Assembly: GCA_000806115.1 (NCBI GenBank)
Contig: JWKQ01000001.1
Coordinates: 217,784-281,783 of the forward strand
DNA from: an archaeon GW2011_AR5
Lineage (GTDB): Archaea; Aenigmatarchaeota; Aenigmatarchaeia; GW2011-AR5
Length of the DNA: 64,000 nt
Direction: 5' to 3'
Shown: one piece after another, positions 1-64,000 of the stretch
Numbering within the stretch: position 1 is the stretch's first letter
How the letters are laid out: the number at the start of each line of letters is the position of its first letter
Notes under the pieces: model-generated
The model's database searches: none
What the model was told of the DNA's origin: nothing
What the model saw: only the letters and a program-made list of their open reading frames with translations
Position numbers and translations under genes: made by a program

Positions 1-1
1 C

Positions 2-106
2 CACATAAGCAGACGATATCAGGATATAGAAGAGATGAAGGAGAAGATATCGGGGCACGGCAACGTGAAGATTGCGAAAGATTTGATGAAGATCGTGATA
101 AAATAG
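2..106 (+). CDS. 3' end of an unidentified CDS entering from upstream (partial)
   Basis: Frame 2 is open from the window edge to TAG at 104-106 (...GNVKIAKDLMKIVIK*). Only 34 codons are visible and no motif is recognisable. Confidence 0.3.
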   Translation, partial: HISRRYQDIEEMKEKISGHGNVKIAKDLMKIVIK

Positions 107-1102
107 TTATTTCGTAACAGAGCCGTAAACAGAAAACCCCCTTTTGGTGTCCCAACTTCCTACCAGCCTTACGGGACCGATGACTTTGCCTCCGCTGATC
201 TTATGGCTTGTTATTTCCTTGTCTGCTTTTCGCGAATGCTCGAATCCGTACCCTCCTATGAAACTGTCGTGCATGCAGAACCCTTCTGCGCTGTACATAG
301 CAGTCCTTGTTTCTTCGTTCCTTGAGAATCTCGGTGAAAATGCACACGCTCCCTGTTCGCTCAGGTGAGTGTTCTGCGGGGGAAGTATTGGGTGGTACGT
401 CCAGTATCTCGAGTGCACTATGGGCTGCTGAAGGAAATCGAACCTGTCGGCATCGAACGCGCCCCTCGTGTAGGGAAGATAGCGCCCGCCCAGTCTGACG
501 AACCCGAAAAGCGACTGAAGATTCCCGTCATTTGCATAAAAGAATTTTGCCAGGCCGTCCCTTGAATAGTAAAGCAGCACCTGATTTTTCTCACTGAACG
601 GTATTTTCAGCTCCTTGCCGAGGTTGTCCGTTCTTTTTGCAAGGCCTGCAGCGACATGATTCCTTCCAACATCCGACATTCCGCCGACGGTTACTGTCGA
701 TATGCCATTTGTATTTCCGTAACCGGCGAAAGCAGCATGATTCTTACTGATGTTGATTTTCGCATGTACCTCTGCCGACAAGCCTCCATTGAGATGCTCC
801 GCCCCGGTTCCCATCAGCAAAGGACCCTTTTCCTGTGTGAAATATATGCCCTGTTCTTCGATGTCTCCCGTGTTGCCTGCCGCTATTTTCAGCTTGCTCT
901 TTGAAAGCGGTATGAACGTGCCAAACGTGAATTTATCATCGCCTTCGTAGCATAACCTGATACGCGGATTCGGATTCCAGTAGCTTGCGCAAACGTATTT
1001 CTGACCGTCGGAATAATTTGTCGTTAGTTTTCCTGATTGGGCAGCTGCGGCAGCAGGAACCAAGCTTATTGCAAGAGCACCAAGGAGTTTCTTGAACTTC
1101 AT
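107..1102 (-). CDS. secreted hypothetical protein
   Basis: ORF 107..1126. The likely start is the internal ATG at 1100-1102, giving MKFKKLLGALAISLVPAAAAAQSG, a classic signal peptide. No family recognised. Confidence 0.7.
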   Translation of the reverse strand: MKFKKLLGALAISLVPAAAAAQSGKLTTNYSDGQKYVCASYWNPNPRIRLCYEGDDKFTFGTFIPLSKSKLKIAAGNTGDIEEQGIYFTQEKGPLLMGTGAEHLNGGLSAEVHAKINISKNHAAFAGYGNTNGISTVTVGGMSDVGRNHVAAGLAKRTDNLGKELKIPFSEKNQVLLYYSRDGLAKFFYANDGNLQSLFGFVRLGGRYLPYTRGAFDADRFDFLQQPIVHSRYWTYHPILPPQNTHLSEQGACAFSPRFSRNEETRTAMYSAEGFCMHDSFIGGYGFEHSRKADKEITSHKISGGKVIGPVRLVGSWDTKRGFSVYGSVTK

Positions 1103-1164
1103 TGAAGTTTCTTGTACAACCGGCATTTAAACAAGACGAACTCATTTTTGAAATAATAAGATTA

Positions 1165-1198
1165 GTGGTGGTATATCAACACCACAACTTTATAAATA
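1165..1198 (+). promoter_or_regulatory. palindrome GTGGTG-N9-CACCAC followed by a TATA-like box upstream of the TrmB-family gene
   Basis: GTGGTG at 1165-1170 and CACCAC at 1180-1185. TTTATAAATA at 1189-1198 lies about 20-29 nt before the ATG at 1218. Confidence 0.4.
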
Positions 1199-1217
1199 AC
1201 CAAACTAATTAGGTTCC

Positions 1218-1955
1218 ATGGCAGACCTTACAAATATTGGGCTTTCTGAGAATGAGTCGAAGATCTATATGGCGCTTCTTGACAACGGAGCGTTGCCTGT
1301 AAGCAGAATACACGAAGAGACGGGAATTGACAGAAGAAATATTTATGACGTATTAAACAAGCTCATTTCCAAAGGACTTGTTACTTTCGCAATAGAGGAT
1401 AAAAAAAGAACATTTCAAGTCACTTCTCCAAAACGTATAATGCTTTTTCTGGAGGAGCAGAAGCAGATAATAAATGAAAAGAAGAAAATTGCAAAGAAAA
1501 TACTCTCAAGACTGGAGAGTAAATTTGAAACAAGAACGTCTTCTGTTGAAGCTGAGATATACAGAGGATATGAGGGCATAAAAACTATATGGGAAGACAC
1601 GCTGAATTATAAAGAGGCAATGATGATAGGCGCCGGCGGATTCGGCCATGACAGGATGCCGCGATACTGGATATCATTCAACAGAAAAAGGATAAAGCGC
1701 GGCATAAGATGGAAGGAGCTTGTTATAGACCGGATGAGGAATCACCCAATGCTAAAAGAAAAACTCATAGAATCCAAGTTCCTGCCGAAAGAACTGACAG
1801 GGCCGCCAAATGTGATATGGATATATGGGAATAAAGTGACAAATATACTATGGCTGGAAACAACGCCCATAGCATTCGTTGTCCATGACAAACAAATCGC
1901 TGAAAGCTACAGGAAATACTTCAATTTCCTCTGGAACAAAGTGGCAAAATGGTGA
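1218..1955 (+). CDS. TrmB-family transcriptional regulator
   Basis: The N-terminus LSENESKIYMALLDNGALPVSRIHEETGIDRRNIYDVLNKLISKGLV is a typical TrmB winged-helix. Length 245 aa. Confidence 0.85.
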   Translation: MADLTNIGLSENESKIYMALLDNGALPVSRIHEETGIDRRNIYDVLNKLISKGLVTFAIEDKKRTFQVTSPKRIMLFLEEQKQIINEKKKIAKKILSRLESKFETRTSSVEAEIYRGYEGIKTIWEDTLNYKEAMMIGAGGFGHDRMPRYWISFNRKRIKRGIRWKELVIDRMRNHPMLKEKLIESKFLPKELTGPPNVIWIYGNKVTNILWLETTPIAFVVHDKQIAESYRKYFNFLWNKVAKW

Positions 1956-1959
1956 ATTC

Positions 1960-3807
1960 ATGAAGCTAAAACAAACCATAGGCAAAAAAACCCTCCTCAT
2001 ACTCATCCTGAACTCCATACTTGGTACTGGAATATTCTTTCTTCCTGCAGTAGGCGCAGCATATTCAGGCAGCGGCTCGCTGCTCGCTTGGCTGGCGATG
2101 TCGGTTGTTGCCATAGTGATATCGCTCTATTTTGCCGAAATCGCCTCTGTAGGTTCAACATACGACTTCGTCAAGAACGCCTTCGGCAAATCAACTGGCT
2201 TTCTTTTCGGATGGATGTCGTGGATTGCGTCCAGCATAACCATATCTATGCTGATAGTCGGCTCACTCATCTACATATTCCCAGACGCTGGCATACTGCT
2301 GAAAATTTTTGCCGCACTGTTCTTCATCATACTCTTCAATTTTGTCAATTACCGTGGCATAGACTTTGCCTCGAAGATGCTCCTGATATTCGGTATTCTA
2401 ACAGTTGCTGCACTACTTGCGCTTATAATCCCAGGGATCCCTACAACAGACACGTCACGTTTTGCCGGGATGTTTTCAACGCCGCTGCCCGTGATATTGC
2501 TCACAATATATTTCATATCCGAAACATTTTTTGGATGGGAAACGGCAACCTACCTTTCGGAGGAAATAAAGGACTCAAAGAAAGTGCTTCCGAAAATGCT
2601 GGTGTTGTCGACGGCAATAATCGCCGCGATCTCCATTCTTCTGGTTTTTGTTTCCATAGGGAACGTCGGAGCAGACGCCTTCGGGGCGCAGAATGCGCCG
2701 CTGGCGTTCCTCGCCGACAGGCTTTTCGGCAGTGGAGTTGGTGCCGTATTTGCATTCATAATATTTGTGCCTTTGATAGGCACAGCCGCGTCATGGATGG
2801 TTTCCTCACCTCGTCTTCTCTACTCGATGTCCAGGGACAAGGTGCTGGTGCCGCGCTTTGCCCGTATTCATAAGAAATACAGGACGCCGCATGTCGCCAT
2901 ACTTTTCCAGACAATAGTCATAGGCGTACTCACAGTCCTTGCATTCGGGAATTTCCTCTTCCTTTTATCGCTGCTTGTGCCGCTGGTTATAGTCATGTAC
3001 TCGATTGTGATGCTGTCGGTGGTTAAACTCAGAATGTCCAAGCCAAAAATGAGGAGAGAATTCAACGCCCCGTTCCCGAAAACCGGCCCGGTTGCGATAG
3101 TCATATTCAACATAATGCTGCTTTACATATGGCTTTCACACGTGACGGGTGCAGTGTACATATTCTCCATGGGAATCATACTTGTGATACTTGGGCTGCC
3201 GCTGTATGTTGCAATCCGCCTCAGCGTCGACAAGAAATTCACGGAGAAATTCTACGACAGGATAGCTTTCTTCTGGGACAAGTTCTTCCATATATGGTAC
3301 GGGGAAAAGGAGGCTGAAAAAATCCTGAAGTACCTCAGACTCAACGACAATTCAAAAGCGCTTGATTTCGGCTGCGGTTCCGGGAACACGACTCTGTTTG
3401 TCTCGAGAAGGCTGAGGAAGGGCACGGTGGTTGCCGTGGACCTCAGCGAAAAACAGCTGGAACACGCGGTGAAAAAAATAAAGAAATATCATCTCCATAA
3501 TGTCATATTCGTCAAGGGAAGCTTCAAGCCTCCAAAGAACACTTTCGACGCCGTAACTGCCGTAGGCGTGCTCGAACATCTTGACAGGCCGCACAAATAC
3601 GTGGCGCAACTGGTCAATTCCCTAAAGAAAGGCGGGCGATTCTATTTTCTGTCTTTTGGCAAGAGCCTCGGCATACCGGGACCCGAATTCCTTGAGAACG
3701 ACAAAAAAATAAAAGAACTTTTCAAAGGAACAAAAACAGAGATACGCATAGAAAGAAAGAAGAAAAGGCTTGTTGAGTACGTCTCGATTTACGGCGTGAA
3801 GAAATAA
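1960..3807 (+). CDS. APC-family amino acid/polyamine permease fused to a C-terminal class I SAM-dependent methyltransferase domain
   Basis: Start chosen at ATG 1960 (MKLKQTIGKKTLLILILNSILGTGIFFLPA...), just after the TrmB stop. About 12 hydrophobic segments are followed by LDFGCGSGNTTLF...VGVLEHL...LKKGGRFYF, the methyltransferase motifs I and post-I. Confidence 0.85.
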   Translation: MKLKQTIGKKTLLILILNSILGTGIFFLPAVGAAYSGSGSLLAWLAMSVVAIVISLYFAEIASVGSTYDFVKNAFGKSTGFLFGWMSWIASSITISMLIVGSLIYIFPDAGILLKIFAALFFIILFNFVNYRGIDFASKMLLIFGILTVAALLALIIPGIPTTDTSRFAGMFSTPLPVILLTIYFISETFFGWETATYLSEEIKDSKKVLPKMLVLSTAIIAAISILLVFVSIGNVGADAFGAQNAPLAFLADRLFGSGVGAVFAFIIFVPLIGTAASWMVSSPRLLYSMSRDKVLVPRFARIHKKYRTPHVAILFQTIVIGVLTVLAFGNFLFLLSLLVPLVIVMYSIVMLSVVKLRMSKPKMRREFNAPFPKTGPVAIVIFNIMLLYIWLSHVTGAVYIFSMGIILVILGLPLYVAIRLSVDKKFTEKFYDRIAFFWDKFFHIWYGEKEAEKILKYLRLNDNSKALDFGCGSGNTTLFVSRRLRKGTVVAVDLSEKQLEHAVKKIKKYHLHNVIFVKGSFKPPKNTFDAVTAVGVLEHLDRPHKYVAQLVNSLKKGGRFYFLSFGKSLGIPGPEFLENDKKIKELFKGTKTEIRIERKKKRLVEYVSIYGVKK

Positions 3808-3810
3808 GCC

Positions 3811-3833
3811 CCTTTCTTTTCAAAAAAGAAAGG
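3811..3833 (+). terminator. T-rich hairpin 4 nt after the permease stop codon
   Basis: CCTTTCTTTT at 3811-3820 pairs with AAAAGAAAGG at 3824-3833 around a 3-nt loop. Confidence 0.4.
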
Positions 3834-4003
3834 CCCTTGGATTCAACTCGAGATTGAACAAGTTCAATCTGAGTTCCCGAAAGCAATCATGCTTTCGAGG
3901 AAAGAAAATTATTACGAATTTGGCTCACTGCAAGCATGAAGAAATCAAATCCGAAGGACACAAAGCGTCAGTCAATAGGAAAGGAAGAAAGTTCTTAATA
4001 TCA

Positions 4004-5698
4004 TCATTGTCCGCCGCCGCGCCCTCTCCCCTGCGCAGGCTGCGGCATCCTCAGCATTTCTCCGACAGCCCTGCCTCCCTGGCTTATTCCCTGGTTAATC
4101 ATCTGCCTGCTCCTTTCTGCGCCCTGCATTATGCCCTGCTGTGTAGCCCTGTCCATCTGCCCCGCGCTTTCGCGGATTGTCTGCGGCGGCGGGCGGCTGT
4201 TCAGGTACCTCGGATCTCCAGGCACATCAACAGGATTGAACGTGCGGGAGCTTCCGCTGCCTGACTGCGACGACCAGCTCCCGTAATTGGAAGAGTCCCC
4301 GCTTCCTCTTGCAGGTATTTTATCCTCCCTGACAACATTGTTTCGCGCGCTCCACAGTTCCTCTTCTGTCTGCGGATAGCGCCCTGTTGCATTCATGTGC
4401 GCCGCTATGAATCCGCTTTTATTCTGCGCGCGGTTCCACAAATCCATGTGGCGCTCCCAGTCGCTCCTCCCAAGCCTCTTCAATGTCATTACAAGCGATG
4501 CGCCGACGACGGATTTAGGATTTGAAATGTCAAGAAATACCGGTTCTGAAGAACGGCTATAAACTGCCTTGAAGAAGCCGCCGGGATCATCGGCATAGCG
4601 CGTCAGTGCGCGTTCACCCATCCCGGGATTTGTCCTTTCGACTTCCATTGCGTACTGCCTTACGTATTCGACATATTCGCTGCCCGTAGGCATTGTAAAG
4701 CCCGGCGGCGCCTGAGCCTGGAGGAATGCGCGCAATGCATTGTCTGTGCCTATTGTTTTTTCAAGTTCCCCGAGAAGCCTGCTTGTTTCTCCCGGATTCC
4801 TGTTGTCAAAGGACGATCGTATACTGTCGGCAACGGGCGGCAAAAATTCCGGCATAAAAAAGCTGTCACCTGTTGAGAATCTTTGTCCATCCCATGAGTA
4901 TTCAACAACCATGTCTATGAACCCGCCTCCCGGCAGGTAATGTTTTCTGATGTCAGAAACTACGGGCTTACCATTCACAGTTCTGCGCGATATACTGTCT
5001 ATATGAGTGTCAAGAATTTCCACATAGCCGGAGCCGTTGTTCTGATAAATTCTTCCGGAACATCCTCCGCTGCCGCATCCTTCCTGCAAATAGATCTCCT
5101 CGGCTCCGTCCCCTTCTATGTCAAATGCGAATGCGCCCGCGCCCAAGCCGTCGCCAAGCGGCGGCAAGCCCTCAGGGACGGGTATTTGCCTCATGTCACT
5201 CCCGGCAATCCGGCGGCTACTCCTGAAGTCTTCATGCCTTTCTTCTGACTGCCTTTGGTATTCATTGAATGCCGCTGTGTTGATATTCAAATTCATTCGC
5301 GGAGGCGTATTCGAACCGCCAGCTTGCCCGGTTGCATAAGCCTGTTCATTCTTTGGCGGGGAATAAAACCTGCCAAAAAAGTTGCCATTATATGCTCCGA
5401 TCAGAATAGTGGCTGCTGTTAAACCGAGAAACAATCCTTTTATTGGAAGATGATGGTTTACTGATGGATGCCCGGTTTCCCCTCTATGCACGTTGTCCCC
5501 GGTTGGCACATATAACTTACTGCGCGGTTCCTCCGGCGGCGCGGCACGTCTTGGCACCGGTTCCCATCCGAAACTTGCAGTCCTGAACGCGTCCTGCCCG
5601 TCGTCGCTTGTATCATGTCCCCGATAAGAATTCGTTTCACGGTCGTATACAATCCTTCTCCTGTCCGTGATTTTTAACGGCACTTCTTCTCCGCTCAT
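4004..5698 (-). CDS. single-pass membrane protein with an FG-GAP/VCBS-like motif and a low-complexity C-terminus
   Basis: ORF 4004..5824. The upstream part overlaps a repeat element, so ATG 5696-5698 (MSGEEVPLKITD...) is preferred. Features: TM segment GLFLGLTAATILIGAY, motif FDIEGDGAEEIYLQ, and an S/G/R/Q-rich tail. Confidence 0.7.
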   Translation of the reverse strand: MSGEEVPLKITDRRRIVYDRETNSYRGHDTSDDGQDAFRTASFGWEPVPRRAAPPEEPRSKLYVPTGDNVHRGETGHPSVNHHLPIKGLFLGLTAATILIGAYNGNFFGRFYSPPKNEQAYATGQAGGSNTPPRMNLNINTAAFNEYQRQSEERHEDFRSSRRIAGSDMRQIPVPEGLPPLGDGLGAGAFAFDIEGDGAEEIYLQEGCGSGGCSGRIYQNNGSGYVEILDTHIDSISRRTVNGKPVVSDIRKHYLPGGGFIDMVVEYSWDGQRFSTGDSFFMPEFLPPVADSIRSSFDNRNPGETSRLLGELEKTIGTDNALRAFLQAQAPPGFTMPTGSEYVEYVRQYAMEVERTNPGMGERALTRYADDPGGFFKAVYSRSSEPVFLDISNPKSVVGASLVMTLKRLGRSDWERHMDLWNRAQNKSGFIAAHMNATGRYPQTEEELWSARNNVVREDKIPARGSGDSSNYGSWSSQSGSGSSRTFNPVDVPGDPRYLNSRPPPQTIRESAGQMDRATQQGIMQGAERSRQMINQGISQGGRAVGEMLRMPQPAQGRGRGGGQ

Positions 5699-5724
5699 AA
5701 TACTCCTTTCTCCTGCAAAGTTCT

Positions 5725-5795
5725 TATAGTGAACCCAGAAAATAAACAGGATATGAATTCTGGGTTCACAGATAGTTCCCAAGGAAATAATACAA
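5725..5795 (+). repeat. structured repeat family, copy A (3' half diverged)
   Basis: TATAGTGAACCCAGAA...TTCTGGGTTCACAGATAG matches copies at 27406, 30105 and 52396(-). Hairpin arms are 5729-5740 and 5758-5769. Confidence 0.6.
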
Positions 5796-6053
5796 GAAAG
5801 AACGAAGTTCTTTCTGTACGGCAAGAATCTTTGATTCTTGCTCGTATCCAGATTGTTTCCTTGGAGAACTATAAACGAACTCCGAATTTAAGGTTTTCCA
5901 GGCAACTGACATGTAAGAAAAGAGGCCGGTGTATGCCCTACCAATGGATTCAGCGGTTTTAGCGGAGAACGCATCATGCTTAGGCATTTTTCTATTTCTC
6001 AGAGCTTTTAATTGGCAAATCCATAATAATCAAAGGAGTGGATTGACATCGCA

Positions 6054-7163
6054 ATGAAAGTGACGCCCTGGGAAGTTTCCGGGCGCATAGACTACGAGAA
6101 GCTGATAAAGGAGTTCGGCACGAGCCATATCACCCAGCCGCTGTTGAAGAGAATGGAGAAGCTCGCGGGCGAAAGCCATTTCATGCTGGAGCGCAAGATT
6201 TTTTTCAGCCACCGCGATCTGGACTGGCTGCTTGACCGCTATGAGCGCGGCGAGCAGTTCGCATTGTACACGGGGCGAAAGCCGTCCCTGGGAATACACA
6301 TAGGACACCTGCTTCCCTGGATGTTCTCAAAGTGGATTCAGGATAAATTCGATGCAGACCTTTATTTTCAGATGGTGGACGACGAGGGATTCCTTGCCAA
6401 AGAGGACATGGAGCTCCCTGAATCGACGCGCGTCGGCTACGAGAACGCGCTGGACGTAATAGCGCTGGGATTCGACCCGGACAAGACATCAATCATAATA
6501 GACACGGAGAACATCAAGCCCCTCTATAAAATCGCTCTTCAGGTTGCGAAGCGGACGACGTTCTCCACGGCAAAGGCTGTCTTCGGCTTTGACAACAGCA
6601 CGAACGTCGGCCTGCCATTTTATACTTCAATCCAGGCAGCCCCGTGTTTCCTCCCGAGCTACCTGAAAAAGATGAACGTCCCGGTGCTCATACCCGCGGG
6701 AATAGACCAGGATCCCTATTGGAGAATAACGAGGGATATAGCTCCCAAGCTCGGCTACTACAAGCCCGCCGCCATTCATAATACGTTCCTCCCGGGTCTC
6801 GAAGGGCCGGAAGGAAAGATGAGCTCGAGCAAGCCGGAGACGACAATATTCACGACAGACTCAGCCGAGCAGGTGAAGAAGAAAATACAGCGCGCGTTCA
6901 GCGGCGGCGGCGCGACGATGAAGGAGCACAAGGAGAAGGGAGGCAACCCGGACATAGACGCGGCTTGCCAGTACCTCTACTATATGTTCGAGCCTGACAA
7001 CGACAAGATAAAGGAAATATTCGACGGATACAGGTCCGGAGCGATAAGCACCGGCGAAGTAAAAGACATGCTCACGAAGAAAATAGTCGCATTCCTGACC
7101 GAACACCAGAAGAAGAGGGAGCAGGCACGCAAGCACATAGACAAGTTTTTGCTCAAAGATTGA
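6054..7163 (+). CDS. trpS: tryptophanyl-tRNA synthetase (archaeal/eukaryotic type)
   Basis: Features: N-terminus MKVTPWEVSGRIDYEKLIKEFG, HIGH-type motif (GIHIGHLLP), and the KMSKS variant KMSSSKP. Length 369 aa. Confidence 0.85.
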   Translation: MKVTPWEVSGRIDYEKLIKEFGTSHITQPLLKRMEKLAGESHFMLERKIFFSHRDLDWLLDRYERGEQFALYTGRKPSLGIHIGHLLPWMFSKWIQDKFDADLYFQMVDDEGFLAKEDMELPESTRVGYENALDVIALGFDPDKTSIIIDTENIKPLYKIALQVAKRTTFSTAKAVFGFDNSTNVGLPFYTSIQAAPCFLPSYLKKMNVPVLIPAGIDQDPYWRITRDIAPKLGYYKPAAIHNTFLPGLEGPEGKMSSSKPETTIFTTDSAEQVKKKIQRAFSGGGATMKEHKEKGGNPDIDAACQYLYYMFEPDNDKIKEIFDGYRSGAISTGEVKDMLTKKIVAFLTEHQKKREQARKHIDKFLLKD

Positions 7164-7164
7164 C

Positions 7165-7479
7165 ATGAAAATAAATTTGCAAGGGAAGATGAAAGCGATA
7201 AAGAAAGCTTGGACTCCGATAGACGTGGCTAAGTTCAATGACCAGGCTGTCAGGATGGCGCTGTTCAAGGGCGAATATCACTGGCATGTCCATAAGGAAG
7301 ATGAACTTTTCTACGTGCTAAAGGGACACATGACAATTCAGACAAAAGCAAAAGACATCAAATTAGCCAAAGGTGAAATGGCGACGGTTCCAAAGGGCAT
7401 GAAGCATTGCACAAAGAGCGAAAAAGGCGCTTATGTTTTAATGTTTGAGCCGTCTGTCCTGAAAAGCAAAGGCAATTAG
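7165..7479 (+). CDS. cupin-domain protein
   Basis: 104 aa. HWHVHKEDELFYVLKGHMTIQ...ATVPKGMKH resembles the two cupin His-containing motifs. The start lies 1 nt after the trpS stop. Confidence 0.7.
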   Translation: MKINLQGKMKAIKKAWTPIDVAKFNDQAVRMALFKGEYHWHVHKEDELFYVLKGHMTIQTKAKDIKLAKGEMATVPKGMKHCTKSEKGAYVLMFEPSVLKSKGN

Positions 7480-7490
7480 AAAGGGTTGAT

Positions 7491-9539
7491 ATGCTAACGA
7501 ACAAATTCCATCATAGAGTGACGATAACATCGGCAATTCCGTACGTTAACGGCGTGAAGCATCTCGGCAACCTTGTCGGTTCCATATTGCCGGCTGACAT
7601 ATTCCACCGTTTCTTGGACATCTTTTGCGTAGACAACATATTCATCTGCGGCACCGACGAACACGGCACAGCTGTAGAGCTTGCTGCGCTGGAAGAAGGA
7701 TTGACGCCGGAGAAATACTCGGAGAAGTATTACAAGATACAGAAGGACATATACGCAAAGTGGAATTTTGACTTCACGTTCTTCGGGCGCTCGTCGTCGG
7801 AGAGCAACCATCAAATCACACGGGACCTTTTCCTCTCCGGTTACGAGAACGGCTACATCAAGGAAGACATCATCATTGTTCCTTTCTGCAGGCATGATAA
7901 ACGCTTCCTTCCTGACAGATACATAATCGGCACATGCCCCGTCTGTGGATACGATTCCGCAAGGGGCGACCAGTGCGAGAAATGCAGCACCGTGCTGGAC
8001 CCGGAACAGCTGCAGAATCCCAGATGCAACGTGTGCAAAAAGCAGGAGATAGAGTTCAGAAAGGAGAAGCACCTTTTTCTCAACCTGCCTCTTCTTGAAG
8101 ACAGGCTGAAGGAATGGATTTTGCAGCAAAGCCACTGGCCCGACAACACGAGAAACCTCGCCCTGGGCTGGCTCAAGACGGGATTAAAACAGAGATGCAT
8201 AACACGCAACCTGAAGTGGGGCGTACAGGTGCCGCTCAAAGGGTACGAGCATCTTATATTTTATGTCTGGTACGACGCGCCCACGGCATATATTTCTATG
8301 ACAAAGGATGCGCATGACGCAAAAATAATCGGAGATTGGAAGAGCTACTGGAAAGACTCGCGAATTTATCAGTTCATGGGAAAGGACAACATACCTTTTC
8401 ACTCAATAATATGGCCGGCTATCTTATTGGCGGCGCGTGATTCAGAGCATCGCGACACAAATTACAGCCTTGTGCATCACCTCGCCGGCTATGAATACCT
8501 CAACTGGAACGGCGAGAAATTCTCCACGAGCAAAGGAGTCGGGCTCTTCAGCGACGAGGCTCTCGAGCTGTTTCCGGCTGATTACTGGCGGTTCTACCTT
8601 GCATCTATCCTGCCGGAGTCAAAGGATTCCAACTTCGACTGGAATGATTTTCAGAGCCGCGTGAACGGCGAGCTTATAGGCAACTACGGCAACCTCTTCT
8701 ACCGGACAACCTACTTCATAGAGAAGTATTTCGGCGGGGCTGTGCCAACCCCCGCATTGGGCGAGGCGGAGCGCAATCTCCAATGGAACCTGGAAAAGAC
8801 AATAAGCAAAGTGGAAGAACTGGTAGAGCAAGTCAAGTTAAGGGAGGCGCTGAAAGAGACGCTGGCTTTTGCCTCTCTGGTGAACAAGTACTTTCAGGAC
8901 AGCAAGCCGTGGGAGACCGTGAATACCGATAGGGAGAAAGCAGCGACCGCTCTTTATACTGCCGTGAACCTACTTAGACCTATATCAGTATTGCTATCGT
9001 CCTATATACCGGAAAGCGCACAGAAAGCTTTGGACTGCCTAGGAGGCGGAGCCGAACTAAATGACAAGTTCACAATAGCTCCAGGCAGCCCCGTAAGGGC
9101 GGAAATCCTTTTCAGGAAGATAGAGGACAGCGAGATAGAAAAGGTAAAGAAGTACAGGACGAAATATATTAAATCCGGGGACGTCCCGAAAGAAACCGCG
9201 GACGACTCGATAACTATTGTTGATGATATGCTTCCATACAAAGAATTCCAGAAAGTTGACATGAGAGTGGGTACTATCACCGACGTGAAGGAGCATCCCA
9301 ACGCGGAAAAGCTCTACATACTCAAGGTTGACATGGGCGACAGCCAGCGCCAGGTTGTGGCAGGGCTCCGCCAGCGCTACACAAAGGAACAGCTGGAGGG
9401 GCAGCAGATAATCGTACTGGTCAATCTAGAGCCCCGCGAATTAAGGGGAGTGCTAAGCGAGGGAATGCTACTGGCTGCCGAGGACGGCACCATACTTGAG
9501 CCTGCATCCGGCGTCCAGAACGGGTCGCGGATAATGTGA
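7491..9539 (+). CDS. metG: methionyl-tRNA synthetase with a C-terminal tRNA-binding (Trbp111/EMAP-like) domain
   Basis: Features: ITSAIPYVNGVKHLGNL, zinc knuckle CPVCGYDSARGDQCEKC, KFSTSKG, and the C-terminal VDMRVGTITDVKEHPNAEKLYILKVDMG. Confidence 0.93.
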   Translation: MLTNKFHHRVTITSAIPYVNGVKHLGNLVGSILPADIFHRFLDIFCVDNIFICGTDEHGTAVELAALEEGLTPEKYSEKYYKIQKDIYAKWNFDFTFFGRSSSESNHQITRDLFLSGYENGYIKEDIIIVPFCRHDKRFLPDRYIIGTCPVCGYDSARGDQCEKCSTVLDPEQLQNPRCNVCKKQEIEFRKEKHLFLNLPLLEDRLKEWILQQSHWPDNTRNLALGWLKTGLKQRCITRNLKWGVQVPLKGYEHLIFYVWYDAPTAYISMTKDAHDAKIIGDWKSYWKDSRIYQFMGKDNIPFHSIIWPAILLAARDSEHRDTNYSLVHHLAGYEYLNWNGEKFSTSKGVGLFSDEALELFPADYWRFYLASILPESKDSNFDWNDFQSRVNGELIGNYGNLFYRTTYFIEKYFGGAVPTPALGEAERNLQWNLEKTISKVEELVEQVKLREALKETLAFASLVNKYFQDSKPWETVNTDREKAATALYTAVNLLRPISVLLSSYIPESAQKALDCLGGGAELNDKFTIAPGSPVRAEILFRKIEDSEIEKVKKYRTKYIKSGDVPKETADDSITIVDDMLPYKEFQKVDMRVGTITDVKEHPNAEKLYILKVDMGDSQRQVVAGLRQRYTKEQLEGQQIIVLVNLEPRELRGVLSEGMLLAAEDGTILEPASGVQNGSRIM

Positions 9540-9665
9540 CGCGCCGTTTTTTGTGAGAAAACTGTCTTTCCAAAAGCCCATTACCGCCTTTAAGCGGTAG
9601 TTTTCAATGAATCCGGGATAAAAAGAACTCCGTTTTTTGAATCATTCTTTTTAATGCGAAGTCTT

Positions 9666-9792
9666 AACATTCCACCTATCTTCAGATGGTGGTATTATGT
9701 GTGGAATGTTGGACATAAAAAACACTGCGATTATATCAGTGGCATCTTATTCAAAAACTTCAGGATGCCACTGCCTTCAGGCAGTGGTTTTT
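9666..9792 (+). promoter_or_regulatory. two sets of overlapping (mutually exclusive) hairpins, the last followed by a T5 tract, upstream of the giant-protein operon
   Basis: First set: AACATTCCAC 9666-9675 pairs with GTGGAATGTT 9701-9710, against the inner pair CCACC 9672-9676 / GGTGG 9688-9692. Second set: CAGTGGCATC 9737-9746 pairs with GATGCCACTG 9764-9773, against CCACTGCC 9768-9775 / GGCAGTGG 9780-9787 followed by TTTTT 9788-9792. Confidence 0.35.
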
Positions 9793-9909
9793 CACGCAAA
9801 TAAAAGGCAATGATATCATAAATTTGCTTCACTTAAACCGTTCCGAGTCATGGTATTCAAACCTTTTCTTTGAACACTTTATATATCGGGAAATCCAAAT
9901 ATCATTTCA

Positions 9910-12900
9910 ATGGAATCGGGGAAATTTGTAGGCTTAGTTATATTGGCCGCCTTGATTATGGTTAGCGTTCCGCTACCTACTATTGGAGCTGGTGTGGTCA
10001 ATGCCGTCGATTTCCCAAGGGCCTTTGGCAGCCCCCCCGCAGACGGGGGCACATGCCTGTCTCGCGATTTCGAGAACAGGTGCATACTCAAAGGCGGCAG
10101 ATATGGCGTTGGCAGATGCGTAGGAGCATTTTCATATTCCTGGCACGTTGAACAGACATTGTATCTTACTGACATACCCACCCAGACTTCCCTAAGCGCC
10201 TGCTATGACTATTGCAAAAACAATTATGCGCAGACCTGCAGGGAACCTTACATAGATTCTTCTTCCACTGTGGCTGACGGAACGAACGTTCCTGTGGGAC
10301 AGACGGTCACTGTTACTTATTCCAGGAACCCCAACCTGCAGAACAGTGTCATAGGACAGCCCCTCAAAATAACGTTTAAACTGAGTAACGAGCCTACATC
10401 GTATGTTGATTCGTGCCAGTCGGCATCATGCCAGAAACCATTCATTGTCGGCAACAACCTCGGGCTCGATGTGAAGGCCGGAGATACTTTGCATTACTGG
10501 ATAGACATGAGCCTTACAGACGGCACATACATAAGGTCGCCGGCTTCTGGAGTGCATTCTTTCACTTTTGCATCAGGCGCAACGCCGCCAACGAACCCGC
10601 CTGCGCAGGGCAAACAGCGGCTCGCAGTGACTAAAACAGGCACAGGCACTGTAACCAGCAACCCACCCGGCATAAATTGCGGCAATACATGTACATTTGA
10701 TTTCAACACAGGCACCCCGGTAACGCTTACGGCGAACCCCGACACAGGCCAGACATTTTCCGGCTGGAGCGGCGGCTGCACCGGCACAGGAATATGCCAG
10801 GTGATTATGAACGGACAAAAAAATGTTGCTGCCGCATTCAGCAGCACCACCCCGCCCGGCACGACGGGCACAATAACAATGGAGGTTCTTGGACAGACAG
10901 TTGTCGGCGGCTCTGTGATGCTCAGGTTCAGGGACTTGCCTGCCAATGCCGATCCCGGAAGATCGCAGCTTGAGATTCGTGATCCAGGCGGGTTAAGAGT
11001 TTACAACAGTTTCCTGACTTCGACATTGACTCAGGGCGAATTTGACGCAAGGATAGCTTTTACGCCGAGAACCCAGGGCGAACATTCTGTTATCCTGGTT
11101 GTAAACAACAACGCAGGGCAAAGGCTGGGAGAACTGCGCGACCAGAAATTCACAGTTGCAGCTGCAGGCACGACACCAGCCGGCCAGTGCAATAGCGCAT
11201 GCATAGGCGACGGATTCGGTTCCGGCAGGTGCGAGAACACGCCGCTGTCAAATCCCCAAGCGACTTCGTCGGCAGGAGGATACGGCTGTCCATCAACCCA
11301 GTATTGCAATTGTTATTCAACTAGTGCTCCGCCCGGCACGCCTGGCGCAGGATGCTGCGCGGTGAAAGAAGTCAATACTTACAATTCAGAAAATAGCATA
11401 CGCACAAGGGATGAATGCTCGCGCCAAGGCGGAGTATGGGGCAGCACCTGCGACCAGGCACATAACAGTGCGTGCAACCAATTCTGCTCGGGCAACGGCT
11501 ACGGCACCGCCGGCACTTGCAATCCCGCCGGCACGTCATCGTTCACCAACATCTGCCTAAACCCAACCACACCGTGCGTATGTACAGGCACCGGACAGCT
11601 TCGTAATACAAACATCCCGTGCAGGCAGGCGTGCAGCACTGATACAAGGGTATCGAGTGGCTATGGATACGGCGGCTATGGATATCCCGGCTACAGCTCT
11701 CCAGTGGTGCAGTCACAAGCTGCGCAGATTCCGTTCGGGCAGTGCACTAACAACCCCGAAGCTCTGCGCTTCGCATGGATGGCAAGCACACAAACAACCG
11801 GTACATCCGGACAGTATGTGCGCGAGCCGTTCCCGCTGTCACAGATTCCGGGACAATACCAATGCGGTGACGACGAGTTCTGCGTCTGTACTTTTCTCAG
11901 CCTGAGCTCTTTCAGCGCGACTAATCCTTCTCCCGTGAGAAACACGCCGGGGAGCATACAATGGGATGCACCCGATGCCATACCCAACCCGCCGGTAAAG
12001 CAGCCGAACCAGCGCGACTGCACAGTGGCGGCGAACGCGACAATCACGGCGATGTTCGCAGGCAACCAGACGGTGGGCGCCGGCGCAGCTTCACCTACGC
12101 GACTGATTCAGGCAGGCGACTCGGTTACCATAACAGGCAACGTGGGCAAATTGTCGGATAGTTGCGAAGGCTACACGTACACATGCAGGAAAGAAAAGAT
12201 AATCCCTTGCGATACGCACAACCGCGTTTTGTGGACGTCATTAAGCGCCGAAGACTGCCCGGCGGGAACAACACTGGTGAATGACCCGCAGGAAGGCAGG
12301 ACAGCGAATTGGCGCACTATCGTAGGAATCGCGCTTATAGCTGCGAGCTTTACCCCGTGCGACGGGGCGTGCATGAGTGCAGGAATATCAAGTATAATAG
12401 ACGGCGCGGTGGCAGGATTGAATTGCGACAGCGGACGGACACCGCAGAGCAACGCGCTTTTATATTACTCGATGCTGCAGCAGGTTCAGGAAAGGAGCAG
12501 TCAAAATAATCCCAATAATCAGGGAGGCGGGGCTAATTTGAACTTCTGTTGCAGCCAGAATGACAATGCCTTCTGCGAGGACAACAGCAAGAGAGGCACG
12601 GGATACTGCATAGGTTCGTCGGTAAGCTGCCCGAACAGATATACAAAAAGGACTTGCCCCGGCACGAACACTAATGCAAATCAAAACGCGAACACCGGCG
12701 GAAACAATAACGCAGACATAGACTGCGTAAACCCAAGCGAGTATTGTTCTTTGGACGGTAATTGCAACGCCGGCAGTCAGGAAGAATGCTGGATAGGCGG
12801 GACGCAGGGAACTTGTTGTAGCTATTCTCCCACCGGCGCTGCCGTCGCCAGCAACGCAGGAACATCAGCAAGTGCGGCAAACAATGCTGCCAAATACAAC

Positions 12901-13254
12901 CCATATGCCATTGCCGCCACTGTGGCGCTCAGCCAGATACCCATTTGTCCTTCAGCGGAAGACCAGCAGGAATGCTTCTCTGTATGCGGCAGCACCTACA
13001 CGACGAACGTTTCGGCTGCGCCTGTCTGCCAGGGTCCCGTAATCGGATACCAGGATGCAAGGTACAAATGCCTGCCCGGAACATGCGGAGGCTATGATAA
13101 CAAACAGGTGAAGATTCTGGTTAAGGGGCCCGATGGAAGCACAGCCATAGATGACACAACCACAACGGACAGCAACGGCGACTTCAGTTACACGTTTATT
13201 GCGCCGGGCGCCGACGGCGAGTTCACCATCATTGCAAGCGTGCCAAGAAGTTAA
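9910..13254 (+). CDS. giant secreted cysteine-rich surface protein (1114 aa)
   Basis: Features: N-terminal anchor/signal FVGLVILAALIMVSVPLPTIGAG; a segment at about 10621-10842 (TGTGTVTSNPPGINCGNTCTFDF..VTLTANPDTGQTFSGWSGGCTG..ICQV) resembling divergent InlB B-repeat domains; many Cys-rich blocks; and a C-terminal Ig/CarboxypepD_reg-like KILVKGPDGST...DSNGDFSYTF. Confidence 0.85.
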   Translation: MESGKFVGLVILAALIMVSVPLPTIGAGVVNAVDFPRAFGSPPADGGTCLSRDFENRCILKGGRYGVGRCVGAFSYSWHVEQTLYLTDIPTQTSLSACYDYCKNNYAQTCREPYIDSSSTVADGTNVPVGQTVTVTYSRNPNLQNSVIGQPLKITFKLSNEPTSYVDSCQSASCQKPFIVGNNLGLDVKAGDTLHYWIDMSLTDGTYIRSPASGVHSFTFASGATPPTNPPAQGKQRLAVTKTGTGTVTSNPPGINCGNTCTFDFNTGTPVTLTANPDTGQTFSGWSGGCTGTGICQVIMNGQKNVAAAFSSTTPPGTTGTITMEVLGQTVVGGSVMLRFRDLPANADPGRSQLEIRDPGGLRVYNSFLTSTLTQGEFDARIAFTPRTQGEHSVILVVNNNAGQRLGELRDQKFTVAAAGTTPAGQCNSACIGDGFGSGRCENTPLSNPQATSSAGGYGCPSTQYCNCYSTSAPPGTPGAGCCAVKEVNTYNSENSIRTRDECSRQGGVWGSTCDQAHNSACNQFCSGNGYGTAGTCNPAGTSSFTNICLNPTTPCVCTGTGQLRNTNIPCRQACSTDTRVSSGYGYGGYGYPGYSSPVVQSQAAQIPFGQCTNNPEALRFAWMASTQTTGTSGQYVREPFPLSQIPGQYQCGDDEFCVCTFLSLSSFSATNPSPVRNTPGSIQWDAPDAIPNPPVKQPNQRDCTVAANATITAMFAGNQTVGAGAASPTRLIQAGDSVTITGNVGKLSDSCEGYTYTCRKEKIIPCDTHNRVLWTSLSAEDCPAGTTLVNDPQEGRTANWRTIVGIALIAASFTPCDGACMSAGISSIIDGAVAGLNCDSGRTPQSNALLYYSMLQQVQERSSQNNPNNQGGGANLNFCCSQNDNAFCEDNSKRGTGYCIGSSVSCPNRYTKRTCPGTNTNANQNANTGGNNNADIDCVNPSEYCSLDGNCNAGSQEECWIGGTQGTCCSYSPTGAAVASNAGTSASAANNAAKYNPYAIAATVALSQIPICPSAEDQQECFSVCGSTYTTNVSAAPVCQGPVIGYQDARYKCLPGTCGGYDNKQVKILVKGPDGSTAIDDTTTTDSNGDFSYTFIAPGADGEFTIIASVPRS

Positions 13255-13297
13255 CTGAGATATACACAAACACTTTGTTAGCGTAAAGGAGCCAAAA

Positions 13298-16200
13298 ATG
13301 AGAAAAAAATTCTCACCGAACGCCAAAATGGGAATGGCATCACTTGTACTTCTGGCAATCCTTTTCTCAGCCGTTATTCTTTCACAGCCGTCTTCGGCGT
13401 CGCTCACCTTTCAGGGAAGGGCGTGCAACCAGAACAGCATCTGCGACGTGATACGCAACTGCGACTCTAACGGATGCACAAGCCGCTATGAGAACTGCCA
13501 GGCTTGCGGCACAACCAGCAAGGTGTGTCCCAACGGGGTGGCTACCGCACCCAATTCTTGTGTCGACTCGGGAACGCCGCGTTGCGTCCCCGGCGTGCCT
13601 GTTTGCGGCGCCAGCCAGGGAAGCACCGATCCCCATGTCATTCTCACTTTCACTGTTTTCACCAAGAAGAACCTGATTATGAACGTTTCTCCTGAAAGTC
13701 AAACCGCGCTCGCAGGCAAAACCCTGAACTACAAAATCAGCGCAGAAAACAAGAACCCCAAACAGCTGAGCTTCCAGATTAGTCACCAGATACCGGTGAA
13801 CTGGCAGATAAACATACCGGCCACCGTGTCAATTGCGGCAAACGGAAAAACAGAAATACCTTTCCGGGTAACATCCAATGATTCCGCTTCAGACGCGAGC
13901 TACCCGATAGTTGTAGGCTTGTTCAACTCGGAGCTCAACCTTTTCGGCACGGCAACCGCGCAGTACATCGTCGCATCGCGCGGCTCGCCGACAATTTCCG
14001 CCAGCCCAAGGAGACAGAGAGGATACCCTGGACAACAGGTTCTCTATAATGTTTCTATAACAAACAACGATCCGACTGATTTCGACCCGTCAACAATAAG
14101 CCTGCGCACAAACGCGCCCGCAGGATTCAACGCAGTGTTCACGCCGAACAGCGTGAACCTGCAGCCCGGTGAAACTCGCTATGTGCGCCTTGATGTCACA
14201 TCTCCAAACAACGCGACAGAGGCTCTATACGGGCTCACAATCAACGCCACCGCCAACAGGCTTACCGCAGTGGAGTTCATAGAATACGAGATAGACTTCT
14301 GCGGCGACGGCGTATGCCAGCAGGGCGAGGAAGCAGGTGCTGACGCCTCCGGCGTATCTCGTTTTTGCAGCACGGACTGCCCGGCTGACAGCAATTTCAT
14401 TTGCAACGGACGCTGCGAGAGGGAGGTGGACGACGGGCTTGAATTTTCGGCAACCGTCACCGTACCTTACACGAAGTTCATCGTATGCAGCAGGAACTCT
14501 TCCCTGCAAACCTGCGTTGCGTCCGCCGGAAGGGCGTCGACAAGCCCTTTTCCCGGCATAAATAATACTAACACCTCGGCGAATTGCGGCATAGGCAAGC
14601 CGTGCCTGTGCACGTCGCAGCAACCGGCATGCAAGACGCTCTGCGTCGACAACCGCGGAGTATACTATCTTGCCGCTAGCACAGGGAACAGTTCCTTGCG
14701 GGGCATAGTGAACTGGAGCTACGCATGTCCATGGGTTGATTTGCCCGAGATAAAGGCACTGAGAGAAAGCTTTTCAAATGCAAGGAATGAATACGAGAAG
14801 GCGCAGAGCGCGCTGAGGGAATCTCTGAACGCGCCGAACATGACAGTGCAGCGGAAGGCTGAAATCCGCCCGTGCATTGATGCGCTGTCGACAATAATAT
14901 CCGACACGACAAACTACGTTTCTTACCTTGACGCTGTCATAGCGTGGCCCGGCATCACCAACACAACCGCCGCGCGGCTCCGCGCATCTTCGCTGCGCGC
15001 AACCATAGAATCAACCTATAATGCTTACTGCCGCGGCGCCTCGGGCCTGCTGCAGATTGACAGCATAGTCGCGCCGCAGCTTGAAAAAGGCGAAATCGGA
15101 CAGGTAGTTGTGTCCGTGAGCAACGTCGGCAACACGCCTTACTACGGCTATGTCCAGTGTGACTTCACAGGCGCCGCGGGCGAACGGACATCAGGCAACG
15201 GCACATGCATCGCCATCGCCGGGAGCACGGGATTCGGCTTCGACGTCAATGCCAGCTCGGCAGGCAGGTGGAACGCCCGCTGCCGCACATACGGCTCACT
15301 TTTGACCAACTGCACGCTTGCGGCAATTCACAGCGAAGCGTCATCTCAATTCAACGTTTCAACGCGCGAAACCTTCGTGGTTGACGTCTCAGGCACCTGC
15401 ACAAACACCACTCTAACCTGCAACGTGCGAGGGTCCCAGGCGAATTGTGCGGGATGTGCAGCGCTTGACATCGGAGAGTGTACTTTGACATCTGCCGGGA
15501 ACGGCACAAATTCCACCAGCAGATTTGACTGTCCAAGAGCCGCATACGGCAACCATACTCTGGTAGGCTATGTCCTCGACAACGCAAGGTGCAAGCCCGT
15601 TGCACCGGAACAGAAGAACGTTACTGTGAGATGCACCGGATGCGGCGACGGAATTGTCGATACAAACGAACAATGCGAACTGCCCTACACAAACAACAAC
15701 CAGCGATGCAGCCAGGCTCAGAGCACCTGCCAGGGGCGGCTGTTCGGCATCCGCGATTCAGCCGGATTCTGCAACACCGACTGTTCATGCAGCCCGGACC
15801 AGTATGAATTCTCATGCACACGCGGGCAGTGCGGAGCCGAGTGTGCCGATGGGAACACAAGAACCGTAACCATAAACAAGACTGGCGGAAGCTGCGTATG
15901 CACCCAGCAGTGCTCGCCTTCGTGCGGATGGAACGCCTGCGACTGCGAACCGGGCGGCGGTGGAGGAGGAGGCGGAGGTGGAATATTCACGACACCGCCA
16001 TCTGTCCTGATAAGTCATGCTCCGCAGTCACCGACGTCAACAGGGACAGTTATGCTTACGGCAACAGCAGTCAACGCCACTGAAGTGGAGATATATGTTG
16101 ACGGCTTCATCGTCAGGAGCTGCCAGTCATCAACCTGCGCGCTTACAGCATCGTACACTCCGGGTGTACACAGTTATTTCGCGCGCGCAGTGAACACGGT

Positions 16201-18268
16201 TGGCACGGACACAGACCCCGACCAGGGAACGAAGTCATTTACTATTCCTGCATCAGGCGGAGGAGGAAGCACGAATCAAACCGGCAACCAGACTGTCAAC
16301 GCAAGCGGTATATCTCTTGGAATATCACACTCGCCGCAGAGCCCGACAACAGCAGATACAGTAGCAATAACAGCCACAGCAAGCTCGAACGCCAACAGGA
16401 TAGAAGTTTATGCCGACGGGCTGTTGTCGACGGTATGCAGCAGCTCCCCGTGCATTTTCGAAAGCACATACACAACAGGCACTCACACATACTTTGCAGT
16501 CGCTTATAATTCTGCCGGCAATTCGGTATCAAACCCTGCAAGCGGAACAAGGTCTTTCACTGTGAGGGCTATCAGCACGCCGAACCAGACAACCCCGCCA
16601 GGCCAAACACCGCCGAACCAGACAACTCCACCCAACCAGACAACCACTACAAACAACAGCATATCACTAACGGTTTCGCACAACCCCCAGAGCCCGACCA
16701 CTGCGAACACCGTCACGATAACCGGCGCCGCAAGCGTCAATGCAAACCGCGTAGACATATATGTTGACGGGTTCCTGGCAAGGAGCTGCACCGAGTTCGT
16801 ATGTTCTTACGCATCGTCCTATGCCGCAGGCAGCCACACTTATTTTGCGCTGGCGTCCGACTCTGCCGGCAACTTCGTCACAAATCCTCTAACAGGCACA
16901 AGAAGCTTCACTGTAACACAAACGAACGTTGCCAACGGCACGGGCGGCACCAACGGCACTGGCGGCCTTGGAACTACCAATATTATACTGGATATCAGCC
17001 ATAACCCTCTTGAAATAACCACGAGAGACGCGGTTACGTTAACGGCTGTCGCGCACGGACCGCGCAGCTTCAGGGAGGTCAATATATTTGTCGACGGCAG
17101 CCTCAGGAAAACCTGCACCAACTCGCCGTCGTCACAACCTTGCACTTTCCGCTCCACGTTCCCGGAAGGAAGCCATGAATACTTCGCAACGGCCGTTGAC
17201 GTGACGAACAGCTCGGCTCGCGACCCGGCGTCTGGCTCGGAAGGCTTCACGGTGTCTGCGCCGGCGCCCATTGAGGAGCCGCCGCCTCCGGGCGGGCCCC
17301 CGATAGGAAGCGGGCCTCCGCCGTCGACAGGCGGATCGTCGCAGGGAGCGTGCTTCGCAAAAATCACCGACAGGAACTGCACGTACAACACCGCCACGAG
17401 GCGCTATGACTTGCGGATAGCGGCGATGTGGGACAACGGAACTCACGCGCACTGGGAGATTGACAACGGCGGCGAGAGCAAGATGATTTACACGAAGAAC
17501 TTCACCCACACGGAGCCGCTGTCTGCGCCCGGCATGAAGTCTGTCGAACTGCTAGTGCACAATGTCAACAACTCGCTGCTATGCAAGGACAGTACTGAAG
17601 TATATTGCGGGCCCGGCTCGGCAACAGGAAAGGACATTGACATGATAATAGACGTCAAGGACGTCGTGAAAACCGGACTCATAGACGTGCGCGTCATCGT
17701 TGCGCCTTACATCAACATCAACGGGCTACGCCTCCTCAGCTACGTGGAGAGCCCGCTGAACGTCACCAACGTACGCATGGAAGGCAACACGAGCCTGTCG
17801 AGCATCAGCGTGCCGGCACGCGTGGCCGAGGACAAGTCGTACACTGTCCACACCGCAAGCACGAACCTGCTTGCCGGGAAGAACGTCTCGCTGCTGTACA
17901 AGGTGCGCATAGACAACCCCGGCGAATACAAGCTCATGGCTGTCGCCAACTATTCGGGCACAAGCCAGAGAGTTACAAAGACCCTCAAGGCGACGAACTG
18001 CCCGCAGGCGTTCCCTGTGCTCGCGGTGTCGCCGAGCGGACTGTGCTTCGAATATGCCACGCCATGCGACAAGCCCGAGGGATGGACAATAGTGGAGAAG
18101 TGCCCGGACGCCACGCAGCCGGAGGAATCCAACCCATGGCCGCTTGTCATACTCATAATAATAGTCGTTGTCGCGGCGCTCCTGATATTCAAGAACAGGG
18201 AAAGGCTGAGGGGCATTTCTTTGAGAAGAAAGCCGAAAGAGGAGCTGCCGCGGTTCGAGGAAGAATAA
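13298..18268 (+). CDS. giant membrane-anchored surface protein (1656 aa) with CARDB/NEW3-like domains, Cys-rich CGDG repeats and four Ig-like repeats
   Basis: Features: signal peptide MGMASLVLLAILFSAVILSQPSSA; CGDGVCQQGEE and CGDGIVDTNEQCE motifs; a G9 run; four repeats of about 95 aa; and a C-terminal TM WPLVILIIIVVVAALLIF followed by KNRERLR. Confidence 0.9.
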   Translation: MRKKFSPNAKMGMASLVLLAILFSAVILSQPSSASLTFQGRACNQNSICDVIRNCDSNGCTSRYENCQACGTTSKVCPNGVATAPNSCVDSGTPRCVPGVPVCGASQGSTDPHVILTFTVFTKKNLIMNVSPESQTALAGKTLNYKISAENKNPKQLSFQISHQIPVNWQINIPATVSIAANGKTEIPFRVTSNDSASDASYPIVVGLFNSELNLFGTATAQYIVASRGSPTISASPRRQRGYPGQQVLYNVSITNNDPTDFDPSTISLRTNAPAGFNAVFTPNSVNLQPGETRYVRLDVTSPNNATEALYGLTINATANRLTAVEFIEYEIDFCGDGVCQQGEEAGADASGVSRFCSTDCPADSNFICNGRCEREVDDGLEFSATVTVPYTKFIVCSRNSSLQTCVASAGRASTSPFPGINNTNTSANCGIGKPCLCTSQQPACKTLCVDNRGVYYLAASTGNSSLRGIVNWSYACPWVDLPEIKALRESFSNARNEYEKAQSALRESLNAPNMTVQRKAEIRPCIDALSTIISDTTNYVSYLDAVIAWPGITNTTAARLRASSLRATIESTYNAYCRGASGLLQIDSIVAPQLEKGEIGQVVVSVSNVGNTPYYGYVQCDFTGAAGERTSGNGTCIAIAGSTGFGFDVNASSAGRWNARCRTYGSLLTNCTLAAIHSEASSQFNVSTRETFVVDVSGTCTNTTLTCNVRGSQANCAGCAALDIGECTLTSAGNGTNSTSRFDCPRAAYGNHTLVGYVLDNARCKPVAPEQKNVTVRCTGCGDGIVDTNEQCELPYTNNNQRCSQAQSTCQGRLFGIRDSAGFCNTDCSCSPDQYEFSCTRGQCGAECADGNTRTVTINKTGGSCVCTQQCSPSCGWNACDCEPGGGGGGGGGGIFTTPPSVLISHAPQSPTSTGTVMLTATAVNATEVEIYVDGFIVRSCQSSTCALTASYTPGVHSYFARAVNTVGTDTDPDQGTKSFTIPASGGGGSTNQTGNQTVNASGISLGISHSPQSPTTADTVAITATASSNANRIEVYADGLLSTVCSSSPCIFESTYTTGTHTYFAVAYNSAGNSVSNPASGTRSFTVRAISTPNQTTPPGQTPPNQTTPPNQTTTTNNSISLTVSHNPQSPTTANTVTITGAASVNANRVDIYVDGFLARSCTEFVCSYASSYAAGSHTYFALASDSAGNFVTNPLTGTRSFTVTQTNVANGTGGTNGTGGLGTTNIILDISHNPLEITTRDAVTLTAVAHGPRSFREVNIFVDGSLRKTCTNSPSSQPCTFRSTFPEGSHEYFATAVDVTNSSARDPASGSEGFTVSAPAPIEEPPPPGGPPIGSGPPPSTGGSSQGACFAKITDRNCTYNTATRRYDLRIAAMWDNGTHAHWEIDNGGESKMIYTKNFTHTEPLSAPGMKSVELLVHNVNNSLLCKDSTEVYCGPGSATGKDIDMIIDVKDVVKTGLIDVRVIVAPYININGLRLLSYVESPLNVTNVRMEGNTSLSSISVPARVAEDKSYTVHTASTNLLAGKNVSLLYKVRIDNPGEYKLMAVANYSGTSQRVTKTLKATNCPQAFPVLAVSPSGLCFEYATPCDKPEGWTIVEKCPDATQPEESNPWPLVILIIIVVVAALLIFKNRERLRGISLRRKPKEELPRFEEE
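15985..17255 (+). repeat. four tandem in-frame repeats of about 95-100 codons (Ig-like) separated by N/T/P-rich linkers
   Basis: The repeated peptide pattern is ISH.PQSPT....V.ITA.A......V.IYVDG.....C....C......Y..G.H.YFA.A....G......P..G..SFTV, seen four times. Linkers include TPNQTTPPGQTPPNQTTPPNQTTTTNN. Confidence 0.75.
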
Positions 18269-18275
18269 TACCGAT

Positions 18276-18296
18276 CTTTTTCTTTGGAAGAAAAAG
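18276..18296 (+). terminator. conserved T-rich hairpin 8 nt after the stop codon
   Basis: CTTTTTCTT 18276-18284 pairs with AAGAAAAAG 18288-18296 around the loop TGG. Almost the same sequence occurs at 59407 and 29388(-). Confidence 0.45.
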
Positions 18297-18330
18297 CTAG
18301 GTGTCCCAAAAAGAACTATAAGGTGATAAA

Positions 18331-18753
18331 ATGGAACTGCCGCTGAAAATAATTATAATTGTAGCGATACTGGCGCTTGTCCTTGTCCTGCTAAGCACGT
18401 ACTTCCTGCGCTCGAGCACCGAGTCTATAAGCAGGTCCGAGGCTGAGAGAATCTTCAATTCCGACTGCATCACGTACGCACAACGCGACTGCACATGGGA
18501 AGTAACCCGCGAGCCGGAGTTCGAGAACTATCTCAAGGCATGCAGGGTGCTCTACGGACCGTACAGGGAGGCTTATTCCTGCCTCTACTCGCTTTGCAAC
18601 GGATGTTTTGAGTCAATGGACCTCAAATGCAGCGGACTGTGCAAGATATGCAACGGGCACGATTACGCGAGCGTGGAGAGGGAAAGCTGCTGCCTGCGGT
18701 ACGGAAGCGAATGTTCCTCGAGCAGCGTCGACTGCACCGCCGCATGCCCTTAG
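18331..18753 (+). CDS. small N-terminally anchored cysteine-rich protein (MELPL family)
   Basis: MELPLKIIIIVAILALVLVLLSTYF is followed by 12 Cys. The SD-like GGTGAT lies 3 nt upstream of the ATG. It is a paralog of 25734..26105. Confidence 0.7.
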   Translation: MELPLKIIIIVAILALVLVLLSTYFLRSSTESISRSEAERIFNSDCITYAQRDCTWEVTREPEFENYLKACRVLYGPYREAYSCLYSLCNGCFESMDLKCSGLCKICNGHDYASVERESCCLRYGSECSSSSVDCTAACP

Positions 18754-18825
18754 GGGTATTTAAAGTAGTTACTTATAAATAGTGAAAATTGGAATCTTTA
18801 AATACACCGCAAGAAGAATACGATA

Positions 18826-19686
18826 ATGATAATCAGCCGGCGGGATTTCTTGACAGGCGCGGCGTGCGCAGCCGCTGTTGGGATAGCGTCAGACGGGCCT
18901 GCTTTCACATACGACAGCGCAAGCTGGGAGAATGTCCGGGAAGGGCTTGAATTCTCAAGAATACGCGTTTATGAAAGGGGAAAACCCATCGACACGCTGG
19001 CAGTACTCAGGGCAGACCCTGAAAGGAACAAATTCGATTTGTATCATGACAGGAACGGAAGAAAAACGGCAGAAGACTGGAGAAGGCATGTAGGCGCCGA
19101 TGCAGTTTTCAATGCGGGATTCTACAGGTATGTAAGAGGATACGGACTGTCCACAGAACCTGCTGCCCTTTCCATAAGCGAGGGAAGCATTCTTGGGCCC
19201 AGAAACAACAGAAGCGTAAAGGGCGCATTCGTTGCCGAACCAATGAGCGGAAGAAGACCGTACGCAAGGCTCATAGACATGGATCATGAAAAGGGGTATA
19301 ACCAATACAACTGGAACACTGCGGTTAATTCATGGCCCATGTTAGTTCATGCAAACGGAACTCTTGGAGGCTCCGGCTCCAAAAGCGACAGCCGGACAGC
19401 CGTTTGCGAGGACGGGCATGGAAGGATACTGGCGGTCACCACCGAGGACAATAACCTGACGCTTCCCGGCTTTGCCCGTGCACTGCGCGACAGCGGACTT
19501 GACGTGAAAAAAGCACTGAATCTGGACGGCGGGCATGCGGCACAAATGTATATCGAGCGCGGCGGGATAAGATATGCGACATACGGAAAGGAACAAAAAA
19601 TGCTTGGCATACAGTTCTTGGACAGGCTCGTGGAAAGCGTGAAAGTCCCAATACCCGGCGTCATAGGCATTTCGGAGAGGCGATAA
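18826..19686 (+). CDS. phosphodiester glycosidase (NAGPA/DUF2233) family protein with a twin-arginine signal
   Basis: The Tat motif is MIISRRDFLTGAACAAAVG. The C-terminal SRTAVCEDGHGRILAVTTED...LNLDGGHAAQMY is typical of the family. Confidence 0.7.
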   Translation: MIISRRDFLTGAACAAAVGIASDGPAFTYDSASWENVREGLEFSRIRVYERGKPIDTLAVLRADPERNKFDLYHDRNGRKTAEDWRRHVGADAVFNAGFYRYVRGYGLSTEPAALSISEGSILGPRNNRSVKGAFVAEPMSGRRPYARLIDMDHEKGYNQYNWNTAVNSWPMLVHANGTLGGSGSKSDSRTAVCEDGHGRILAVTTEDNNLTLPGFARALRDSGLDVKKALNLDGGHAAQMYIERGGIRYATYGKEQKMLGIQFLDRLVESVKVPIPGVIGISERR

Positions 19687-19688
19687 AG

Positions 19689-20261
19689 ATGAAGAAATTC
19701 CTCGCAGCTGCCGCTGCTTTGACTTATCTTGCACAGCCGGCACAGAACGATGCAACAGCCAGAACAGCGACTGATAATTTCAAGAGTTCGGCTTCGATAC
19801 TTATTGACAAGAGCGAAAGAAAAGTCATGGTTTACCAGAATGAAGTGCTTGCTTTCTCTTTTCCGGCCGACTTCGGAAAAGACTGCACAGACATGAGGGA
19901 CAAATCGGACGCAATAGACACTTGCACGCCCGAGGGCTCTTATAAAGTCCTTGAAAAACGCGGGATAAATCGGACAAGACGATACAAGGAACTTCTATTG
20001 GATTATCCGACCCAAGACGACCTGTCCGCCGGAGCAAGGGCCGGCGCCGTAGGCTGGCGGGATATTGTGAGGGATCTTTATTACAGGATAAGAAGGGGAC
20101 ATCCTGCTTACGACACGAAGCTTGGCGGACCGTTCGGCATACAGGGCTATGGCGGAACAGGCAAGGACTGGACAGACGGCTATGTCGCCATCAGCAACGA
20201 AGCTATGGACAAGATTTTTCCGATTGTCGTGAAAGGCAGCGCCGTGAACATAGTTAAGTAA
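19689..20261 (+). CDS. secreted L,D-transpeptidase (YkuD)-like protein, apparently lacking the catalytic His and Cys
   Basis: Features: signal-like MKKFLAAAAALTYLAQPAQ; ILIDKSERKVMVYQNEVL...TPEGSYKV; and FGIQGYGG...TDGYVAISNEAMDKIF, which aligns by eye to the GIHG...SxGCIR motif with Q152 and Y165 at the catalytic positions. Confidence 0.55.
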   Translation: MKKFLAAAAALTYLAQPAQNDATARTATDNFKSSASILIDKSERKVMVYQNEVLAFSFPADFGKDCTDMRDKSDAIDTCTPEGSYKVLEKRGINRTRRYKELLLDYPTQDDLSAGARAGAVGWRDIVRDLYYRIRRGHPAYDTKLGGPFGIQGYGGTGKDWTDGYVAISNEAMDKIFPIVVKGSAVNIVK

Positions 20262-23210
20262 TCAGGCATTAGTTCCAAGATGCAGCGCATCGACATCCGC
20301 CGTCACCTGCACCGGATTCTTGCAAAACAAATTTGTGCAATAGAAATTGTAGCTGTTTTTTGTCGCCTGCGCGTATGTCTTTGAGGTTTGTCCGTCTTTG
20401 CGCTTCTTGGCTTCAGGAACTATCGCATAGTCCGGCTCCTTTCCGAACTTCCTCTTCCATGCCTTCTTGATTTCCCTATAAACTGTCGTCTGCTCGAACG
20501 CCTTCGTCTTCTCCTTTCTCAGCTCGTTGCCAACCTGGATGTTCGTCATCTGGATATTTTGCGCGCTCAGGAAATCCCTTACTACGAGCTCGGTATTGCT
20601 TGGCCTGTCGACAGGTTCCGGCGGACACGTATCCTCATAGCTCAGCATGTCGCCGTCGAGCACAAGATTACTGCTCATCAATTCGTTGAGCTGCTTCTGC
20701 AGCGCCGCGTTCCTTGAGGAATATTCTCCGGCAGCGTAGTCGCCCGCTATGTACATGAGAGACGCGTCAGTGAAAGCGCCGTTGGGGGCGTATATGCCTG
20801 CCAATTCCTCCACGTACTTGTTTCCGTAGAGGAGGCAGCCGTTCATAGTGAGCATGCTGTTGTATATGTCTCCCATCCTCCGGGGCGGCACACCTGTCAG
20901 CACCGCAGCCTTGCAAAGCCGTATCTGCATGCATCCCAGCGTCGGGCCTCCCGTGTTCATTCTGAAAAGATCCTGGAACCAATACTGAGTCTTCGCGGCG
21001 GCTTCCTTGACGTTGAACGGGTTCGCCTCGAATTTTGATTCCTGTCCAGTGAAAGACGCAATGAGAGAAACATATTCAGGCTTCTTGTATTTCGCAGTAT
21101 TGACAATTGCGACCGCCCATTCGCGCGCATCCGGTTTTCCGTATTTTTCCTTTATGGATTTCTCAAGCTGCATAATCAAATCCTGGTTCTCTGCCCCCAG
21201 GCTGGCGTACTGATAAGAATATTTATCCGGAATATTTTGCGGTATCCGTATCGTGTTTCCTTCGTACTTTTCGATATTTGAATTTTCAACAAGTGAATTA
21301 ATTTGCGCCGTTAACCACATGTATTCCTCTTTCCTGCTGCCGAAAATCCCGGGCACAACCGAACGCAGCGTGTCACCCTCCTCTATCACCTTTGTTTCAA
21401 ATGAAGGGTTATAGTTCTCAACTACCCTGTACAGCTTCTCCCGGTTTGGCTTCATTAAAAACCTTATCTTGAAGCTGCTGCCGAATCTTGCCAGAAAATT
21501 TTCAAGCGACTCTATTCTTACAGGATCTTCGCTGCTTTTGGGAGGATGAAAAAGATGCGTTATTATGTGCTCTCTGCCGCGCTTTCCGAGGTACATTGCA
21601 GCGTGCGTGAAATCAATGTCAGGTGTGTTGCCAAGTTCGCGGCCTTTTTCCTTGTCAGCCCTGTAATCGCTGCCTGAATAATAGAAACCTATTATGTCGC
21701 CAGGCTCCATTATGTCGTAGTTGGTAAATATTTCACCGTTCCTCCAGTCAAATTTCGTTGCCGTGCCGCCGTGTTCTTCTATATTCTCCGGCATGTCCCA
21801 GGCATTTCCGCCGACGCCCGTAATGAAATGTTTCCCTATGCCGAAAACATATTCATGGACTCTTGTTACATACTGCGCGCAGTTCGCGCCAAGGCAAAGA
21901 GGGTCTTTCCTTATGAAGCCTTTGAAACCCCCCATAACCGAGCTGAGTCTTTCCGGAATTGTGCCTGCAGTTTCATAAACCTCTATATCGGTGCATATTT
22001 TGTAATTGCTGTTGTATGAGCATCCCAACTTCTCGCAGGAACTCTTTGAACAGCCTGAAATGAAGCCAAAGAGCCCTGAGCCGCATGATGAGCAGTCTTC
22101 TGAATTGTCTTTGCATGAGATTGATTTCGGATCCTTCGAACTTATCATGCCTGAAATCGAATTAATCAGCGCGACAAACGCCCTGTTGTAGTCAGATTTC
22201 TGGATAGCCGCCTTTATTTCTTCCTTCCCGATTATCCTGTCAATTTCCCCCGTAACGACACCGCATTTTGACGAATGCCCTATCACAAATTTGTTTTCCT
22301 TCTTTCCATAGAAAATAACCATGTTAAGAGCCGGCGTCCCAAGAGTTCTCATTTCTCTTTCAGTGAATTTTTTTGACACAAGCAATGCGCTGTCAGCACC
22401 GATAGAATTCAAGGTTTCAATAATAATCAGAACATTTTTTCTCTTATAGATATCCGACAGGATTTTTTTAATCTCGGCGTCATTTGTCAGAATATTTGCC
22501 CGGTCTTTCAGGTAGTCCGGCGATTCATCGTCAGGATTTGTTTCCTCCCCCATTATGCAGCATTGATTACCGGCAGCGCCCGGGCAGAGCCCTTTGACAG
22601 GCGTTCCGCTTTTTGACTTGCACAGTGCGGTGTCCATGCAGTAAAATTCCTCCTTTGGCGACCTGCATCTTGTTGTGCTTATCTCGAAAGTTCCTGCCCT
22701 GTGCGTCATGCCAAAAATTCCGCCATTGGACCATACGATGCACTCTCCGGATTCCTTGCAGTCCCCGTCACTTCCTACTCTTATGACAACTTCCGAATCA
22801 CATTCGATAGATGTCACCTCCCGAGTCCTGACTCCGTTATTCTCAACCCAATATCCGCAATCGGTGTTCCCCTCGATCCTGACAGTGAAGTCCGAGGTTT
22901 TTATGACACCCGTAAGCTCCTCACTCCTTGACGGTCCGCAGAACGTGTACTCCCCTTTCAGAATTTTTTCCTTTGTGCCGGTTCCTTCACTGCTCTTCAG
23001 ATAAGGACCCTCCGGCGTGCCGGGCAGCCCGCACATCTGTATCTTATTCGGGCCCGTACACCATCCCCTTATTTTCTCGAGCCCTGAGGGGCATTCAAAG
23101 TTCGCGGCAGACGTGTCAAAGCATGAGTATTTTTGGCACGGCGCCGCCGCATTAATCCCGTAAACGACGGGAAGCATCATGAGGATTAACACAAAATATA
23201 CAATTTTCAT
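20262..23210 (-). CDS. secreted multidomain cell-wall hydrolase-like protein (982 aa): Cys modules, TPM-like, papain-like (NlpC/P60/CHAP-like), LysM-like and lytic-transglycosylase-like regions
   Basis: Features:
- signal peptide MKIVYFVLILMMLPVVYG
- Cys modules CPSGLEKIRGWCTGPNKIQMC and GTPVKGLCPGAAGNQCC
- GANCAQYV (Cys444) paired with FTHAAMYLG (His536)
- IEEGDTLRSV...GNTIRIP, which looks LysM-like
- TGQESKFEANP...GPTLGCMQI, which looks SLT-like
The start overlaps the upstream gene by 4 nt. Confidence 0.85.
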   Translation of the reverse strand: MKIVYFVLILMMLPVVYGINAAAPCQKYSCFDTSAANFECPSGLEKIRGWCTGPNKIQMCGLPGTPEGPYLKSSEGTGTKEKILKGEYTFCGPSRSEELTGVIKTSDFTVRIEGNTDCGYWVENNGVRTREVTSIECDSEVVIRVGSDGDCKESGECIVWSNGGIFGMTHRAGTFEISTTRCRSPKEEFYCMDTALCKSKSGTPVKGLCPGAAGNQCCIMGEETNPDDESPDYLKDRANILTNDAEIKKILSDIYKRKNVLIIIETLNSIGADSALLVSKKFTEREMRTLGTPALNMVIFYGKKENKFVIGHSSKCGVVTGEIDRIIGKEEIKAAIQKSDYNRAFVALINSISGMISSKDPKSISCKDNSEDCSSCGSGLFGFISGCSKSSCEKLGCSYNSNYKICTDIEVYETAGTIPERLSSVMGGFKGFIRKDPLCLGANCAQYVTRVHEYVFGIGKHFITGVGGNAWDMPENIEEHGGTATKFDWRNGEIFTNYDIMEPGDIIGFYYSGSDYRADKEKGRELGNTPDIDFTHAAMYLGKRGREHIITHLFHPPKSSEDPVRIESLENFLARFGSSFKIRFLMKPNREKLYRVVENYNPSFETKVIEEGDTLRSVVPGIFGSRKEEYMWLTAQINSLVENSNIEKYEGNTIRIPQNIPDKYSYQYASLGAENQDLIMQLEKSIKEKYGKPDAREWAVAIVNTAKYKKPEYVSLIASFTGQESKFEANPFNVKEAAAKTQYWFQDLFRMNTGGPTLGCMQIRLCKAAVLTGVPPRRMGDIYNSMLTMNGCLLYGNKYVEELAGIYAPNGAFTDASLMYIAGDYAAGEYSSRNAALQKQLNELMSSNLVLDGDMLSYEDTCPPEPVDRPSNTELVVRDFLSAQNIQMTNIQVGNELRKEKTKAFEQTTVYREIKKAWKRKFGKEPDYAIVPEAKKRKDGQTSKTYAQATKNSYNFYCTNLFCKNPVQVTADVDALHLGTNA

Positions 23211-25732
23211 GCCGTGTCCTCCCCGAAAAGATCGATTCCAACTATGTCAAACCCGACCTCTCCATAGACATTTGCTTCCTGGCTGCACAAAGATGCCGGC
23301 ACGCACGCGCCGCCGGACCACATGCATCCCATCCGCGCGCAGGATTTTTGGCACCCTGACGAGTCGATAATGCTCCCCATGCTTTCAAGAATTCCGGAGC
23401 ATACAGAGCCGCACTGGACGCTGCTGCTCTTCACTGTGACGCGCGTGCCTGCCGCGACGCTGCCGAATACGCCTGAAATATCGTCGCACTCCGTGTCGTG
23501 CATGCCGACGCACTGAAAGCTGCGCTCGTTGTTGTTGATGCCGAGCCAGTAGTTGCCGGCTATATTGCATGACGAAGCCGCACCTTTTGTCGCTTTCTCG
23601 GTTATCTCCAGCCTGCCTTCCGGCAGCACGAAGGAATTGTCCTCATTCACAGTCTGCCGGCTAAGGCACGCCTTCCATCTTTGGTAATTTGCCGTGTACC
23701 TCGGGTTTTCCCTCTGTCCCATTATGTCCTCGACGAAATTCTCATCTTCCCGCAGGGGGTCGTTCAGACATCGCGCCGGCCAGCCGTTGTAGTAGCGAAG
23801 AACAACCTCTTCTATAGTGCCGTATGTTTTGCCCTTGCAGTCGTACACTTTCCTTCCCACGTCTCCTGCCTGCGTCCTTGCAAGGTTAGAGAGGTACTTC
23901 ACCCCGCAGTCTATTGTTGCGTCAACGTCATGTTCGCGTATTTTCTGCTGGTCACACTCCGGATGCACGGGAACGTTGATTTGCATTATGCCCGTGGACG
24001 AGCCGCTCTCTGCATTCTCGTTCCACGCGGACTCCTTGGAGATAAGCGCGGCGACTAATGCCTGAGGACTGTCTGTTAACGTCATACGGTATTTTTCTAT
24101 CTTCGAGTTGATGACGTCCCTGTAGGCGTTATACTTGTCTATGAAAGTTTGCGGTATGCCTTCGCACTGGCTTGATATGCCGGCGCTTGCCGTGGTTTTG
24201 CTAACTGCGGCTTTTATCGGATTGTCGGGCATTCCGTTCCTGCAAAGGTAAACGTCGTTACAATCAAGTTGCACGACGCCTCCGTCGTCATTCGGCGTGT
24301 TGCATTTCTCGCCCTTCTTCATCACTACGACTTCTGTGCGCCGCTCGCCCGGGCAGATGTTCTCGCATGCGCCGCCCTGCGGCGCATTGTTGTTCCACAT
24401 GCATCCGTCAATGCTGACGCATTTCTCCATGCTACAGCCGGGGAATGAGTCGCACTCTGTCCTGCAGTCTTTCACGTCGAACTTCTCGCGGCAGACGTCA
24501 CCAGAGGCAGATTTTTCTGCGATGACAGCTTCCAGCAATCTCACAAGATTGTTGAATGCCTCGTCGTACTGCTTCAGTTCCGCCTTCTTTCCCACGCTAT
24601 CGTCGGATATTATCTTCCTGAGCGTAGCCTCCTCGACGCCGCAATTCTCCGAGCCGCGCAGGATGTGCCACTGATTTCTCGCCTTGCCGTAAAGTATTAT
24701 CATGGTAAGCTTCTTTCCGCTCTGGTGAAGCTTGTACTTGAAATCAAACCTGTTCAGCATGCTCTGTTCCGCATCAGGCGGTATTTCATCAACCATCTCA
24801 ATTATTATTTTCGCGTCATAGTTCTGGCTTATCAGGTTTAGCCGGTTGTCGATTTCCGACAGTGAAAGCGTGCCTGTTGCGTCGTACGCAAAAGAATCGG
24901 ACGCCGCGTAGGTTTGCTGGTATATGCAGCATTCGATATTGCTCGGCGCGCTTGGACAGTAAGTTCTGATAGGCGTGCCGCCGGTGGCTGTGCATTCCGC
25001 CTTGTCAATGCACTGGCTTGTTGTGTATTTTCTGCACGATCCGTACGCGCCGGACGGGCGGTAGAATGTTATGCTGAATGTCCTGCTCTCCCCGCCGTTT
25101 GCAACGGTGCAGACGTTCTCCCCCTCGTCGCGGCAGTCGCCGTTGGGGCCCACCGTTATGGTTACCCACGAGCCGCAAGCCGCGCTGTCACGCTTCGTCT
25201 CGACATCCTTGCTCTTCACGGAGTATGTACATGTGCCCGTGCCGTCAAGGAAGAATCTGAAGTCCTGCACCTGCACGTTGGACGGAAGGCTCGTGACGAT
25301 ACCGGGGCCGTAAACGCGCCTGCCAACCGGCGTCCCGGGAGACGCGCAGCACTGGATATCATTCCCGCCAAGGCACCAGCCTCTCACATACGTAAGCCCG
25401 TCCTGACATGAATGCCTGTTTATGTCGTAGCATTTGTAAGTGCCGAGAGGCGCATCGCAGTATCCAACATAGCCCAGTCCTGGACCGCCCACCCTCGGCC
25501 CTTCGGGAGTGCCTGCAGGCGCGCAGCACTGTATGTTGTTTCCGCCGGGACACCATCCACGCACGTAGGTAAGTCCCTCTCCCGGACAGTAGGGAGTTTC
25601 TGTCTTGTCATAGCAATTGTAGGCTGCAGAAGACGAACTCAGCGGATTATCACAATTCCCATATGTTGTTCCCTGCGCCGCGAAGGCGGGAACTGCAAGC
25701 AGCAATGCAAACGCGATTAATACCAGTTTCAT
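23207..25732 (-). CDS. secreted multidomain protein (841 aa) with three RGWC..CC Cys modules, a TPM-like region and a soluble lytic transglycosylase (SLT/goose-lysozyme-like) domain
   Basis: Features: signal peptide MKLVLIAFALLLAVPAFA; LTYVRGWCPGGNNIQCC, LTYVRGWCLGGNDIQCC and TPIRTYCPSAPSNIECC; and the SLT motif LISKESAWNENAESGSSTGIMQINV, with the Glu567 codon at 24032-24034. Confidence 0.88.
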   Translation of the reverse strand: MKLVLIAFALLLAVPAFAAQGTTYGNCDNPLSSSSAAYNCYDKTETPYCPGEGLTYVRGWCPGGNNIQCCAPAGTPEGPRVGGPGLGYVGYCDAPLGTYKCYDINRHSCQDGLTYVRGWCLGGNDIQCCASPGTPVGRRVYGPGIVTSLPSNVQVQDFRFFLDGTGTCTYSVKSKDVETKRDSAACGSWVTITVGPNGDCRDEGENVCTVANGGESRTFSITFYRPSGAYGSCRKYTTSQCIDKAECTATGGTPIRTYCPSAPSNIECCIYQQTYAASDSFAYDATGTLSLSEIDNRLNLISQNYDAKIIIEMVDEIPPDAEQSMLNRFDFKYKLHQSGKKLTMIILYGKARNQWHILRGSENCGVEEATLRKIISDDSVGKKAELKQYDEAFNNLVRLLEAVIAEKSASGDVCREKFDVKDCRTECDSFPGCSMEKCVSIDGCMWNNNAPQGGACENICPGERRTEVVVMKKGEKCNTPNDDGGVVQLDCNDVYLCRNGMPDNPIKAAVSKTTASAGISSQCEGIPQTFIDKYNAYRDVINSKIEKYRMTLTDSPQALVAALISKESAWNENAESGSSTGIMQINVPVHPECDQQKIREHDVDATIDCGVKYLSNLARTQAGDVGRKVYDCKGKTYGTIEEVVLRYYNGWPARCLNDPLREDENFVEDIMGQRENPRYTANYQRWKACLSRQTVNEDNSFVLPEGRLEITEKATKGAASSCNIAGNYWLGINNNERSFQCVGMHDTECDDISGVFGSVAAGTRVTVKSSSVQCGSVCSGILESMGSIIDSSGCQKSCARMGCMWSGGACVPASLCSQEANVYGEVGFDIVGIDLFGEDTA

Positions 25733-25733
25733 G

Positions 25734-26105
25734 TCAGACGCTCCCCGGCCTTGTGTATATGTACAGCGAGTCAGAGCCTGCGTTCACTGCAGACAAGCTC
25801 TGCCCCGTTTCGCCGTCGGGCACATAGCAGCCGCACGCTTTCGCGCACTGGGCAGTGTCGCCAAAACCGCTCCTGCCGCATACGAAGCCGAAATTTGCCT
25901 CCTCAACGCTGATGCTGTTGACTTCCTTGTGGTCGCAGTCGTGGAAAGCCCGCAAAGATGCGCAGCCTTCGAGGAACAGCTTCTTGTTATTGACGCTGTC
26001 GTCGTTGAAGAATCCGAAGAAGAAGCCTCCTATGGCTGCGAGCACCAGCAGCGCTACGGCGACGAATATTATCACGTTAAGAGGGAGTTCCATACCCTTG
26101 GGCAT
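25734..26105 (-). CDS. small N-terminally anchored cysteine-rich protein (MELPL family), first gene of the minus-strand operon
   Basis: The N-terminus is MPKGMELPLNVIIFVAVALLVLAAIGGFFF. The stop lies 1 nt before the start of the 841 aa gene. A TATA-like TTATATAAC sits about 20-27 nt upstream on the minus strand. An alternative start is the ATG at 26093. Confidence 0.7.
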   Translation of the reverse strand: MPKGMELPLNVIIFVAVALLVLAAIGGFFFGFFNDDSVNNKKLFLEGCASLRAFHDCDHKEVNSISVEEANFGFVCGRSGFGDTAQCAKACGCYVPDGETGQSLSAVNAGSDSLYIYTRPGSV

Positions 26106-26664
26106 AATATTCTATTGTTTTGTGTTATATAACTGCTTTCGAGAGAAAAAAGGGGAAAACCCCGGGAGCCAGAAAAAGACGTTCTCCGAACGTCGTCCTG
26201 GACTTCCTCAGGGCTTAGGGGGTGCAACATTTCTTTTTTCAGACCACGTCTTGCCGAACAAACAGACGCACAATGTACGTCATGCATTTACCAGAACATA
26301 TCCGGGAGGTCTGCTGTAACTATCAATTTCTGCATAAATAGGGCTTTTGGTGCAATCGCTGAAAATTAGTGCATTTTATGAAACGAAGGAAATTTGTCTC
26401 ATGTGATGACATTTAGTGCAATAAATTTTTACTGTGCAACTGAAATAGCATTTGTGTTACTATGTTGGTATTCACTAAAAAGTAATGAAAATTACATCGC
26501 TTTAAGTAGTAGTCAGTAGATGTAAGGTTAGGTGGGAGTCATGAGATACAAAAAAATAAGGATAGAAAGAAGTTCTTCATTGACGCAATCGATATGGCAG
26601 ATGCAATCCAGATTCTTACCGTTTTATCCTATGCCAAATGTTTGATCTTCGATCAAGGACTGAT

Positions 26665-26758
26665 TTAAAGCGTTCCAAGAAAAAAAATCGAGATACTATA
26701 CCTTGGAACGCTTTAAGTGAACCAAATTTATAGTATCACGATTTATTATTTGGTTCAC
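26665..26758. repeat. two adjacent perfect inverted repeats in a long non-coding AT-rich region
   Basis: TTAAAGCGTTCCAAG 26665-26679 pairs with CTTGGAACGCTTTAA 26702-26716. GTGAACCAAAT 26717-26727 pairs with ATTTGGTTCAC 26748-26758. The second pair resembles hairpin 1 of the repeat family. Confidence 0.55.
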
Positions 26759-27059
26759 ATTGATAGGCGGATGACATGGAATCAAGGCTCGTCCGGAGCC
26801 GACTGACACAATCCGGCGATTTTGCCGGAAGAGACTCGTATCCTTCCAAGGATAACCTGAAATGCTAATTTGTCATTAACGTGTTTCTGATTCGTTAGCA
26901 ACGTGGTTTTGGGTTGCAGATTTGGCGTGTACAGTCTTTCTGGAAATTAACAGTAATCTGAATAAAATTTCCGGGATTCAGTCGCCAAAACCATGTTGTC
27001 CCTATTGAAATTTTTACCTTTTCAAATTTTACTGAAATTTTTCGATAATGGTGATAGGC

Positions 27060-27170
27060 ATGAAAGTATGCATCGAATGCAACAGAGGGTTTAGTGAGCA
27101 CAGAAGTTATAATACACGGTGTTTTGACTGCTGGCGAATTGGCTTGAAAGAAAGGAAAGGGTATTACTAA
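27060..27170 (+). CDS. 36 aa mini zinc-ribbon protein (below the ORF-track cutoff)
   Basis: Hand translation gives MKVCIECNRGFSEHRSYNTRCFDCWRIGLKERKGYY*, with a CxxC-N13-CxxC pattern. It resembles the Cys motif of 28266..28493. Confidence 0.4.
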   Translation: MKVCIECNRGFSEHRSYNTRCFDCWRIGLKERKGYY

Positions 27171-27187
27171 TTGAGGATGTGATTTAT

Positions 27188-27337
27188 ATGGCAAACAAAA
27201 TAAGCATGGACTGGTCCAAGATTTCAGTGGTTTCAGTGATAGCGTTTCTGGCTGGCTGGCTTATATTCGGACTTCTTGGAGCTGTAGTATTGGCTATTGT
27301 AGCCCTGGCTCTGATGGGAATCCTGAAAATCAGATAA
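27188..27337 (+). CDS. 49 aa small membrane protein (below the ORF-track cutoff)
   Basis: Hand translation gives MANKISMDWSKISVVSVIAFLAGWLIFGLLGAVVLAIVALALMGILKIR*. It starts 17 nt after the preceding mini-ORF. Confidence 0.4.
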   Translation: MANKISMDWSKISVVSVIAFLAGWLIFGLLGAVVLAIVALALMGILKIR

Positions 27338-27405
27338 CGATTTTATTGAGAGCTCAGTAAGGATTGCAAAGACTCCAGAATGAAAGACATGGAATAACAA
27401 AGAAT

Positions 27406-27500
27406 TATAGTTAACCCAGAAAAGATTTCGGACATGAATTCTGGGTTAACAGATAGCTCACAAGAAAGTAATATACTGTTTACTTCCTTGTAGAGCTATA
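27406..27500 (+). repeat. structured repeat family, copy B
   Basis: 95 nt reading TATAGTTAACCCAGAAAAGATTTCGGACATGAATTCTGGGTTAACAGATAGCTCACAAGAAAGTAATATACTGTTTACTTCCTTGTAGAGCTATA. It forms two hairpins. Confidence 0.7.
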
Positions 27501-27514
27501 AGGGGGTAATTAAA

Positions 27515-27634
27515 ATGGCAAAAATAAGCAGAGACGGCGGAATGACTGCTGCGAAGACGCGCGCATCAAAGTCAGCCGGCGGCAAAGGTCAAGTAAACGG
27601 CCGACCGGCTGGCAAACGAATAATGCGAACTTGA
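27515..27634 (+). CDS. 39 aa basic microprotein (speculative)
   Basis: Hand translation gives MAKISRDGGMTAAKTRASKSAGGKGQVNGRPAGKRIMRT*. AGGGGGT lies 7 nt upstream of the ATG. There is no homology evidence. Confidence 0.3.
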   Translation: MAKISRDGGMTAAKTRASKSAGGKGQVNGRPAGKRIMRT

Positions 27635-27829
27635 ATAAAGTTATGGGGGCGAATTAAAATAAACCCGAAGACTTATAGTAAAAAGTGGGCACGACGTGGA
27701 ACGCTTTTGAAATCCGTCTGGGTGATACAAATCTGAATATCGGATGGAGTAATAAACCTAGGTAGCGACATTTCTAATATTGACTTCAAGCCTTAAATAT
27801 TATCTGCGCGAAGTATATCCAGTGATAAT

Positions 27830-28048
27830 ATGAAATTCAAAGTTTTAATCGAAAAAGGCGAAGATGGCTATTTCGTAGCTACGGTGCCATCTCTTCCTGG
27901 GTGTATTTCACAGGGAAAGACAGAAGCTCAGGCAAAGGAAAACATAAAGGAAGCCATTGAACTGCATCTCGAAGCTTTGGCGGAGGATGGTATACCTATA
28001 ACTCAGCCAACGCACGGCAAAGTAACAGATGTACAGGTTAAGTTATGA
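27830..28048 (+). CDS. hicB: HicB-family antitoxin (UPF0150)
   Basis: MKFKVLIEKGEDGYFVATVPSLPGCISQGKTEAQAKENIKEAIELHLEAL is a typical HicB N-terminal domain. It overlaps the next gene by 4 nt. Confidence 0.85.
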   Translation: MKFKVLIEKGEDGYFVATVPSLPGCISQGKTEAQAKENIKEAIELHLEALAEDGIPITQPTHGKVTDVQVKL

Positions 28049-28260
28049 AACTTCCTGTTGTTTCGGGCAAGGAAACAATAAAGGCTCTTTCTAAGATTGG
28101 CTATTATATTCGTGACCAGAAAGGCAGTCATGTCCACATGCGGCATCCAATAAAAAGACCGCTTACAGTTCCAATGCACAATGAGATAGACAGAGGAACA
28201 CTGAGAGCAATACTCAAGGCTGCTGAAATTTCTGAAAAAGAGTTTATTGAATTGCTGTGA
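28045..28260 (+). CDS. hicA: HicA-family mRNA interferase toxin
   Basis: LPVVSGKETIKALSKIGYYIRDQKGSHVHMRHP...LTVPMHNEIDRGTLRAILKAAEIS matches the YcfA/HicA pattern (G-SH...P.H). Confidence 0.85.
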   Translation: MKLPVVSGKETIKALSKIGYYIRDQKGSHVHMRHPIKRPLTVPMHNEIDRGTLRAILKAAEISEKEFIELL

Positions 28261-28265
28261 TAAGA

Positions 28266-28493
28266 ATGGACGAAGAAAAAGACGGTGAAGAATTTTGGAC
28301 GGAAGGCTCATTTGTGCAATCTATGAGTTCGAAAGATTGGGAGAAGAAGAAACGGACATTCCACATGAAGCATGACGAGGAGATGAATTACAACTGCAAG
28401 AAATGCAACAAGAAAATCTCCGCGCACAACAAGGACTGGCATGACGGGATGTGCGACGACTGCTTCAATGAGACATATTTTCGTGAGGAATAA
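28266..28493 (+). CDS. 75 aa zinc-ribbon protein, third gene of the hicBA operon
   Basis: ORF 28257..28493. The ATG at 28266 is preceded by GTGATAAGA, which is SD-like. The Cys motif is CKKCNKKISAHNKDWHDGMCDDC. Confidence 0.55.
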   Translation: MDEEKDGEEFWTEGSFVQSMSSKDWEKKKRTFHMKHDEEMNYNCKKCNKKISAHNKDWHDGMCDDCFNETYFREE

Positions 28494-28518
28494 TCTCATA
28501 GAGTGACCTGAAATTCAG

Positions 28519-28667
28519 TGGGCCCGACGAGATTCGAACTCGCGACATCCTGCTAACCTTTTTAGAAAAAAGCTTAACCAAAAACTTCTTTCTATATTAA
28601 GAGGCAGGCGCTAGCGGCGTATGAAATGCGAAGCATTTCGTGCACTACCAGGCTGAGCTACAGGCCC
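28519..28667 (-). tRNA. tRNA-Lys(CUU) with two introns (32 nt in the D-arm and 43 nt at 37/38)
   Basis: The spliced reading is GGGCCTG TA GCTC AGCCTGGTA GAGC G CCTGC CTCTTAA GCAGG ATGTC GCGAG TTCGAAT CTCGT CGGGCCC A. The 74 nt of exon plus 75 nt of intron equals the 149 nt observed. Confidence 0.8.
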
Positions 28668-29011
28668 TTCAACTTGGAAGTATTGTACGTTAGATTTATA
28701 TTTGTGCGCTTCAGACATTTGACATGTCATTGAAGAGTCCCTGTAAACTTCTTTATCAGATAGTTCATGCTACAAAATACGCAAAAGATGCGACAACCGC
28801 TCAGCGGACATGGAGGGCGGACGGGCTCCTGCGCGGCATCGGGCAATACTTATCAGATAACAGCGCAGAATACATGCTAAAATACCCCGAGTATGTGGGT
28901 GAGATATCGAAGGCATTAAGGCAGGCCAGAAAACGCGTTTTTTCTCATGAAAGAAGAATCAGAGCCCAGGAAAGAGTGGGCCAATAGAGGACTTTGAATA
29001 ATTATAGCTTT

Positions 29012-29257
29012 TTATTTTCCGCTCTTGTGGCGGCCCTGGCGCGCCGTCTTCACTTTCTGGTGCTTGTGCACTATCGTCTTTCTTCCTGAGCGGTTGATCG
29101 GCTTCCATTTCCATGAGTCGTGCTTCAGCTTCGCTATCGGATAACCGCACGCGCTGCATTCCTTCTTCTGGATGTGATAACTATGACGGCCGCATCTCCT
29201 GCAACGGATATGCGTTATCTTGTTGAATTTTCCCCTTGCTGATGTTCCCTTACTCAT
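29012..29257 (-). CDS. rpl37e: 50S ribosomal protein L37e (eL37)
   Basis: [40 protein letters not shown] carries the eL37 zinc ribbon. Confidence 0.92.
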
Positions 29258-29367
29258 CTTCTCAACCCTGCAATTATCTTTTGTTACTTGAAAGACAAAG
29301 CTTAAAAAGTATATTTAATCACGGGCGCTAGCGATTCATCTAATAATATGTTTCTTTTTCCCAAGGA

Positions 29368-29388
29368 TTTTTCTTTTCCAAAGAAAAA
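29368..29388 (-). terminator. conserved T-rich hairpin 8 nt downstream of the Sm-like gene stop
   Basis: The minus-strand reading is TTTTTCTTT-GGA-AAAGAAAAA, with a 9-bp stem. Confidence 0.45.
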
Positions 29389-29395
29389 GGCTTAA

Positions 29396-29620
29396 TTATT
29401 CGCTCTTTTCAGGTGAGACGTAGAGTATGTTGTCGCCGCGCACAAGAATAGTTCCGAGCTTCACCTTGTCCTCATCGGACACCTGTTCGGCGCTTTCGAG
29501 CCACATGTTCAGGTGAAGGTCCATAGCCTGAAGAATGCCGGAAATTTCCCCGCCCTTCTTCAGCTTTATCAAAACTCTCTTGCCTTTTGCGTTGTTCAAA
29601 ACGTCTATAGGCCGTTCCAT
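29396..29620 (-). CDS. archaeal Sm-like (LSm/SmAP) protein
   Basis: PIDVLNNAKGKRVLIKLKKGGEISGILQAMDLHLNMWLESAE...ILVRGDNILYVSP carries the Sm1 and Sm2 motifs. It lies upstream of rpl37e, the conserved archaeal pairing. Confidence 0.9.
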   Translation of the reverse strand: MERPIDVLNNAKGKRVLIKLKKGGEISGILQAMDLHLNMWLESAEQVSDEDKVKLGTILVRGDNILYVSPEKSE

Positions 29621-29703
29621 AAAAGTCCTCCAAATTTCAAAAAATTTTACTGATGTTTAATTTCCCGCATATGCTTAAATAGATGTGAGATTTTAAGGTG
29701 TGT

Positions 29704-30084
29704 ATGACAAAGTGGCAGCTGCCTCCGAGAAAGAAAACAACCGGCGGCGCGATTAAGAAGCACGGCAAGAAGAACAGGCTCCAGAGGGGCCGCGACTACC
29801 TGCCTACGAGAATAGCGGAGCCAAAGATAAAGCAGAAGCGGACTCTTGGCGGAAACACGAAAAGAATAGCGCTTTCCATAAACATCGCCAACGTCTCGGT
29901 GGATGGAAAACATCAAAAAGTCAAGATACTTTCCGTTGCAGAGAACAGTGCGGACAGCCAGTTCGTAAGAAGAAACATAATCACGAAAGGCGCAGTCATA
30001 CAGACGGAACTCGGCAAGGCGCGGGTTACCAGCAGGCCCGGACAGGAAGGAACTGTAAATGCCGTCTTGATTGAGAAGAAATAA
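29704..30084 (+). CDS. rps8e: 30S ribosomal protein S8e (eS8)
   Basis: MTKWQLPPRKKTTGGAIKKHGKKNRLQRGRD. The ATG at 29704 is preferred over the GTG at 29698 because AGGTG precedes it. Confidence 0.92.
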   Translation: MTKWQLPPRKKTTGGAIKKHGKKNRLQRGRDYLPTRIAEPKIKQKRTLGGNTKRIALSINIANVSVDGKHQKVKILSVAENSADSQFVRRNIITKGAVIQTELGKARVTSRPGQEGTVNAVLIEKK

Positions 30085-30104
30085 AGCATCAGACTGTTTC
30101 TACA

Positions 30105-30199
30105 TATAGTGAACCCACAAAAGATTTCGGACATGAATTGTGAGTTCACAGATAGCTCACAAGGAAGTAATACGCTGTTTATTTCCTTGTAGAGCTATA
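30105..30199 (+). repeat. structured repeat family, copy C
   Basis: 95 nt reading TATAGTGAACCCACAAAAGATTTCGGACATGAATTGTGAGTTCACAGATAGCTCACAAGGAAGTAATACGCTGTTTATTTCCTTGTAGAGCTATA. Confidence 0.7.
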
Positions 30200-30377
30200 A
30201 CCTGCGGCGCTCTTTGGTTCTTAGGAAGAAAACATCAACTTCTGTTCAATCAGAAAAAAATGAGCTCGAGGCAGAACAAAAAACGAAACAGAAAGGCGCT
30301 CCGACCTGTCAAGAAACGGCTTGCGTCTTTAATAACGGTTTTTGTGCAACCATCGAAAATTGGCGCGCTTACGGAAA

Positions 30378-30977
30378 TTAAGCCTCAATTTTAAAGTCGC
30401 CGAGAATTGACATGTCGTAAGACGGCCATTCGTAACCCATCACCACGACGTCTTCGGCAGGCGCGCCGTCTATAACCAGCCCGGGCCTTGCCTTCGGCAG
30501 CCTCATGACGGGCCTTGCACCGTGCCTGAGATGCATCTTCACAGCCGCCCTTGTAGCCGGGCTGTAAGTTATCATGAACTCCACGCCGTCGTAATGTGAT
30601 ATGAGGTCCTTGAGAGCGGCATCCGTAAGGTGCGATCCGTTGACGCTTTGATGCCGCAGCGAAGGCTCTACCGTGAACGTCACGAACACAAGTGTGTTGC
30701 CTGCAGGATCGTAGTTCATGTACGTCTCGCCGCCGGTAAGCTCTCCCGACGTCTTCGGTATTTCAAGGCTGTTGCCGCCGGACTGAAATCGCATAGTCTG
30801 AAGAACAGCCGTCGGCTCGCCGTTGAAATACGCGCCGGCTATGCCGTCTCTTGTCCTCCGCAGGCGCATGCGGAAATCGTGAAAGTCGCTTCCTGCATAA
30901 TTCCCGAAATACCTTTGATTCAACTCGAAGAAAGGAGACGGGTTTCTTATTCCAGTGCCGAACTCATAGTGCAGCAT
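30378..30977 (-). CDS. hypothetical protein (199 aa)
   Basis: A long ORF with coding-like composition. No motif recognised. Confidence 0.65.
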   Translation of the reverse strand: MLHYEFGTGIRNPSPFFELNQRYFGNYAGSDFHDFRMRLRRTRDGIAGAYFNGEPTAVLQTMRFQSGGNSLEIPKTSGELTGGETYMNYDPAGNTLVFVTFTVEPSLRHQSVNGSHLTDAALKDLISHYDGVEFMITYSPATRAAVKMHLRHGARPVMRLPKARPGLVIDGAPAEDVVVMGYEWPSYDMSILGDFKIEA

Positions 30978-31029
30978 ATCCAGAACATTCTACGTCAAAT
31001 TTATAAGCCTGCTTCTAGATAATTCCCAT

Positions 31030-31416
31030 ATGTCAAGCAAACAGCTGGTTGCGCTTTACCTCGTGCTGATAATCCTCACGGGCGCGTACCTTTTCGCCGT
31101 TGAAGGCATTTCAAGCGGCAGATTTTCGCTGGACAGCGGAGGCAGGGACCACAAGATAAGCTTCTTCGACGTGACGCTTTTCCTTGTGCTCATCCTGGCG
31201 GCAGGGCTTGCCGTTATATCGTCCATGGCGTACGGCAAGAAGAACAGCCCGCGCCTGTTCTTCGTGTCGCTGGCGTTCTTCCTGTTCACGATAATGGCAT
31301 GCCTCAGGCTGGTGGACAATTTCCTGCTGGGAGGCTACACGTACATAGGAATCTCGGTGTCCACGCTTGAGTTCCTGATTTTGCTCTCGCTGTTTTACGC
31401 GCTCTTCAGGAAATAG
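31030..31416 (+). CDS. integral membrane protein (4 predicted TM segments)
   Basis: Four hydrophobic stretches, for example LVALYLVLIILTGAYLFAV and LEFLILLSLFYALF. Confidence 0.7.
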   Translation: MSSKQLVALYLVLIILTGAYLFAVEGISSGRFSLDSGGRDHKISFFDVTLFLVLILAAGLAVISSMAYGKKNSPRLFFVSLAFFLFTIMACLRLVDNFLLGGYTYIGISVSTLEFLILLSLFYALFRK

Positions 31417-31419
31417 CGG

Positions 31420-31971
31420 ATGCGCAAACAACAGGATGTCATGTTAATGAACGGCCATCACTCCCTAGACTTAGACGTCCGCAGGCAGATATACAACTGT
31501 ATCGCCGAATCACCCGGACTGCATTTCCGCGAGATACAGAGGCGCACGGGGCTCGCGACAGGCTCCATAGACTACCACATCCACTTTCTCCACAAGAACG
31601 GGCTCATACGCACCGAGCGCGACAAGAACTATGTGCGCTACTACCCCCTTACCAAGAACTGGAGCGAGGAAGAGAAAGGCGTCCTCAACCTGCTGCGCAA
31701 CACGAAGATGCGCCACATACTCATATTCCTGCTGGAGAAGAAGCGCTCCACGCCGCTGAAGATTGCCGAAGCCACGGGCATATCGTTCTCGACTCTCTCC
31801 TGGTACCTCAAGCAGCTCAAGGAGAAGAACATAATATCCGAAAAGAAGAAGGGGCGCTTCCGCTTCTACAAGATAAACGAGCCGGACATAATTGTAAAAT
31901 ACCTGGTTGCACACAAGTCGAGCTTCCTTGACACCGTTGTGGACAGGTTCATCGAGACCTGGGAGTTCTAA
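31420..31971 (+). CDS. transcriptional regulator with two ArsR-like winged-helix domains
   Basis: IYNCIAESPGLHFREIQRRTGLATGSIDYHIHFLHKNGLI and ILIFLLEKKRSTPLKIAEATGISFSTLSWYLKQLKEKNII. It starts 3 nt after the membrane protein gene. Confidence 0.75.
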   Translation: MRKQQDVMLMNGHHSLDLDVRRQIYNCIAESPGLHFREIQRRTGLATGSIDYHIHFLHKNGLIRTERDKNYVRYYPLTKNWSEEEKGVLNLLRNTKMRHILIFLLEKKRSTPLKIAEATGISFSTLSWYLKQLKEKNIISEKKKGRFRFYKINEPDIIVKYLVAHKSSFLDTVVDRFIETWEF

Positions 31972-32034
31972 TACCGACTTTTTTCTTAAGACGGAGCTTC
32001 GCTGTTTTCTTAAATTCAGCCCCGAACTATTATC

Positions 32035-32529
32035 ATGGACGCGTCGTTCCTGATAGGGCTTGTGGTAAGCTTCGGCTACCTTGGCGTTTTTCTTGCCAGC
32101 CTGATAGGTTCCGCATCCGTGCTGCTTCCCGTGCCTTCTTTTCTCATCGTTACCGCCGCAGGCACTACGCTGAACCCGATACTTGTCGGCATCGTGGCGG
32201 GGCTGGGCTCCGCCATCGGCGAACTTGTCGGCTATCTGATAGGACTGGGGCTGCTTTACGGCAAAAAGAAGATATCCAGGAAAAAAGAGAACAAGTACTC
32301 AAAGCTTGTCAAGAAATGGTTCTCCAGGAAGAAAGGGCCCGTCATAATATTCCTGTTCGCGCTCACGCCGCTACCCGATGACATAGTAGGAGTGATATGT
32401 GGGGCAATCAAGTATGACGTGAAGAAGTTCTTCGTCGCAACGCTCGCCGGAAAGATACTGCTGCACATCGCCCTTGCCTATGCGGGCTTGTACGGGCTGG
32501 AACTGATAAGGATGTTATTTTTTGCGTAA
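32035..32529 (+). CDS. DedA/VTT-domain membrane protein
   Basis: Features: GYLGVFLASLIGSASVLLPVPSFLIVTAAG, and later TPLPDDIVGVICGAIKY. Confidence 0.8.
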   Translation: MDASFLIGLVVSFGYLGVFLASLIGSASVLLPVPSFLIVTAAGTTLNPILVGIVAGLGSAIGELVGYLIGLGLLYGKKKISRKKENKYSKLVKKWFSRKKGPVIIFLFALTPLPDDIVGVICGAIKYDVKKFFVATLAGKILLHIALAYAGLYGLELIRMLFFA

Positions 32530-32585
32530 TTCAAAGGAATCACATTTTTAAAAATTATTTATACCGCATAAAATAATATTATCGA

Positions 32586-35528
32586 ATGCGTAAAGCGTTT
32601 CTGGCGCTTGTTGTGTTCATTGCATTTTCTGCCGTCGTTTATGCAGATTCTTCCACCCTGTCAGTGACGTCGACACCAAGCGGCGCGACCGTGAGCAATA
32701 TCAACACCGGGCAGGTTTACTGCCAGCAGACGCCGTGCAGCGTTCAGGTCACCGTCCCGCCCAATTCCGTCAACATAAAGATTTCACTGGCTGGATACTA
32801 TGACTGGACTTATCTTGTTTATCTCTATGCCAACCAGACGACGAACGTGAGCGCTTCGCTGTCCGCGGTTCCGGCAGATCCCTGCGCCAACGTGACTTGC
32901 AACGTGCAGCCTATTTCGTTGTGCGAGGACAGCTACCTGAGAACTTATAATTCCACAGGAACCTGCAATAACGGCGTATGTTCTTATTCCTCGTCCACGG
33001 CGCTGTGCCCATACGGCTGCTACAACAGCGCATGCGTTTCCCAGAATGCCTGCTCCAACGTGACGTGCAACAGCCCGTACCCTTCTTACTGCAGCGGCAC
33101 AAATCTCGTGACCTATACTCTTCCCGGGACTTGCAACCTTGGCGTGTGCTCCTACTCGTGGTCAATGGCTAACTGCACAGGCGGCTGCTCCAACGGCGCA
33201 TGCCTGAACAGCACAAACAGCACTGGTGGAGGTTCAGGAAGCGGCAACAGCACAAACAGCACTGGTGGAGGTTCAGGAAGCGGCAACACAACAGGAAACA
33301 GCACAGGAGCGCCGCGGGACAACCAGACTTGTACCGACACGGACAGCGGACTTAATTATTATGCACAGGGAACTATCACAGACGCCGCACACCTCACCCC
33401 TCCGACCCGCACCGACTACTGCCTGAAAGACAGTCCCAACGACAATGCCCTGAATTATATCAGCGGATCTCCATACACCTATCTAATAGAAATGTATTGC
33501 AACAGCACATACAATTCCGGCATGAGCTATATTTACAACTGCACATACGGCTGCACCAACGGCGCCTGCCTGAACCAGACTGCCGATCCGTGCGCGGGCG
33601 TCACTTGCAATAATCCGCCTGCGCCGCACTGCACCAACGGCACCATGATAACGCGATATTTTTCTCCCGGCATATGCTCCGGCGGCGTCTGCTCCTATGT
33701 GCCCTACACTAACTGGACATGCTCCGGCGGCTGCTCCAACGGAGTATGCATAAACCAGACAAACGCTTGCGGCAACGCAACATGCAACATTCCACCGTTG
33801 CCTTCATGCAACGGCAATATTCTCAATACTTATTATCCGGGCAGCTGCAATGCCACTACCGGCTCGTGTGATTATCCGCTCGTCACCACTGTGTGCATCT
33901 ACGGGTGTTCAAACGGTTACTGTAACGGAGCGCCTTCGAACGGCTCCGGCGGAGGCGGCGGTTCCAGTGGCGGCGGAGGAGGCGGACCTAGAAGCGCACC
34001 GGCGTGCCCGCAAGGCTGCGAGTGCAGGTACGATGTTTATGGAAACATTGCTTCTTCCTACTGCCAGACAGAACAGAGCTGCAACTACAACGGCGTATGC
34101 GACAAAGGCGAAGGGACAGACTGCCGCGATTGCATAGGAGCTGAATGCCCCGTAAGCAAGACATGCGGCGACGGCTCACTTGTAAACTGCTACCGGTCCG
34201 AATCCGGATGCTCATGCGGAACATGCCCAATACCCGTGCGAAACCTGCCGTTGGGATGCACCCAGGCAACTGAAAACGGCTTTGTGCGCATCATATGCGA
34301 GAACCGTGTAATATGTCCGCCCATTCAAAGCGGGGCAAAAGAGAAGTGCATAAACATCGGCGGCAAGCCGTCGGTTATCAGGGGCGCAAACAGCTGTGAT
34401 ATGTTCCAGTGCGACCTGGACGGGCAGGATACTGCATCCTCAATATTTGCCGCACCTGCAGGATGCCCCTCCCCGGATGACATTTCAATGGGGCTTGAAA
34501 AATGCAGGAGCCTCAACCTGACGGGCGTCATGGCGTTCGAGGGCGGCTGTAAGATCGGCAAGTGCATTGAAAGAAGCACCGGCTGCAAGCCTCTTGCAAG
34601 GGAGTCTGTGGAAGACTGCAGGAACAGGGGCGGCAACATAATAACGTCGGTAGGCGAGAACGGATGCCCGTCGTTCACATGCGCCCGGAAAGAAAGCGAA
34701 TGTGAAAAAGACCTGCCCAAGGACGCTTACCAGAAGTGCGGGGAAAACGGCGGGCAGCTTGTCGTGAGACATGACGACGACGGATGCGTGTCATTCGCCA
34801 GCTGCCTCACGCGCGGAGAGGTCTCGGATTCGTTTGTGGAAGACATAAAGGAAGTGCCAAGCCCGACGGAGATGCTTTCAATTGCATTAAAGCTGGAGAA
34901 CCTGAGGCTTGAATTTGACAAGCTGGCGAAGAAGACAAATGACATCGCGGACTATTACAAATCCGCCGGCTCCCCTGAGGAGAACCGGTTCAGGCGCGTG
35001 TCGGACATGTTCTCTTCGGCGAAAGACAAGGTGGACGAGATAAAGACTAAGATTCGCGACAACCTGGACAGCATTGACGCGGACAAGCTGCTGCAGATAA
35101 AGCAGGATGTCAGGTACCTGAAGGACGTTGTCATAAAGGACATATTGTACGTGATGCTGAGCAGCGGCGACGACATCGAACATATCAAGAGCGGGACAAC
35201 AAAGGACTGCGGAACCGACAACAGCTGCTTTGACCGGGCGATACGGGTATGCCAGCCCGTCACATTCATGCCGGACGGAACGCGCGGCATGCTTGTCGAA
35301 CTGGACGGACTTGAGGGCGACTCGTGCGTCATGCGCGCCAGCATCCCCGAAAGCAGCCTGAGCGCAAGCGGTATAAACCCGCCGTATGAAATGACGTGCA
35401 AGATTCAGAAGTACACCCTTGGCGTGAGCAACCCCGAGAGGGACATATTCCCCTACTGCACCGGCAATTTGCTGCAGGTAATAAAAACAGGCGGAGCAGG
35501 CTCGGCTGTGAAACAAACAGCCGGATGA
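32586..35528 (+). CDS. secreted giant Cys-module protein, paralog 1 (980 aa) with an N-terminal PEGA domain
   Basis: Features: signal peptide MRKAFLALVVFIAFSAVVYA; a PEGA-like segment LSVTSTPSGATVSNINTG...ISLAGYYDW; four modules of about 50 aa with the pattern C.NVTCN.P....C......Y...G.C..G.CSY....C..GC.NG.C; and a conserved C-terminal half with a coiled-coil segment. Confidence 0.9.
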   Translation: MRKAFLALVVFIAFSAVVYADSSTLSVTSTPSGATVSNINTGQVYCQQTPCSVQVTVPPNSVNIKISLAGYYDWTYLVYLYANQTTNVSASLSAVPADPCANVTCNVQPISLCEDSYLRTYNSTGTCNNGVCSYSSSTALCPYGCYNSACVSQNACSNVTCNSPYPSYCSGTNLVTYTLPGTCNLGVCSYSWSMANCTGGCSNGACLNSTNSTGGGSGSGNSTNSTGGGSGSGNTTGNSTGAPRDNQTCTDTDSGLNYYAQGTITDAAHLTPPTRTDYCLKDSPNDNALNYISGSPYTYLIEMYCNSTYNSGMSYIYNCTYGCTNGACLNQTADPCAGVTCNNPPAPHCTNGTMITRYFSPGICSGGVCSYVPYTNWTCSGGCSNGVCINQTNACGNATCNIPPLPSCNGNILNTYYPGSCNATTGSCDYPLVTTVCIYGCSNGYCNGAPSNGSGGGGGSSGGGGGGPRSAPACPQGCECRYDVYGNIASSYCQTEQSCNYNGVCDKGEGTDCRDCIGAECPVSKTCGDGSLVNCYRSESGCSCGTCPIPVRNLPLGCTQATENGFVRIICENRVICPPIQSGAKEKCINIGGKPSVIRGANSCDMFQCDLDGQDTASSIFAAPAGCPSPDDISMGLEKCRSLNLTGVMAFEGGCKIGKCIERSTGCKPLARESVEDCRNRGGNIITSVGENGCPSFTCARKESECEKDLPKDAYQKCGENGGQLVVRHDDDGCVSFASCLTRGEVSDSFVEDIKEVPSPTEMLSIALKLENLRLEFDKLAKKTNDIADYYKSAGSPEENRFRRVSDMFSSAKDKVDEIKTKIRDNLDSIDADKLLQIKQDVRYLKDVVIKDILYVMLSSGDDIEHIKSGTTKDCGTDNSCFDRAIRVCQPVTFMPDGTRGMLVELDGLEGDSCVMRASIPESSLSASGINPPYEMTCKIQKYTLGVSNPERDIFPYCTGNLLQVIKTGGAGSAVKQTAG
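33207..33284 (+). repeat. perfect 39-bp tandem duplication inside the CDS
   Basis: AACAGCACAAACAGCACTGGTGGAGGTTCAGGAAGCGGC occurs at 33207-33245 and again at 33246-33284. It encodes NSTNSTGGGSGSG twice. Confidence 0.9.
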
Positions 35529-35537
35529 GGCGACTAC

Positions 35538-35723
35538 ATGAACAAGAAAACTTTGATACTGATTGCGATCGTACTGGCATCAACGATATTCATAAGCGGA
35601 TGCGCGCAGAGCTCGATAAAGAACGTGGAAGAAGCGAGCGAGGCTGTGACAAATGTCAGCACTGATATCGACGACGTTGCGGGCACGCTCCAGGACATCG
35701 ACTCGCAGCTTGGCGGCGGGTAG
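35538..35723 (+). CDS. 61 aa lipobox microprotein ending in GGG, cassette copy 1
   Basis: MNKKTLILIAIVLASTIFISGCAQSSIKNVEEASEAVTNVSTDIDDVAGTLQDIDSQLGGG. The lipobox-like sequence is ISGC. It starts 9 nt after the giant gene. Confidence 0.75.
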   Translation: MNKKTLILIAIVLASTIFISGCAQSSIKNVEEASEAVTNVSTDIDDVAGTLQDIDSQLGGG

Positions 35724-35829
35724 CTTTTCCTTGCATTATGACAACAGAAAGGCGCCGCGCAGGAAACGTAATTAGAGCCAATCACGGCGCAGGAAAACTT
35801 AATATACAGCCCGGAACGATGTTATTAAA

Positions 35830-38800
35830 ATGCGTAAAGCGTTTCTGGCGCTTGTTGTGTTAATCGCAATTTCTACTGTTGTTTATGCAGAAAATGAAAC
35901 CGCTCCTGTTGACCCGTGCGCTAATGTGCAATGCAACAGCCCGCCGGCAACCGCATGCGAAGGCGGCAGCGTCAAGACATATTCTTCCGCAGGCACATGT
36001 TCCGGCGGCACATGTTCATATTCTTCTTCGCTGACAAGCTGCCCGAACGGGTGCGAGAACGGGCAATGCAAGGCGAACTTCTGTGACACAGCTTCGTGCG
36101 CTCCCGCCAGCAGAACATGCCCCGACGGGTTCACGGCAAGCTGCACAAACACCTGCGACAGGACAACACAGGCGTGCAGCACGTGTGAACCGAGCTGCGC
36201 CGGACATGAGACAGCCCCGACGTCAAACGGAACCTCGGGCGGTTCCGGCGGCGGTGGAGGCGAAGGTTCATCGAACACAAGCGGTTCCGGCGGCACTTCT
36301 TCGGACGCTTGCGCCACAATGACGTGCAACACGCCGCCTGCGAATACGTGCAACGATAATTTTGTGAGGATATTCTCGTCGCCAGGCGCATGCAGTAACG
36401 GACAATGCAGCTACCCTGAAACGGGATATGCGTGCCAGAACGGATGCTCGAACGGCGCGTGCGTCAGCGGGACGGGCGGAAGCGGAGGCACCACGGATGT
36501 TTCTTGCACAGACTCTGATGGCGGAAAAAATTATTTTTCCAGGGGGACCGCCGAATCCAGAAGATCTTCCCAAGACGTTCAGGTGCTCACTGACGGCTGC
36601 ACCTCATCCAGTACGCTGGCTGAGCAATACTGCGCTTCAGATGGTTTGCGAACGGATTATTATACCTGCCCCGGCGCCTGCAGTGACGGCGCGTGCGTTG
36701 AGGGCGGCACGGCCACTAATGGAACAGGTTCGGGAGGCGGCGGGACGACAGGTCAGCATTGCGAGTCAAGACAAACGCTTGGTGTGGACGGCTCAGGCAG
36801 GTGTTCATCATTCCCAAGCACGTGCCTACCACCCGGCTGGAGAGTAGTGGAATCCTGCCCGACTGAAGTACAGTGCGATAATGATAATGTTTGTGACAAA
36901 GGCGAGGAGTATGGCTGCAATGACTGCATTGGCGCAGATTGTCCCATCAAAAAGCAATGCCCTGACGGAAGCAGCGTCAGGTGCGAAAGGACTGAAAGGG
37001 GATGCAACTGCGAGCCCTGCCGGCTGGAAGAAATCCCAGATGACTGCAGGCAGGAAACCGACCAAAGCGGACTAATACGCGTGGTGTGCGACAGGCAGCA
37101 GGAATGTCCGCCTGTGCCGCAGGAAGTGCGGCTGAAGTGTGCGGACGAGGGCGGCACGCCGAGATTCAACAAGGACCACCGCGGCTGCAACGTTTTCCAG
37201 TGCGACTTCGGCGGAGAGAAAGGCAGCTCACCGGTATTCGCGAGCCGCGCGAACTGTCCGTCGCCTGATGCCGTCATAGCTTCGCTCGAGAAATGCAGGG
37301 ACTTGGGGCTGCCCGGCGTTATAGGCTTCGAGGGCGGCTGCAAGATAGGCAAGTGCCAGCAGCGCGAGGAGCGGCACGAGTGCCCGAATCCCACCGAGCC
37401 CGAGAAAATGGAGATGGAAAAGAAATGCAGAGAGGAGGGACAACAGCTTGTCTTCCAGTTTGACGGACAATGCAACCAGCCGAAGTGCGGACAGCGGAGA
37501 GGTAGCCAGTGCGAACGCGACCTGCCGAAGGAGGCTTATGACAGATGCGCCGACGGGGGCGGACAGCTCGTTGTGAGACGAAGCCAGGACGGATGCGTGT
37601 CATACTCGAACTGCATCAGAAGAGGAAACGCCGAGGAATCACTTGTCGACGACATTGACGAGATTCCGGACACGACCGAGTTGCTTTCCATAGCATTCAA
37701 GCTTGAGGAGCTGAAGCTTGAGTTTGACAAATTGTCCGCAAAAACGAATGACATAGCCGAATATTACAAGTCTACAGGCTCATCTGAAGAGAAGAGGTTC
37801 CGCCGGGTGTCGGACATGTTCTCGTCGGCGAAGGACAAGGTCGACGAGGTAAAGACAAAGCTGAAGGACAGGGCGAGGGATATCGACAAGGACGACGTGC
37901 TTGAGATAAAGCAGGATCTCAGGTATCTAAAGGACGTCGTGCTCAAGGACATACTGTTTATGATGCTCGGCAGCGGAGAAGAAATCGAAGAGATAAAGAG
38001 CGGTTCTGTAAAGAGCTGCGGCACTGACGAGAGCTGCTTCGACAGGGGATTCCGCGTCTGCCAGCCGCTCACGTTCAGGCCTGACGGAAGGGAAGGGCCT
38101 GTTGTTGAAGTGACGGGGCTTGACGGCGACGCGTGCGTGATGGAGGTCAAAATGGAAGCGGGACAGGGGCCTCCGGGAGGACCTTACTCAATGACGTGCA
38201 AGATTCAGAAGTACACATTGGGCGTGAGCAACCCGGAGACGGATATATTCCCGTACTGCTCCGGCAACCTTCTTGACATGATAAAGAAGTATGGAAACGG
38301 GCCTCCGGGCGTTCCGGGAAAGTGCAGCGGCGACGAATGCAAGGACTACTGCGGACGGGGGCCGACAGAGGCAAAGGAATGCCTGCAATACATGAGCGAT
38401 GTCCTGCCGCCTGAGGCGAAGCAGCACCTGACGGCGCTTGCTGAAGGCAAAAGTCCCGGCGGCTTTGGATTCGGAGGAAGAGATGAATCCGGGGACGACT
38501 TCGGCGAGGGCGAGTTCCGCGATGACTTCGGAGGCGATGATTTCAATCAGGGAGAGTTTCAGGACGATTTCAGCGGAGGCGGCGAATTTGAAGGGGAGTT
38601 CAACGAAGAATTCGGCGGGCAGCAGCTCTGCCCAGATGGCGACTGCGACGACTTCGAGCAGCGCACGGGCGCGTGTCCGCAGGATTGCGGCGGCTCTTCA
38701 GCTTCAGGCGGAGGCGGGGGCGAGTTTGAAAACGAGTTTGAAGGCGGCTTTGAATCAGGAAGTTCAAGCGGCGGAGGCGGCGGCTCCGGCGAATGCAGCG

Positions 38801-38868
38801 GCTGCCTGAACAATGGAATATGTGATCAGGGCGAATGCAGCGACTGCGGAGACTGCCGAAGAAGATAG
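35830..38868 (+). CDS. secreted giant Cys-module protein, paralog 2 (1012 aa) with an acidic D/E/F/G-rich C-terminal extension
   Basis: The first 13 residues (MRKAFLALVVLIA) match paralog 1 at all but one position. It carries the same Cys modules and a conserved C-terminal half (DLPKEAYDRCADGGGQLVVRR...). The tail contains GDDFGEGEFRDDFGGDDFNQGEFQDDF. Confidence 0.9.
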   Translation: MRKAFLALVVLIAISTVVYAENETAPVDPCANVQCNSPPATACEGGSVKTYSSAGTCSGGTCSYSSSLTSCPNGCENGQCKANFCDTASCAPASRTCPDGFTASCTNTCDRTTQACSTCEPSCAGHETAPTSNGTSGGSGGGGGEGSSNTSGSGGTSSDACATMTCNTPPANTCNDNFVRIFSSPGACSNGQCSYPETGYACQNGCSNGACVSGTGGSGGTTDVSCTDSDGGKNYFSRGTAESRRSSQDVQVLTDGCTSSSTLAEQYCASDGLRTDYYTCPGACSDGACVEGGTATNGTGSGGGGTTGQHCESRQTLGVDGSGRCSSFPSTCLPPGWRVVESCPTEVQCDNDNVCDKGEEYGCNDCIGADCPIKKQCPDGSSVRCERTERGCNCEPCRLEEIPDDCRQETDQSGLIRVVCDRQQECPPVPQEVRLKCADEGGTPRFNKDHRGCNVFQCDFGGEKGSSPVFASRANCPSPDAVIASLEKCRDLGLPGVIGFEGGCKIGKCQQREERHECPNPTEPEKMEMEKKCREEGQQLVFQFDGQCNQPKCGQRRGSQCERDLPKEAYDRCADGGGQLVVRRSQDGCVSYSNCIRRGNAEESLVDDIDEIPDTTELLSIAFKLEELKLEFDKLSAKTNDIAEYYKSTGSSEEKRFRRVSDMFSSAKDKVDEVKTKLKDRARDIDKDDVLEIKQDLRYLKDVVLKDILFMMLGSGEEIEEIKSGSVKSCGTDESCFDRGFRVCQPLTFRPDGREGPVVEVTGLDGDACVMEVKMEAGQGPPGGPYSMTCKIQKYTLGVSNPETDIFPYCSGNLLDMIKKYGNGPPGVPGKCSGDECKDYCGRGPTEAKECLQYMSDVLPPEAKQHLTALAEGKSPGGFGFGGRDESGDDFGEGEFRDDFGGDDFNQGEFQDDFSGGGEFEGEFNEEFGGQQLCPDGDCDDFEQRTGACPQDCGGSSASGGGGGEFENEFEGGFESGSSSGGGGGSGECSGCLNNGICDQGECSDCGDCRRR

Positions 38869-38880
38869 GAGGTTATGCAA

Positions 38881-39066
38881 ATGAACAAGAAGGCAATGGT
38901 GTTGATAATCCTTGTGCTGACATCCATGGTTTTCATAAGCGGATGCGCGCAGAGCTCGATAAAGAACGTTGAAGAAGCGAGCGAGGCTGTGACGAACGTG
39001 TCGACAGACATCGACGACGTTGCGGGCACGCTCCAGGACATCGACTCGCAGCTTGGCGGCGGGTAA
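38881..39066 (+). CDS. 61 aa lipobox microprotein ending in GGG, cassette copy 2
   Basis: ORF 38875..39066. The ATG at 38881 (MNKKAMVLIILVLTSMVFISGC...) is preferred by analogy with copy 1 and by its spacing from GGAGGT. The last 45 residues are identical to copy 1. Confidence 0.75.
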   Translation: MNKKAMVLIILVLTSMVFISGCAQSSIKNVEEASEAVTNVSTDIDDVAGTLQDIDSQLGGG

Positions 39067-39127
39067 ATATAAATTGACCGTGCTACTTTCATGCGGAAAT
39101 ATTTCGGGCTAAAGTCTGAAGATATTT

Positions 39128-39553
39128 ATGAAGATATTCGGAAAGACCATGAAGGAATACCTGTGGCCAGTAAAATATCATGTTCTGGTTTCTGTACTGG
39201 TTGTTATTTTCCAGTATTATGTTGCAGCTCCACTGTCGGATAGGTATCCTTTTCTCCTGAACCTCACGCAGGCGCTTTGGGCCTTGATTGTCGCGCTTGC
39301 GGTGATGAAGCTTGTCAAGGAGCACAATTTTAACATGAAAAACGTGATAGTAGCAGGCATCATTTTCTCGATCATAATTCACGGGCTGAAGGCATTCTTT
39401 TTTCGCGCATTCCTGTTTCCATACAGCATCCCCACCGAGCAGGTCCCGGCACAGCTCATGGGGAAATTCCTTTACGGAAGCTCTCTTGTAATGGCCACTG
39501 CAATCATCATCGGCGCCGTATTCATCTATGCAAAAAAGAAAAAGCTTCTGTAG
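39128..39553 (+). CDS. integral membrane protein (141 aa)
   Basis: Four hydrophobic segments. No family recognised. Confidence 0.65.
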   Translation: MKIFGKTMKEYLWPVKYHVLVSVLVVIFQYYVAAPLSDRYPFLLNLTQALWALIVALAVMKLVKEHNFNMKNVIVAGIIFSIIIHGLKAFFFRAFLFPYSIPTEQVPAQLMGKFLYGSSLVMATAIIIGAVFIYAKKKKLL

Positions 39554-39673
39554 AAAAATAAAAGTCAAGTAGTTTTCCGGCTAATTCTATTCATGGACAA
39601 GTAACAGCTGCTGCGCGAGCTCATAGAAGGGAAATATCTCAGGACAAGAGTTGTTATAGACGCGTTCAGGAAA

Positions 39674-40204
39674 GTGCCGCGCGAGAATTTTGTTCTTCCG
39701 GAGCAGGGACGCTACGCCTACGCAAACTATCCGCTGCCGATACCCGGGCAGCAGACTATCTCGCAGCCGCTAACAGTGGCGGTCATGACAGAAGCGCTTG
39801 AGGCGCGACGCGGCGACAAGATTCTTGAGGTCGGGACAGGCTCAGGATACCAGGCTGCTATATTGTCGGAAATCGTCGGGACGACCGGAAAAATAATCAC
39901 CACTGAAATAATTCCCGAGCTGTTTGAGTTCGCCAAGAAGAATCTTGCAGGATATGAAAACACGAAAGTGATATGCGCCGACGGCTCAAAAGGCTATCCT
40001 CCGGAAAAACCTTACGACGGGATAATCGTAACGGCAAGCGCGCCGAGCGTGCCCGAGCCGCTCACGGAGCAGCTGAAGGAAGGCGGACGGCTGGTCATAC
40101 CTGTAGGCGACCAGATGATAATTGTGGAAAAGAAAGACGGACTGCAGCAGAAATTCCTCGGCTATTACGCATTCGTGCCGCTCACCGGGAAACACGGACA
40201 CTAG
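39674..40204 (+). CDS. pcm: protein-L-isoaspartate O-methyltransferase; conserved N-terminal coding sequence continues upstream to 39605 but is cut off from ATG 39593 by an in-frame TAA
   Basis: Features: TISQPLTVAVMTEAL, ILEVGTGSGYQAAILSEIVG and GGRLVIPVG. The ORF track starts at GTG 39674. Upstream, in the same frame, the reading is MDK*QLLRELIEGKYLRTRVVIDAFRK. Confidence 0.85.
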   Translation: MPRENFVLPEQGRYAYANYPLPIPGQQTISQPLTVAVMTEALEARRGDKILEVGTGSGYQAAILSEIVGTTGKIITTEIIPELFEFAKKNLAGYENTKVICADGSKGYPPEKPYDGIIVTASAPSVPEPLTEQLKEGGRLVIPVGDQMIIVEKKDGLQQKFLGYYAFVPLTGKHGH

Positions 40205-40778
40205 CGTTCCCATTCATGGCGTCAAACTTGAAGAAGTAAGCGTGTACATCAGGAAATTCTTCTTTCAGTTCCATGTTTGAGTTGTCATCGCAGTAAAATC
40301 TTCCATAGCTCTCCGCCCAATGATCGTATGAACCCATCAGGGCTGCAGGCGTGAGGTTTCTAAAACGCGAATTCTGTGACGGGAAACCGTAAGCTTCATC
40401 AACCATATGACCTGCTTCGTGCAGTTCCGGAACGGTCATTCCATTTGAGGAGCCGCAGGTTTCGGAGTTCTCGGCGACATAGGCTTTTTTGTTGGCGTAA
40501 CCTGCGCCTGCAATGCTCAATAGGATAAGCTCCGACCTTCCAAGACCTTCGAGACTTGACACGCGGTCAAATATCACGAACTCCCCTCCGAATCCGTTCA
40601 GCTTCGCCCTCATGGGCTCAGGAACCCTTTGTAGATAACGGAGGATTTTCCCAACTTTTCTGCCGTCAGGGTTTTTTGAGACAACTGAATACCTTATTTC
40701 TTCAGACATGCGTTCAACAGGGCTGTAAATTGGCGACAGAAGTACAGCTGCAATGCCCAGTGCAGGCAAAAAACGCAT
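40182..40778 (-). CDS. secreted zinc metallopeptidase-like protein (HExxH)
   Basis: The internal start at 40778 gives MRFLPALGIAAVLLSPIYSP, which looks like a signal peptide. VPELHEAGHMVDEAYG has the form HExGHxxD, as in M34/ATLF-like peptidases. The 3' end overlaps pcm by 23 nt in convergent orientation. Confidence 0.6.
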   Translation of the reverse strand: MRFLPALGIAAVLLSPIYSPVERMSEEIRYSVVSKNPDGRKVGKILRYLQRVPEPMRAKLNGFGGEFVIFDRVSSLEGLGRSELILLSIAGAGYANKKAYVAENSETCGSSNGMTVPELHEAGHMVDEAYGFPSQNSRFRNLTPAALMGSYDHWAESYGRFYCDDNSNMELKEEFPDVHAYFFKFDAMNGNASVRVSR

Positions 40779-40818
40779 GTGAAAACTATAATAAAAGTCT
40801 TTATAACATAAATTTCTC

Positions 40819-41604
40819 ATGATAGACGCGCACTGCCACATGGAATACATGGAAGACCCCGACGACATAATATATCATGCCAAGAAGGCAGGAATGAGCG
40901 CGATAGTTACCTCCATCGCAGACATCAAGGACAGGGAAAAAGTAATCGCGATGAAGAAGAAGCATCCGGACTTCATATTCATCTGCCTCGGCTTCCACCC
41001 CGAGATAATGGGCAAATATGCTTCTGAAGATATTGACGACTATATGGAATTCATCAGGCAGAACAGGAAATTAATATCCGCAATCGGCGAGGTGGGCACC
41101 GACTACAACTGGCTGCCAAAAAGCGAGGACCAGGCGAAGTCGCAGATTATTTTTGAAAAATTCATTGATCTTTCAAAGGAGCTCGGACTCCCGCTTGTCG
41201 TACACTCGAGAAACGGAAGAGACAACAGGGAAGGCGAGAACGACGGGATAGGGGATGCAATAGAGATCCTGCGAAACAGGGGATGCAAGGACGTGATGAT
41301 GCACTGCTTCTCCGGAAATGAAGCACAGCTGAAAGACTGCCTGGAGCAGGGCTGGCTGATTTCTTACGCAACCGTTCTCGTGAAGAGCCCCAAACACCAG
41401 AAATTAGCTAAAATGACGCCGCCGGAGCAGATGGTTCTCGAGACTGATTCGCCGTGGCTCGACCCGGACAGCAAGGAACTTGTGAACAGGCCGTGGAAAA
41501 TAGAGAGGAGCGCAGAGATATTAGCCGGCATGATGAATATTGACAAGGATGAAATCCTTCGCACGACAGAGAAAAACGCCAGAAGGTTCTTCAGGATTGG
41601 ATGA
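40819..41604 (+). CDS. tatD: TatD-family metal-dependent hydrolase
   Basis: Features: MIDAHCHMEY, a GEVGTDY-type motif, LVVHSR and METDSPWL. Confidence 0.88.
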   Translation: MIDAHCHMEYMEDPDDIIYHAKKAGMSAIVTSIADIKDREKVIAMKKKHPDFIFICLGFHPEIMGKYASEDIDDYMEFIRQNRKLISAIGEVGTDYNWLPKSEDQAKSQIIFEKFIDLSKELGLPLVVHSRNGRDNREGENDGIGDAIEILRNRGCKDVMMHCFSGNEAQLKDCLEQGWLISYATVLVKSPKHQKLAKMTPPEQMVLETDSPWLDPDSKELVNRPWKIERSAEILAGMMNIDKDEILRTTEKNARRFFRIG

Positions 41605-41605
41605 A

Positions 41606-42526
41606 ATGAAAAAGATCATGCTGATTATTATTCTGTTTGCATCTGTTGCATTCGCTTCCCATCTTCCCCAGCCGACGGGATATGTCAGCGATTTCGCCGG
41701 CATACTCACCGATACTGCGGGACTTGAAAGCGAACTGCGCGCTTATGAGCAGAACACCACCATAGAGATAGCGGTAGTTACCATAAGCAATCTTCCACCC
41801 GACCAGACGCTGTTCAGCTACGGCGTGGAACTGTTCGAGGAGTGGGGCATTGGCAAAAGGGGCGAGGACAACGGGATACTTGTCCTGATCAATAAGGAGA
41901 ATGCGCCGGGCAACAGGCTCCGCATAGAACTGGGCTACGGCATACAGGGTTATATTACAGGCGCAGAAGCGGGACAGATACTTGACAACGCGCTGCCTTA
42001 TTATGAGCAGGGCGATTACCAGCTTGCCGCGGAAATAATATTGAACGGCTTGTCCGAGGAGCTTGCCGATTATGTTCCGGGACAGGAACCCCCAGATGAT
42101 TTTGGACTTTCTTCTGATGTGTACATGTTTGTGATACCGTTCTTCCTTTTATGGCTTGGACTTCCGCTCTTCTCAGCTTACTTCAGCGTAGAAGACAAGA
42201 AATGCCGGAAGAGCCTCAGACCGATATTTCTCATACTGCCCGCAGTCATAGCGGTCATTATCGTAAACGTTTTTATCGGATTTTTCCTTGCTATTGCCGT
42301 CTTTTTCGCCTTGATAATCTTTATGTCAGGAAGATGCCCGCGCTGCGGCTCCAGAAAAATAAAATGCACCGAACACGGCTGTACGTGCCAGAAATGCGGC
42401 AAGAAGTTCAAGTCGAGACGCTCAGGCAGCGGATGGATTCTGGCAGGAGCTGGAGGCTTCAGCGGCGGAGGCGGCGGAGGGGGTTTTGGCGGCGGCGGCT
42501 CGGGCGGCGGCGGAGCGGGACGATAA
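41606..42526 (+). CDS. TPM-domain membrane protein with an inserted zinc ribbon and a Gly-rich tail
   Basis: ATG 41606 gives MKKIMLIIILFASVAFA. Features: GYVSDFAGILTD...IEIAVVTISNLP...WGIGKRGEDNGILVLINKE...ELGYGIQGYI; TM segments; CPRCGSRKIKCTEHGCTCQKCG; and a GGFSGGGGGGGFGGGGSGGGG tail. Confidence 0.85.
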   Translation: MKKIMLIIILFASVAFASHLPQPTGYVSDFAGILTDTAGLESELRAYEQNTTIEIAVVTISNLPPDQTLFSYGVELFEEWGIGKRGEDNGILVLINKENAPGNRLRIELGYGIQGYITGAEAGQILDNALPYYEQGDYQLAAEIILNGLSEELADYVPGQEPPDDFGLSSDVYMFVIPFFLLWLGLPLFSAYFSVEDKKCRKSLRPIFLILPAVIAVIIVNVFIGFFLAIAVFFALIIFMSGRCPRCGSRKIKCTEHGCTCQKCGKKFKSRRSGSGWILAGAGGFSGGGGGGGFGGGGSGGGGAGR

Positions 42527-42560
42527 AATCTTTATAATCTTGAACTACAAGGGATAAACA

Positions 42561-43148
42561 ATGGCGCAGCAAAAATCTTTTCCGAAGAAATGGATTGGCA
42601 TAGGCATAGTCGTGCTTCTTTTTTTGATAGTTGTTGCCACAATCTGGGGTTCGTACAACAGCCTTGTGCGGCTGAATCAGGGCGTTGACAGCAGCTGGGC
42701 GAACGTCGAAACGCAGTACCAGAGAAGGATTGATTTGATACCCAACCTCGTGAACGTTGTTGAGAGCTACGCCCAGTTCGAAAGGGAACTTATCACCAAC
42801 GTGACTGCTATTCGTTCTCAATGGCAGACTGCCCAGACGCCTGAGCAGCAGGTCAATGCCGCAAACCAGTTTGAGTCGGCGATATCGAAACTGCTTTTGA
42901 TAAGCGAGAACTACCCTGAGCTCAAGGCAAGCGAGCAGTTCAGGGCGCTTCAAGATAACTTGGTTGAGACGGAGAACATGATATCAGTTGCGCGCACGAG
43001 ATACAACGAGGCAGTGAGGCAGTACAATACCGCGACAAAGGTGTTCCCGTCGAATATGATTGCAGGCTGGTTCGGCTTCTCCGAGAGAACGTACTTCCAG
43101 TCAAGGCCGGGCGCGGAGAACGCGCCTGTTGTCGACCTGAATGTTTAA
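42561..43148 (+). CDS. lemA: LemA family protein
   Basis: An N-terminal TM segment is followed by YNSLVRLNQGVDSSWANVETQYQRRIDLIPNLV...ENYPELKA...TENMISVARTRYNEAV...FP. Confidence 0.9.
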   Translation: MAQQKSFPKKWIGIGIVVLLFLIVVATIWGSYNSLVRLNQGVDSSWANVETQYQRRIDLIPNLVNVVESYAQFERELITNVTAIRSQWQTAQTPEQQVNAANQFESAISKLLLISENYPELKASEQFRALQDNLVETENMISVARTRYNEAVRQYNTATKVFPSNMIAGWFGFSERTYFQSRPGAENAPVVDLNV

Positions 43149-43171
43149 TAGTATTTGTTCTAATTAGAATC

Positions 43172-43849
43172 ATGGATTCGAAGGACGCAGTCAAGAAACT
43201 GAAGTCCCTTTCTTCTAAGGAAGCGCGCGAAAGCAATGAAAGGTTTGCCATACTTGGCAGTAGCATGCTGGGGGTCAGGGTGCCTGATATCCGCGCTCTT
43301 GCAAAGGGGATAGGAAAAGACCATCTTCTAGCCATAGAACTCTGGAAAACTGGCATACATGAGGCGCGAATACTCGCTACCATGATAGACCATCCCGACC
43401 ACGTTACGGAAGAGCAGATGGACAACTGGACGAAAGATTTCAACTCGTGGGATATCTGCGACCACGCATGTGGCAACCTCTTCGACAAAACAAAATTTGC
43501 CTACAAGAAAGCAGTCGAATGGACGAGCCGAGAGCGCGAATATGAGAAGCGCGCCGGCTTTGCACTGATGGCGTACCTTGCCGTGCACGACAAGAAGTCT
43601 GATGACAAACGATTTCTCAAGTTCCTGCCTATAATCAGGCGCGAATCAGGCGACGACAGGAACTTCGTGAAGAAAGCCGTCAACTGGGCGCTGCGCGAAA
43701 TCGGGAAGCGGAGCGCCGCTTTGAACAAGGCGGCGACAGAGACTGCGACGGAGATATGCAACTCGGGAAAGGGAAAATGGGTTGCTTCCGACGCGCTGCG
43801 CGAACTCCGGAGCGACGCCGTGCAGAAACGGCTTAAAGCAAAGAAATAA
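43172..43849 (+). CDS. DNA alkylation repair (AlkD-like HEAT-repeat) protein
   Basis: Features: RVPDIRALAK, LWKTGIHEARILATMI, SWDICDHACGNLF and FVKKAVNWALREIGKR. Confidence 0.8.
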   Translation: MDSKDAVKKLKSLSSKEARESNERFAILGSSMLGVRVPDIRALAKGIGKDHLLAIELWKTGIHEARILATMIDHPDHVTEEQMDNWTKDFNSWDICDHACGNLFDKTKFAYKKAVEWTSREREYEKRAGFALMAYLAVHDKKSDDKRFLKFLPIIRRESGDDRNFVKKAVNWALREIGKRSAALNKAATETATEICNSGKGKWVASDALRELRSDAVQKRLKAKK

Positions 43850-43856
43850 TAATTTC

Positions 43857-45038
43857 TCAGACATTATACCTAAGCAGCGCCCCGACGCCGCCGAGCTCGA
43901 GGAACTGCTGCCCTTCGCGCGTGTCCGCGGAGACGGCTGCAACCTTGCTCCCGTAGTTCTCCGCGAGCTCTTCCAGGAAATCAATTATATCCTTTTCGCC
44001 TATCAGGTCAAACCTCGGCTCGTTCGGCTTTGTCGCCGAAAAAACTATCTTCTTTTCCTGCGTCTGCGGATCGAGAAGTTCGTACGCTTTCAGCGGAGAC
44101 GCTTCGCTTACAATTATCTTGTCCACGGCGCCAGCCTCCGTTTTCTTCAGGACGTCTTCGATGCCGTAAGATACCCTGCCGTGGGGCTTCTGAAGTTCGG
44201 TGAGAAATTGTGTGAGGAGTTTCTTCTCCTTTGTCACTTCAGCCTCCTTTAACAGTTCATCTGACTTTGCCACTGTTTCCTCGACGCCGAATGCGCCTGT
44301 ATAGCTTGTGTCTATCATTCCTATTACTTTTTTCTTCACGTCAGCGTGCATATAATCTTCCTTCATGAACATCTCCTTTATTGGTCCAGAGCCGCTCACT
44401 ATAATACCTATCACCTCATCCTTATGTTCCTCAAAAATTTTGTTCGCAGCCTCCCCGACGTTCTTGAGCCAGTCATTCAGCATGCCTTCGCGGACACGTG
44501 AGAAACGCTGGCTGCTCTGTCCACCGGCGCGTGTCTTCCCCGGCACGATTGATTCCTTCTGGAAAATAGTCTCGATTCGCTTGCCTATGAGCAGCGCGAT
44601 GGTGCCCTCGCTTTTGTCAAGGCAGATTATGCCATAGATTTCTTTTTCCTTCACCATTTCTTGGAGAGGTTCCATGACGAAACGCTGGTCGCACCAGTAC
44701 ATCTTCACCTTGATGTCTTCAGGCGGCTCGACAACCCAGAGTTCTATGTCCGCGACGCCCTCTCGCTCGGAGATGTTGCCGCAGAAAATTGCCATGCCTT
44801 TCTCCGGCGTCTTCTTGTACAGCTGCATGTGCCGGATGATTTTGTCCAGCGCCGTTGTAACGTTCTTCCTTACCTGCTTCGACTTGATATTCTCGGCTGT
44901 GCTTTCCTCGTTGCGTAGCTGCGCAGCCACCTCGTGCAGGTTGGCGCCTTTGGGTATGTAAACAGTTACAAGCTCGGTATGCCTGCCCTTTATGGCTGCA
45001 AGCTGGCGTATCAGTTTTTTCAGCGAAACTTTTGACAT
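43857..45038 (-). CDS. prf1: peptide chain release factor aRF1
   Basis: The NIKS motif is TAENIKSK and the GGQ motif is RAGGQSSQRF. The start at ATG 45038 (MSKVSLKKLI) is preceded by GGTGA and lies 4 nt after the valS stop. Confidence 0.92.
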   Translation of the reverse strand: MSKVSLKKLIRQLAAIKGRHTELVTVYIPKGANLHEVAAQLRNEESTAENIKSKQVRKNVTTALDKIIRHMQLYKKTPEKGMAIFCGNISEREGVADIELWVVEPPEDIKVKMYWCDQRFVMEPLQEMVKEKEIYGIICLDKSEGTIALLIGKRIETIFQKESIVPGKTRAGGQSSQRFSRVREGMLNDWLKNVGEAANKIFEEHKDEVIGIIVSGSGPIKEMFMKEDYMHADVKKKVIGMIDTSYTGAFGVEETVAKSDELLKEAEVTKEKKLLTQFLTELQKPHGRVSYGIEDVLKKTEAGAVDKIIVSEASPLKAYELLDPQTQEKKIVFSATKPNEPRFDLIGEKDIIDFLEELAENYGSKVAAVSADTREGQQFLELGGVGALLRYNV

Positions 45039-45042
45039 CTTC

Positions 45043-47397
45043 TCACCTAATCTCCAGGTTCCCATAGCTTATTTTTTTCACGGAATGCGTAAGCATGATA
45101 TCTTTCTCTATTATCCTGAACTTCTCGTCCATAGTAAGCTCTTCAACTTCTGCCTTCAGCGAAAGCCCCTTGTCCTTCTTGTGCTTCCAGATTGCACTGT
45201 TCATGTCCATCAGTTCTTCCTTGGTGAACTGCGCAACCGGCACGCCAAGTGGCTGCGGAAACCTTTCCCCGTGGATGTCCTTTTCCGCAAGCTCCTTGTA
45301 CAACTTTGCCGTCACGAACGGCAGGATGGGCGCCAGGAGCTTGAGCATGTTCTCGAGGCAGTAGTGCAGCGCAAACAATGCGGAAGCCTGCTCGCTCTTG
45401 GCGAATTTCTCGTGCTCATTGTACGCGCGGTTCTTGACAAGCTCGAGGTAATGCGACGCGAATGTTTCCCACAAGAAGTTTCTGATGCGCACGGCAGGAT
45501 TGTGAAAATCGTAGCTCTCGTAGCATTTCCTTGAATAATCAATGAGGCTGTTCATCTCGTTTATTATCCATTCGTCAAGCGGCTGAAGCCTTTCAGGCTT
45601 GTTGACGTGCGGGAACATGGAGACAAACTTTGCGACGTTCCACAGCTTCGACAGCGTCTTGCCGGCGCCCTCAATCCTCTGGAAGGAACATTTCATGTCG
45701 CCCTCGGTCAGGTTGCCTTCAACAGCGCACCACAGCCTGAAAGGCTCTGCGCCAAAGCGCTGCAATATTTCGTGCGGATCAATGACATTACCGACGCTCT
45801 TTGACATTTTTTTGCCGTGGTCGTCCACGATGTGATAATGAATCCATATGTCGCGGAAAGCCGGCTTGCCTGTGAGCAGGTGAACCTTGAGCAGTGTATA
45901 GTACAGCCACGTTCTCACGATCTCCTTGCCCTGCGGGCGGAGCGTGCAGGGAGAATGTTTCGCGTAAAAATCGCTTCCCCATTTCATAACGTATAGCGGG
46001 CTGTTCGCCGAGTCGAACCATGTGTCGAACACGCGCTCCTCGCCGCGCGCTGTTGAGCCGCACTTGCATTTTTTCTGCTCCTTCCACGGCTGCACGTACC
46101 TGCCTTTTTCTCCGAGAATTATTTCCCCGCAGGACTCGCATTTCCAAAGAGGGATTTCAGTGGCATAGTAGCGCCGGCGCGAGATGGGCCAGTCGATTGA
46201 CACGGATTCAATCCAGTCGAGCAGTATCTGTCGCGAATGCGGCGCGAAGAACCCGCTTTCTTCTGCAATTCTCCTCATCTCTTTCTTGAACTCAACCTGT
46301 TTCAGGTAATATTCCGGCATCGAGATAAACTCTATCGGGTGCTTCGAGCGCTCGCATATCGGGGTTCTGTGAACCATCTGGCGCTGCTTCACCAGCAGCT
46401 GCCTTGTTTTCAGCTCCCCGATTATTTTTTCCCTCGCTTCCTTGACTTTCAGCCCTTCCAGAAAGCCTGCGTTTTCATTCATCCTGCCGTCAGCGTTGAT
46501 TGCAATTCTCGGCTCGATTCGCTGCTCACGAAAAAACCGTATGTCAGTCTGGTCGCCGAAAGCGCACATCATCATCAAGCCTGTGCCCTTTTCCATGTCG
46601 GCGTAAGGATGAGACTTGATTGGAACCTCCCTTTCGAAGACGGGCGTTACCGCAGTCTTTCCCTCGAGGTGCCTGTACCTCTGGTCTTCGGGATTGAAAA
46701 TAACCATACCGCACGTGCACACGAGCTCGGGGCGGGTGGTGCCGATTACTATCTTCTCGCCCGTTTCCTTCACGGTAAATATTATGTCATTGAACGCCGA
46801 CGGCAGCTCGACGTAATCGATTTCCGCGTCGGCTATTGTTGTGCGGCAGCCGGGGCAGTAGTTGTTCGTACGACTATCCTCATAAATCAGCCCTTTCTCC
46901 CAAAGGTCGACGAACGTTGCCTGGGTAAGCGCGCGATATTCCGGTGAATCGGTGAAGTAAACGTCGCCCGTTCCCGTGCCCTCCTTCCACGAGTTGAAGC
47001 TGATGCCAAGCCTGAGAAAAGAGTCAATCGACGACGCGCTGGACTCCTCCAGAAGCTTCTTGCAAGCCTCGGTGAATTTTTCGCGGGGCGTGGAGACAAA
47101 TGAAATTCCGAACTTCTTCTCCGCCGCGACTTCTATGGGCAGCCCGTTCCTGTCAAGTCCAAGGGGGAAAAGCACGGATTTCCCGCACATCCTCTGGAAG
47201 CGGGCAAACATGTCCATCATGGTGTACGTTGCAGCGTGCCCTATGTGGATGGGCGTGTTGACGTACGGAGGCGGCGTGTCTATCGCAAAAACTTCCTTCC
47301 CGGCATGGAATTTGTAATCCTCATTATGCTTCCATTTTTCGAAGATGTCCTGTTCCATCTCCTTTGACCAGTTTTTTTCCTGTATTTTCGATTCCAT
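45043..47397 (-). CDS. valS: class I aminoacyl-tRNA synthetase, most likely valyl-tRNA synthetase
   Basis: Features: DTPPPYVNTPIHIGHA, DWPISRRRYYATEIPLW and KMSKSVGN. The ATG at 47397 is preferred over the TTG at 47403. The choice of Val over Ile or Leu is judged from motifs only. Confidence 0.78.
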   Translation of the reverse strand: MESKIQEKNWSKEMEQDIFEKWKHNEDYKFHAGKEVFAIDTPPPYVNTPIHIGHAATYTMMDMFARFQRMCGKSVLFPLGLDRNGLPIEVAAEKKFGISFVSTPREKFTEACKKLLEESSASSIDSFLRLGISFNSWKEGTGTGDVYFTDSPEYRALTQATFVDLWEKGLIYEDSRTNNYCPGCRTTIADAEIDYVELPSAFNDIIFTVKETGEKIVIGTTRPELVCTCGMVIFNPEDQRYRHLEGKTAVTPVFEREVPIKSHPYADMEKGTGLMMMCAFGDQTDIRFFREQRIEPRIAINADGRMNENAGFLEGLKVKEAREKIIGELKTRQLLVKQRQMVHRTPICERSKHPIEFISMPEYYLKQVEFKKEMRRIAEESGFFAPHSRQILLDWIESVSIDWPISRRRYYATEIPLWKCESCGEIILGEKGRYVQPWKEQKKCKCGSTARGEERVFDTWFDSANSPLYVMKWGSDFYAKHSPCTLRPQGKEIVRTWLYYTLLKVHLLTGKPAFRDIWIHYHIVDDHGKKMSKSVGNVIDPHEILQRFGAEPFRLWCAVEGNLTEGDMKCSFQRIEGAGKTLSKLWNVAKFVSMFPHVNKPERLQPLDEWIINEMNSLIDYSRKCYESYDFHNPAVRIRNFLWETFASHYLELVKNRAYNEHEKFAKSEQASALFALHYCLENMLKLLAPILPFVTAKLYKELAEKDIHGERFPQPLGVPVAQFTKEELMDMNSAIWKHKKDKGLSLKAEVEELTMDEKFRIIEKDIMLTHSVKKISYGNLEIR

Positions 47398-47555
47398 AGA
47401 CAATTACCCAGGTTTTACCCTGCCATGATATTGTCAAGAGAAAAAGCAGGGCAAGCTAAACAAGTCTTAATTGCTACTTTACAATTACGTACAGGCTAAA
47501 GAGCGAAGCTCTCACCCGACTTGTGCTTTGCATAATTATCATTGAAGCGCGAGGC

Positions 47556-48407
47556 TTAAAAACCTGATTTTTTCTTCAGCTGGGACGCGGCCAGGGTGGA
47601 CAAATCAAGCGACATGAAGTCCTCTGCGTGTATCGTCCTCACCTTTGTGGCGTCCTGTATGATTTTCTCCTGTTTCCATAGGTTCGAGCGCAGGAACCAG
47701 AAGGAGAAGTGCGTGAGCACAACGAGAGACGGCTTCTGCTTCATCGCGTTCAGCAGCGTTATTATTCCGTCGACGCTCATGTAGCCCGGGCGTTTCGCCT
47801 CGCCTCCTTTCGGTATCACCACGTTTATTATGAGCACCCTGCAGCCGTCGTAATGGCGTTCCATGCCCCTGTAGTACTGCCCGTCTGACGTGTAGCCTAC
47901 GTCGAAAGATTGCATCACACCTTTGGCGTCAGTCTGACTTCCTGAAATCCTGAAGCCCGTTGTCGGTATATAGTGCGAGGCTTTGACTGCGGTGATTTTC
48001 ACTCCATTGACCTCGGCCGAAGTCCCGTCCTTCATTGCATGCACGCTTGATTTCTCCTGATGGTACGCGGTGACGCACGGATGATAGTCAAAATCAGTCT
48101 TTTCTTTTCCACGTTCCAGCGCCCTCTTCTCTATCAGGCAGTGCTCCTCAGCCACGAGGAACGGCGACGTCATGCCGTCAAGATATGCATTGACATCGGA
48201 AGCATGGTCCGGATGGAGATGAGAGAGCAGGACGCCGTTCCACTTGTCCGGCTGAAGACCGAGCGAGACTGCATGATAAAGCGAGCCGGGACCGGGGTCG
48301 AGGATGAACTTGGTTTTGTCAAAGTCAAAAAACAGCCCGCCGGTCCTGCGTTCCTGCGCAATCATCATGTCGCGCCCTCCGCCCGTGCCAAGAAAAACAA
48401 TTTTCAT
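47556..48407 (-). CDS. MBL-fold metallo-hydrolase
   Basis: KIVFLGTGGG...LLSHLHPDHASD is the HxHxDH motif. The start lies 5 nt after the methyltransferase stop. Confidence 0.8.
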   Translation of the reverse strand: MKIVFLGTGGGRDMMIAQERRTGGLFFDFDKTKFILDPGPGSLYHAVSLGLQPDKWNGVLLSHLHPDHASDVNAYLDGMTSPFLVAEEHCLIEKRALERGKEKTDFDYHPCVTAYHQEKSSVHAMKDGTSAEVNGVKITAVKASHYIPTTGFRISGSQTDAKGVMQSFDVGYTSDGQYYRGMERHYDGCRVLIINVVIPKGGEAKRPGYMSVDGIITLLNAMKQKPSLVVLTHFSFWFLRSNLWKQEKIIQDATKVRTIHAEDFMSLDLSTLAASQLKKKSGF

Positions 48408-48412
48408 GGACT

Positions 48413-49510
48413 TTACTTCTTTCTCAGAATTATTAAGCTTTCCCTCAGCGTCCCGACTTTTACGGTCCTGTTTTCCAGCGCGAACCGCTTGTTGAGAACG
48501 CAGATTTTCTCGACATCGAAGCCGATTTCGCCTGCCATGTGTGCCAGGATGAAGTCCGTTTCAATCTCTTTCTTGATATAAGCATTCCCTATGACAATCG
48601 CCGCGTGCGCGCCTGGCTTGCAGACACGATGCATTTCCGAAATCACATCTTTCATGTCATCAAAGTACGCCTCAGCCTGCTCCTGGCTCTCGCGTACCCC
48701 CACGAAGGAGCGAAGGGCGGGCACGTGCCTCATCTTCATGAAGAAATCCTCGATTGCGTAAAGCCTCGTGTAATCTATGTTGTTCAGGTACGGCGGGCTT
48801 GTGATGACTGCGTCGACTGAATCGTCGTCCAGCGATATCTCGCGCGCATCCTGCTGCAGTACACGGACAGACGCTTCAGAAGGCAGCGACTCCTCAATGT
48901 CTTTTATCATCTTATAGACTACCCTCTGGAAGAGCTTGCGCAGCGGCGGCACCGGGTGCTTCTTTATCTTGATTACGCCGCCGTCCTTCCATGCCCAGCT
49001 GACCTTTATTGACGCGTTCAGCAGGGCGAGCGTGAAGAAATCCTTGTTCTTCAAGCCGTCTATTATGCTTGAAAAGAAAGCAATGTCGTCAAGCGCGTAC
49101 TTGTTTATCATGCCCCTCATGATTTTCGGGAACTCCCATTCGAGCTTCCTGAACTTCCTCCTGAACAGTATCTTTGCCTCCTCCCTGAGATCTTCGGTGC
49201 TGTAATTAATTGTCTTTACCTGGCTTGCGAAAACAGCCGTGGGCAACACGTCCAATCCTATTGAATTAATATTATTCTGTTTGCAGGCGAGCAGCGTCGT
49301 GCCGCTCCCGCAGAAAGGGTCCAGCGCCGTATCGCCTTCCTTCAGCCCGAACATTTCTATAAGTTTTTCAACAAGCTCCTTCGCGAAGCCTTCCTTGTAA
49401 TAGAACCAGTTGTATATCGGCTGCGTCTTGTTCGGGACGAACGTCGCAAGTTCGCGCCAGTCAAGCTTCTCCTCAACCTTTAGCCGGCTTCTGAATTCCT
49501 CGTATTCCAT
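48413..49510 (-). CDS. SAM-dependent DNA methyltransferase-like protein (N6-A or N4-C type, SPPY motif)
   Basis: Motif I is ALDPFCGSGTTLLA and motif IV is VITSPPYLNNIDY. No adjacent endonuclease gene was recognised. Confidence 0.7.
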   Translation of the reverse strand: MEYEEFRSRLKVEEKLDWRELATFVPNKTQPIYNWFYYKEGFAKELVEKLIEMFGLKEGDTALDPFCGSGTTLLACKQNNINSIGLDVLPTAVFASQVKTINYSTEDLREEAKILFRRKFRKLEWEFPKIMRGMINKYALDDIAFFSSIIDGLKNKDFFTLALLNASIKVSWAWKDGGVIKIKKHPVPPLRKLFQRVVYKMIKDIEESLPSEASVRVLQQDAREISLDDDSVDAVITSPPYLNNIDYTRLYAIEDFFMKMRHVPALRSFVGVRESQEQAEAYFDDMKDVISEMHRVCKPGAHAAIVIGNAYIKKEIETDFILAHMAGEIGFDVEKICVLNKRFALENRTVKVGTLRESLIILRKK

Positions 49511-49560
49511 AAGGAAATCTTTTATAGTAGATTTTTAAACGGCACATTACAATTGATATT

Positions 49561-50637
49561 ATGCCGGTAATAGTCATTTCAGGCAAGCCCGGGTGCGGTT
49601 CAAGCACTACCGCGAAGCTGCTTGCCAAACGCCTTCAGCTACGCCATTTCTCCCTTGGCGACTACAACAAGAGCCACTCCAGGGCAAAAAAAGAGACTGA
49701 CAAGAGCCTGGACATGTGGAAAATTAAGGGGCAAAAACTGAAGTCTTTTCACCTGCATTCCGACAAGCTTGCCCGCAGCATCGCGAAGCACGGCGACGTC
49801 GTGATAGACGCGAAGCTTGGCATAAGGATGATAAAAGGATTGTACGACTGCGGAATCTGGCTTACGGCTTCCGGTTCCGTCAGGACAAAAAGATACGCGA
49901 AGAGGGACAGCATCACCCTTTCGGATGCCGCAAGGAAGCTTCGCGAGAAGGAACTGGCTGAAAGGAAGAACTGGAAAAACATATACGGCTTTGATTATTT
50001 CACGCAGGAAAAAGAGGCGGACATAGTCATAGACACGGGAAACAGGACGCCTGAACAGATAGTTGACATGATAATATCAAGGATGAAGAGGGTTTTCATC
50101 GTGCACAGATGGAACGCCAATCCGAAAAGCGACTGGTACGTTCACTGCAGGGAAGAACTGGAGAAGAAAGGCTTCATAGCGAGCGTGCCAAGAATGCCCA
50201 ATACCAGGAAGCCGGCGCTCGCCGAATGGCTGCCGTTCCTCAGGAAAGCGATAGGCGCGCCGACCGGCAACACTTTCCTTGTCGGGCACAGCGCAGGCGT
50301 GGCAACCATACTCAGATATCTTGAAACTTTGAAGAAGGGCGAAAAGATAGGCGGCTGCGTGCTGGTGGCGGGCTGGACGGACAACCTTGGATACAAACAG
50401 CTCACAAGCTTTGTCAGCAAACCTTTCAACTGGAAGAAAATCAGGAGACACTGCAAAAGCTTTGTTGTGATAGACAGCGACAACGACCCGTACGTGAAGC
50501 TTTACCACGGCAAAGCCTTCGAGAAGCAGCTGAAAGCGAAGCTGATAACGGAGCGCGGGAAGGGACATCTTGACGACGATTCCAGGGTAAAGAAGCTGCC
50601 CAGCGTGATAAAGACGATAAAAGGAATGACTAAATGA
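49561..50637 (+). CDS. cmk: fusion of archaeal-type cytidylate kinase and a YdeN/RBBP9-like serine hydrolase
   Basis: The N-terminal part has MPVIVISGKPGCGSSTTAKLLAKRL (P-loop) and ADIVIDTGNRTPEQIVDMI. The C-terminal part has VFIVHRWNANP...FLVGHSAGV (GxSxG) and DSDNDPYV. Confidence 0.78.
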   Translation: MPVIVISGKPGCGSSTTAKLLAKRLQLRHFSLGDYNKSHSRAKKETDKSLDMWKIKGQKLKSFHLHSDKLARSIAKHGDVVIDAKLGIRMIKGLYDCGIWLTASGSVRTKRYAKRDSITLSDAARKLREKELAERKNWKNIYGFDYFTQEKEADIVIDTGNRTPEQIVDMIISRMKRVFIVHRWNANPKSDWYVHCREELEKKGFIASVPRMPNTRKPALAEWLPFLRKAIGAPTGNTFLVGHSAGVATILRYLETLKKGEKIGGCVLVAGWTDNLGYKQLTSFVSKPFNWKKIRRHCKSFVVIDSDNDPYVKLYHGKAFEKQLKAKLITERGKGHLDDDSRVKKLPSVIKTIKGMTK

Positions 50638-51236
50638 AATCAATACACCGCAAAATCTGGAATCTAGCTCTGCCTTACCAGGACAAGCGGGACGACAAAG
50701 GCCATGCCAAGACAGTGGTCAGTTTTGCAATAAAACTTCTGAAAACTGAAAAGGCGGATCCTGATGTTGTTATACCTGCAGCAATCCTCCATGACATAGG
50801 ATGGAGCAGACTTTCCAAGAAAGAACGCTTCTCTATCTTCAAACCAGAACCTGCTGAAACTGGAAAAACGTTTTCAGGAGACATTGAAATAAGAAAAAAG
50901 CATCAGGACGAAGGCGTCAAAATAGCAAGACGCATACTTTCAAAAACAAAGTATAACAAAACCCTTGTTTCTGAAATCCTCGAAATTATATCCGAACACG
51001 ATACGAGGATCGGCTTTATCTCCAAAAACGAAGGCGTCATGCGCGATGCCGACAAGCTTTGGAGGTTCTCAAGAACAGGGTTCCTGGCCGACAGCAGAAG
51101 AAGAAACATGCCGCACTTGGAGAACCTGAGGCGATTGAAGCAAAAAACCCGGATGCATGGCTTCTTCTACTCTAAAACTGCAAAAAAGATAGCTGCAGAA
51201 GAGCTTAAGAAAAGAAAGAAGGAATTCAAGCTATAA
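50634..51236 (+). CDS. HD-domain phosphohydrolase
   Basis: GHAKTV...AAILHDIGW...SEHD. It overlaps the preceding gene by 4 nt. Confidence 0.8.
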   Translation: MKSIHRKIWNLALPYQDKRDDKGHAKTVVSFAIKLLKTEKADPDVVIPAAILHDIGWSRLSKKERFSIFKPEPAETGKTFSGDIEIRKKHQDEGVKIARRILSKTKYNKTLVSEILEIISEHDTRIGFISKNEGVMRDADKLWRFSRTGFLADSRRRNMPHLENLRRLKQKTRMHGFFYSKTAKKIAAEELKKRKKEFKL

Positions 51237-51237
51237 C

Positions 51238-51431
51238 GGGCTCGTGGTCTAATACAAATCCCTTCTTTGTAAAGAAGGTCTTTGTGAACCCCAAGAAACA
51301 GAGGGCTTCGCAAATATTAGGGATTTGTGGAGATTGGAATGACACTACGTTCGCATAACCTTTCCAGACCTCATGAAAACGGAAGGGTTCGAGGCACGTA
51401 GAGGCTCCGGGTTCAACTCCCGGCGAGTCCA
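51238..51431 (+). tRNA. tRNA-Ala(CGC) with two introns (82 nt in the D-loop, 51254-51335; 40 nt at 37/38, 51356-51395)
   Basis: Features: acceptor GGGCTCG/CGAGTCC with G3:U70; anticodon stem CTACG/CGTAG; loop TT-CGC-AA; T-arm CCGGG TTCAACT CCCGG. Exons total 72 nt and introns 122 nt, which equals the 194 nt observed. Confidence 0.75.
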
Positions 51432-51434
51432 TTT

Positions 51435-51806
51435 TCAGGCTTCAACTATAGTCTTGAACCCGCCGTAAGCCATGCGCTTCATGTCGAAAGGCATTGGCAT
51501 GTCCTTCCATTTCGGGTCGCTCATCGACTCTTTCATCACTTTTGTGTTTACCTTGTTGCGGTGGGCTTTCGACTTGAACACTATGAACGAGAACACGACC
51601 GTCTCCCCCGGCTTGGGCTTTGCCATCTTCGGGAACGTAGACAGCTTCATGTCGCCCGTGTCAGGGTTGAGGTCGTCGCCGACGCATTCAAAATACCTCA
51701 GCGCCCCGTGCTTCTTCCAGAGCTTCGCGCCCATCTGCGCCATCTTCCTGTACTGACCAAGCTTCTTCTTCGGCACAGTAAGAACAAATCCGTCGACATA
51801 CGCCAT
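51435..51806 (-). CDS. DUF1428-family protein
   Basis: MAYVDGFVLTVPKKKLGQYRKMAQMGAKLWKKHGALRYFECVGDDL...GGFKTIVEA resembles the DUF1428 pattern. Confidence 0.7.
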   Translation of the reverse strand: MAYVDGFVLTVPKKKLGQYRKMAQMGAKLWKKHGALRYFECVGDDLNPDTGDMKLSTFPKMAKPKPGETVVFSFIVFKSKAHRNKVNTKVMKESMSDPKWKDMPMPFDMKRMAYGGFKTIVEA

Positions 51807-51857
51807 GATACCAACCCCCGGTTATTTGTATATACGCAATATATGTCTGCACCTTTG

Positions 51858-52010
51858 CTAAAACGGCAGCAGATATCCGAAATAATAAAGGATGATTAGC
51901 AGAACCACGAACAGCACGATTGCAACAACCACGTTCTTGAGTATCTTGAACGCGATTATTACTACGGCTATCAATACCAGTATAGCCAGAATGCTCTCAA
52001 GGACAGCCAT
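51858..52010 (-). CDS. 50 aa small hydrophobic protein (below the ORF-track cutoff)
   Basis: Hand translation gives MAVLESILAILVLIAVVIIAFKILKNVVVAIVLFVVLLIILYYFGYLLPF*. It is more plausible than the antisense listed ORF 51892..52098. Confidence 0.4.
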   Translation of the reverse strand: MAVLESILAILVLIAVVIIAFKILKNVVVAIVLFVVLLIILYYFGYLLPF

Positions 52011-52083
52011 TTTCAATCACCGAATCCAACAAAAAAAGCAGCTTATTAAATGTAGTGTTGTAAAGTTATTAAAAACCAATTTG

Positions 52084-52217
52084 GGGCTCGTGGTCTAAAC
52101 TGGAAAAGCTTTTCTTTTGGCAGCAATGGAAAAGAACTATTATCCAGAGTGATGCTTCCATGGCATAGAGATTTTCGCCGAAGGAAGAGGCTCCGGGTTC
52201 AAATCCCGGCGAGTCCA
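52084..52217 (+). tRNA. tRNA-Ala(GGC) with two introns (44 nt at D-arm position about 21/22, 52106-52149; 16 nt at 37/38, 52166-52181)
   Basis: It has the same acceptor and T-arm as the other tRNA-Ala, including G3:U70. The anticodon stem is CTTCC/GGAAG and the loop is AT-GGC-AA. Exons of 74 nt plus introns of 60 nt equal the 134 nt observed. Confidence 0.75.
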
Positions 52218-52250
52218 TAAAATACTGACGGTTGGATAACAGGCATTACT

Positions 52251-52396
52251 TATGGCTCTACAAGGAAACAGTCTGACATTATTTCCTTGTAAGCTACAAG
52301 GTGAAGCTATGCTTCACCTGTACGGGAGAACCTTCGGTTCTCCCTGTATCTGCGAACCCAGAATTTATATCGGGATTCTTTTCTGGGTTCACTATA
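52251..52396 (-). repeat. structured repeat family, copy D (long variant with two extra internal hairpins)
   Basis: The minus-strand reading is TATAGTGAACCCAGAAAAGAATCCCGATATAAATTCTGGGTTCGCAGATA, then GGGAGAACCGAAGGTTCTCCC and GGTGAAGCATAGCTTCACC, then ...CTTACAAGGAAATAATGTCAGACTGTTTCCTTGTAGAGCCATA. Confidence 0.65.
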
Positions 52397-52428
52397 ACAC
52401 TTTTTAATCTGCGCAGCCAATTCTATTT

Positions 52429-52899
52429 ATGCGAATCAGAAAGCTGCGCGAGGACGACATAGGCAACATAGTCGCCATGATACACGACGTCATGGGACCC
52501 GACGACGCGAAGAAAGCGCTGCAGGACATAAGGATAAGCCTTGACAAGCACATTTACAAATTCGAGGAATTCTACGTCCTTGAGGTTGACAGCGAAATAG
52601 TCGCCGCCGGCGGGTTCTGGTCACTCAAGTACGACCCTGACATAGCGAGGCTTGACTGGTTCGTGGTGCCGAGGAAGCACCAGCGGCGCGGCTTCGGCAG
52701 GATGCTGATGAAGCACATAGTCAGCCGCGCAAAAATGCTAAAGCTGAGATTAATCCTTGCCGAAACAAGCGACGGGCAGCAGTACAAGGCGGCGAGGGAG
52801 TTCCTGATGAAGAACAGCTTCAAAAAAGCCGCAGTCATAAAGAATTACTGGAACGACGGCTCCTCCGCCGTTTATTTTATAAGACGATTGAAAAAGTGA
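52429..52899 (+). CDS. GNAT-family N-acetyltransferase
   Basis: WFVVPRKHQRRGFGRMLMKHIV is the acetyl-CoA binding motif Q/RxxGxG. Confidence 0.85.
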   Translation: MRIRKLREDDIGNIVAMIHDVMGPDDAKKALQDIRISLDKHIYKFEEFYVLEVDSEIVAAGGFWSLKYDPDIARLDWFVVPRKHQRRGFGRMLMKHIVSRAKMLKLRLILAETSDGQQYKAAREFLMKNSFKKAAVIKNYWNDGSSAVYFIRRLKK

Positions 52900-52903
52900 T
52901 ATC

Positions 52904-53785
52904 ATGAAACTAAGGAAAAAAAAGGCGCGCCTGAACAAGAAAGGCATCAACAGCGTCCTCATTGTTGCCAAGCAGAACAACGTCGGATTGCAGCACGCGA
53001 AAAAACTTGAGAAAATGCTGCAGAACAGGGTTCGCGAGGTTCATTTTGACAGGTCCACCGCCATACGCTTCAGGAAAATCGGCCATTCAATAAGGAAGTT
53101 CAACGGCGACCTTATAATAACGCTCGGCGGCGACGGAACTTTCCTCTGGACTGCGCACAAGACAGAGGTTCCCGTGCTTCCCGTAAAGCTTGAGGGTCAG
53201 GGATTCCTTTGCAGCTGCAATTTCAAGCAGCTCACCGAGAACCTGGAAAGGATACTCAAGAAGGATTTTGCCATAAAGGAGCGCATGAGGCTGCGCTGTT
53301 CCAGGATGCCTCTGGGAAAGATACAGAAATACATGAAAACCATACGGCACGGCGACTATCCATTAGCATTGAACGAGATCGCTTTTGCCCGCAAGCGCCC
53401 GTCGAAAATACTCAACATAGAGTTCAAGATAGACGGCGTGGTGTTCGACATGATAGGCGACGGCGTGATGTTTTCCACCCCAAGCGGCTCGACGGCATAC
53501 AGTTCCTCTGCAGGCGGCTCCATGATAGACCCCTCGATGGAAATGGTAAGCATAATACCGCTCTACCCGTTCTTCTCGAAAATCAAGCCGCTCATAGTGC
53601 CGAAGGACAAGAAAATAGAGGTGACGGTTGCGGGCGGCGACTGCGCCCTTGTGATAGACGGGCACGGCGGGGATTACATAAAGAAGAACTCAAGCTTTGT
53701 CATAGAGACAGCCACGCCGGTAAAGATAGTGTCGCTCTTTGAACAGAACTTCTACGAGAAGATACGGAAGAACCTGATGGGCTGA
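52904..53785 (+). CDS. nadK: NAD kinase
   Basis: Features: LIITLGGDGTFL and GDGVMFSTPSGSTAYSSSAGG. Confidence 0.9.
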   Translation: MKLRKKKARLNKKGINSVLIVAKQNNVGLQHAKKLEKMLQNRVREVHFDRSTAIRFRKIGHSIRKFNGDLIITLGGDGTFLWTAHKTEVPVLPVKLEGQGFLCSCNFKQLTENLERILKKDFAIKERMRLRCSRMPLGKIQKYMKTIRHGDYPLALNEIAFARKRPSKILNIEFKIDGVVFDMIGDGVMFSTPSGSTAYSSSAGGSMIDPSMEMVSIIPLYPFFSKIKPLIVPKDKKIEVTVAGGDCALVIDGHGGDYIKKNSSFVIETATPVKIVSLFEQNFYEKIRKNLMG

Positions 53786-53939
53786 CTATAATTAAAAGAC
53801 GAACTCAAGATTTTCCCAAGCTTTGCGCCTTTCTTTTGCATCTCCCCGTATCAACTGAATCCACGGCACCAAATATAATTTTCTTAAATACCTCAGACAA
53901 AGAAATAGCACAAGCAGGATATTGAGTTTTGCTGTGCTC

Positions 53940-54026
53940 GGGACGGTAGCTTAGCCTGGTAGAGCACTTGACTGATATCGCATGTCAGAGATCAAGAGGT
54001 CGCCAGTTCAAATCTGGTCCGTCCCA
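53940..54026 (+). tRNA. tRNA-Ile(GAU) with a 13-nt intron at 37/38
   Basis: The reading is GGGACGG TA GCTT AGCCTGGTA GAGC A CTTGA CTGATA[TCGCATGTCAGAG]A TCAAG AGGTC GCCAG TTCAAAT CTGGT CCGTCCC A. Confidence 0.85.
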
Positions 54027-54032
54027 CTCATT

Positions 54033-54048
54033 TTTTTCTCCGGAAAAA
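54033..54048 (+). terminator. T-rich hairpin immediately after tRNA-Ile
   Basis: TTTTTC 54033-54038 pairs with GAAAAA 54043-54048 around the loop TCCG. A T7 run precedes it. Confidence 0.4.
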
Positions 54049-54113
54049 TATCCCAAAAACAATTACAAATGAATTACACGCCCTGACTCCGTCAGGTTTT
54101 TAAGCATTTACGG

Positions 54114-54545
54114 ATGAGTAGTAACATGAAAAAGCAGGGCAATGCAAATTCAAGCAAAATGTACGTGCTCCCGATAGCCATACTTTTTGGAATCCTCACG
54201 TTCAGCAGCGGACAGTACCAGAGCGGCTCAGGCGCCAACGCAAACCTTTTCCTGCAGCCTACCATGCCGATGTTCTCCAACCCCAGCGGACTGGGTTCAT
54301 TCTACTTTGCCGCATCGCCGGTGCGCGTGAATCCAACTTACAACATGAACCCGAGCAGCGCGTTCCTCAACATAAACTACAGGTCCAAGCTGCCGACTTC
54401 GCCGACATTCTTCTACGCACAGCCGTCGCCAGTGCTTGTGAAATACTCAGCCATAGGAACTCCAGTGCAGCCGATTTACTACACGCCGACGCGCGCGCTT
54501 TTCGGAGTGCGCTACACTTATGACAATTTCGGACAGGTTTGGTAA
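54114..54545 (+). CDS. secreted or anchored P/N/S/Y-rich hypothetical protein
   Basis: The hydrophobic segment MYVLPIAILFGILTFSSG follows a polar N-terminus. No family recognised. Confidence 0.55.
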   Translation: MSSNMKKQGNANSSKMYVLPIAILFGILTFSSGQYQSGSGANANLFLQPTMPMFSNPSGLGSFYFAASPVRVNPTYNMNPSSAFLNINYRSKLPTSPTFFYAQPSPVLVKYSAIGTPVQPIYYTPTRALFGVRYTYDNFGQVW

Positions 54546-54563
54546 GAGAACGCCTTAATTCTC

Positions 54564-55682
54564 ATGAATTCAAACAGATTAGACGTCTCCGGGATTGCAG
54601 CAAACCAGACAGGGTTACTTACCGGAGCATTTGACAGGTTTTTAATAACAAACTATTTTGACGCCATGCAAAAAGGACTGTTTTCAAAAGGTGGAATATA
54701 CGCGGCTATTGACGGACATGTCCGGAGGCCTGACAGCCTCTATTTTGAAGTTCCCGAAACAAAAGCGCATGACGTAGCAGGTTATATTGGAAGAACACTG
54801 CAGCAGCACGGCTCGGCGTATCTGAAGGATGTCACGACAACGGTCGGCGGAGGCTGCGGAGTGATTAAAATCTACGCCGACGACGACCATGTTCACCTGG
54901 TTATTCCGCATTCTGCAACGAGAGAAAGAATAGAGAGAAACCTTGGAAGCTTGCACGGCACGGAGGATTTCCTTTACTTTTTTGCGTCACATCATCTTTC
55001 AGAAAACCCAAGGAATGTCCGCATTCCAATATTGAGAACAAGAGCGGACCAGCCTGCAGGAAGAATATTCGATGTAATGGCTCGCAGAGTCCTGAACCCG
55101 GGCGAATATGCGGTTGAAGCGCCTATAAAAATCCCCCTTTACAACGGGAAGACGTGGGAGGTAAGAAACCTGGTGCAGTGCCCCGGAGGAATACCTTCAG
55201 TCACGGCACATTATACAAAAGTGGGCGCGGGAGCGGATTTCAGCAACCTGCTTCTTGGCGGGGAGGCGCACGATTCACTGGAAGTTTTGCGCGAAATTCA
55301 CAAACACGCCGAAAAACCCGAGTCGGCGGCCCTGGAATACCTGCATGAAAACAAAAGAACGGCGCTTGCGGCGGCGGATGCATTTGTTTCGTACTGCCGC
55401 AAACTGGCACTTACACATCTTGAAGGCACGGAAGCTGAACAATTCTATCCAAGAGAATTTTCAGTTGATGTAACAGGAGAGTTTTTTGACGGAACCTTGA
55501 GGCCTGTAGTCGGGGAACTGCAATATCCCCTCGGTTTCAACAGCTTTCGCGATTCCCTGCTTGAAGTGGACCCAGTCGCACTTGGAAGATTCGATGAAAT
55601 TCATGATTTCATGATGCGCCATGACTCCGAACTTTTTCTGAATTTGGCTGCAAGGGCTGAAAAGACGACATCAACCCTTTAA
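54564..55682 (+). CDS. hypothetical protein (372 aa)
   Basis: A long ORF with coding-like composition. No motif recognised. Confidence 0.65.
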   Translation: MNSNRLDVSGIAANQTGLLTGAFDRFLITNYFDAMQKGLFSKGGIYAAIDGHVRRPDSLYFEVPETKAHDVAGYIGRTLQQHGSAYLKDVTTTVGGGCGVIKIYADDDHVHLVIPHSATRERIERNLGSLHGTEDFLYFFASHHLSENPRNVRIPILRTRADQPAGRIFDVMARRVLNPGEYAVEAPIKIPLYNGKTWEVRNLVQCPGGIPSVTAHYTKVGAGADFSNLLLGGEAHDSLEVLREIHKHAEKPESAALEYLHENKRTALAAADAFVSYCRKLALTHLEGTEAEQFYPREFSVDVTGEFFDGTLRPVVGELQYPLGFNSFRDSLLEVDPVALGRFDEIHDFMMRHDSELFLNLAARAEKTTSTL

Positions 55683-55850
55683 AACATTTAAATACTTTCT
55701 TTTTCAAGTTTAGTTTGCTCTCATGACTGGATATATGCCGAACGGTCAGAAATCGTTTGGCTTATTTCTGCAGTTAACTACGTACTAGTCGAGAGACTAG
55801 AGTCATGACTCGGGAAAATCGGAAATTAATGCTTAGACAGAGGTACGAGA

Positions 55851-56801
55851 ATGCCCAAGAGAACAAGACCGCGACACGGGTCGCTTCAGTACTGGCCGCG
55901 CAAACGCGCGAAGCGCATAGTCACACGGACGCGCCACTGGGCTCCGTCAAAGGACGCAAAGCCGCTGGGCTTTGCCGGATGGAAAGCCGGAATGACGCAC
56001 GTTCAACTGGTTGACCAGAACAGCAAGTCACCGACTTTCGGCAAGACAATCGTCAAGCCGGTGACGGTCCTGGACGCTCCTTCTCTCTTTGTTGCTGCAA
56101 TTCGCTTTTACAAAACTTCCTTCAACGGAGACCGCGCCGTCGGCGAAAAATGGTCGAAGCTTCCGAAAGACATCAAGCTGAAGCTCAAGACAGACATCAA
56201 GTCAGAAATGCCAAAGGAATTTGATAATATTACTCTCGTGGTTGCCACACAGCCGGCTAAAAGCGGCATGAGGCAGATAAAGAGCGACCTTTTCGAGATA
56301 GGAATCGGCGGAACCAGCGACCAGAAGCTTGCCTACGCAGACTCAGTTCTTGGCAAGGAGATAAACGCAAAGGATATTTTCAAGCCGGGAGAGTTTGTTG
56401 ACGCTTCCGCAGTCACGAAAGCGTTCGGCTTCACGGGCCCTGTAAAGAGGTTCGGCATCAGGATACAAACAAGAAAAGACAAGCAGATGCACCGACATGT
56501 TGGAAGCATTGGAAGCACAGTGCCCCGTCACATAGATTGGAGGGTTCCGGCAGCCGGACAACATGGATTTCACACACGTACTGACTTCACAAAAAAATTG
56601 ATAATGATCGATGACGCTTCGAAAGTTACTCCATCCGGCGGATTTGTCGGCTATGGCTTGCCGAAATCAGTAATACTTATAGAGGGTTCAGTTCCCGGGC
56701 CAAGAAAAAGGCTGGTAAGGATAAGGAAGGCTGCAAGGGACTCGAGAACAATCCCGATTGACGTAAAGTACATCTCAGTCGAGAGCAAGCAGGGGAAATA
56801 A
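55851..56801 (+). CDS. rpl3: 50S ribosomal protein L3 (uL3)
   Basis: MPKRTRPRHGSLQYWPRKRAKR...GFAGWKAGMTHV. Confidence 0.95.
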   Translation: MPKRTRPRHGSLQYWPRKRAKRIVTRTRHWAPSKDAKPLGFAGWKAGMTHVQLVDQNSKSPTFGKTIVKPVTVLDAPSLFVAAIRFYKTSFNGDRAVGEKWSKLPKDIKLKLKTDIKSEMPKEFDNITLVVATQPAKSGMRQIKSDLFEIGIGGTSDQKLAYADSVLGKEINAKDIFKPGEFVDASAVTKAFGFTGPVKRFGIRIQTRKDKQMHRHVGSIGSTVPRHIDWRVPAAGQHGFHTRTDFTKKLIMIDDASKVTPSGGFVGYGLPKSVILIEGSVPGPRKRLVRIRKAARDSRTIPIDVKYISVESKQGK

Positions 56802-56803
56802 TC

Positions 56804-57004
56804 ATGTCAGAATTAATGGGCGATTTGTGGTGCGGAATGGGCAACGGAAAAAGGTTCGTCATAGGCACCGTTCCTGTCGACATGCCGGTCGGCTATCACA
56901 GAAAAGGCGCAGTGAAAATAGGCATGGTAGTTTACGGGTCATCGGACACTGACGTGAAACAAAAAATCGGCAGGAAATATCCGGCAGCAGAAATTGCAGA
57001 GTGA
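56804..57004 (+). CDS. 66 aa unknown protein inserted between rpl3 and rpl4
   Basis: It fills the whole 208-nt gap. It starts at TAATCATG, 2 nt after the rpl3 stop, and ends in the conserved GAGTGATAATCATG junction before rpl4. Confidence 0.5.
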   Translation: MSELMGDLWCGMGNGKRFVIGTVPVDMPVGYHRKGAVKIGMVVYGSSDTDVKQKIGRKYPAAEIAE

Positions 57005-57009
57005 TAATC

Positions 57010-57798
57010 ATGAAAGCAAAAGTTTACGACATGAAAGGGACACAGACGTCGGAAGTGGAACTGCCCGGCGTATTCAGCACGCCTTACAGGCCGGACGTCA
57101 TAAAGCGCGCAGTGCTCGCGCAGCAGTCGGCGAAGCGCCAACCTTACGGCACAGACCCGCTCGCAGGTCTGCGCTCCTCAGCCCACTACCACGGCTCGCG
57201 GCACTACAGATACGCCATGATGAACAAGGAGATGTCAAGGATGCCCCGAATACACGGCAAGGTAGGCTACATGGCGTGGAGGGCGCGCGTTGCTCCGCAG
57301 GCAGTGAAGGGGCGAAGAGCGCACCCGCCAAAGGCGCAGAAGATATGGCTCCAGAAGATAAATCAACAGGAACGCAATCTTGCCATCCGGTCCGCCCTTG
57401 CAGCCTCAACCAGCCCGGAACTGCTGAAGATGAGGGGACACACCCACAAGTCGCCGATAATATTTACAGATGATTTTGACAACGTGAAAAGCACGAAGGA
57501 AGTGTACGGACTGCTGGAGAAGGTTGCGGGCGCGGAACTCGAGAGGGCTGAGAAGAGGAAGGTTCGCGCAGGCAAGGGGAAGATGAGAGGCAGGCGGTAC
57601 CAGCAAAAGAAAGGACCGCTAGTGATACTTCCGAAAACCTGCCCCGCAATAAAGGCGTCAAGGAACATACCCGGAATCGACGCAATCTCGGTGAGCAACA
57701 TCAACGTCGAGCTGCTCGCGCCGGGCACGCAGGCGGGAAGGCTTATAATCACAACGAAGTCCGCCATTGAAGCGCTTCAAAAAAGATTTGGTGAATGA
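57010..57798 (+). CDS. rpl4: 50S ribosomal protein L4 (uL4)
   Basis: MKAKVYDMKGTQTSEVELPGVFSTPYRPDVIKRAVLAQQSAKRQPYG. The ATG at 57010 follows the GTGATAATC junction. Confidence 0.93.
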   Translation: MKAKVYDMKGTQTSEVELPGVFSTPYRPDVIKRAVLAQQSAKRQPYGTDPLAGLRSSAHYHGSRHYRYAMMNKEMSRMPRIHGKVGYMAWRARVAPQAVKGRRAHPPKAQKIWLQKINQQERNLAIRSALAASTSPELLKMRGHTHKSPIIFTDDFDNVKSTKEVYGLLEKVAGAELERAEKRKVRAGKGKMRGRRYQQKKGPLVILPKTCPAIKASRNIPGIDAISVSNINVELLAPGTQAGRLIITTKSAIEALQKRFGE

Positions 57799-57800
57799 TA

Positions 57801-58202
57801 ATGGCAAAAGAAAACGACAAAAAAGCCGAAGAGAAGACAAAGCTGCCTGCAAAGGAAGCGAAGCCGAAAGAGGTAAAAAGCGCCAAGCCTGCAAAGAAAA
57901 AGCAGGAAAAGGAGATACCGAAGGCGGACGCAAAAGCTGTGTCGGACGCTTTCGACATCGTAAAGTTCGTGCTGATGACTGAAAAGTCAATCAGGATGGT
58001 TGAGAGCCAGAACAAGCTCGTATTCATAGTGAACCGGTCGTCAAAAAGGAACCAGATAAGGAAGTCAATAGAACACGCGTTCGGCTCACCCGTGTCCGGC
58101 ATCTCGATTGTCATAGACCAGTCGGGAAGGAAGAAGGCGTTCGTGAAGTTCAGCAACCCGGGCGCCGCGGGCGACATCGCGATAAAATTGGGAGTCATAT
58201 AA
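57801..58202 (+). CDS. rpl23: 50S ribosomal protein L23 (uL23) with a Lys/Glu/Ala-rich N-terminal extension of about 50 aa
   Basis: The core is FDIVKFVLMTEKSIRMVESQNKLVFIVNRSSKRNQIRKSIEHAFG. The N-terminus is MAKENDKKAEEKTKLPAKEAKPKEVKSAKPAKKKQEKE. Confidence 0.9.
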   Translation: MAKENDKKAEEKTKLPAKEAKPKEVKSAKPAKKKQEKEIPKADAKAVSDAFDIVKFVLMTEKSIRMVESQNKLVFIVNRSSKRNQIRKSIEHAFGSPVSGISIVIDQSGRKKAFVKFSNPGAAGDIAIKLGVI

Positions 58203-58222
58203 AGTAATAATCACGAAGACCA

Positions 58223-58290
58223 AAGGTCGAGTCTGAACCCTTTCTTGGGGTTAAGACCTAGACCTTCTTTCGGGAAAGAAGGGATTGGTA
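58223..58290 (+). ncRNA. structured intercistronic element, copy 1 (rpl23/rpl2 junction)
   Basis: Hairpin A is AACCC 58236-58240 with GGGTT 58248-58252. Hairpin B is CCTTCTTT 58263-58270 with AAAGAAGG 58275-58282. It ends in GGGATTGGTA directly before ATG 58291. The copy is about 85 percent identical, by eye, to 62942-63005. Confidence 0.5.
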
Positions 58291-59004
58291 ATGGGAAAGA
58301 ATCTTAGACAGCAGAGAAGGGGCAAGGGAAGCCCAAGATACAGCGCACATTCGCACAGGTACGACGGCAAAACCAGATACTCCGACGTTCAGGGCGAAGG
58401 CGTAGTCGTCGACATAGTCCACTCGCCCGGCAGGAGAGTGCCGGCTGCCGTTGTAGATTACAAGCATACAGACGCCAAAGGCGTCATCAGCTGGCGAAAA
58501 AGTCTGATGCTCCCGGCCGAGGGTTTGTTCGTCGGGCAAAAAATATCCAACACAAACGAGACTGGAAACATCACGCACCTCAAAAACCTCCCGGAAGGAA
58601 CCAAGATATTCAATATTGAACTTCATCCCGGGGACGGCGGCAGGCTCTGCAGGGCGTCCGGGAGCTTTGCCACTATAATTTCAAAAGATGTAAACAACTG
58701 CACGGTGCTTATGCCGTCGAGGGAGAAAAAAGTCATATCCACAGACTGCCGCGCGACTGTCGGCATCGGCGCATCCTCGGGACGCACCGAGAAGCCGTTC
58801 ATGAAGGCGGGAACGAAGCACTACTCAATGAAGGCGCTCGGCAAGCTCTATCCTCACGTGCAGGGCGTATCGATGAACGCATGCAACCACCCGTTCGGCG
58901 GACAAACAAGGCCGGGCAAGCCGAAGACGGTGTCGCGCCACATGCCTCCCGGCAAGAAAGTCGGAAGCATATCGCCGAAGAGAACCGGCAAGAGAAAGAA
59001 GTGA
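58291..59004 (+). CDS. rpl2: 50S ribosomal protein L2 (uL2)
   Basis: MGKNLRQQRRGKGSPRY...HPFGGQTRPGKPKTVSR. The ATG at 58291 is preferred over the TTG at 58285. Confidence 0.95.
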   Translation: MGKNLRQQRRGKGSPRYSAHSHRYDGKTRYSDVQGEGVVVDIVHSPGRRVPAAVVDYKHTDAKGVISWRKSLMLPAEGLFVGQKISNTNETGNITHLKNLPEGTKIFNIELHPGDGGRLCRASGSFATIISKDVNNCTVLMPSREKKVISTDCRATVGIGASSGRTEKPFMKAGTKHYSMKALGKLYPHVQGVSMNACNHPFGGQTRPGKPKTVSRHMPPGKKVGSISPKRTGKRKK

Positions 59005-59010
59005 TGAATA

Positions 59011-59400
59011 ATGGCAAAGATTTACAAATTCCGGGGCAAGACGCAGGAAGAACTCGAAGCGATGAGCCTTGAGGAGTTCTCCGGGCTGCTCAAATCAAGG
59101 CAGCGAAGGGCGCTGAGGAGAGGGCTTCCGAAGCAGCAGAAGAAGCTCCTTGAAAAGATAAGGAAGCAGAAAGGCAAGGACAAGCTGATCAGGACGCACT
59201 CGCGGGAAATGATAATACTTCCGGAGATGGTAGGCGCCAAGCTCGGGATTCACAACGGAAGGGAATTCGTCATGGTTGTAATAGACTCAAGCATGCTGGG
59301 ACACAGGCTCGGCGAGTTCAGCCAGACAAGGAAGAAGGTGCAGCACAGCGCACCCGGACTGGGAGCAACACGCTCGTCCAAGTTCGTGCCGCTGAAGTAA
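59011..59400 (+). CDS. rps19: 30S ribosomal protein S19 (uS19)
   Basis: Features: [24 protein letters not shown] and [12 protein letters not shown]. Confidence 0.95.
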
Positions 59401-59406
59401 GTGAGC

Positions 59407-59425
59407 TTTTCTTTGGAAAAGAAAA
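59407..59425 (+). terminator. conserved T-rich hairpin 6 nt after the rps19 stop
   Basis: TTTTCTTT 59407-59414 pairs with AAAGAAAA 59418-59425 around the loop GGA. Confidence 0.45.
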
Positions 59426-59466
59426 TCTCAATCAAAAGAAACATAATAATATGATGGTGGAATAAG

Positions 59467-60060
59467 ATGACAACAAAGCAAAAAACAAGCCCGGGGCAGA
59501 CTTTCGTGCCTGGACATAACTATGCAAGGGCTTTCGGCACAAGCATGAGGATATCGCAGAAGTCCGCCTCGATCGTGTGCAAGGCAATAAAGAACAAGCC
59601 GCTCACGCGCGCGAAGCGCCTGCTGGAAGACCTCAAGGCGGAAAGGCGTACGCTGGGCGGGAAATATTATTCCAAGGCTGTAAAGAACATGCTCATGCTG
59701 CTCAACAGCTGCGAGAAGAACGCGGAGTTCAAAGGACTTGACGCCGACAGGCTTTTCGTCCACGCGTCGGCGCACAAGGGCGCCAACGTTCGAAGGCGCA
59801 GGAGAAAGGGCGCGTTCGGCTCGACCATGAAGAACACCAACATGGAGATACTGCTCATAGAGCGCGGGAAGGAGCGCAAGGACAAGGTTTCGAAGAAGAA
59901 AGTGAAGGAACAGATGACAAAGAAGCCGACGGCTGCCGAGCAGGAAATCCGCGCGGAGAAGGAAGAAACAAAGAGGGAACTTGAGAGGCTGAAGGAAGAA
60001 CAGAAAGAGCTGCTGAAGGATGTGGAAGAGGCTGAAATGAAATCGGCTGCAAAAGAGTGA
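59467..60060 (+). CDS. rpl22: 50S ribosomal protein L22 (uL22) with a Lys/Glu-rich C-terminal extension
   Basis: ARAFGTSMRISQKSASIVCKAIKNKPLTRAKRLLEDL. The tail is KKKVKEQMTKKPTAAEQEIRAEKEETKRELERLKEEQKELLKD. Confidence 0.9.
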   Translation: MTTKQKTSPGQTFVPGHNYARAFGTSMRISQKSASIVCKAIKNKPLTRAKRLLEDLKAERRTLGGKYYSKAVKNMLMLLNSCEKNAEFKGLDADRLFVHASAHKGANVRRRRRKGAFGSTMKNTNMEILLIERGKERKDKVSKKKVKEQMTKKPTAAEQEIRAEKEETKRELERLKEEQKELLKDVEEAEMKSAAKE

Positions 60061-60065
60061 TAATC

Positions 60066-60770
60066 ATGAAAGAAAGACTTTTCATAGCAAAATCGAAGGA
60101 ACACGTCAAGCTTGAGGAATTCGTAAGAAAGCAGTTTGCCCAGGCGAAGTGCGGTTCCATTGAGGTGCAGTACACGCCCGTCGTGACGAGGATAATACTC
60201 CACACCACCACGCCCGGGCTCATAATCGGCAGCGGCGGGGAACGAATAAAGGAGACGGTCGAACTCATCAAGAAGGAGTTCAAGATAGACAATCCCCAGA
60301 TTGACGTGCAGAGAATAGAGGACCCGGACATCGACCCGATAATAATCGCGCAAACCCTCGCGGCGTCAATAGAGAGCGGGGTGAACTTCAAGAAGCTCGG
60401 GAACTTCTACCTCCAGCGCATAATGGAAGCGGGCGCAATCGGCTGCGAGATAGTGCTTTCAGGAAAGATCAGCGGGCAGCGCGGAAGGCGGGAAAGATTC
60501 GTAGCAGGATACCTGAAGAAGTGCGGCGAGCCGGCAAAGCGCGATGTGCTGAAGGGCTTCGCGGTGGCAAACCCAAAGCTCGGGAACATAGGAATAACGG
60601 TGAAAATCATGCTGAAGAGGACGGAACTTTCGATGAACATAAAAAAGCCCGAAGCTCCCAAGGAAGAGCCGAAGGCTGAGAAGGAAGCGCCTCCGAAAGA
60701 ACCTTCAAAAGAAGAGCCTGCCACAGAGCAGACAGAACAGATAGTGAACGAAGAGGGAACAGAGGAATAA
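60066..60770 (+). CDS. rps3: 30S ribosomal protein S3 (uS3)
   Basis: MKERLFIAKSKEHVKLEEFVRKQF...PGLIIGSGGERIKE contains the KH domain. The ATG at 60066 follows GTGATAATC. Confidence 0.93.
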   Translation: MKERLFIAKSKEHVKLEEFVRKQFAQAKCGSIEVQYTPVVTRIILHTTTPGLIIGSGGERIKETVELIKKEFKIDNPQIDVQRIEDPDIDPIIIAQTLAASIESGVNFKKLGNFYLQRIMEAGAIGCEIVLSGKISGQRGRRERFVAGYLKKCGEPAKRDVLKGFAVANPKLGNIGITVKIMLKRTELSMNIKKPEAPKEEPKAEKEAPPKEPSKEEPATEQTEQIVNEEGTEE

Positions 60771-60772
60771 TC

Positions 60773-60979
60773 ATGGCGATACTCAAGGCAAAGAAGATCC
60801 GGGAAATGAACGAGAAGGACATAGCGGAAAAAATGAAGGAGCTCCACCTGGAACTGTCAAAGGAAATGGCGTCCAGTGAGATAGGAAGCTCGGTGAAAAA
60901 CCCGGGAAGAATCCATGAGATAAAGAGAACGATTGCAAGGATAAAGACGATTGAAGGAAAAAAAGCGGTTAAACAATAA
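60773..60979 (+). CDS. rpl29: 50S ribosomal protein L29 (uL29)
   Basis: MAILKAKKIREMNEKDIAEKMKELHLELSKE...IKRTIARIKTI. Confidence 0.9.
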   Translation: MAILKAKKIREMNEKDIAEKMKELHLELSKEMASSEIGSSVKNPGRIHEIKRTIARIKTIEGKKAVKQ

Positions 60980-60987
60980 TGAGGTGA

Positions 60988-61299
60988 TTGAAGATAGCAG
61001 TTTGTCCCAAATGCGGATTGCCAATGGAACTGTGCGTATGCCAGACCATAGCAAAGGAGGCGCAGAAGATACGCGTCGAGATGGTACAGAAGCGCTATGG
61101 AAAGAGCATGACGATCATCAGGGGAATAGACACGGGCAAGATTGATGTCAGGGACCTGATGAAGAAGCTGAAGTCGAAGCTGGCTTGCGGCGGAACGTAC
61201 AAGAACAACGAAATAGAGCTCCAGGGCGATCACCGCGACCAGGTCAGGGAGATACTCGTGAAGGAAGGATTCCCGAGGGACATAATAGAGGTTTCGTAA
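60988..61299 (+). CDS. sui1: translation initiation factor aSUI1 (eIF1 homolog), apparent TTG start
   Basis: KIAVCPKCGLPMELCVCQTIAKEAQKIRVEMVQKRYGKSMTIIRGID...ACGGT. The frame opens immediately after a TGA at 60985-60987, so TTG 60988 is the first possible start. Confidence 0.88.
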   Translation: MKIAVCPKCGLPMELCVCQTIAKEAQKIRVEMVQKRYGKSMTIIRGIDTGKIDVRDLMKKLKSKLACGGTYKNNEIELQGDHRDQVREILVKEGFPRDIIEVS

Positions 61300-61563
61300 A
61301 TGAGGAACGCCGGCAACATACTCCGCCACGAGCTGATAGGGCTGAGATGCAAAGTGGTAAAGTCGAAGAACGCCACCCAGGCGGGCATTGAAGGAAAGAT
61401 CGTTGACGAGACCATGAAAACTGTTATAATTGACGGCAAAAGGGTCCAGAAGAAGGGCAGCGTATTCAGCGTGGCGCTTGGCGCGAAGCGCGTCGAGATT
61501 GACGGGAATTACCTGCTATCGCGCCCCGAGGACCGGATAAAGAAGAAGATATCAAAATGGTAA
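61300..61563 (+). CDS. rnp1: RNase P protein component 1 (Rpp29/Pop4 homolog)
   Basis: The call rests on LRHELIGLRCKVVKSKNATQAGIEGKIVDETMKTVII and on the conserved position between sui1 and rps17. Confidence 0.85.
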   Translation: MRNAGNILRHELIGLRCKVVKSKNATQAGIEGKIVDETMKTVIIDGKRVQKKGSVFSVALGAKRVEIDGNYLLSRPEDRIKKKISKW

Positions 61564-61573
61564 AGTGATGATA

Positions 61574-61909
61574 ATGGCAAAGAAAAAGAAAACAATCGGA
61601 ATCGAGGCGAAGCAGCCGAAGGAAGACTGCGGCAGCGGGAAGTGCCCGTGGCACGGACACACGAAGATACGCGGCAGAGTGTTTATCGGCAAGGTCGTGT
61701 CCTCAAAAGCTGCGAACACCGCCATCGTTCAGTGGGACTACTACACGCTGGTGCCGAAGTACGAGCGGTACGAGAGGAGAAAGACGAGGATAGCCGCGCA
61801 CAACCCGAAATGCATCTCGGCAAAAACCGGCGACATGGTGCGCATAGGGGAATGCCGCCCGCTGTCTAAGTCAAAAGCGTTTGTAATATTTGAGAAGGTG
61901 ACTGAGTAA
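61574..61909 (+). CDS. rps17: 30S ribosomal protein S17 (uS17)
   Basis: Features: CPWHGHTKIRGRVFIGKVVSSK and GDMVRIGECRPLSKSKAFV. The ATG at 61574 follows GTGATGATA. Confidence 0.92.
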   Translation: MAKKKKTIGIEAKQPKEDCGSGKCPWHGHTKIRGRVFIGKVVSSKAANTAIVQWDYYTLVPKYERYERRKTRIAAHNPKCISAKTGDMVRIGECRPLSKSKAFVIFEKVTE

Positions 61910-62094
61910 TGGCAATATGCAGATACGTTGGAAAATTTGCCGGAGACGGAACAAGGGTTACAAGAAGAGAACTGAGAAGAGCGTACCAAAGGCATGAAGA
62001 GTACCTAAGAATGCTATACGGAAACGACATTGGAAACATAAACCAGCCCAAACCCAGAAGTTCCTATCCGCGACACGAAACTCAGAGGCAGTGA
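61909..62094 (+). CDS. 61 aa basic unknown protein inserted between rps17 and rpl14
   Basis: MAICRYVGKFAGDGTRVTRRELRRAYQRHEEYLRMLYGNDIGNINQPKPRSSYPRHETQRQ. Its ATG overlaps the rps17 TAA (TAATG). It ends in the CAGTGATAATCATG junction before rpl14. Confidence 0.5.
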   Translation: MAICRYVGKFAGDGTRVTRRELRRAYQRHEEYLRMLYGNDIGNINQPKPRSSYPRHETQRQ

Positions 62095-62099
62095 TAATC

Positions 62100-62501
62100 A
62101 TGAAAGGATTAACTTCAAAGATGACGAGGCCGCTTCCGCTGGGAGCCAGGCTTGTTTGCGCCGACAATTCGGGCGCGAAGGAGCTTGCAATCATAGCCGT
62201 GAAAGGCTATCACGGACGCATCAGGAGACTGCCCCGCGCCGGAGTCGGCGACGTCGTTATCTGCTCGGTGAAAAAAGGGAAGGAAAAGGTCAGGCATACC
62301 GTCGTGCATGCCGTGATCGTCCGCCAGAAGAAAGAGTACATGAGATACGACGGCACGCGCGTGAAGTTCAGCGACAACGCGGCAGTGGTGGTCAACCCGA
62401 AGACGTACGAGCCGACCGGTACTGAGGTGCGGAGCGTTATCGCTAAGGAAGTCGTGGAAAGATTCACGGTAATAGGAAAAATCGCAAGCATGGTGTTGTA
62501 A
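62100..62501 (+). CDS. rpl14: 50S ribosomal protein L14 (uL14)
   Basis: LPLGARLVCADNSGAKELAIIAVKGYHGR...AVVVN. Confidence 0.95.
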   Translation: MKGLTSKMTRPLPLGARLVCADNSGAKELAIIAVKGYHGRIRRLPRAGVGDVVICSVKKGKEKVRHTVVHAVIVRQKKEYMRYDGTRVKFSDNAAVVVNPKTYEPTGTEVRSVIAKEVVERFTVIGKIASMVL

Positions 62502-62503
62502 TT

Positions 62504-62929
62504 ATGAAAGAATTTTCAGTAAAATGGATCTCGAGCAAGCAGCCCAGGAAGCAGAGAAAATACCGTTATAACGCTCCGATGCACGTCAGGCAGCGGCTCG
62601 TGAGCGCGCATCTCGAGAAAATGCTCCGCAAAGAATACGGCAAGAGGTCGCTTACCGTGAGGAAGGGCGACGAAGTCAGGATAATGACCGGGCAGTTCCG
62701 CGGCACGCGCGGCAAAGTATCGCGCGTGGACATGAAGGCGCTGAAGGTTTACGTCGAGAACGCAAAGATGAAGAAGGTCTCCGGGCAGGAAGTGGAAGTT
62801 GCAATAGACCCGAGCAACATAATGATAACAAAGCTGAACTTCGACGACAAGAGAAGAAGGAAGTTCATAATCAGGAAAGGCAAGAAGCAGGAAACGAAAG
62901 AAACCGGAGGAAAGGCAAAGGGAAAATAA
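62504..62929 (+). CDS. rpl24: 50S ribosomal protein L24 (uL24)
   Basis: Features: SKQPRKQRKYRYNAPMHVRQRL and VRKGDEVRIMTGQFRGTRGKV. Confidence 0.92.
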   Translation: MKEFSVKWISSKQPRKQRKYRYNAPMHVRQRLVSAHLEKMLRKEYGKRSLTVRKGDEVRIMTGQFRGTRGKVSRVDMKALKVYVENAKMKKVSGQEVEVAIDPSNIMITKLNFDDKRRRKFIIRKGKKQETKETGGKAKGK

Positions 62930-62941
62930 TATCCGAAACCG

Positions 62942-63005
62942 AAGGTTGAGTCAAACCCTTCTTTGGGGTAAGACCTAGACCTTTCTTCGGAAGAAAGGGA
63001 TTGGT
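62942..63005 (+). ncRNA. structured intercistronic element, copy 2 (rpl24/rps4e junction)
   Basis: Hairpin A is ACCC 62955-62958 with GGGT 62966-62969. Hairpin B is CCTTTCTT 62980-62987 with AAGAAAGG 62991-62998. It ends in GGGATTGGT directly before ATG 63006. Confidence 0.5.
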
Positions 63006-63683
63006 ATGGCAGTAACAAAAAGATACAACGCACCGAAATTCTGGGCAGTGAAGACGAAGGAAAAGAAATACGTAGTCACGCCGGCATCGGGCCCGCACAG
63101 CAAGTTCGAGTGCATACCTCTCGGCATAACTCTGAGGGACATACTCGGGCACGCGAGGACGATGAACGAGTCCAGGAGCATACTGCTCTCTGGCACCGTT
63201 AAGGTTAACAACATTGTCAGGAAAGAACACAACTTCCCGGTCGGACTAATGGACACGCTTGACATTGGCGGGGACTTTTACAGGGTGGTGCCATCAAAGA
63301 AGGGGCTCATGATACTCAAGATTGACGGCGACGCGGACATCAAGCTCGCGAAAATCGACAACAAAACTTCGGTGAGCGGTGGCAAAACCCAGCTCAACTT
63401 CCACGACGGAACCAACATGCTTGTGGAGAAGGGCGACTACAAGACTTCGGACGTCGTCGCAATAGACACCCGCCACAGCAAAATCACGGAGACAATAAAG
63501 TTCGAGAAGGGCAGCTTCGCCGTGGTAACGGGCGGCAACAACACGGGCTTCAAGGGAACAATAGAGTTCATTGACAGAGTCCTCAAGACTGTCGTGATGG
63601 CAGCCGGCGACACCAAGCTTCTGGTCCCGATAAGGTACGTGTTCGTTGTTGGAAAAACGTCGCCTCTTGTAAACATCGGATGA
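63006..63683 (+). CDS. rps4e: 30S ribosomal protein S4e (eS4)
   Basis: MAVTKRYNAPKFWAVKTKEKKYVVTPASGPHSKFECIPLGITLRDIL. Confidence 0.93.
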   Translation: MAVTKRYNAPKFWAVKTKEKKYVVTPASGPHSKFECIPLGITLRDILGHARTMNESRSILLSGTVKVNNIVRKEHNFPVGLMDTLDIGGDFYRVVPSKKGLMILKIDGDADIKLAKIDNKTSVSGGKTQLNFHDGTNMLVEKGDYKTSDVVAIDTRHSKITETIKFEKGSFAVVTGGNNTGFKGTIEFIDRVLKTVVMAAGDTKLLVPIRYVFVVGKTSPLVNIG

Positions 63684-63740
63684 ACTTTGCAGCAGAAAAA
63701 TAATGAAAGGTGAAACAAAAACGGAAAATAAGGGATTGAT

Positions 63741-64000
63741 ATGGGAATGAGAGACATCAGGATTGAAAAGGTAACACTGAACATAGGATGCGGGACGAAG
63801 ACCCCGCTGGAAACTGCGAAGACAGTCCTAAAGAACGTTTCCGGCGGAAAGGTCGTGCTTACCAAGACGAAGAAGCGAAGCACGTTCAACGTCCCCAAGA
63901 ACAAGGCAATCGGCTGCAAGATCACGCTCAGGAAGAACACGGAAAGCTTCCTGAAGAGGCTGTTCGAAGCCAAGGAGAACAGGCTCCGCGCGACGAACTT
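63741..64000 (+). CDS. rpl5: 50S ribosomal protein L5 (uL5), 5' part (runs off the window)
   Basis: Hand translation gives MGMRDIRIEKVTLNIGCGTKTPLETAKTVLKNVSGGKVVLTKTKKRSTFNVPKNKAIGCKITLRK.... It is absent from the ORF track because there is no stop inside the window. Confidence 0.85.
   Translation, partial: MGMRDIRIEKVTLNIGCGTKTPLETAKTVLKNVSGGKVVLTKTKKRSTFNVPKNKAIGCKITLRKNTESFLKRLFEAKENRLRATN

Follow-up and report, generated by a model that had tools for sequence, protein, structure and literature searches.

The bacterial ERIC/IRU, BOX, RUP, and Correia/NEMIS elements are short, structured, co-transcribed, multi-copy repeats that are present at some and absent from other orthologous intergenic sites, occur inside operons, and can supply expression signals. 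To our knowledge, bacterial intrastrand triplex repeats have been known since 2000, with no function found for them and with little comparative evidence for the third strand. REP/BIME-RAYT, PATE, and related IS200/IS605 derivatives are hairpin-based and have neither inverted termini nor target duplication. The PIT/BoxC/TM_ECO repeats (Hoyne and Maher 2000; Holder et al. 2015, PMC4666352) are multi-copy, intergenic, and associated with variable loci, and they carry three matched homopurine/homopyrimidine tracts on one strand. They fall into class IV of the ITxF scheme, which is defined by the order 5' Hoogsteen pyrimidine tract, Watson–Crick pyrimidine tract, and 3' purine tract (PMC4666352), the complementary strand being of class II. 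The loops between tracts are limited to 0–10 nt by Hoyne and Maher and to 1–6 nt in ITxF. The pyrimidine motif is described as possible in RNA also, unlike the purine motif of the opposite strand (PMC4666352).

Three RNA systems are also relevant. Phage T4 genes 25 and 38 have split ribosome-binding sites (PMC3014915), in which a stable hairpin stands between the Shine–Dalgarno sequence and the AUG and brings both to within 1–2 nt at its base. In ENE and MALAT1-type RNA triple helices (PMC7583470, PMC13541005), a U-rich internal loop clamps a 3' A-tract in a major-groove U.A-U run broken by one C+.G-C, and ENEs are also carried by transposable elements. The autoregulatory leaders of ribosomal protein (r-protein) mRNAs, such as the L1, L10, and S8 sites, are structured RNAs directly upstream of r-protein cistrons.

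The present analysis concerns two spacers of an archaeal r-protein operon that resemble each other and could likewise be read as r-protein leaders. Rather than an operon-specific regulatory site, they are probably members of an intergenic repeat family with a triplex-type core that is present in many copies throughout a lineage of DPANN archaea. No description of this repeat family was found in the literature, and by its tract architecture, as far as sequence comparison can place it, it would belong in kind with the PIT/BoxC/TM_ECO repeats.

Two related spacers in one operon

The window (the whole stretch of DNA analysed, 64,000 nt) comes from a DPANN genome of 0.86 Mb in three contigs that is 87.6% complete (G000), and the identities of its genes were checked by Pfam. 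A preliminary description of the window had reported an element of about 65 nt that was alignable between the uL23>uL2 and uL24>eS4 spacers. Both stretches are as it gave them, but the alignment extends about 20 nt further in the 5' direction, so that the two spacers can be aligned over about 80 nt at about 79% identity, starting with an AT-rich AATAAT box by the stop codon of the preceding gene and reaching the following ATG (Table 1). A core of 20 nt, GGGGTNAAGACCTAGACCTT, is found at two places in the window, where chance would predict 0.01. The uL24 stop codon TAA (62927–62929) is located inside the AATAATAT box of copy 2, and both copies reach the next start codon as had been reported, with GGT directly before the ATG in copy 2 and GGTA before it in copy 1.

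The swap of two adjacent base pairs in hairpin B, from CCTTCTTT/AAAGAAGG in copy 1 to CCTTTCTT/AAGAAAGG in copy 2, was confirmed. What had been called a double compensatory covariation is indeed a compensatory change; it is, however, a triple one that includes the loop of the proposed hairpin A, the C of the copy 2 pyrimidine box standing one position off that of copy 1 with the same shift in both arms of hairpin B. Both copies are predicted to fold only modestly better than shuffled sequences (z = -1.9 and -2.0).

The motif TAAGGGATTGATATG was found before uL5 at 63729–63743, again as described, and the sequence preceding uL5, AAGGGATTGATATG, can be recognised as a degenerate 3' remnant of the repeat. 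The eS4>uL5 spacer of the window genome measures 57 nt by ORF coordinates (66 by an approximate measure) against 13 nt in four congeners. The remaining cistrons of the operon do carry (G)GTGAT 4–8 nt ahead of the ATG.

Table 1. Repeat copies in the window and their parts (positions are those of the window)
Feature	Position	Strand	Remarks
Repeat copy 1	58203..58290	+	Whole spacer from uL23 stop (58200-58202) to uL2 ATG (58291-58293); R1 score 76.7 bits
Copy 1, AT-rich 5' box GTAATAAT	58204..58211	+	Family consensus AATAATAT; contains stop codons
Copy 1, purine-rich 5' segment GAAGACCAAAGGTCGAG	58215..58231	+	Able to pair with the central segment (alternative helix P1)
Copy 1, pyrimidine box CTTTCTT	58240..58246	+	Loop of hairpin A in the preliminary description; mirror of the hairpin B pyrimidine arm
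Copy 1, linker GGGGTTAAG	58247..58255	+	One of two spots complementary to the anti-Shine–Dalgarno sequence; -5.9 kcal/mol
Copy 1, extended hairpin B	58256..58289	+	Outer helix, internal loop, inner stem, and loop CGGG
Copy 1, outer helix ACC/GGT	58256-58258 with 58287-58289	+	
Copy 1, internal loop TAGA/GATT	within 58256..58289	+	Tandem G.A
Copy 1, inner stem CCTTCTTT/AAAGAAGG	58263-58270 with 58275-58282	+	
Repeat copy 2	62925..63005	+	83.2 bits; ends at eS4 ATG (63006-63008)
Copy 2, 5' strand of P1 AAGGTTGAG	62942..62950	+	
Copy 2, pyrimidine box CTTCTTT	62958..62964	+	Register parallel to the GAAGAAA in the purine arm
Copy 2, linker GGGGTAAG	62965..62972	+	Anti-Shine–Dalgarno duplex -6.1 kcal/mol
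Copy 2, extended hairpin B	62973..63005	+	Internal loop TAGA/GATT; terminal loop CGG
Copy 2, outer helix ACC/GGT	62973-62975 with 63003-63005	+	
Copy 2, inner stem CCTTTCTT/AAGAAAGG	62980-62987 with 62991-62998	+	
Degenerate 3' remnant TAAGGGATTGAT	63729..63740	+	Before uL5 ATG (63741)
Further copy, a = 2 type	51251..51342	-	Outer helix ACA/TGT; 45.2 bits
Degenerate gene-end-type copy	18267..18360	-	41.9 bits; 3' end adjoins the stop codon of an opposite-strand ORF

Copies across the source genome

The two spacers belong to a dispersed family: 14 matches were obtained in the source genome by BLAST, about 27 by iterated nhmmer, and 26 with the covariance model R1. Scores of 76–95 bits make it unlikely that the genome-wide matches are artefacts of alignment. 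Three further copies are located in the same operon just past the end of the window, one before uL6, one before eL19, and an inverted partial one between uL5 and uS14. The ATG of the downstream gene is the end point of 19 of the 27 copies, the genes concerned (by Pfam) being uL2, eS4, uL6, eL19, S3Ae (eS1), aIF2-beta, aEF1-beta, Rpo4, ThiI, Sua5, PAC2, DUF424, a Na/H exchanger, a T2SSE ATPase, a polysaccharide flippase, and unknowns. About eight copies are 3' halves whose end adjoins the stop codon of a gene on the opposite strand, and the copy at 51251..51342 lies within the long insert of a tRNA-like gene (51238–51432). Some copies contain extra nested hairpins.

The suggestion of an r-protein autoregulatory site did not hold, as the element is not operon-specific: its roughly 26 copies are found before unrelated genes, at opposite-strand gene ends, and in a tRNA insert. 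An Rfam scan of positions 54000–64000 with the r-protein leader models included, which had been proposed as a check, returned no match at E<=10. The repeat differs from the known r-protein leaders in being unconserved at the orthologous site, in not being confined to one operon, and in having no Rfam family, the shared feature being a structured RNA, here a predicted fold, that immediately precedes r-protein cistrons.

An internal promoter or terminator had also been proposed. In a cassette of this kind, the AATAATAT box would serve as a TATA box and T-rich tracts would terminate transcription, splitting the operon into units. Such a cassette would account for a conserved AT-only tract some 80 nt upstream of the ATG, retained even where no ORF ends beside it. 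It is nevertheless highly improbable, given that the box coincides with the stop codons of upstream genes, that the same AATAAT context is found at repeat-less sites, and that most copies lie 0–134 nt after a co-directional gene; the PIT elements, moreover, are cited in PMC4666352 as having neither promoter nor terminator activity in E. coli. In some phyla, TTT(T) stands directly after the hairpin, which would suit a terminator.

Occupancy of orthologous junctions in relatives

Among 40 relatives searched with the covariance model, 29 carry between 1 and 30 copies in a patchy distribution, and matches were found in 31 of 201 genomes of the phylum, mostly in the window's own family. The S10/spc-type operon was taken from 37 relatives and every spacer measured, and its spacers proved hypervariable. 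At uL23>uL2, the spacer is 2–14 nt long in 12 genomes of the order, the repeat is present in G000, G001, G002, G006, and G011, and unrelated small ORFs stand in its place in G003, G007, G008, and G010. At uL24>eS4, the repeat is found in G000 and G002 only. It is absent from three of the four other congeners with this junction assembled, namely G005 (2 nt), G006 (18 nt), and G003 (65 nt), where GGTGA/GGTGATAATT precedes the same ATGGCAGTAACA start. Conservation of the spacers in relatives, which the preliminary description had made the touchstone of an operon-specific element, was thus not found at this junction, GGTGAT being kept in G003, G005, and G006, and the operon-specific reading is refuted on that ground.

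Nine different junctions of this one operon are occupied across the genomes, and copies within a genome are slightly more similar (79–81%) than those at orthologous sites (68–76%). Comparison of filled with empty sites at uL24>eS4 (G002 versus G003/G006), uL22>uS3 (G006 versus G002), uS8>uL6, and uS17>uL14 revealed that the repeat takes the place of a Shine–Dalgarno spacer of 11–12 nt with no target duplication; in G006, the uL22 reading frame enters the TAATAA of the repeat. Leader-type copies in the lineage of the source genome have displaced the native 2–18 nt Shine–Dalgarno spacer between cistrons. Across genomes, 32 of 43 matches adjoin start codons, many of them of r-protein or RNA polymerase genes. 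These findings carry the warning that a compensatory change between two copies of a repeat is by itself no sign of a locus-specific regulatory RNA.

Hairpin B and its competing folds

Hairpin B is supported throughout the family by RNAalifold and pair counting, with 97–99% of alignment cells paired and compensatory changes at 8–9 of 13 pairs (97.1% and 9/13 in the main alignment), a level that was reached in 0 of 500 shuffles. It consists of an inner stem of 9 bp, an internal loop of the invariant sequence TAGA/GAT(Y) with one A-U pair and tandem G.A, and a 3-bp outer helix, the 3' strand of which forms the final three bases ahead of the ATG. The inner-stem pairs are exclusively pyrimidine in the 5' arm and purine in the 3' arm, while the three outer pairs use AU, UA, CG, and GC. 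In a separate set of 69 copies gathered with a pattern that excluded the outer helix, that helix was about 98% paired with AU, CG, GC, and UA all represented. AGAC/GGAT and the pyrimidine box are invariant across the family.

Hairpin A can be drawn in both window copies as reported (AACCC/GGGTT and ACCC/GGGT), but across the family shuffled partners pair about as well (best stems 4.85 with the true partners versus 4.61), and a conserved helix at this place was rejected; that its loop mirrors hairpin B is a better explanation of why the loop is conserved. In helix P1, the 5' segment AAGGTCTAG can pair with the central segment CTAGACCTT, with 74% of cells paired and modest covariation in an alignment that places the GAGTC subfamily one column off. 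P1 appears, on comparative grounds, to be a real alternative fold that is weaker than hairpin B. The two helices are mutually exclusive, and the predicted lowest-energy folds divide 18 to 14 between the two. Two known motifs were considered for hairpin B and rejected. A K-turn (L7Ae site), defined by a 3-nt bulge and then tandem sheared G.A pairs between a canonical and a non-canonical stem, is suggested by the invariant tandem G.A in AGAC/GGAT, yet the TAGA/GATY loop is symmetric and has no 3-nt bulge in either orientation. An archaeal bulge–helix–bulge intron, with its two 3-nt bulges on opposite strands around a 4-bp helix, fails likewise, the unpaired bases of hairpin B being opposed in a symmetric loop and no staggered bulges being drawable.

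The stems are nearly all Watson–Crick, and G.U pairs (5) are not commoner in the helices than A.C mismatches (7), so that nothing marks the sense RNA over the DNA as the selected strand. This bears on the possibility that the repeat is a dedicated cis-regulatory RNA leader defining a regulon, in which a trans-acting protein or signal would act on the G.A loop or the box to coordinate the translation of ribosomal and further information-processing genes and the exclusive folds would form a switch. The invariance of AGAC/GGAT and of the box, the division of predicted folds between the two exclusive helices, and the frequency of start-codon copies both in the source genome (19, at genes named above such as uL2, eS4, Rpo4, ThiI, and Sua5) and across genomes (32 of 43) all speak for a regulon. 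It nevertheless appears improbable when set against the differences between congeners at the same junction and the different junction occupied in each genome, the reversed copies and those at gene ends and in the tRNA insert, the occurrence of the core in other DPANN phyla away from start codons, the lack of a G.U excess, and the lack of an Rfam match.

Three-way covariation and the proposed triplex architecture

The most conserved piece of the repeat, TTCTTT(T)GGGG, lies in what had been the loop of hairpin A and mirrors the pyrimidine arm of hairpin B. The box follows the formula T^b' C T^a and then GG, and the arm the formula CC T^a C T^b. The spacing a' in the box equals the spacing a in the arm in 102 of 103 copies, against 63 on average and 79 at most in shuffles, and the matching copies fall into the classes a = 2 (5 copies), 3 (17), 4 (78), and 5 (2). 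In an independent metagenome set of 93 copies, chosen solely on hairpin B (a = 2 or 3), a' equals a in 91. These figures count sequences rather than independent events, and at least three independent changes of a would be required to explain them. A parallel Hoogsteen-compatible run of the box along the purine arm (T over A, C over G) of at least six positions was found in 81 of 87 copies, with a mean length of 7.08 versus 5.34 for shuffled partners, a median of 7, and a maximum of 10.

This triple covariation points to a triple helix instead of two independent hairpins, since a box that mirrors the pyrimidine arm is parallel-complementary to the purine arm. Two further observations fit a triplex constraint, namely that the box persists in copies without the 5' arm of hairpin A and that the inner stem keeps strictly to pyrimidine on one side and purine on the other. 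An origin of the box as a direct repeat was rejected, because a' follows a, and not b, where the two differ. Watson–Crick pairing of the box was rejected as well, its longest antiparallel run against the purine arm being mostly 5 and shorter than the parallel register, and no tract complementary to the box was found in the element consensus.

The order box, pyrimidine arm, purine arm holds in both window copies and across the family, and it is the class IV order. As read from the aligned copies, the architecture of the element is that of a putative intrastrand pyrimidine-motif triple helix of ITxF class IV, of the PIT/BoxC kind, into which the sense RNA or the single-stranded DNA may fold. In the core of about 55 nt, a pyrimidine box (T^b C T^a) and a G-rich linker of 15–19 nt precede the pyrimidine arm, of the form CC T^a C T^b; a short loop then leads to the purine arm, of the form A^b G A^a GG. 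Hairpin B is made by these two arms and extended by the TAGA/GAT(Y) loop and a covarying outer helix of 3–4 bp to within 0–1 nt of the ATG, and the box would lie over the purine arm in a pyrimidine-motif triple helix of T.A-T and C+.G-C triples. Leader-type copies in the source lineage also have a 5' part made of the AT-rich stop-codon box and a purine-rich segment capable of the alternative pairing with the pyrimidine arm.

Several observations count against the triplex reading. The loop between the arms of hairpin B is 3–5 nt, but the linker that joins the box to the pyrimidine arm and partly forms the outer helix spans 15–19 nt, in excess of the short loops of intrastrand triplex motifs (up to 6–10 nt in published searches) and longer than in any described motif of this type. 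The window copies allow runs of six only, where at least 6–7 positions define such motifs, with CTTTCTT over GAAAGAA in copy 1 and CTTCTTT over GAAGAAA in copy 2, and one of the six triples is a C+.G-C that needs protonation; the copy 1 box is a candidate for the Hoogsteen third strand. Hairpin A and helix P1 would, in addition, compete with the triplex. Further differences from the PIT/BoxC repeats are the extra covarying outer helix with its invariant tandem G.A loop, tracts that are A/T-rich with a single C/G rather than G/C-rich, and the DPANN hosts, in which many copies end on a start codon and displace the Shine–Dalgarno spacer. The repeat itself supplies comparative evidence of the kind that has been scarce for such elements, with three tracts in triple-helix register, four spacing classes, and about 200 copies in several DPANN lineages.

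Translation signals

The 16S rRNA 3' end reads GGAUCACCUCCUUU, which makes GTGAT an ordinary Shine–Dalgarno sequence. The repeat has two conserved spots complementary to this tail, the linker GGGGT(G)A and AAGGGAT(Y)G. The predicted anti-Shine–Dalgarno duplex of the linker amounts to -5.9 to -6.1 kcal/mol in the window copies, about -10.6 kcal/mol in an example copy of subfamily II, and -12 kcal/mol at best in the family. That of AAGGGATTG is predicted at -6.0 kcal/mol, against -5.3 to -6.0 kcal/mol at the native junctions of the operon, and the GGGAT of AAGGGAT(Y)G is placed 4 nt from the ATG, which is the native GTGAT spacing.

The preliminary description was right to consider the repeat a structured, recurrent, and compensating element and a leader of the next cistron, as it is the sole sequence between the stop codon and the ATG. 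It is presumably co-transcribed in the operon mRNA, where it would serve as the translation-initiation region of uL2 and eS4. Copies replace the Shine–Dalgarno spacers of the essential uL2, eS4, uL6, and eL19 genes and of others; the filled sites have no GGTGAT and the N-termini are kept, so initiation must use, and translation must start within, the repeat. Initiation might proceed via GGGAT at the native 4-nt spacing or, alternatively, via the G-rich linker, which the hairpin would hold close to the AUG. In the folded state of hairpin B, a single nucleotide separates the end of the linker from the outer helix, and 0–1 nt separate that helix from the ATG. By sequence geometry, this would resemble the T4 gene 25 and 38 sites, the Shine–Dalgarno-like GGGGTGA or GGGGTAAG and the AUG being predicted to come to within 1–2 nt at the hairpin base. 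The repeat differs from them in that the Shine–Dalgarno-like tract of the window copies is weak, that a second one, GGGAT, stands at normal spacing within the hairpin, and that the element is dispersed and not a single-gene device.

It is tentatively proposed, as a rather unlikely though specific possibility, that the sense transcript folds into a major-groove RNA triple helix of 6–10 U.A-U and C+.G-C triples with the linker single-stranded beside the AUG, and that the repeat is a portable, structure-sensitive translation-initiation cassette. If so, essential r-protein cistrons would have had their ribosome-binding sites usurped by the cassette, which might respond to pH, to Mg2+, or to temperature, and it would represent the first RNA triple-helix family in archaeal mRNAs. 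The predicted major-groove U.A-U run broken by one C+.G-C is shared with the ENE and MALAT1-type helices, from which the repeat differs in its 5' third strand on a hairpin, its prokaryotic host, and its want of a poly(A) partner. Whatever the strand involved, the fold may affect mRNA stability, translation, or local DNA stability, and the questions arise of whether the triplex forms in RNA and of how the ribosome starts beside a very stable fold.

Mobility and wider distribution

The repeat is archaeal and triplex-type, and it differs from the ERIC/IRU, BOX, RUP, and Correia/NEMIS elements (reviewed in PMC10969869) in having neither terminal inverted repeats nor target-site duplication. The former were sought in the consensus termini and the latter in the filled and empty sites, both being features of MITEs. 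The REP/BIME-RAYT and IS200/IS605 derivatives lack both as well. The Y1 transposase (PF01797) is absent from G000 (26 copies), G001 (21), G011 (23), G021 (30; 97% complete), and G026 (15), as far as these incomplete MAGs extend, and is present in some low-copy congeners. Mobilisation of the RAYT/IS200 type was rejected, as the presence of the transposase is uncorrelated with copy number. Viral carriage was considered too, but none of three core patterns was matched by an IMG/VR contig.

These results also bear on a reading of the repeat as a selfish or structural DNA element of the PIT/BoxC kind, in which a triplex or hairpin in single-stranded DNA during replication or recombination would promote spread or rearrangement, any effect on genes being merely tolerated. 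The almost purely Watson–Crick stems without wobble bias and the occurrence of copies in any orientation and context would suit such an element, and the hypervariable operon spacers accord with the association of triplex motifs with genome instability that Holder et al. (2015, PMC4666352) reported. As a full account, it nonetheless appears improbable: the filled sites of essential genes have no native Shine–Dalgarno sequence, the 3' end of the repeat must therefore support initiation, leader-type copies stop right at the ATG in 19 of 27 (source genome) and 32 of 43 (cross-genome) cases, and no mobilising gene was found, the five genomes without the Y1 transposase holding 15–30 copies each.

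The core pattern was found in MAGs labelled Aenigmatarchaeota, Micrarchaeota, Pacearchaeota, and Woesearchaeota. Within a broad metagenome set of 79 copies, 21 stand at same-strand gene starts, 9 at opposite-strand gene ends, 11 just before a T-arm-like GAACC, and 38 elsewhere, so that the leader role is one context among several. Adjacency to tRNA genes is a lead: ARAGORN, run on 12 loci labelled Micrarchaeota (one of them Anstonellaceae), placed an adjacent or overlapping tRNA at two of them.

Inserts and stop codons in ribosomal protein operon spacers

The uL23/uL2 junction is an insertion hot spot. In the congeners G003, G007, G008 and G010 (loci L048, L051, L052 and L053), the uL23-uL2 spacer lacks the leader-type repeat and carries unrelated inserts of 250-430 nt that resemble small ORFs and are each followed by their own GTGAT Shine-Dalgarno sequence. 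The uS8-uL6 spacer is only 12 nt long in congeners, whereas that of the window's own genome (G000) contains a copy of the repeat and, upstream of it, two more perfect hairpins, GAGCCTTTTTCTTTGAGGAAAGAAAAAGCCTC and GGCGAACTGGCGTTCGC.

The 5' part of the element consensus, AAATAATATTTGAAGACAAGGTCTAGA, holds TAA, TGA and TAG, each in a different frame (for instance at G000:C1:282744-282775), and terminates an upstream ORF in any frame in which it enters. In the relative G006, the uL22 ORF stops inside a box of this type.

Inserts in tRNA and rRNA genes

Two insert-bearing tRNA genes of the window share identical acceptor ends, GGGCTCG...CGAGTCCA (table). The first, detected by neither Rfam nor ARAGORN, holds a copy of the repeat in reverse orientation within its insert, while the Rfam tRNA model places inserts of 50 nt in the D-loop region and 23 nt in the anticodon loop of the second. 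An 88-nt tRNA with a four-base anticodon, 'gata', and no assigned identity was called by ARAGORN and may be another intron-bearing tRNA.

In six loci from Micrarchaeota-labelled MAGs (L154, L130, L119, L118, L153 and L141), the repeat's 3' module runs straight into (T)GAACCC..., sequence that resembles a tRNA T-arm in reverse complement. Of the 12 loci tested with ARAGORN, only two (L102 and L107) had a tRNA called next to the module or overlapping it.

The 16S rRNA gene of G000 is split near its 3' end, after AAGTCGTAAC, by about 530 nt of inserted sequence that contains an open reading frame, and the true 3' end, GGATCACCTCCTTT, lies past this insert, which looks like an intron of the homing-endonuclease type.

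A second hairpin repeat family

Distinct from the leader repeat is a hairpin repeat, GAACCCAGAAAA...TTCTGGGTTCAC, followed by a common tail of about 50 nt and present in three to four copies within the window.

Coordinates of the features described
Feature	Location	Strand	Detail
tRNA gene 1	window 51238-51432	+	insert about 150 nt
tRNA gene 2	window 52084-52217	+	Rfam tRNA model 35.4 bits
tRNA, anticodon 'gata'	window 53940-54027	+	
16S rRNA gene insert region	G000 contig C2, about 610-1180, beyond window	minus	
uS8-uL6 spacer with extra hairpins	G000:C1:282400-282760; L083 7352-7538		just past window end
GAACCCAGAAAA...TTCTGGGTTCAC hairpin repeat	window 5725-5820, 27406-27501, 30105-30200, 52354-52392
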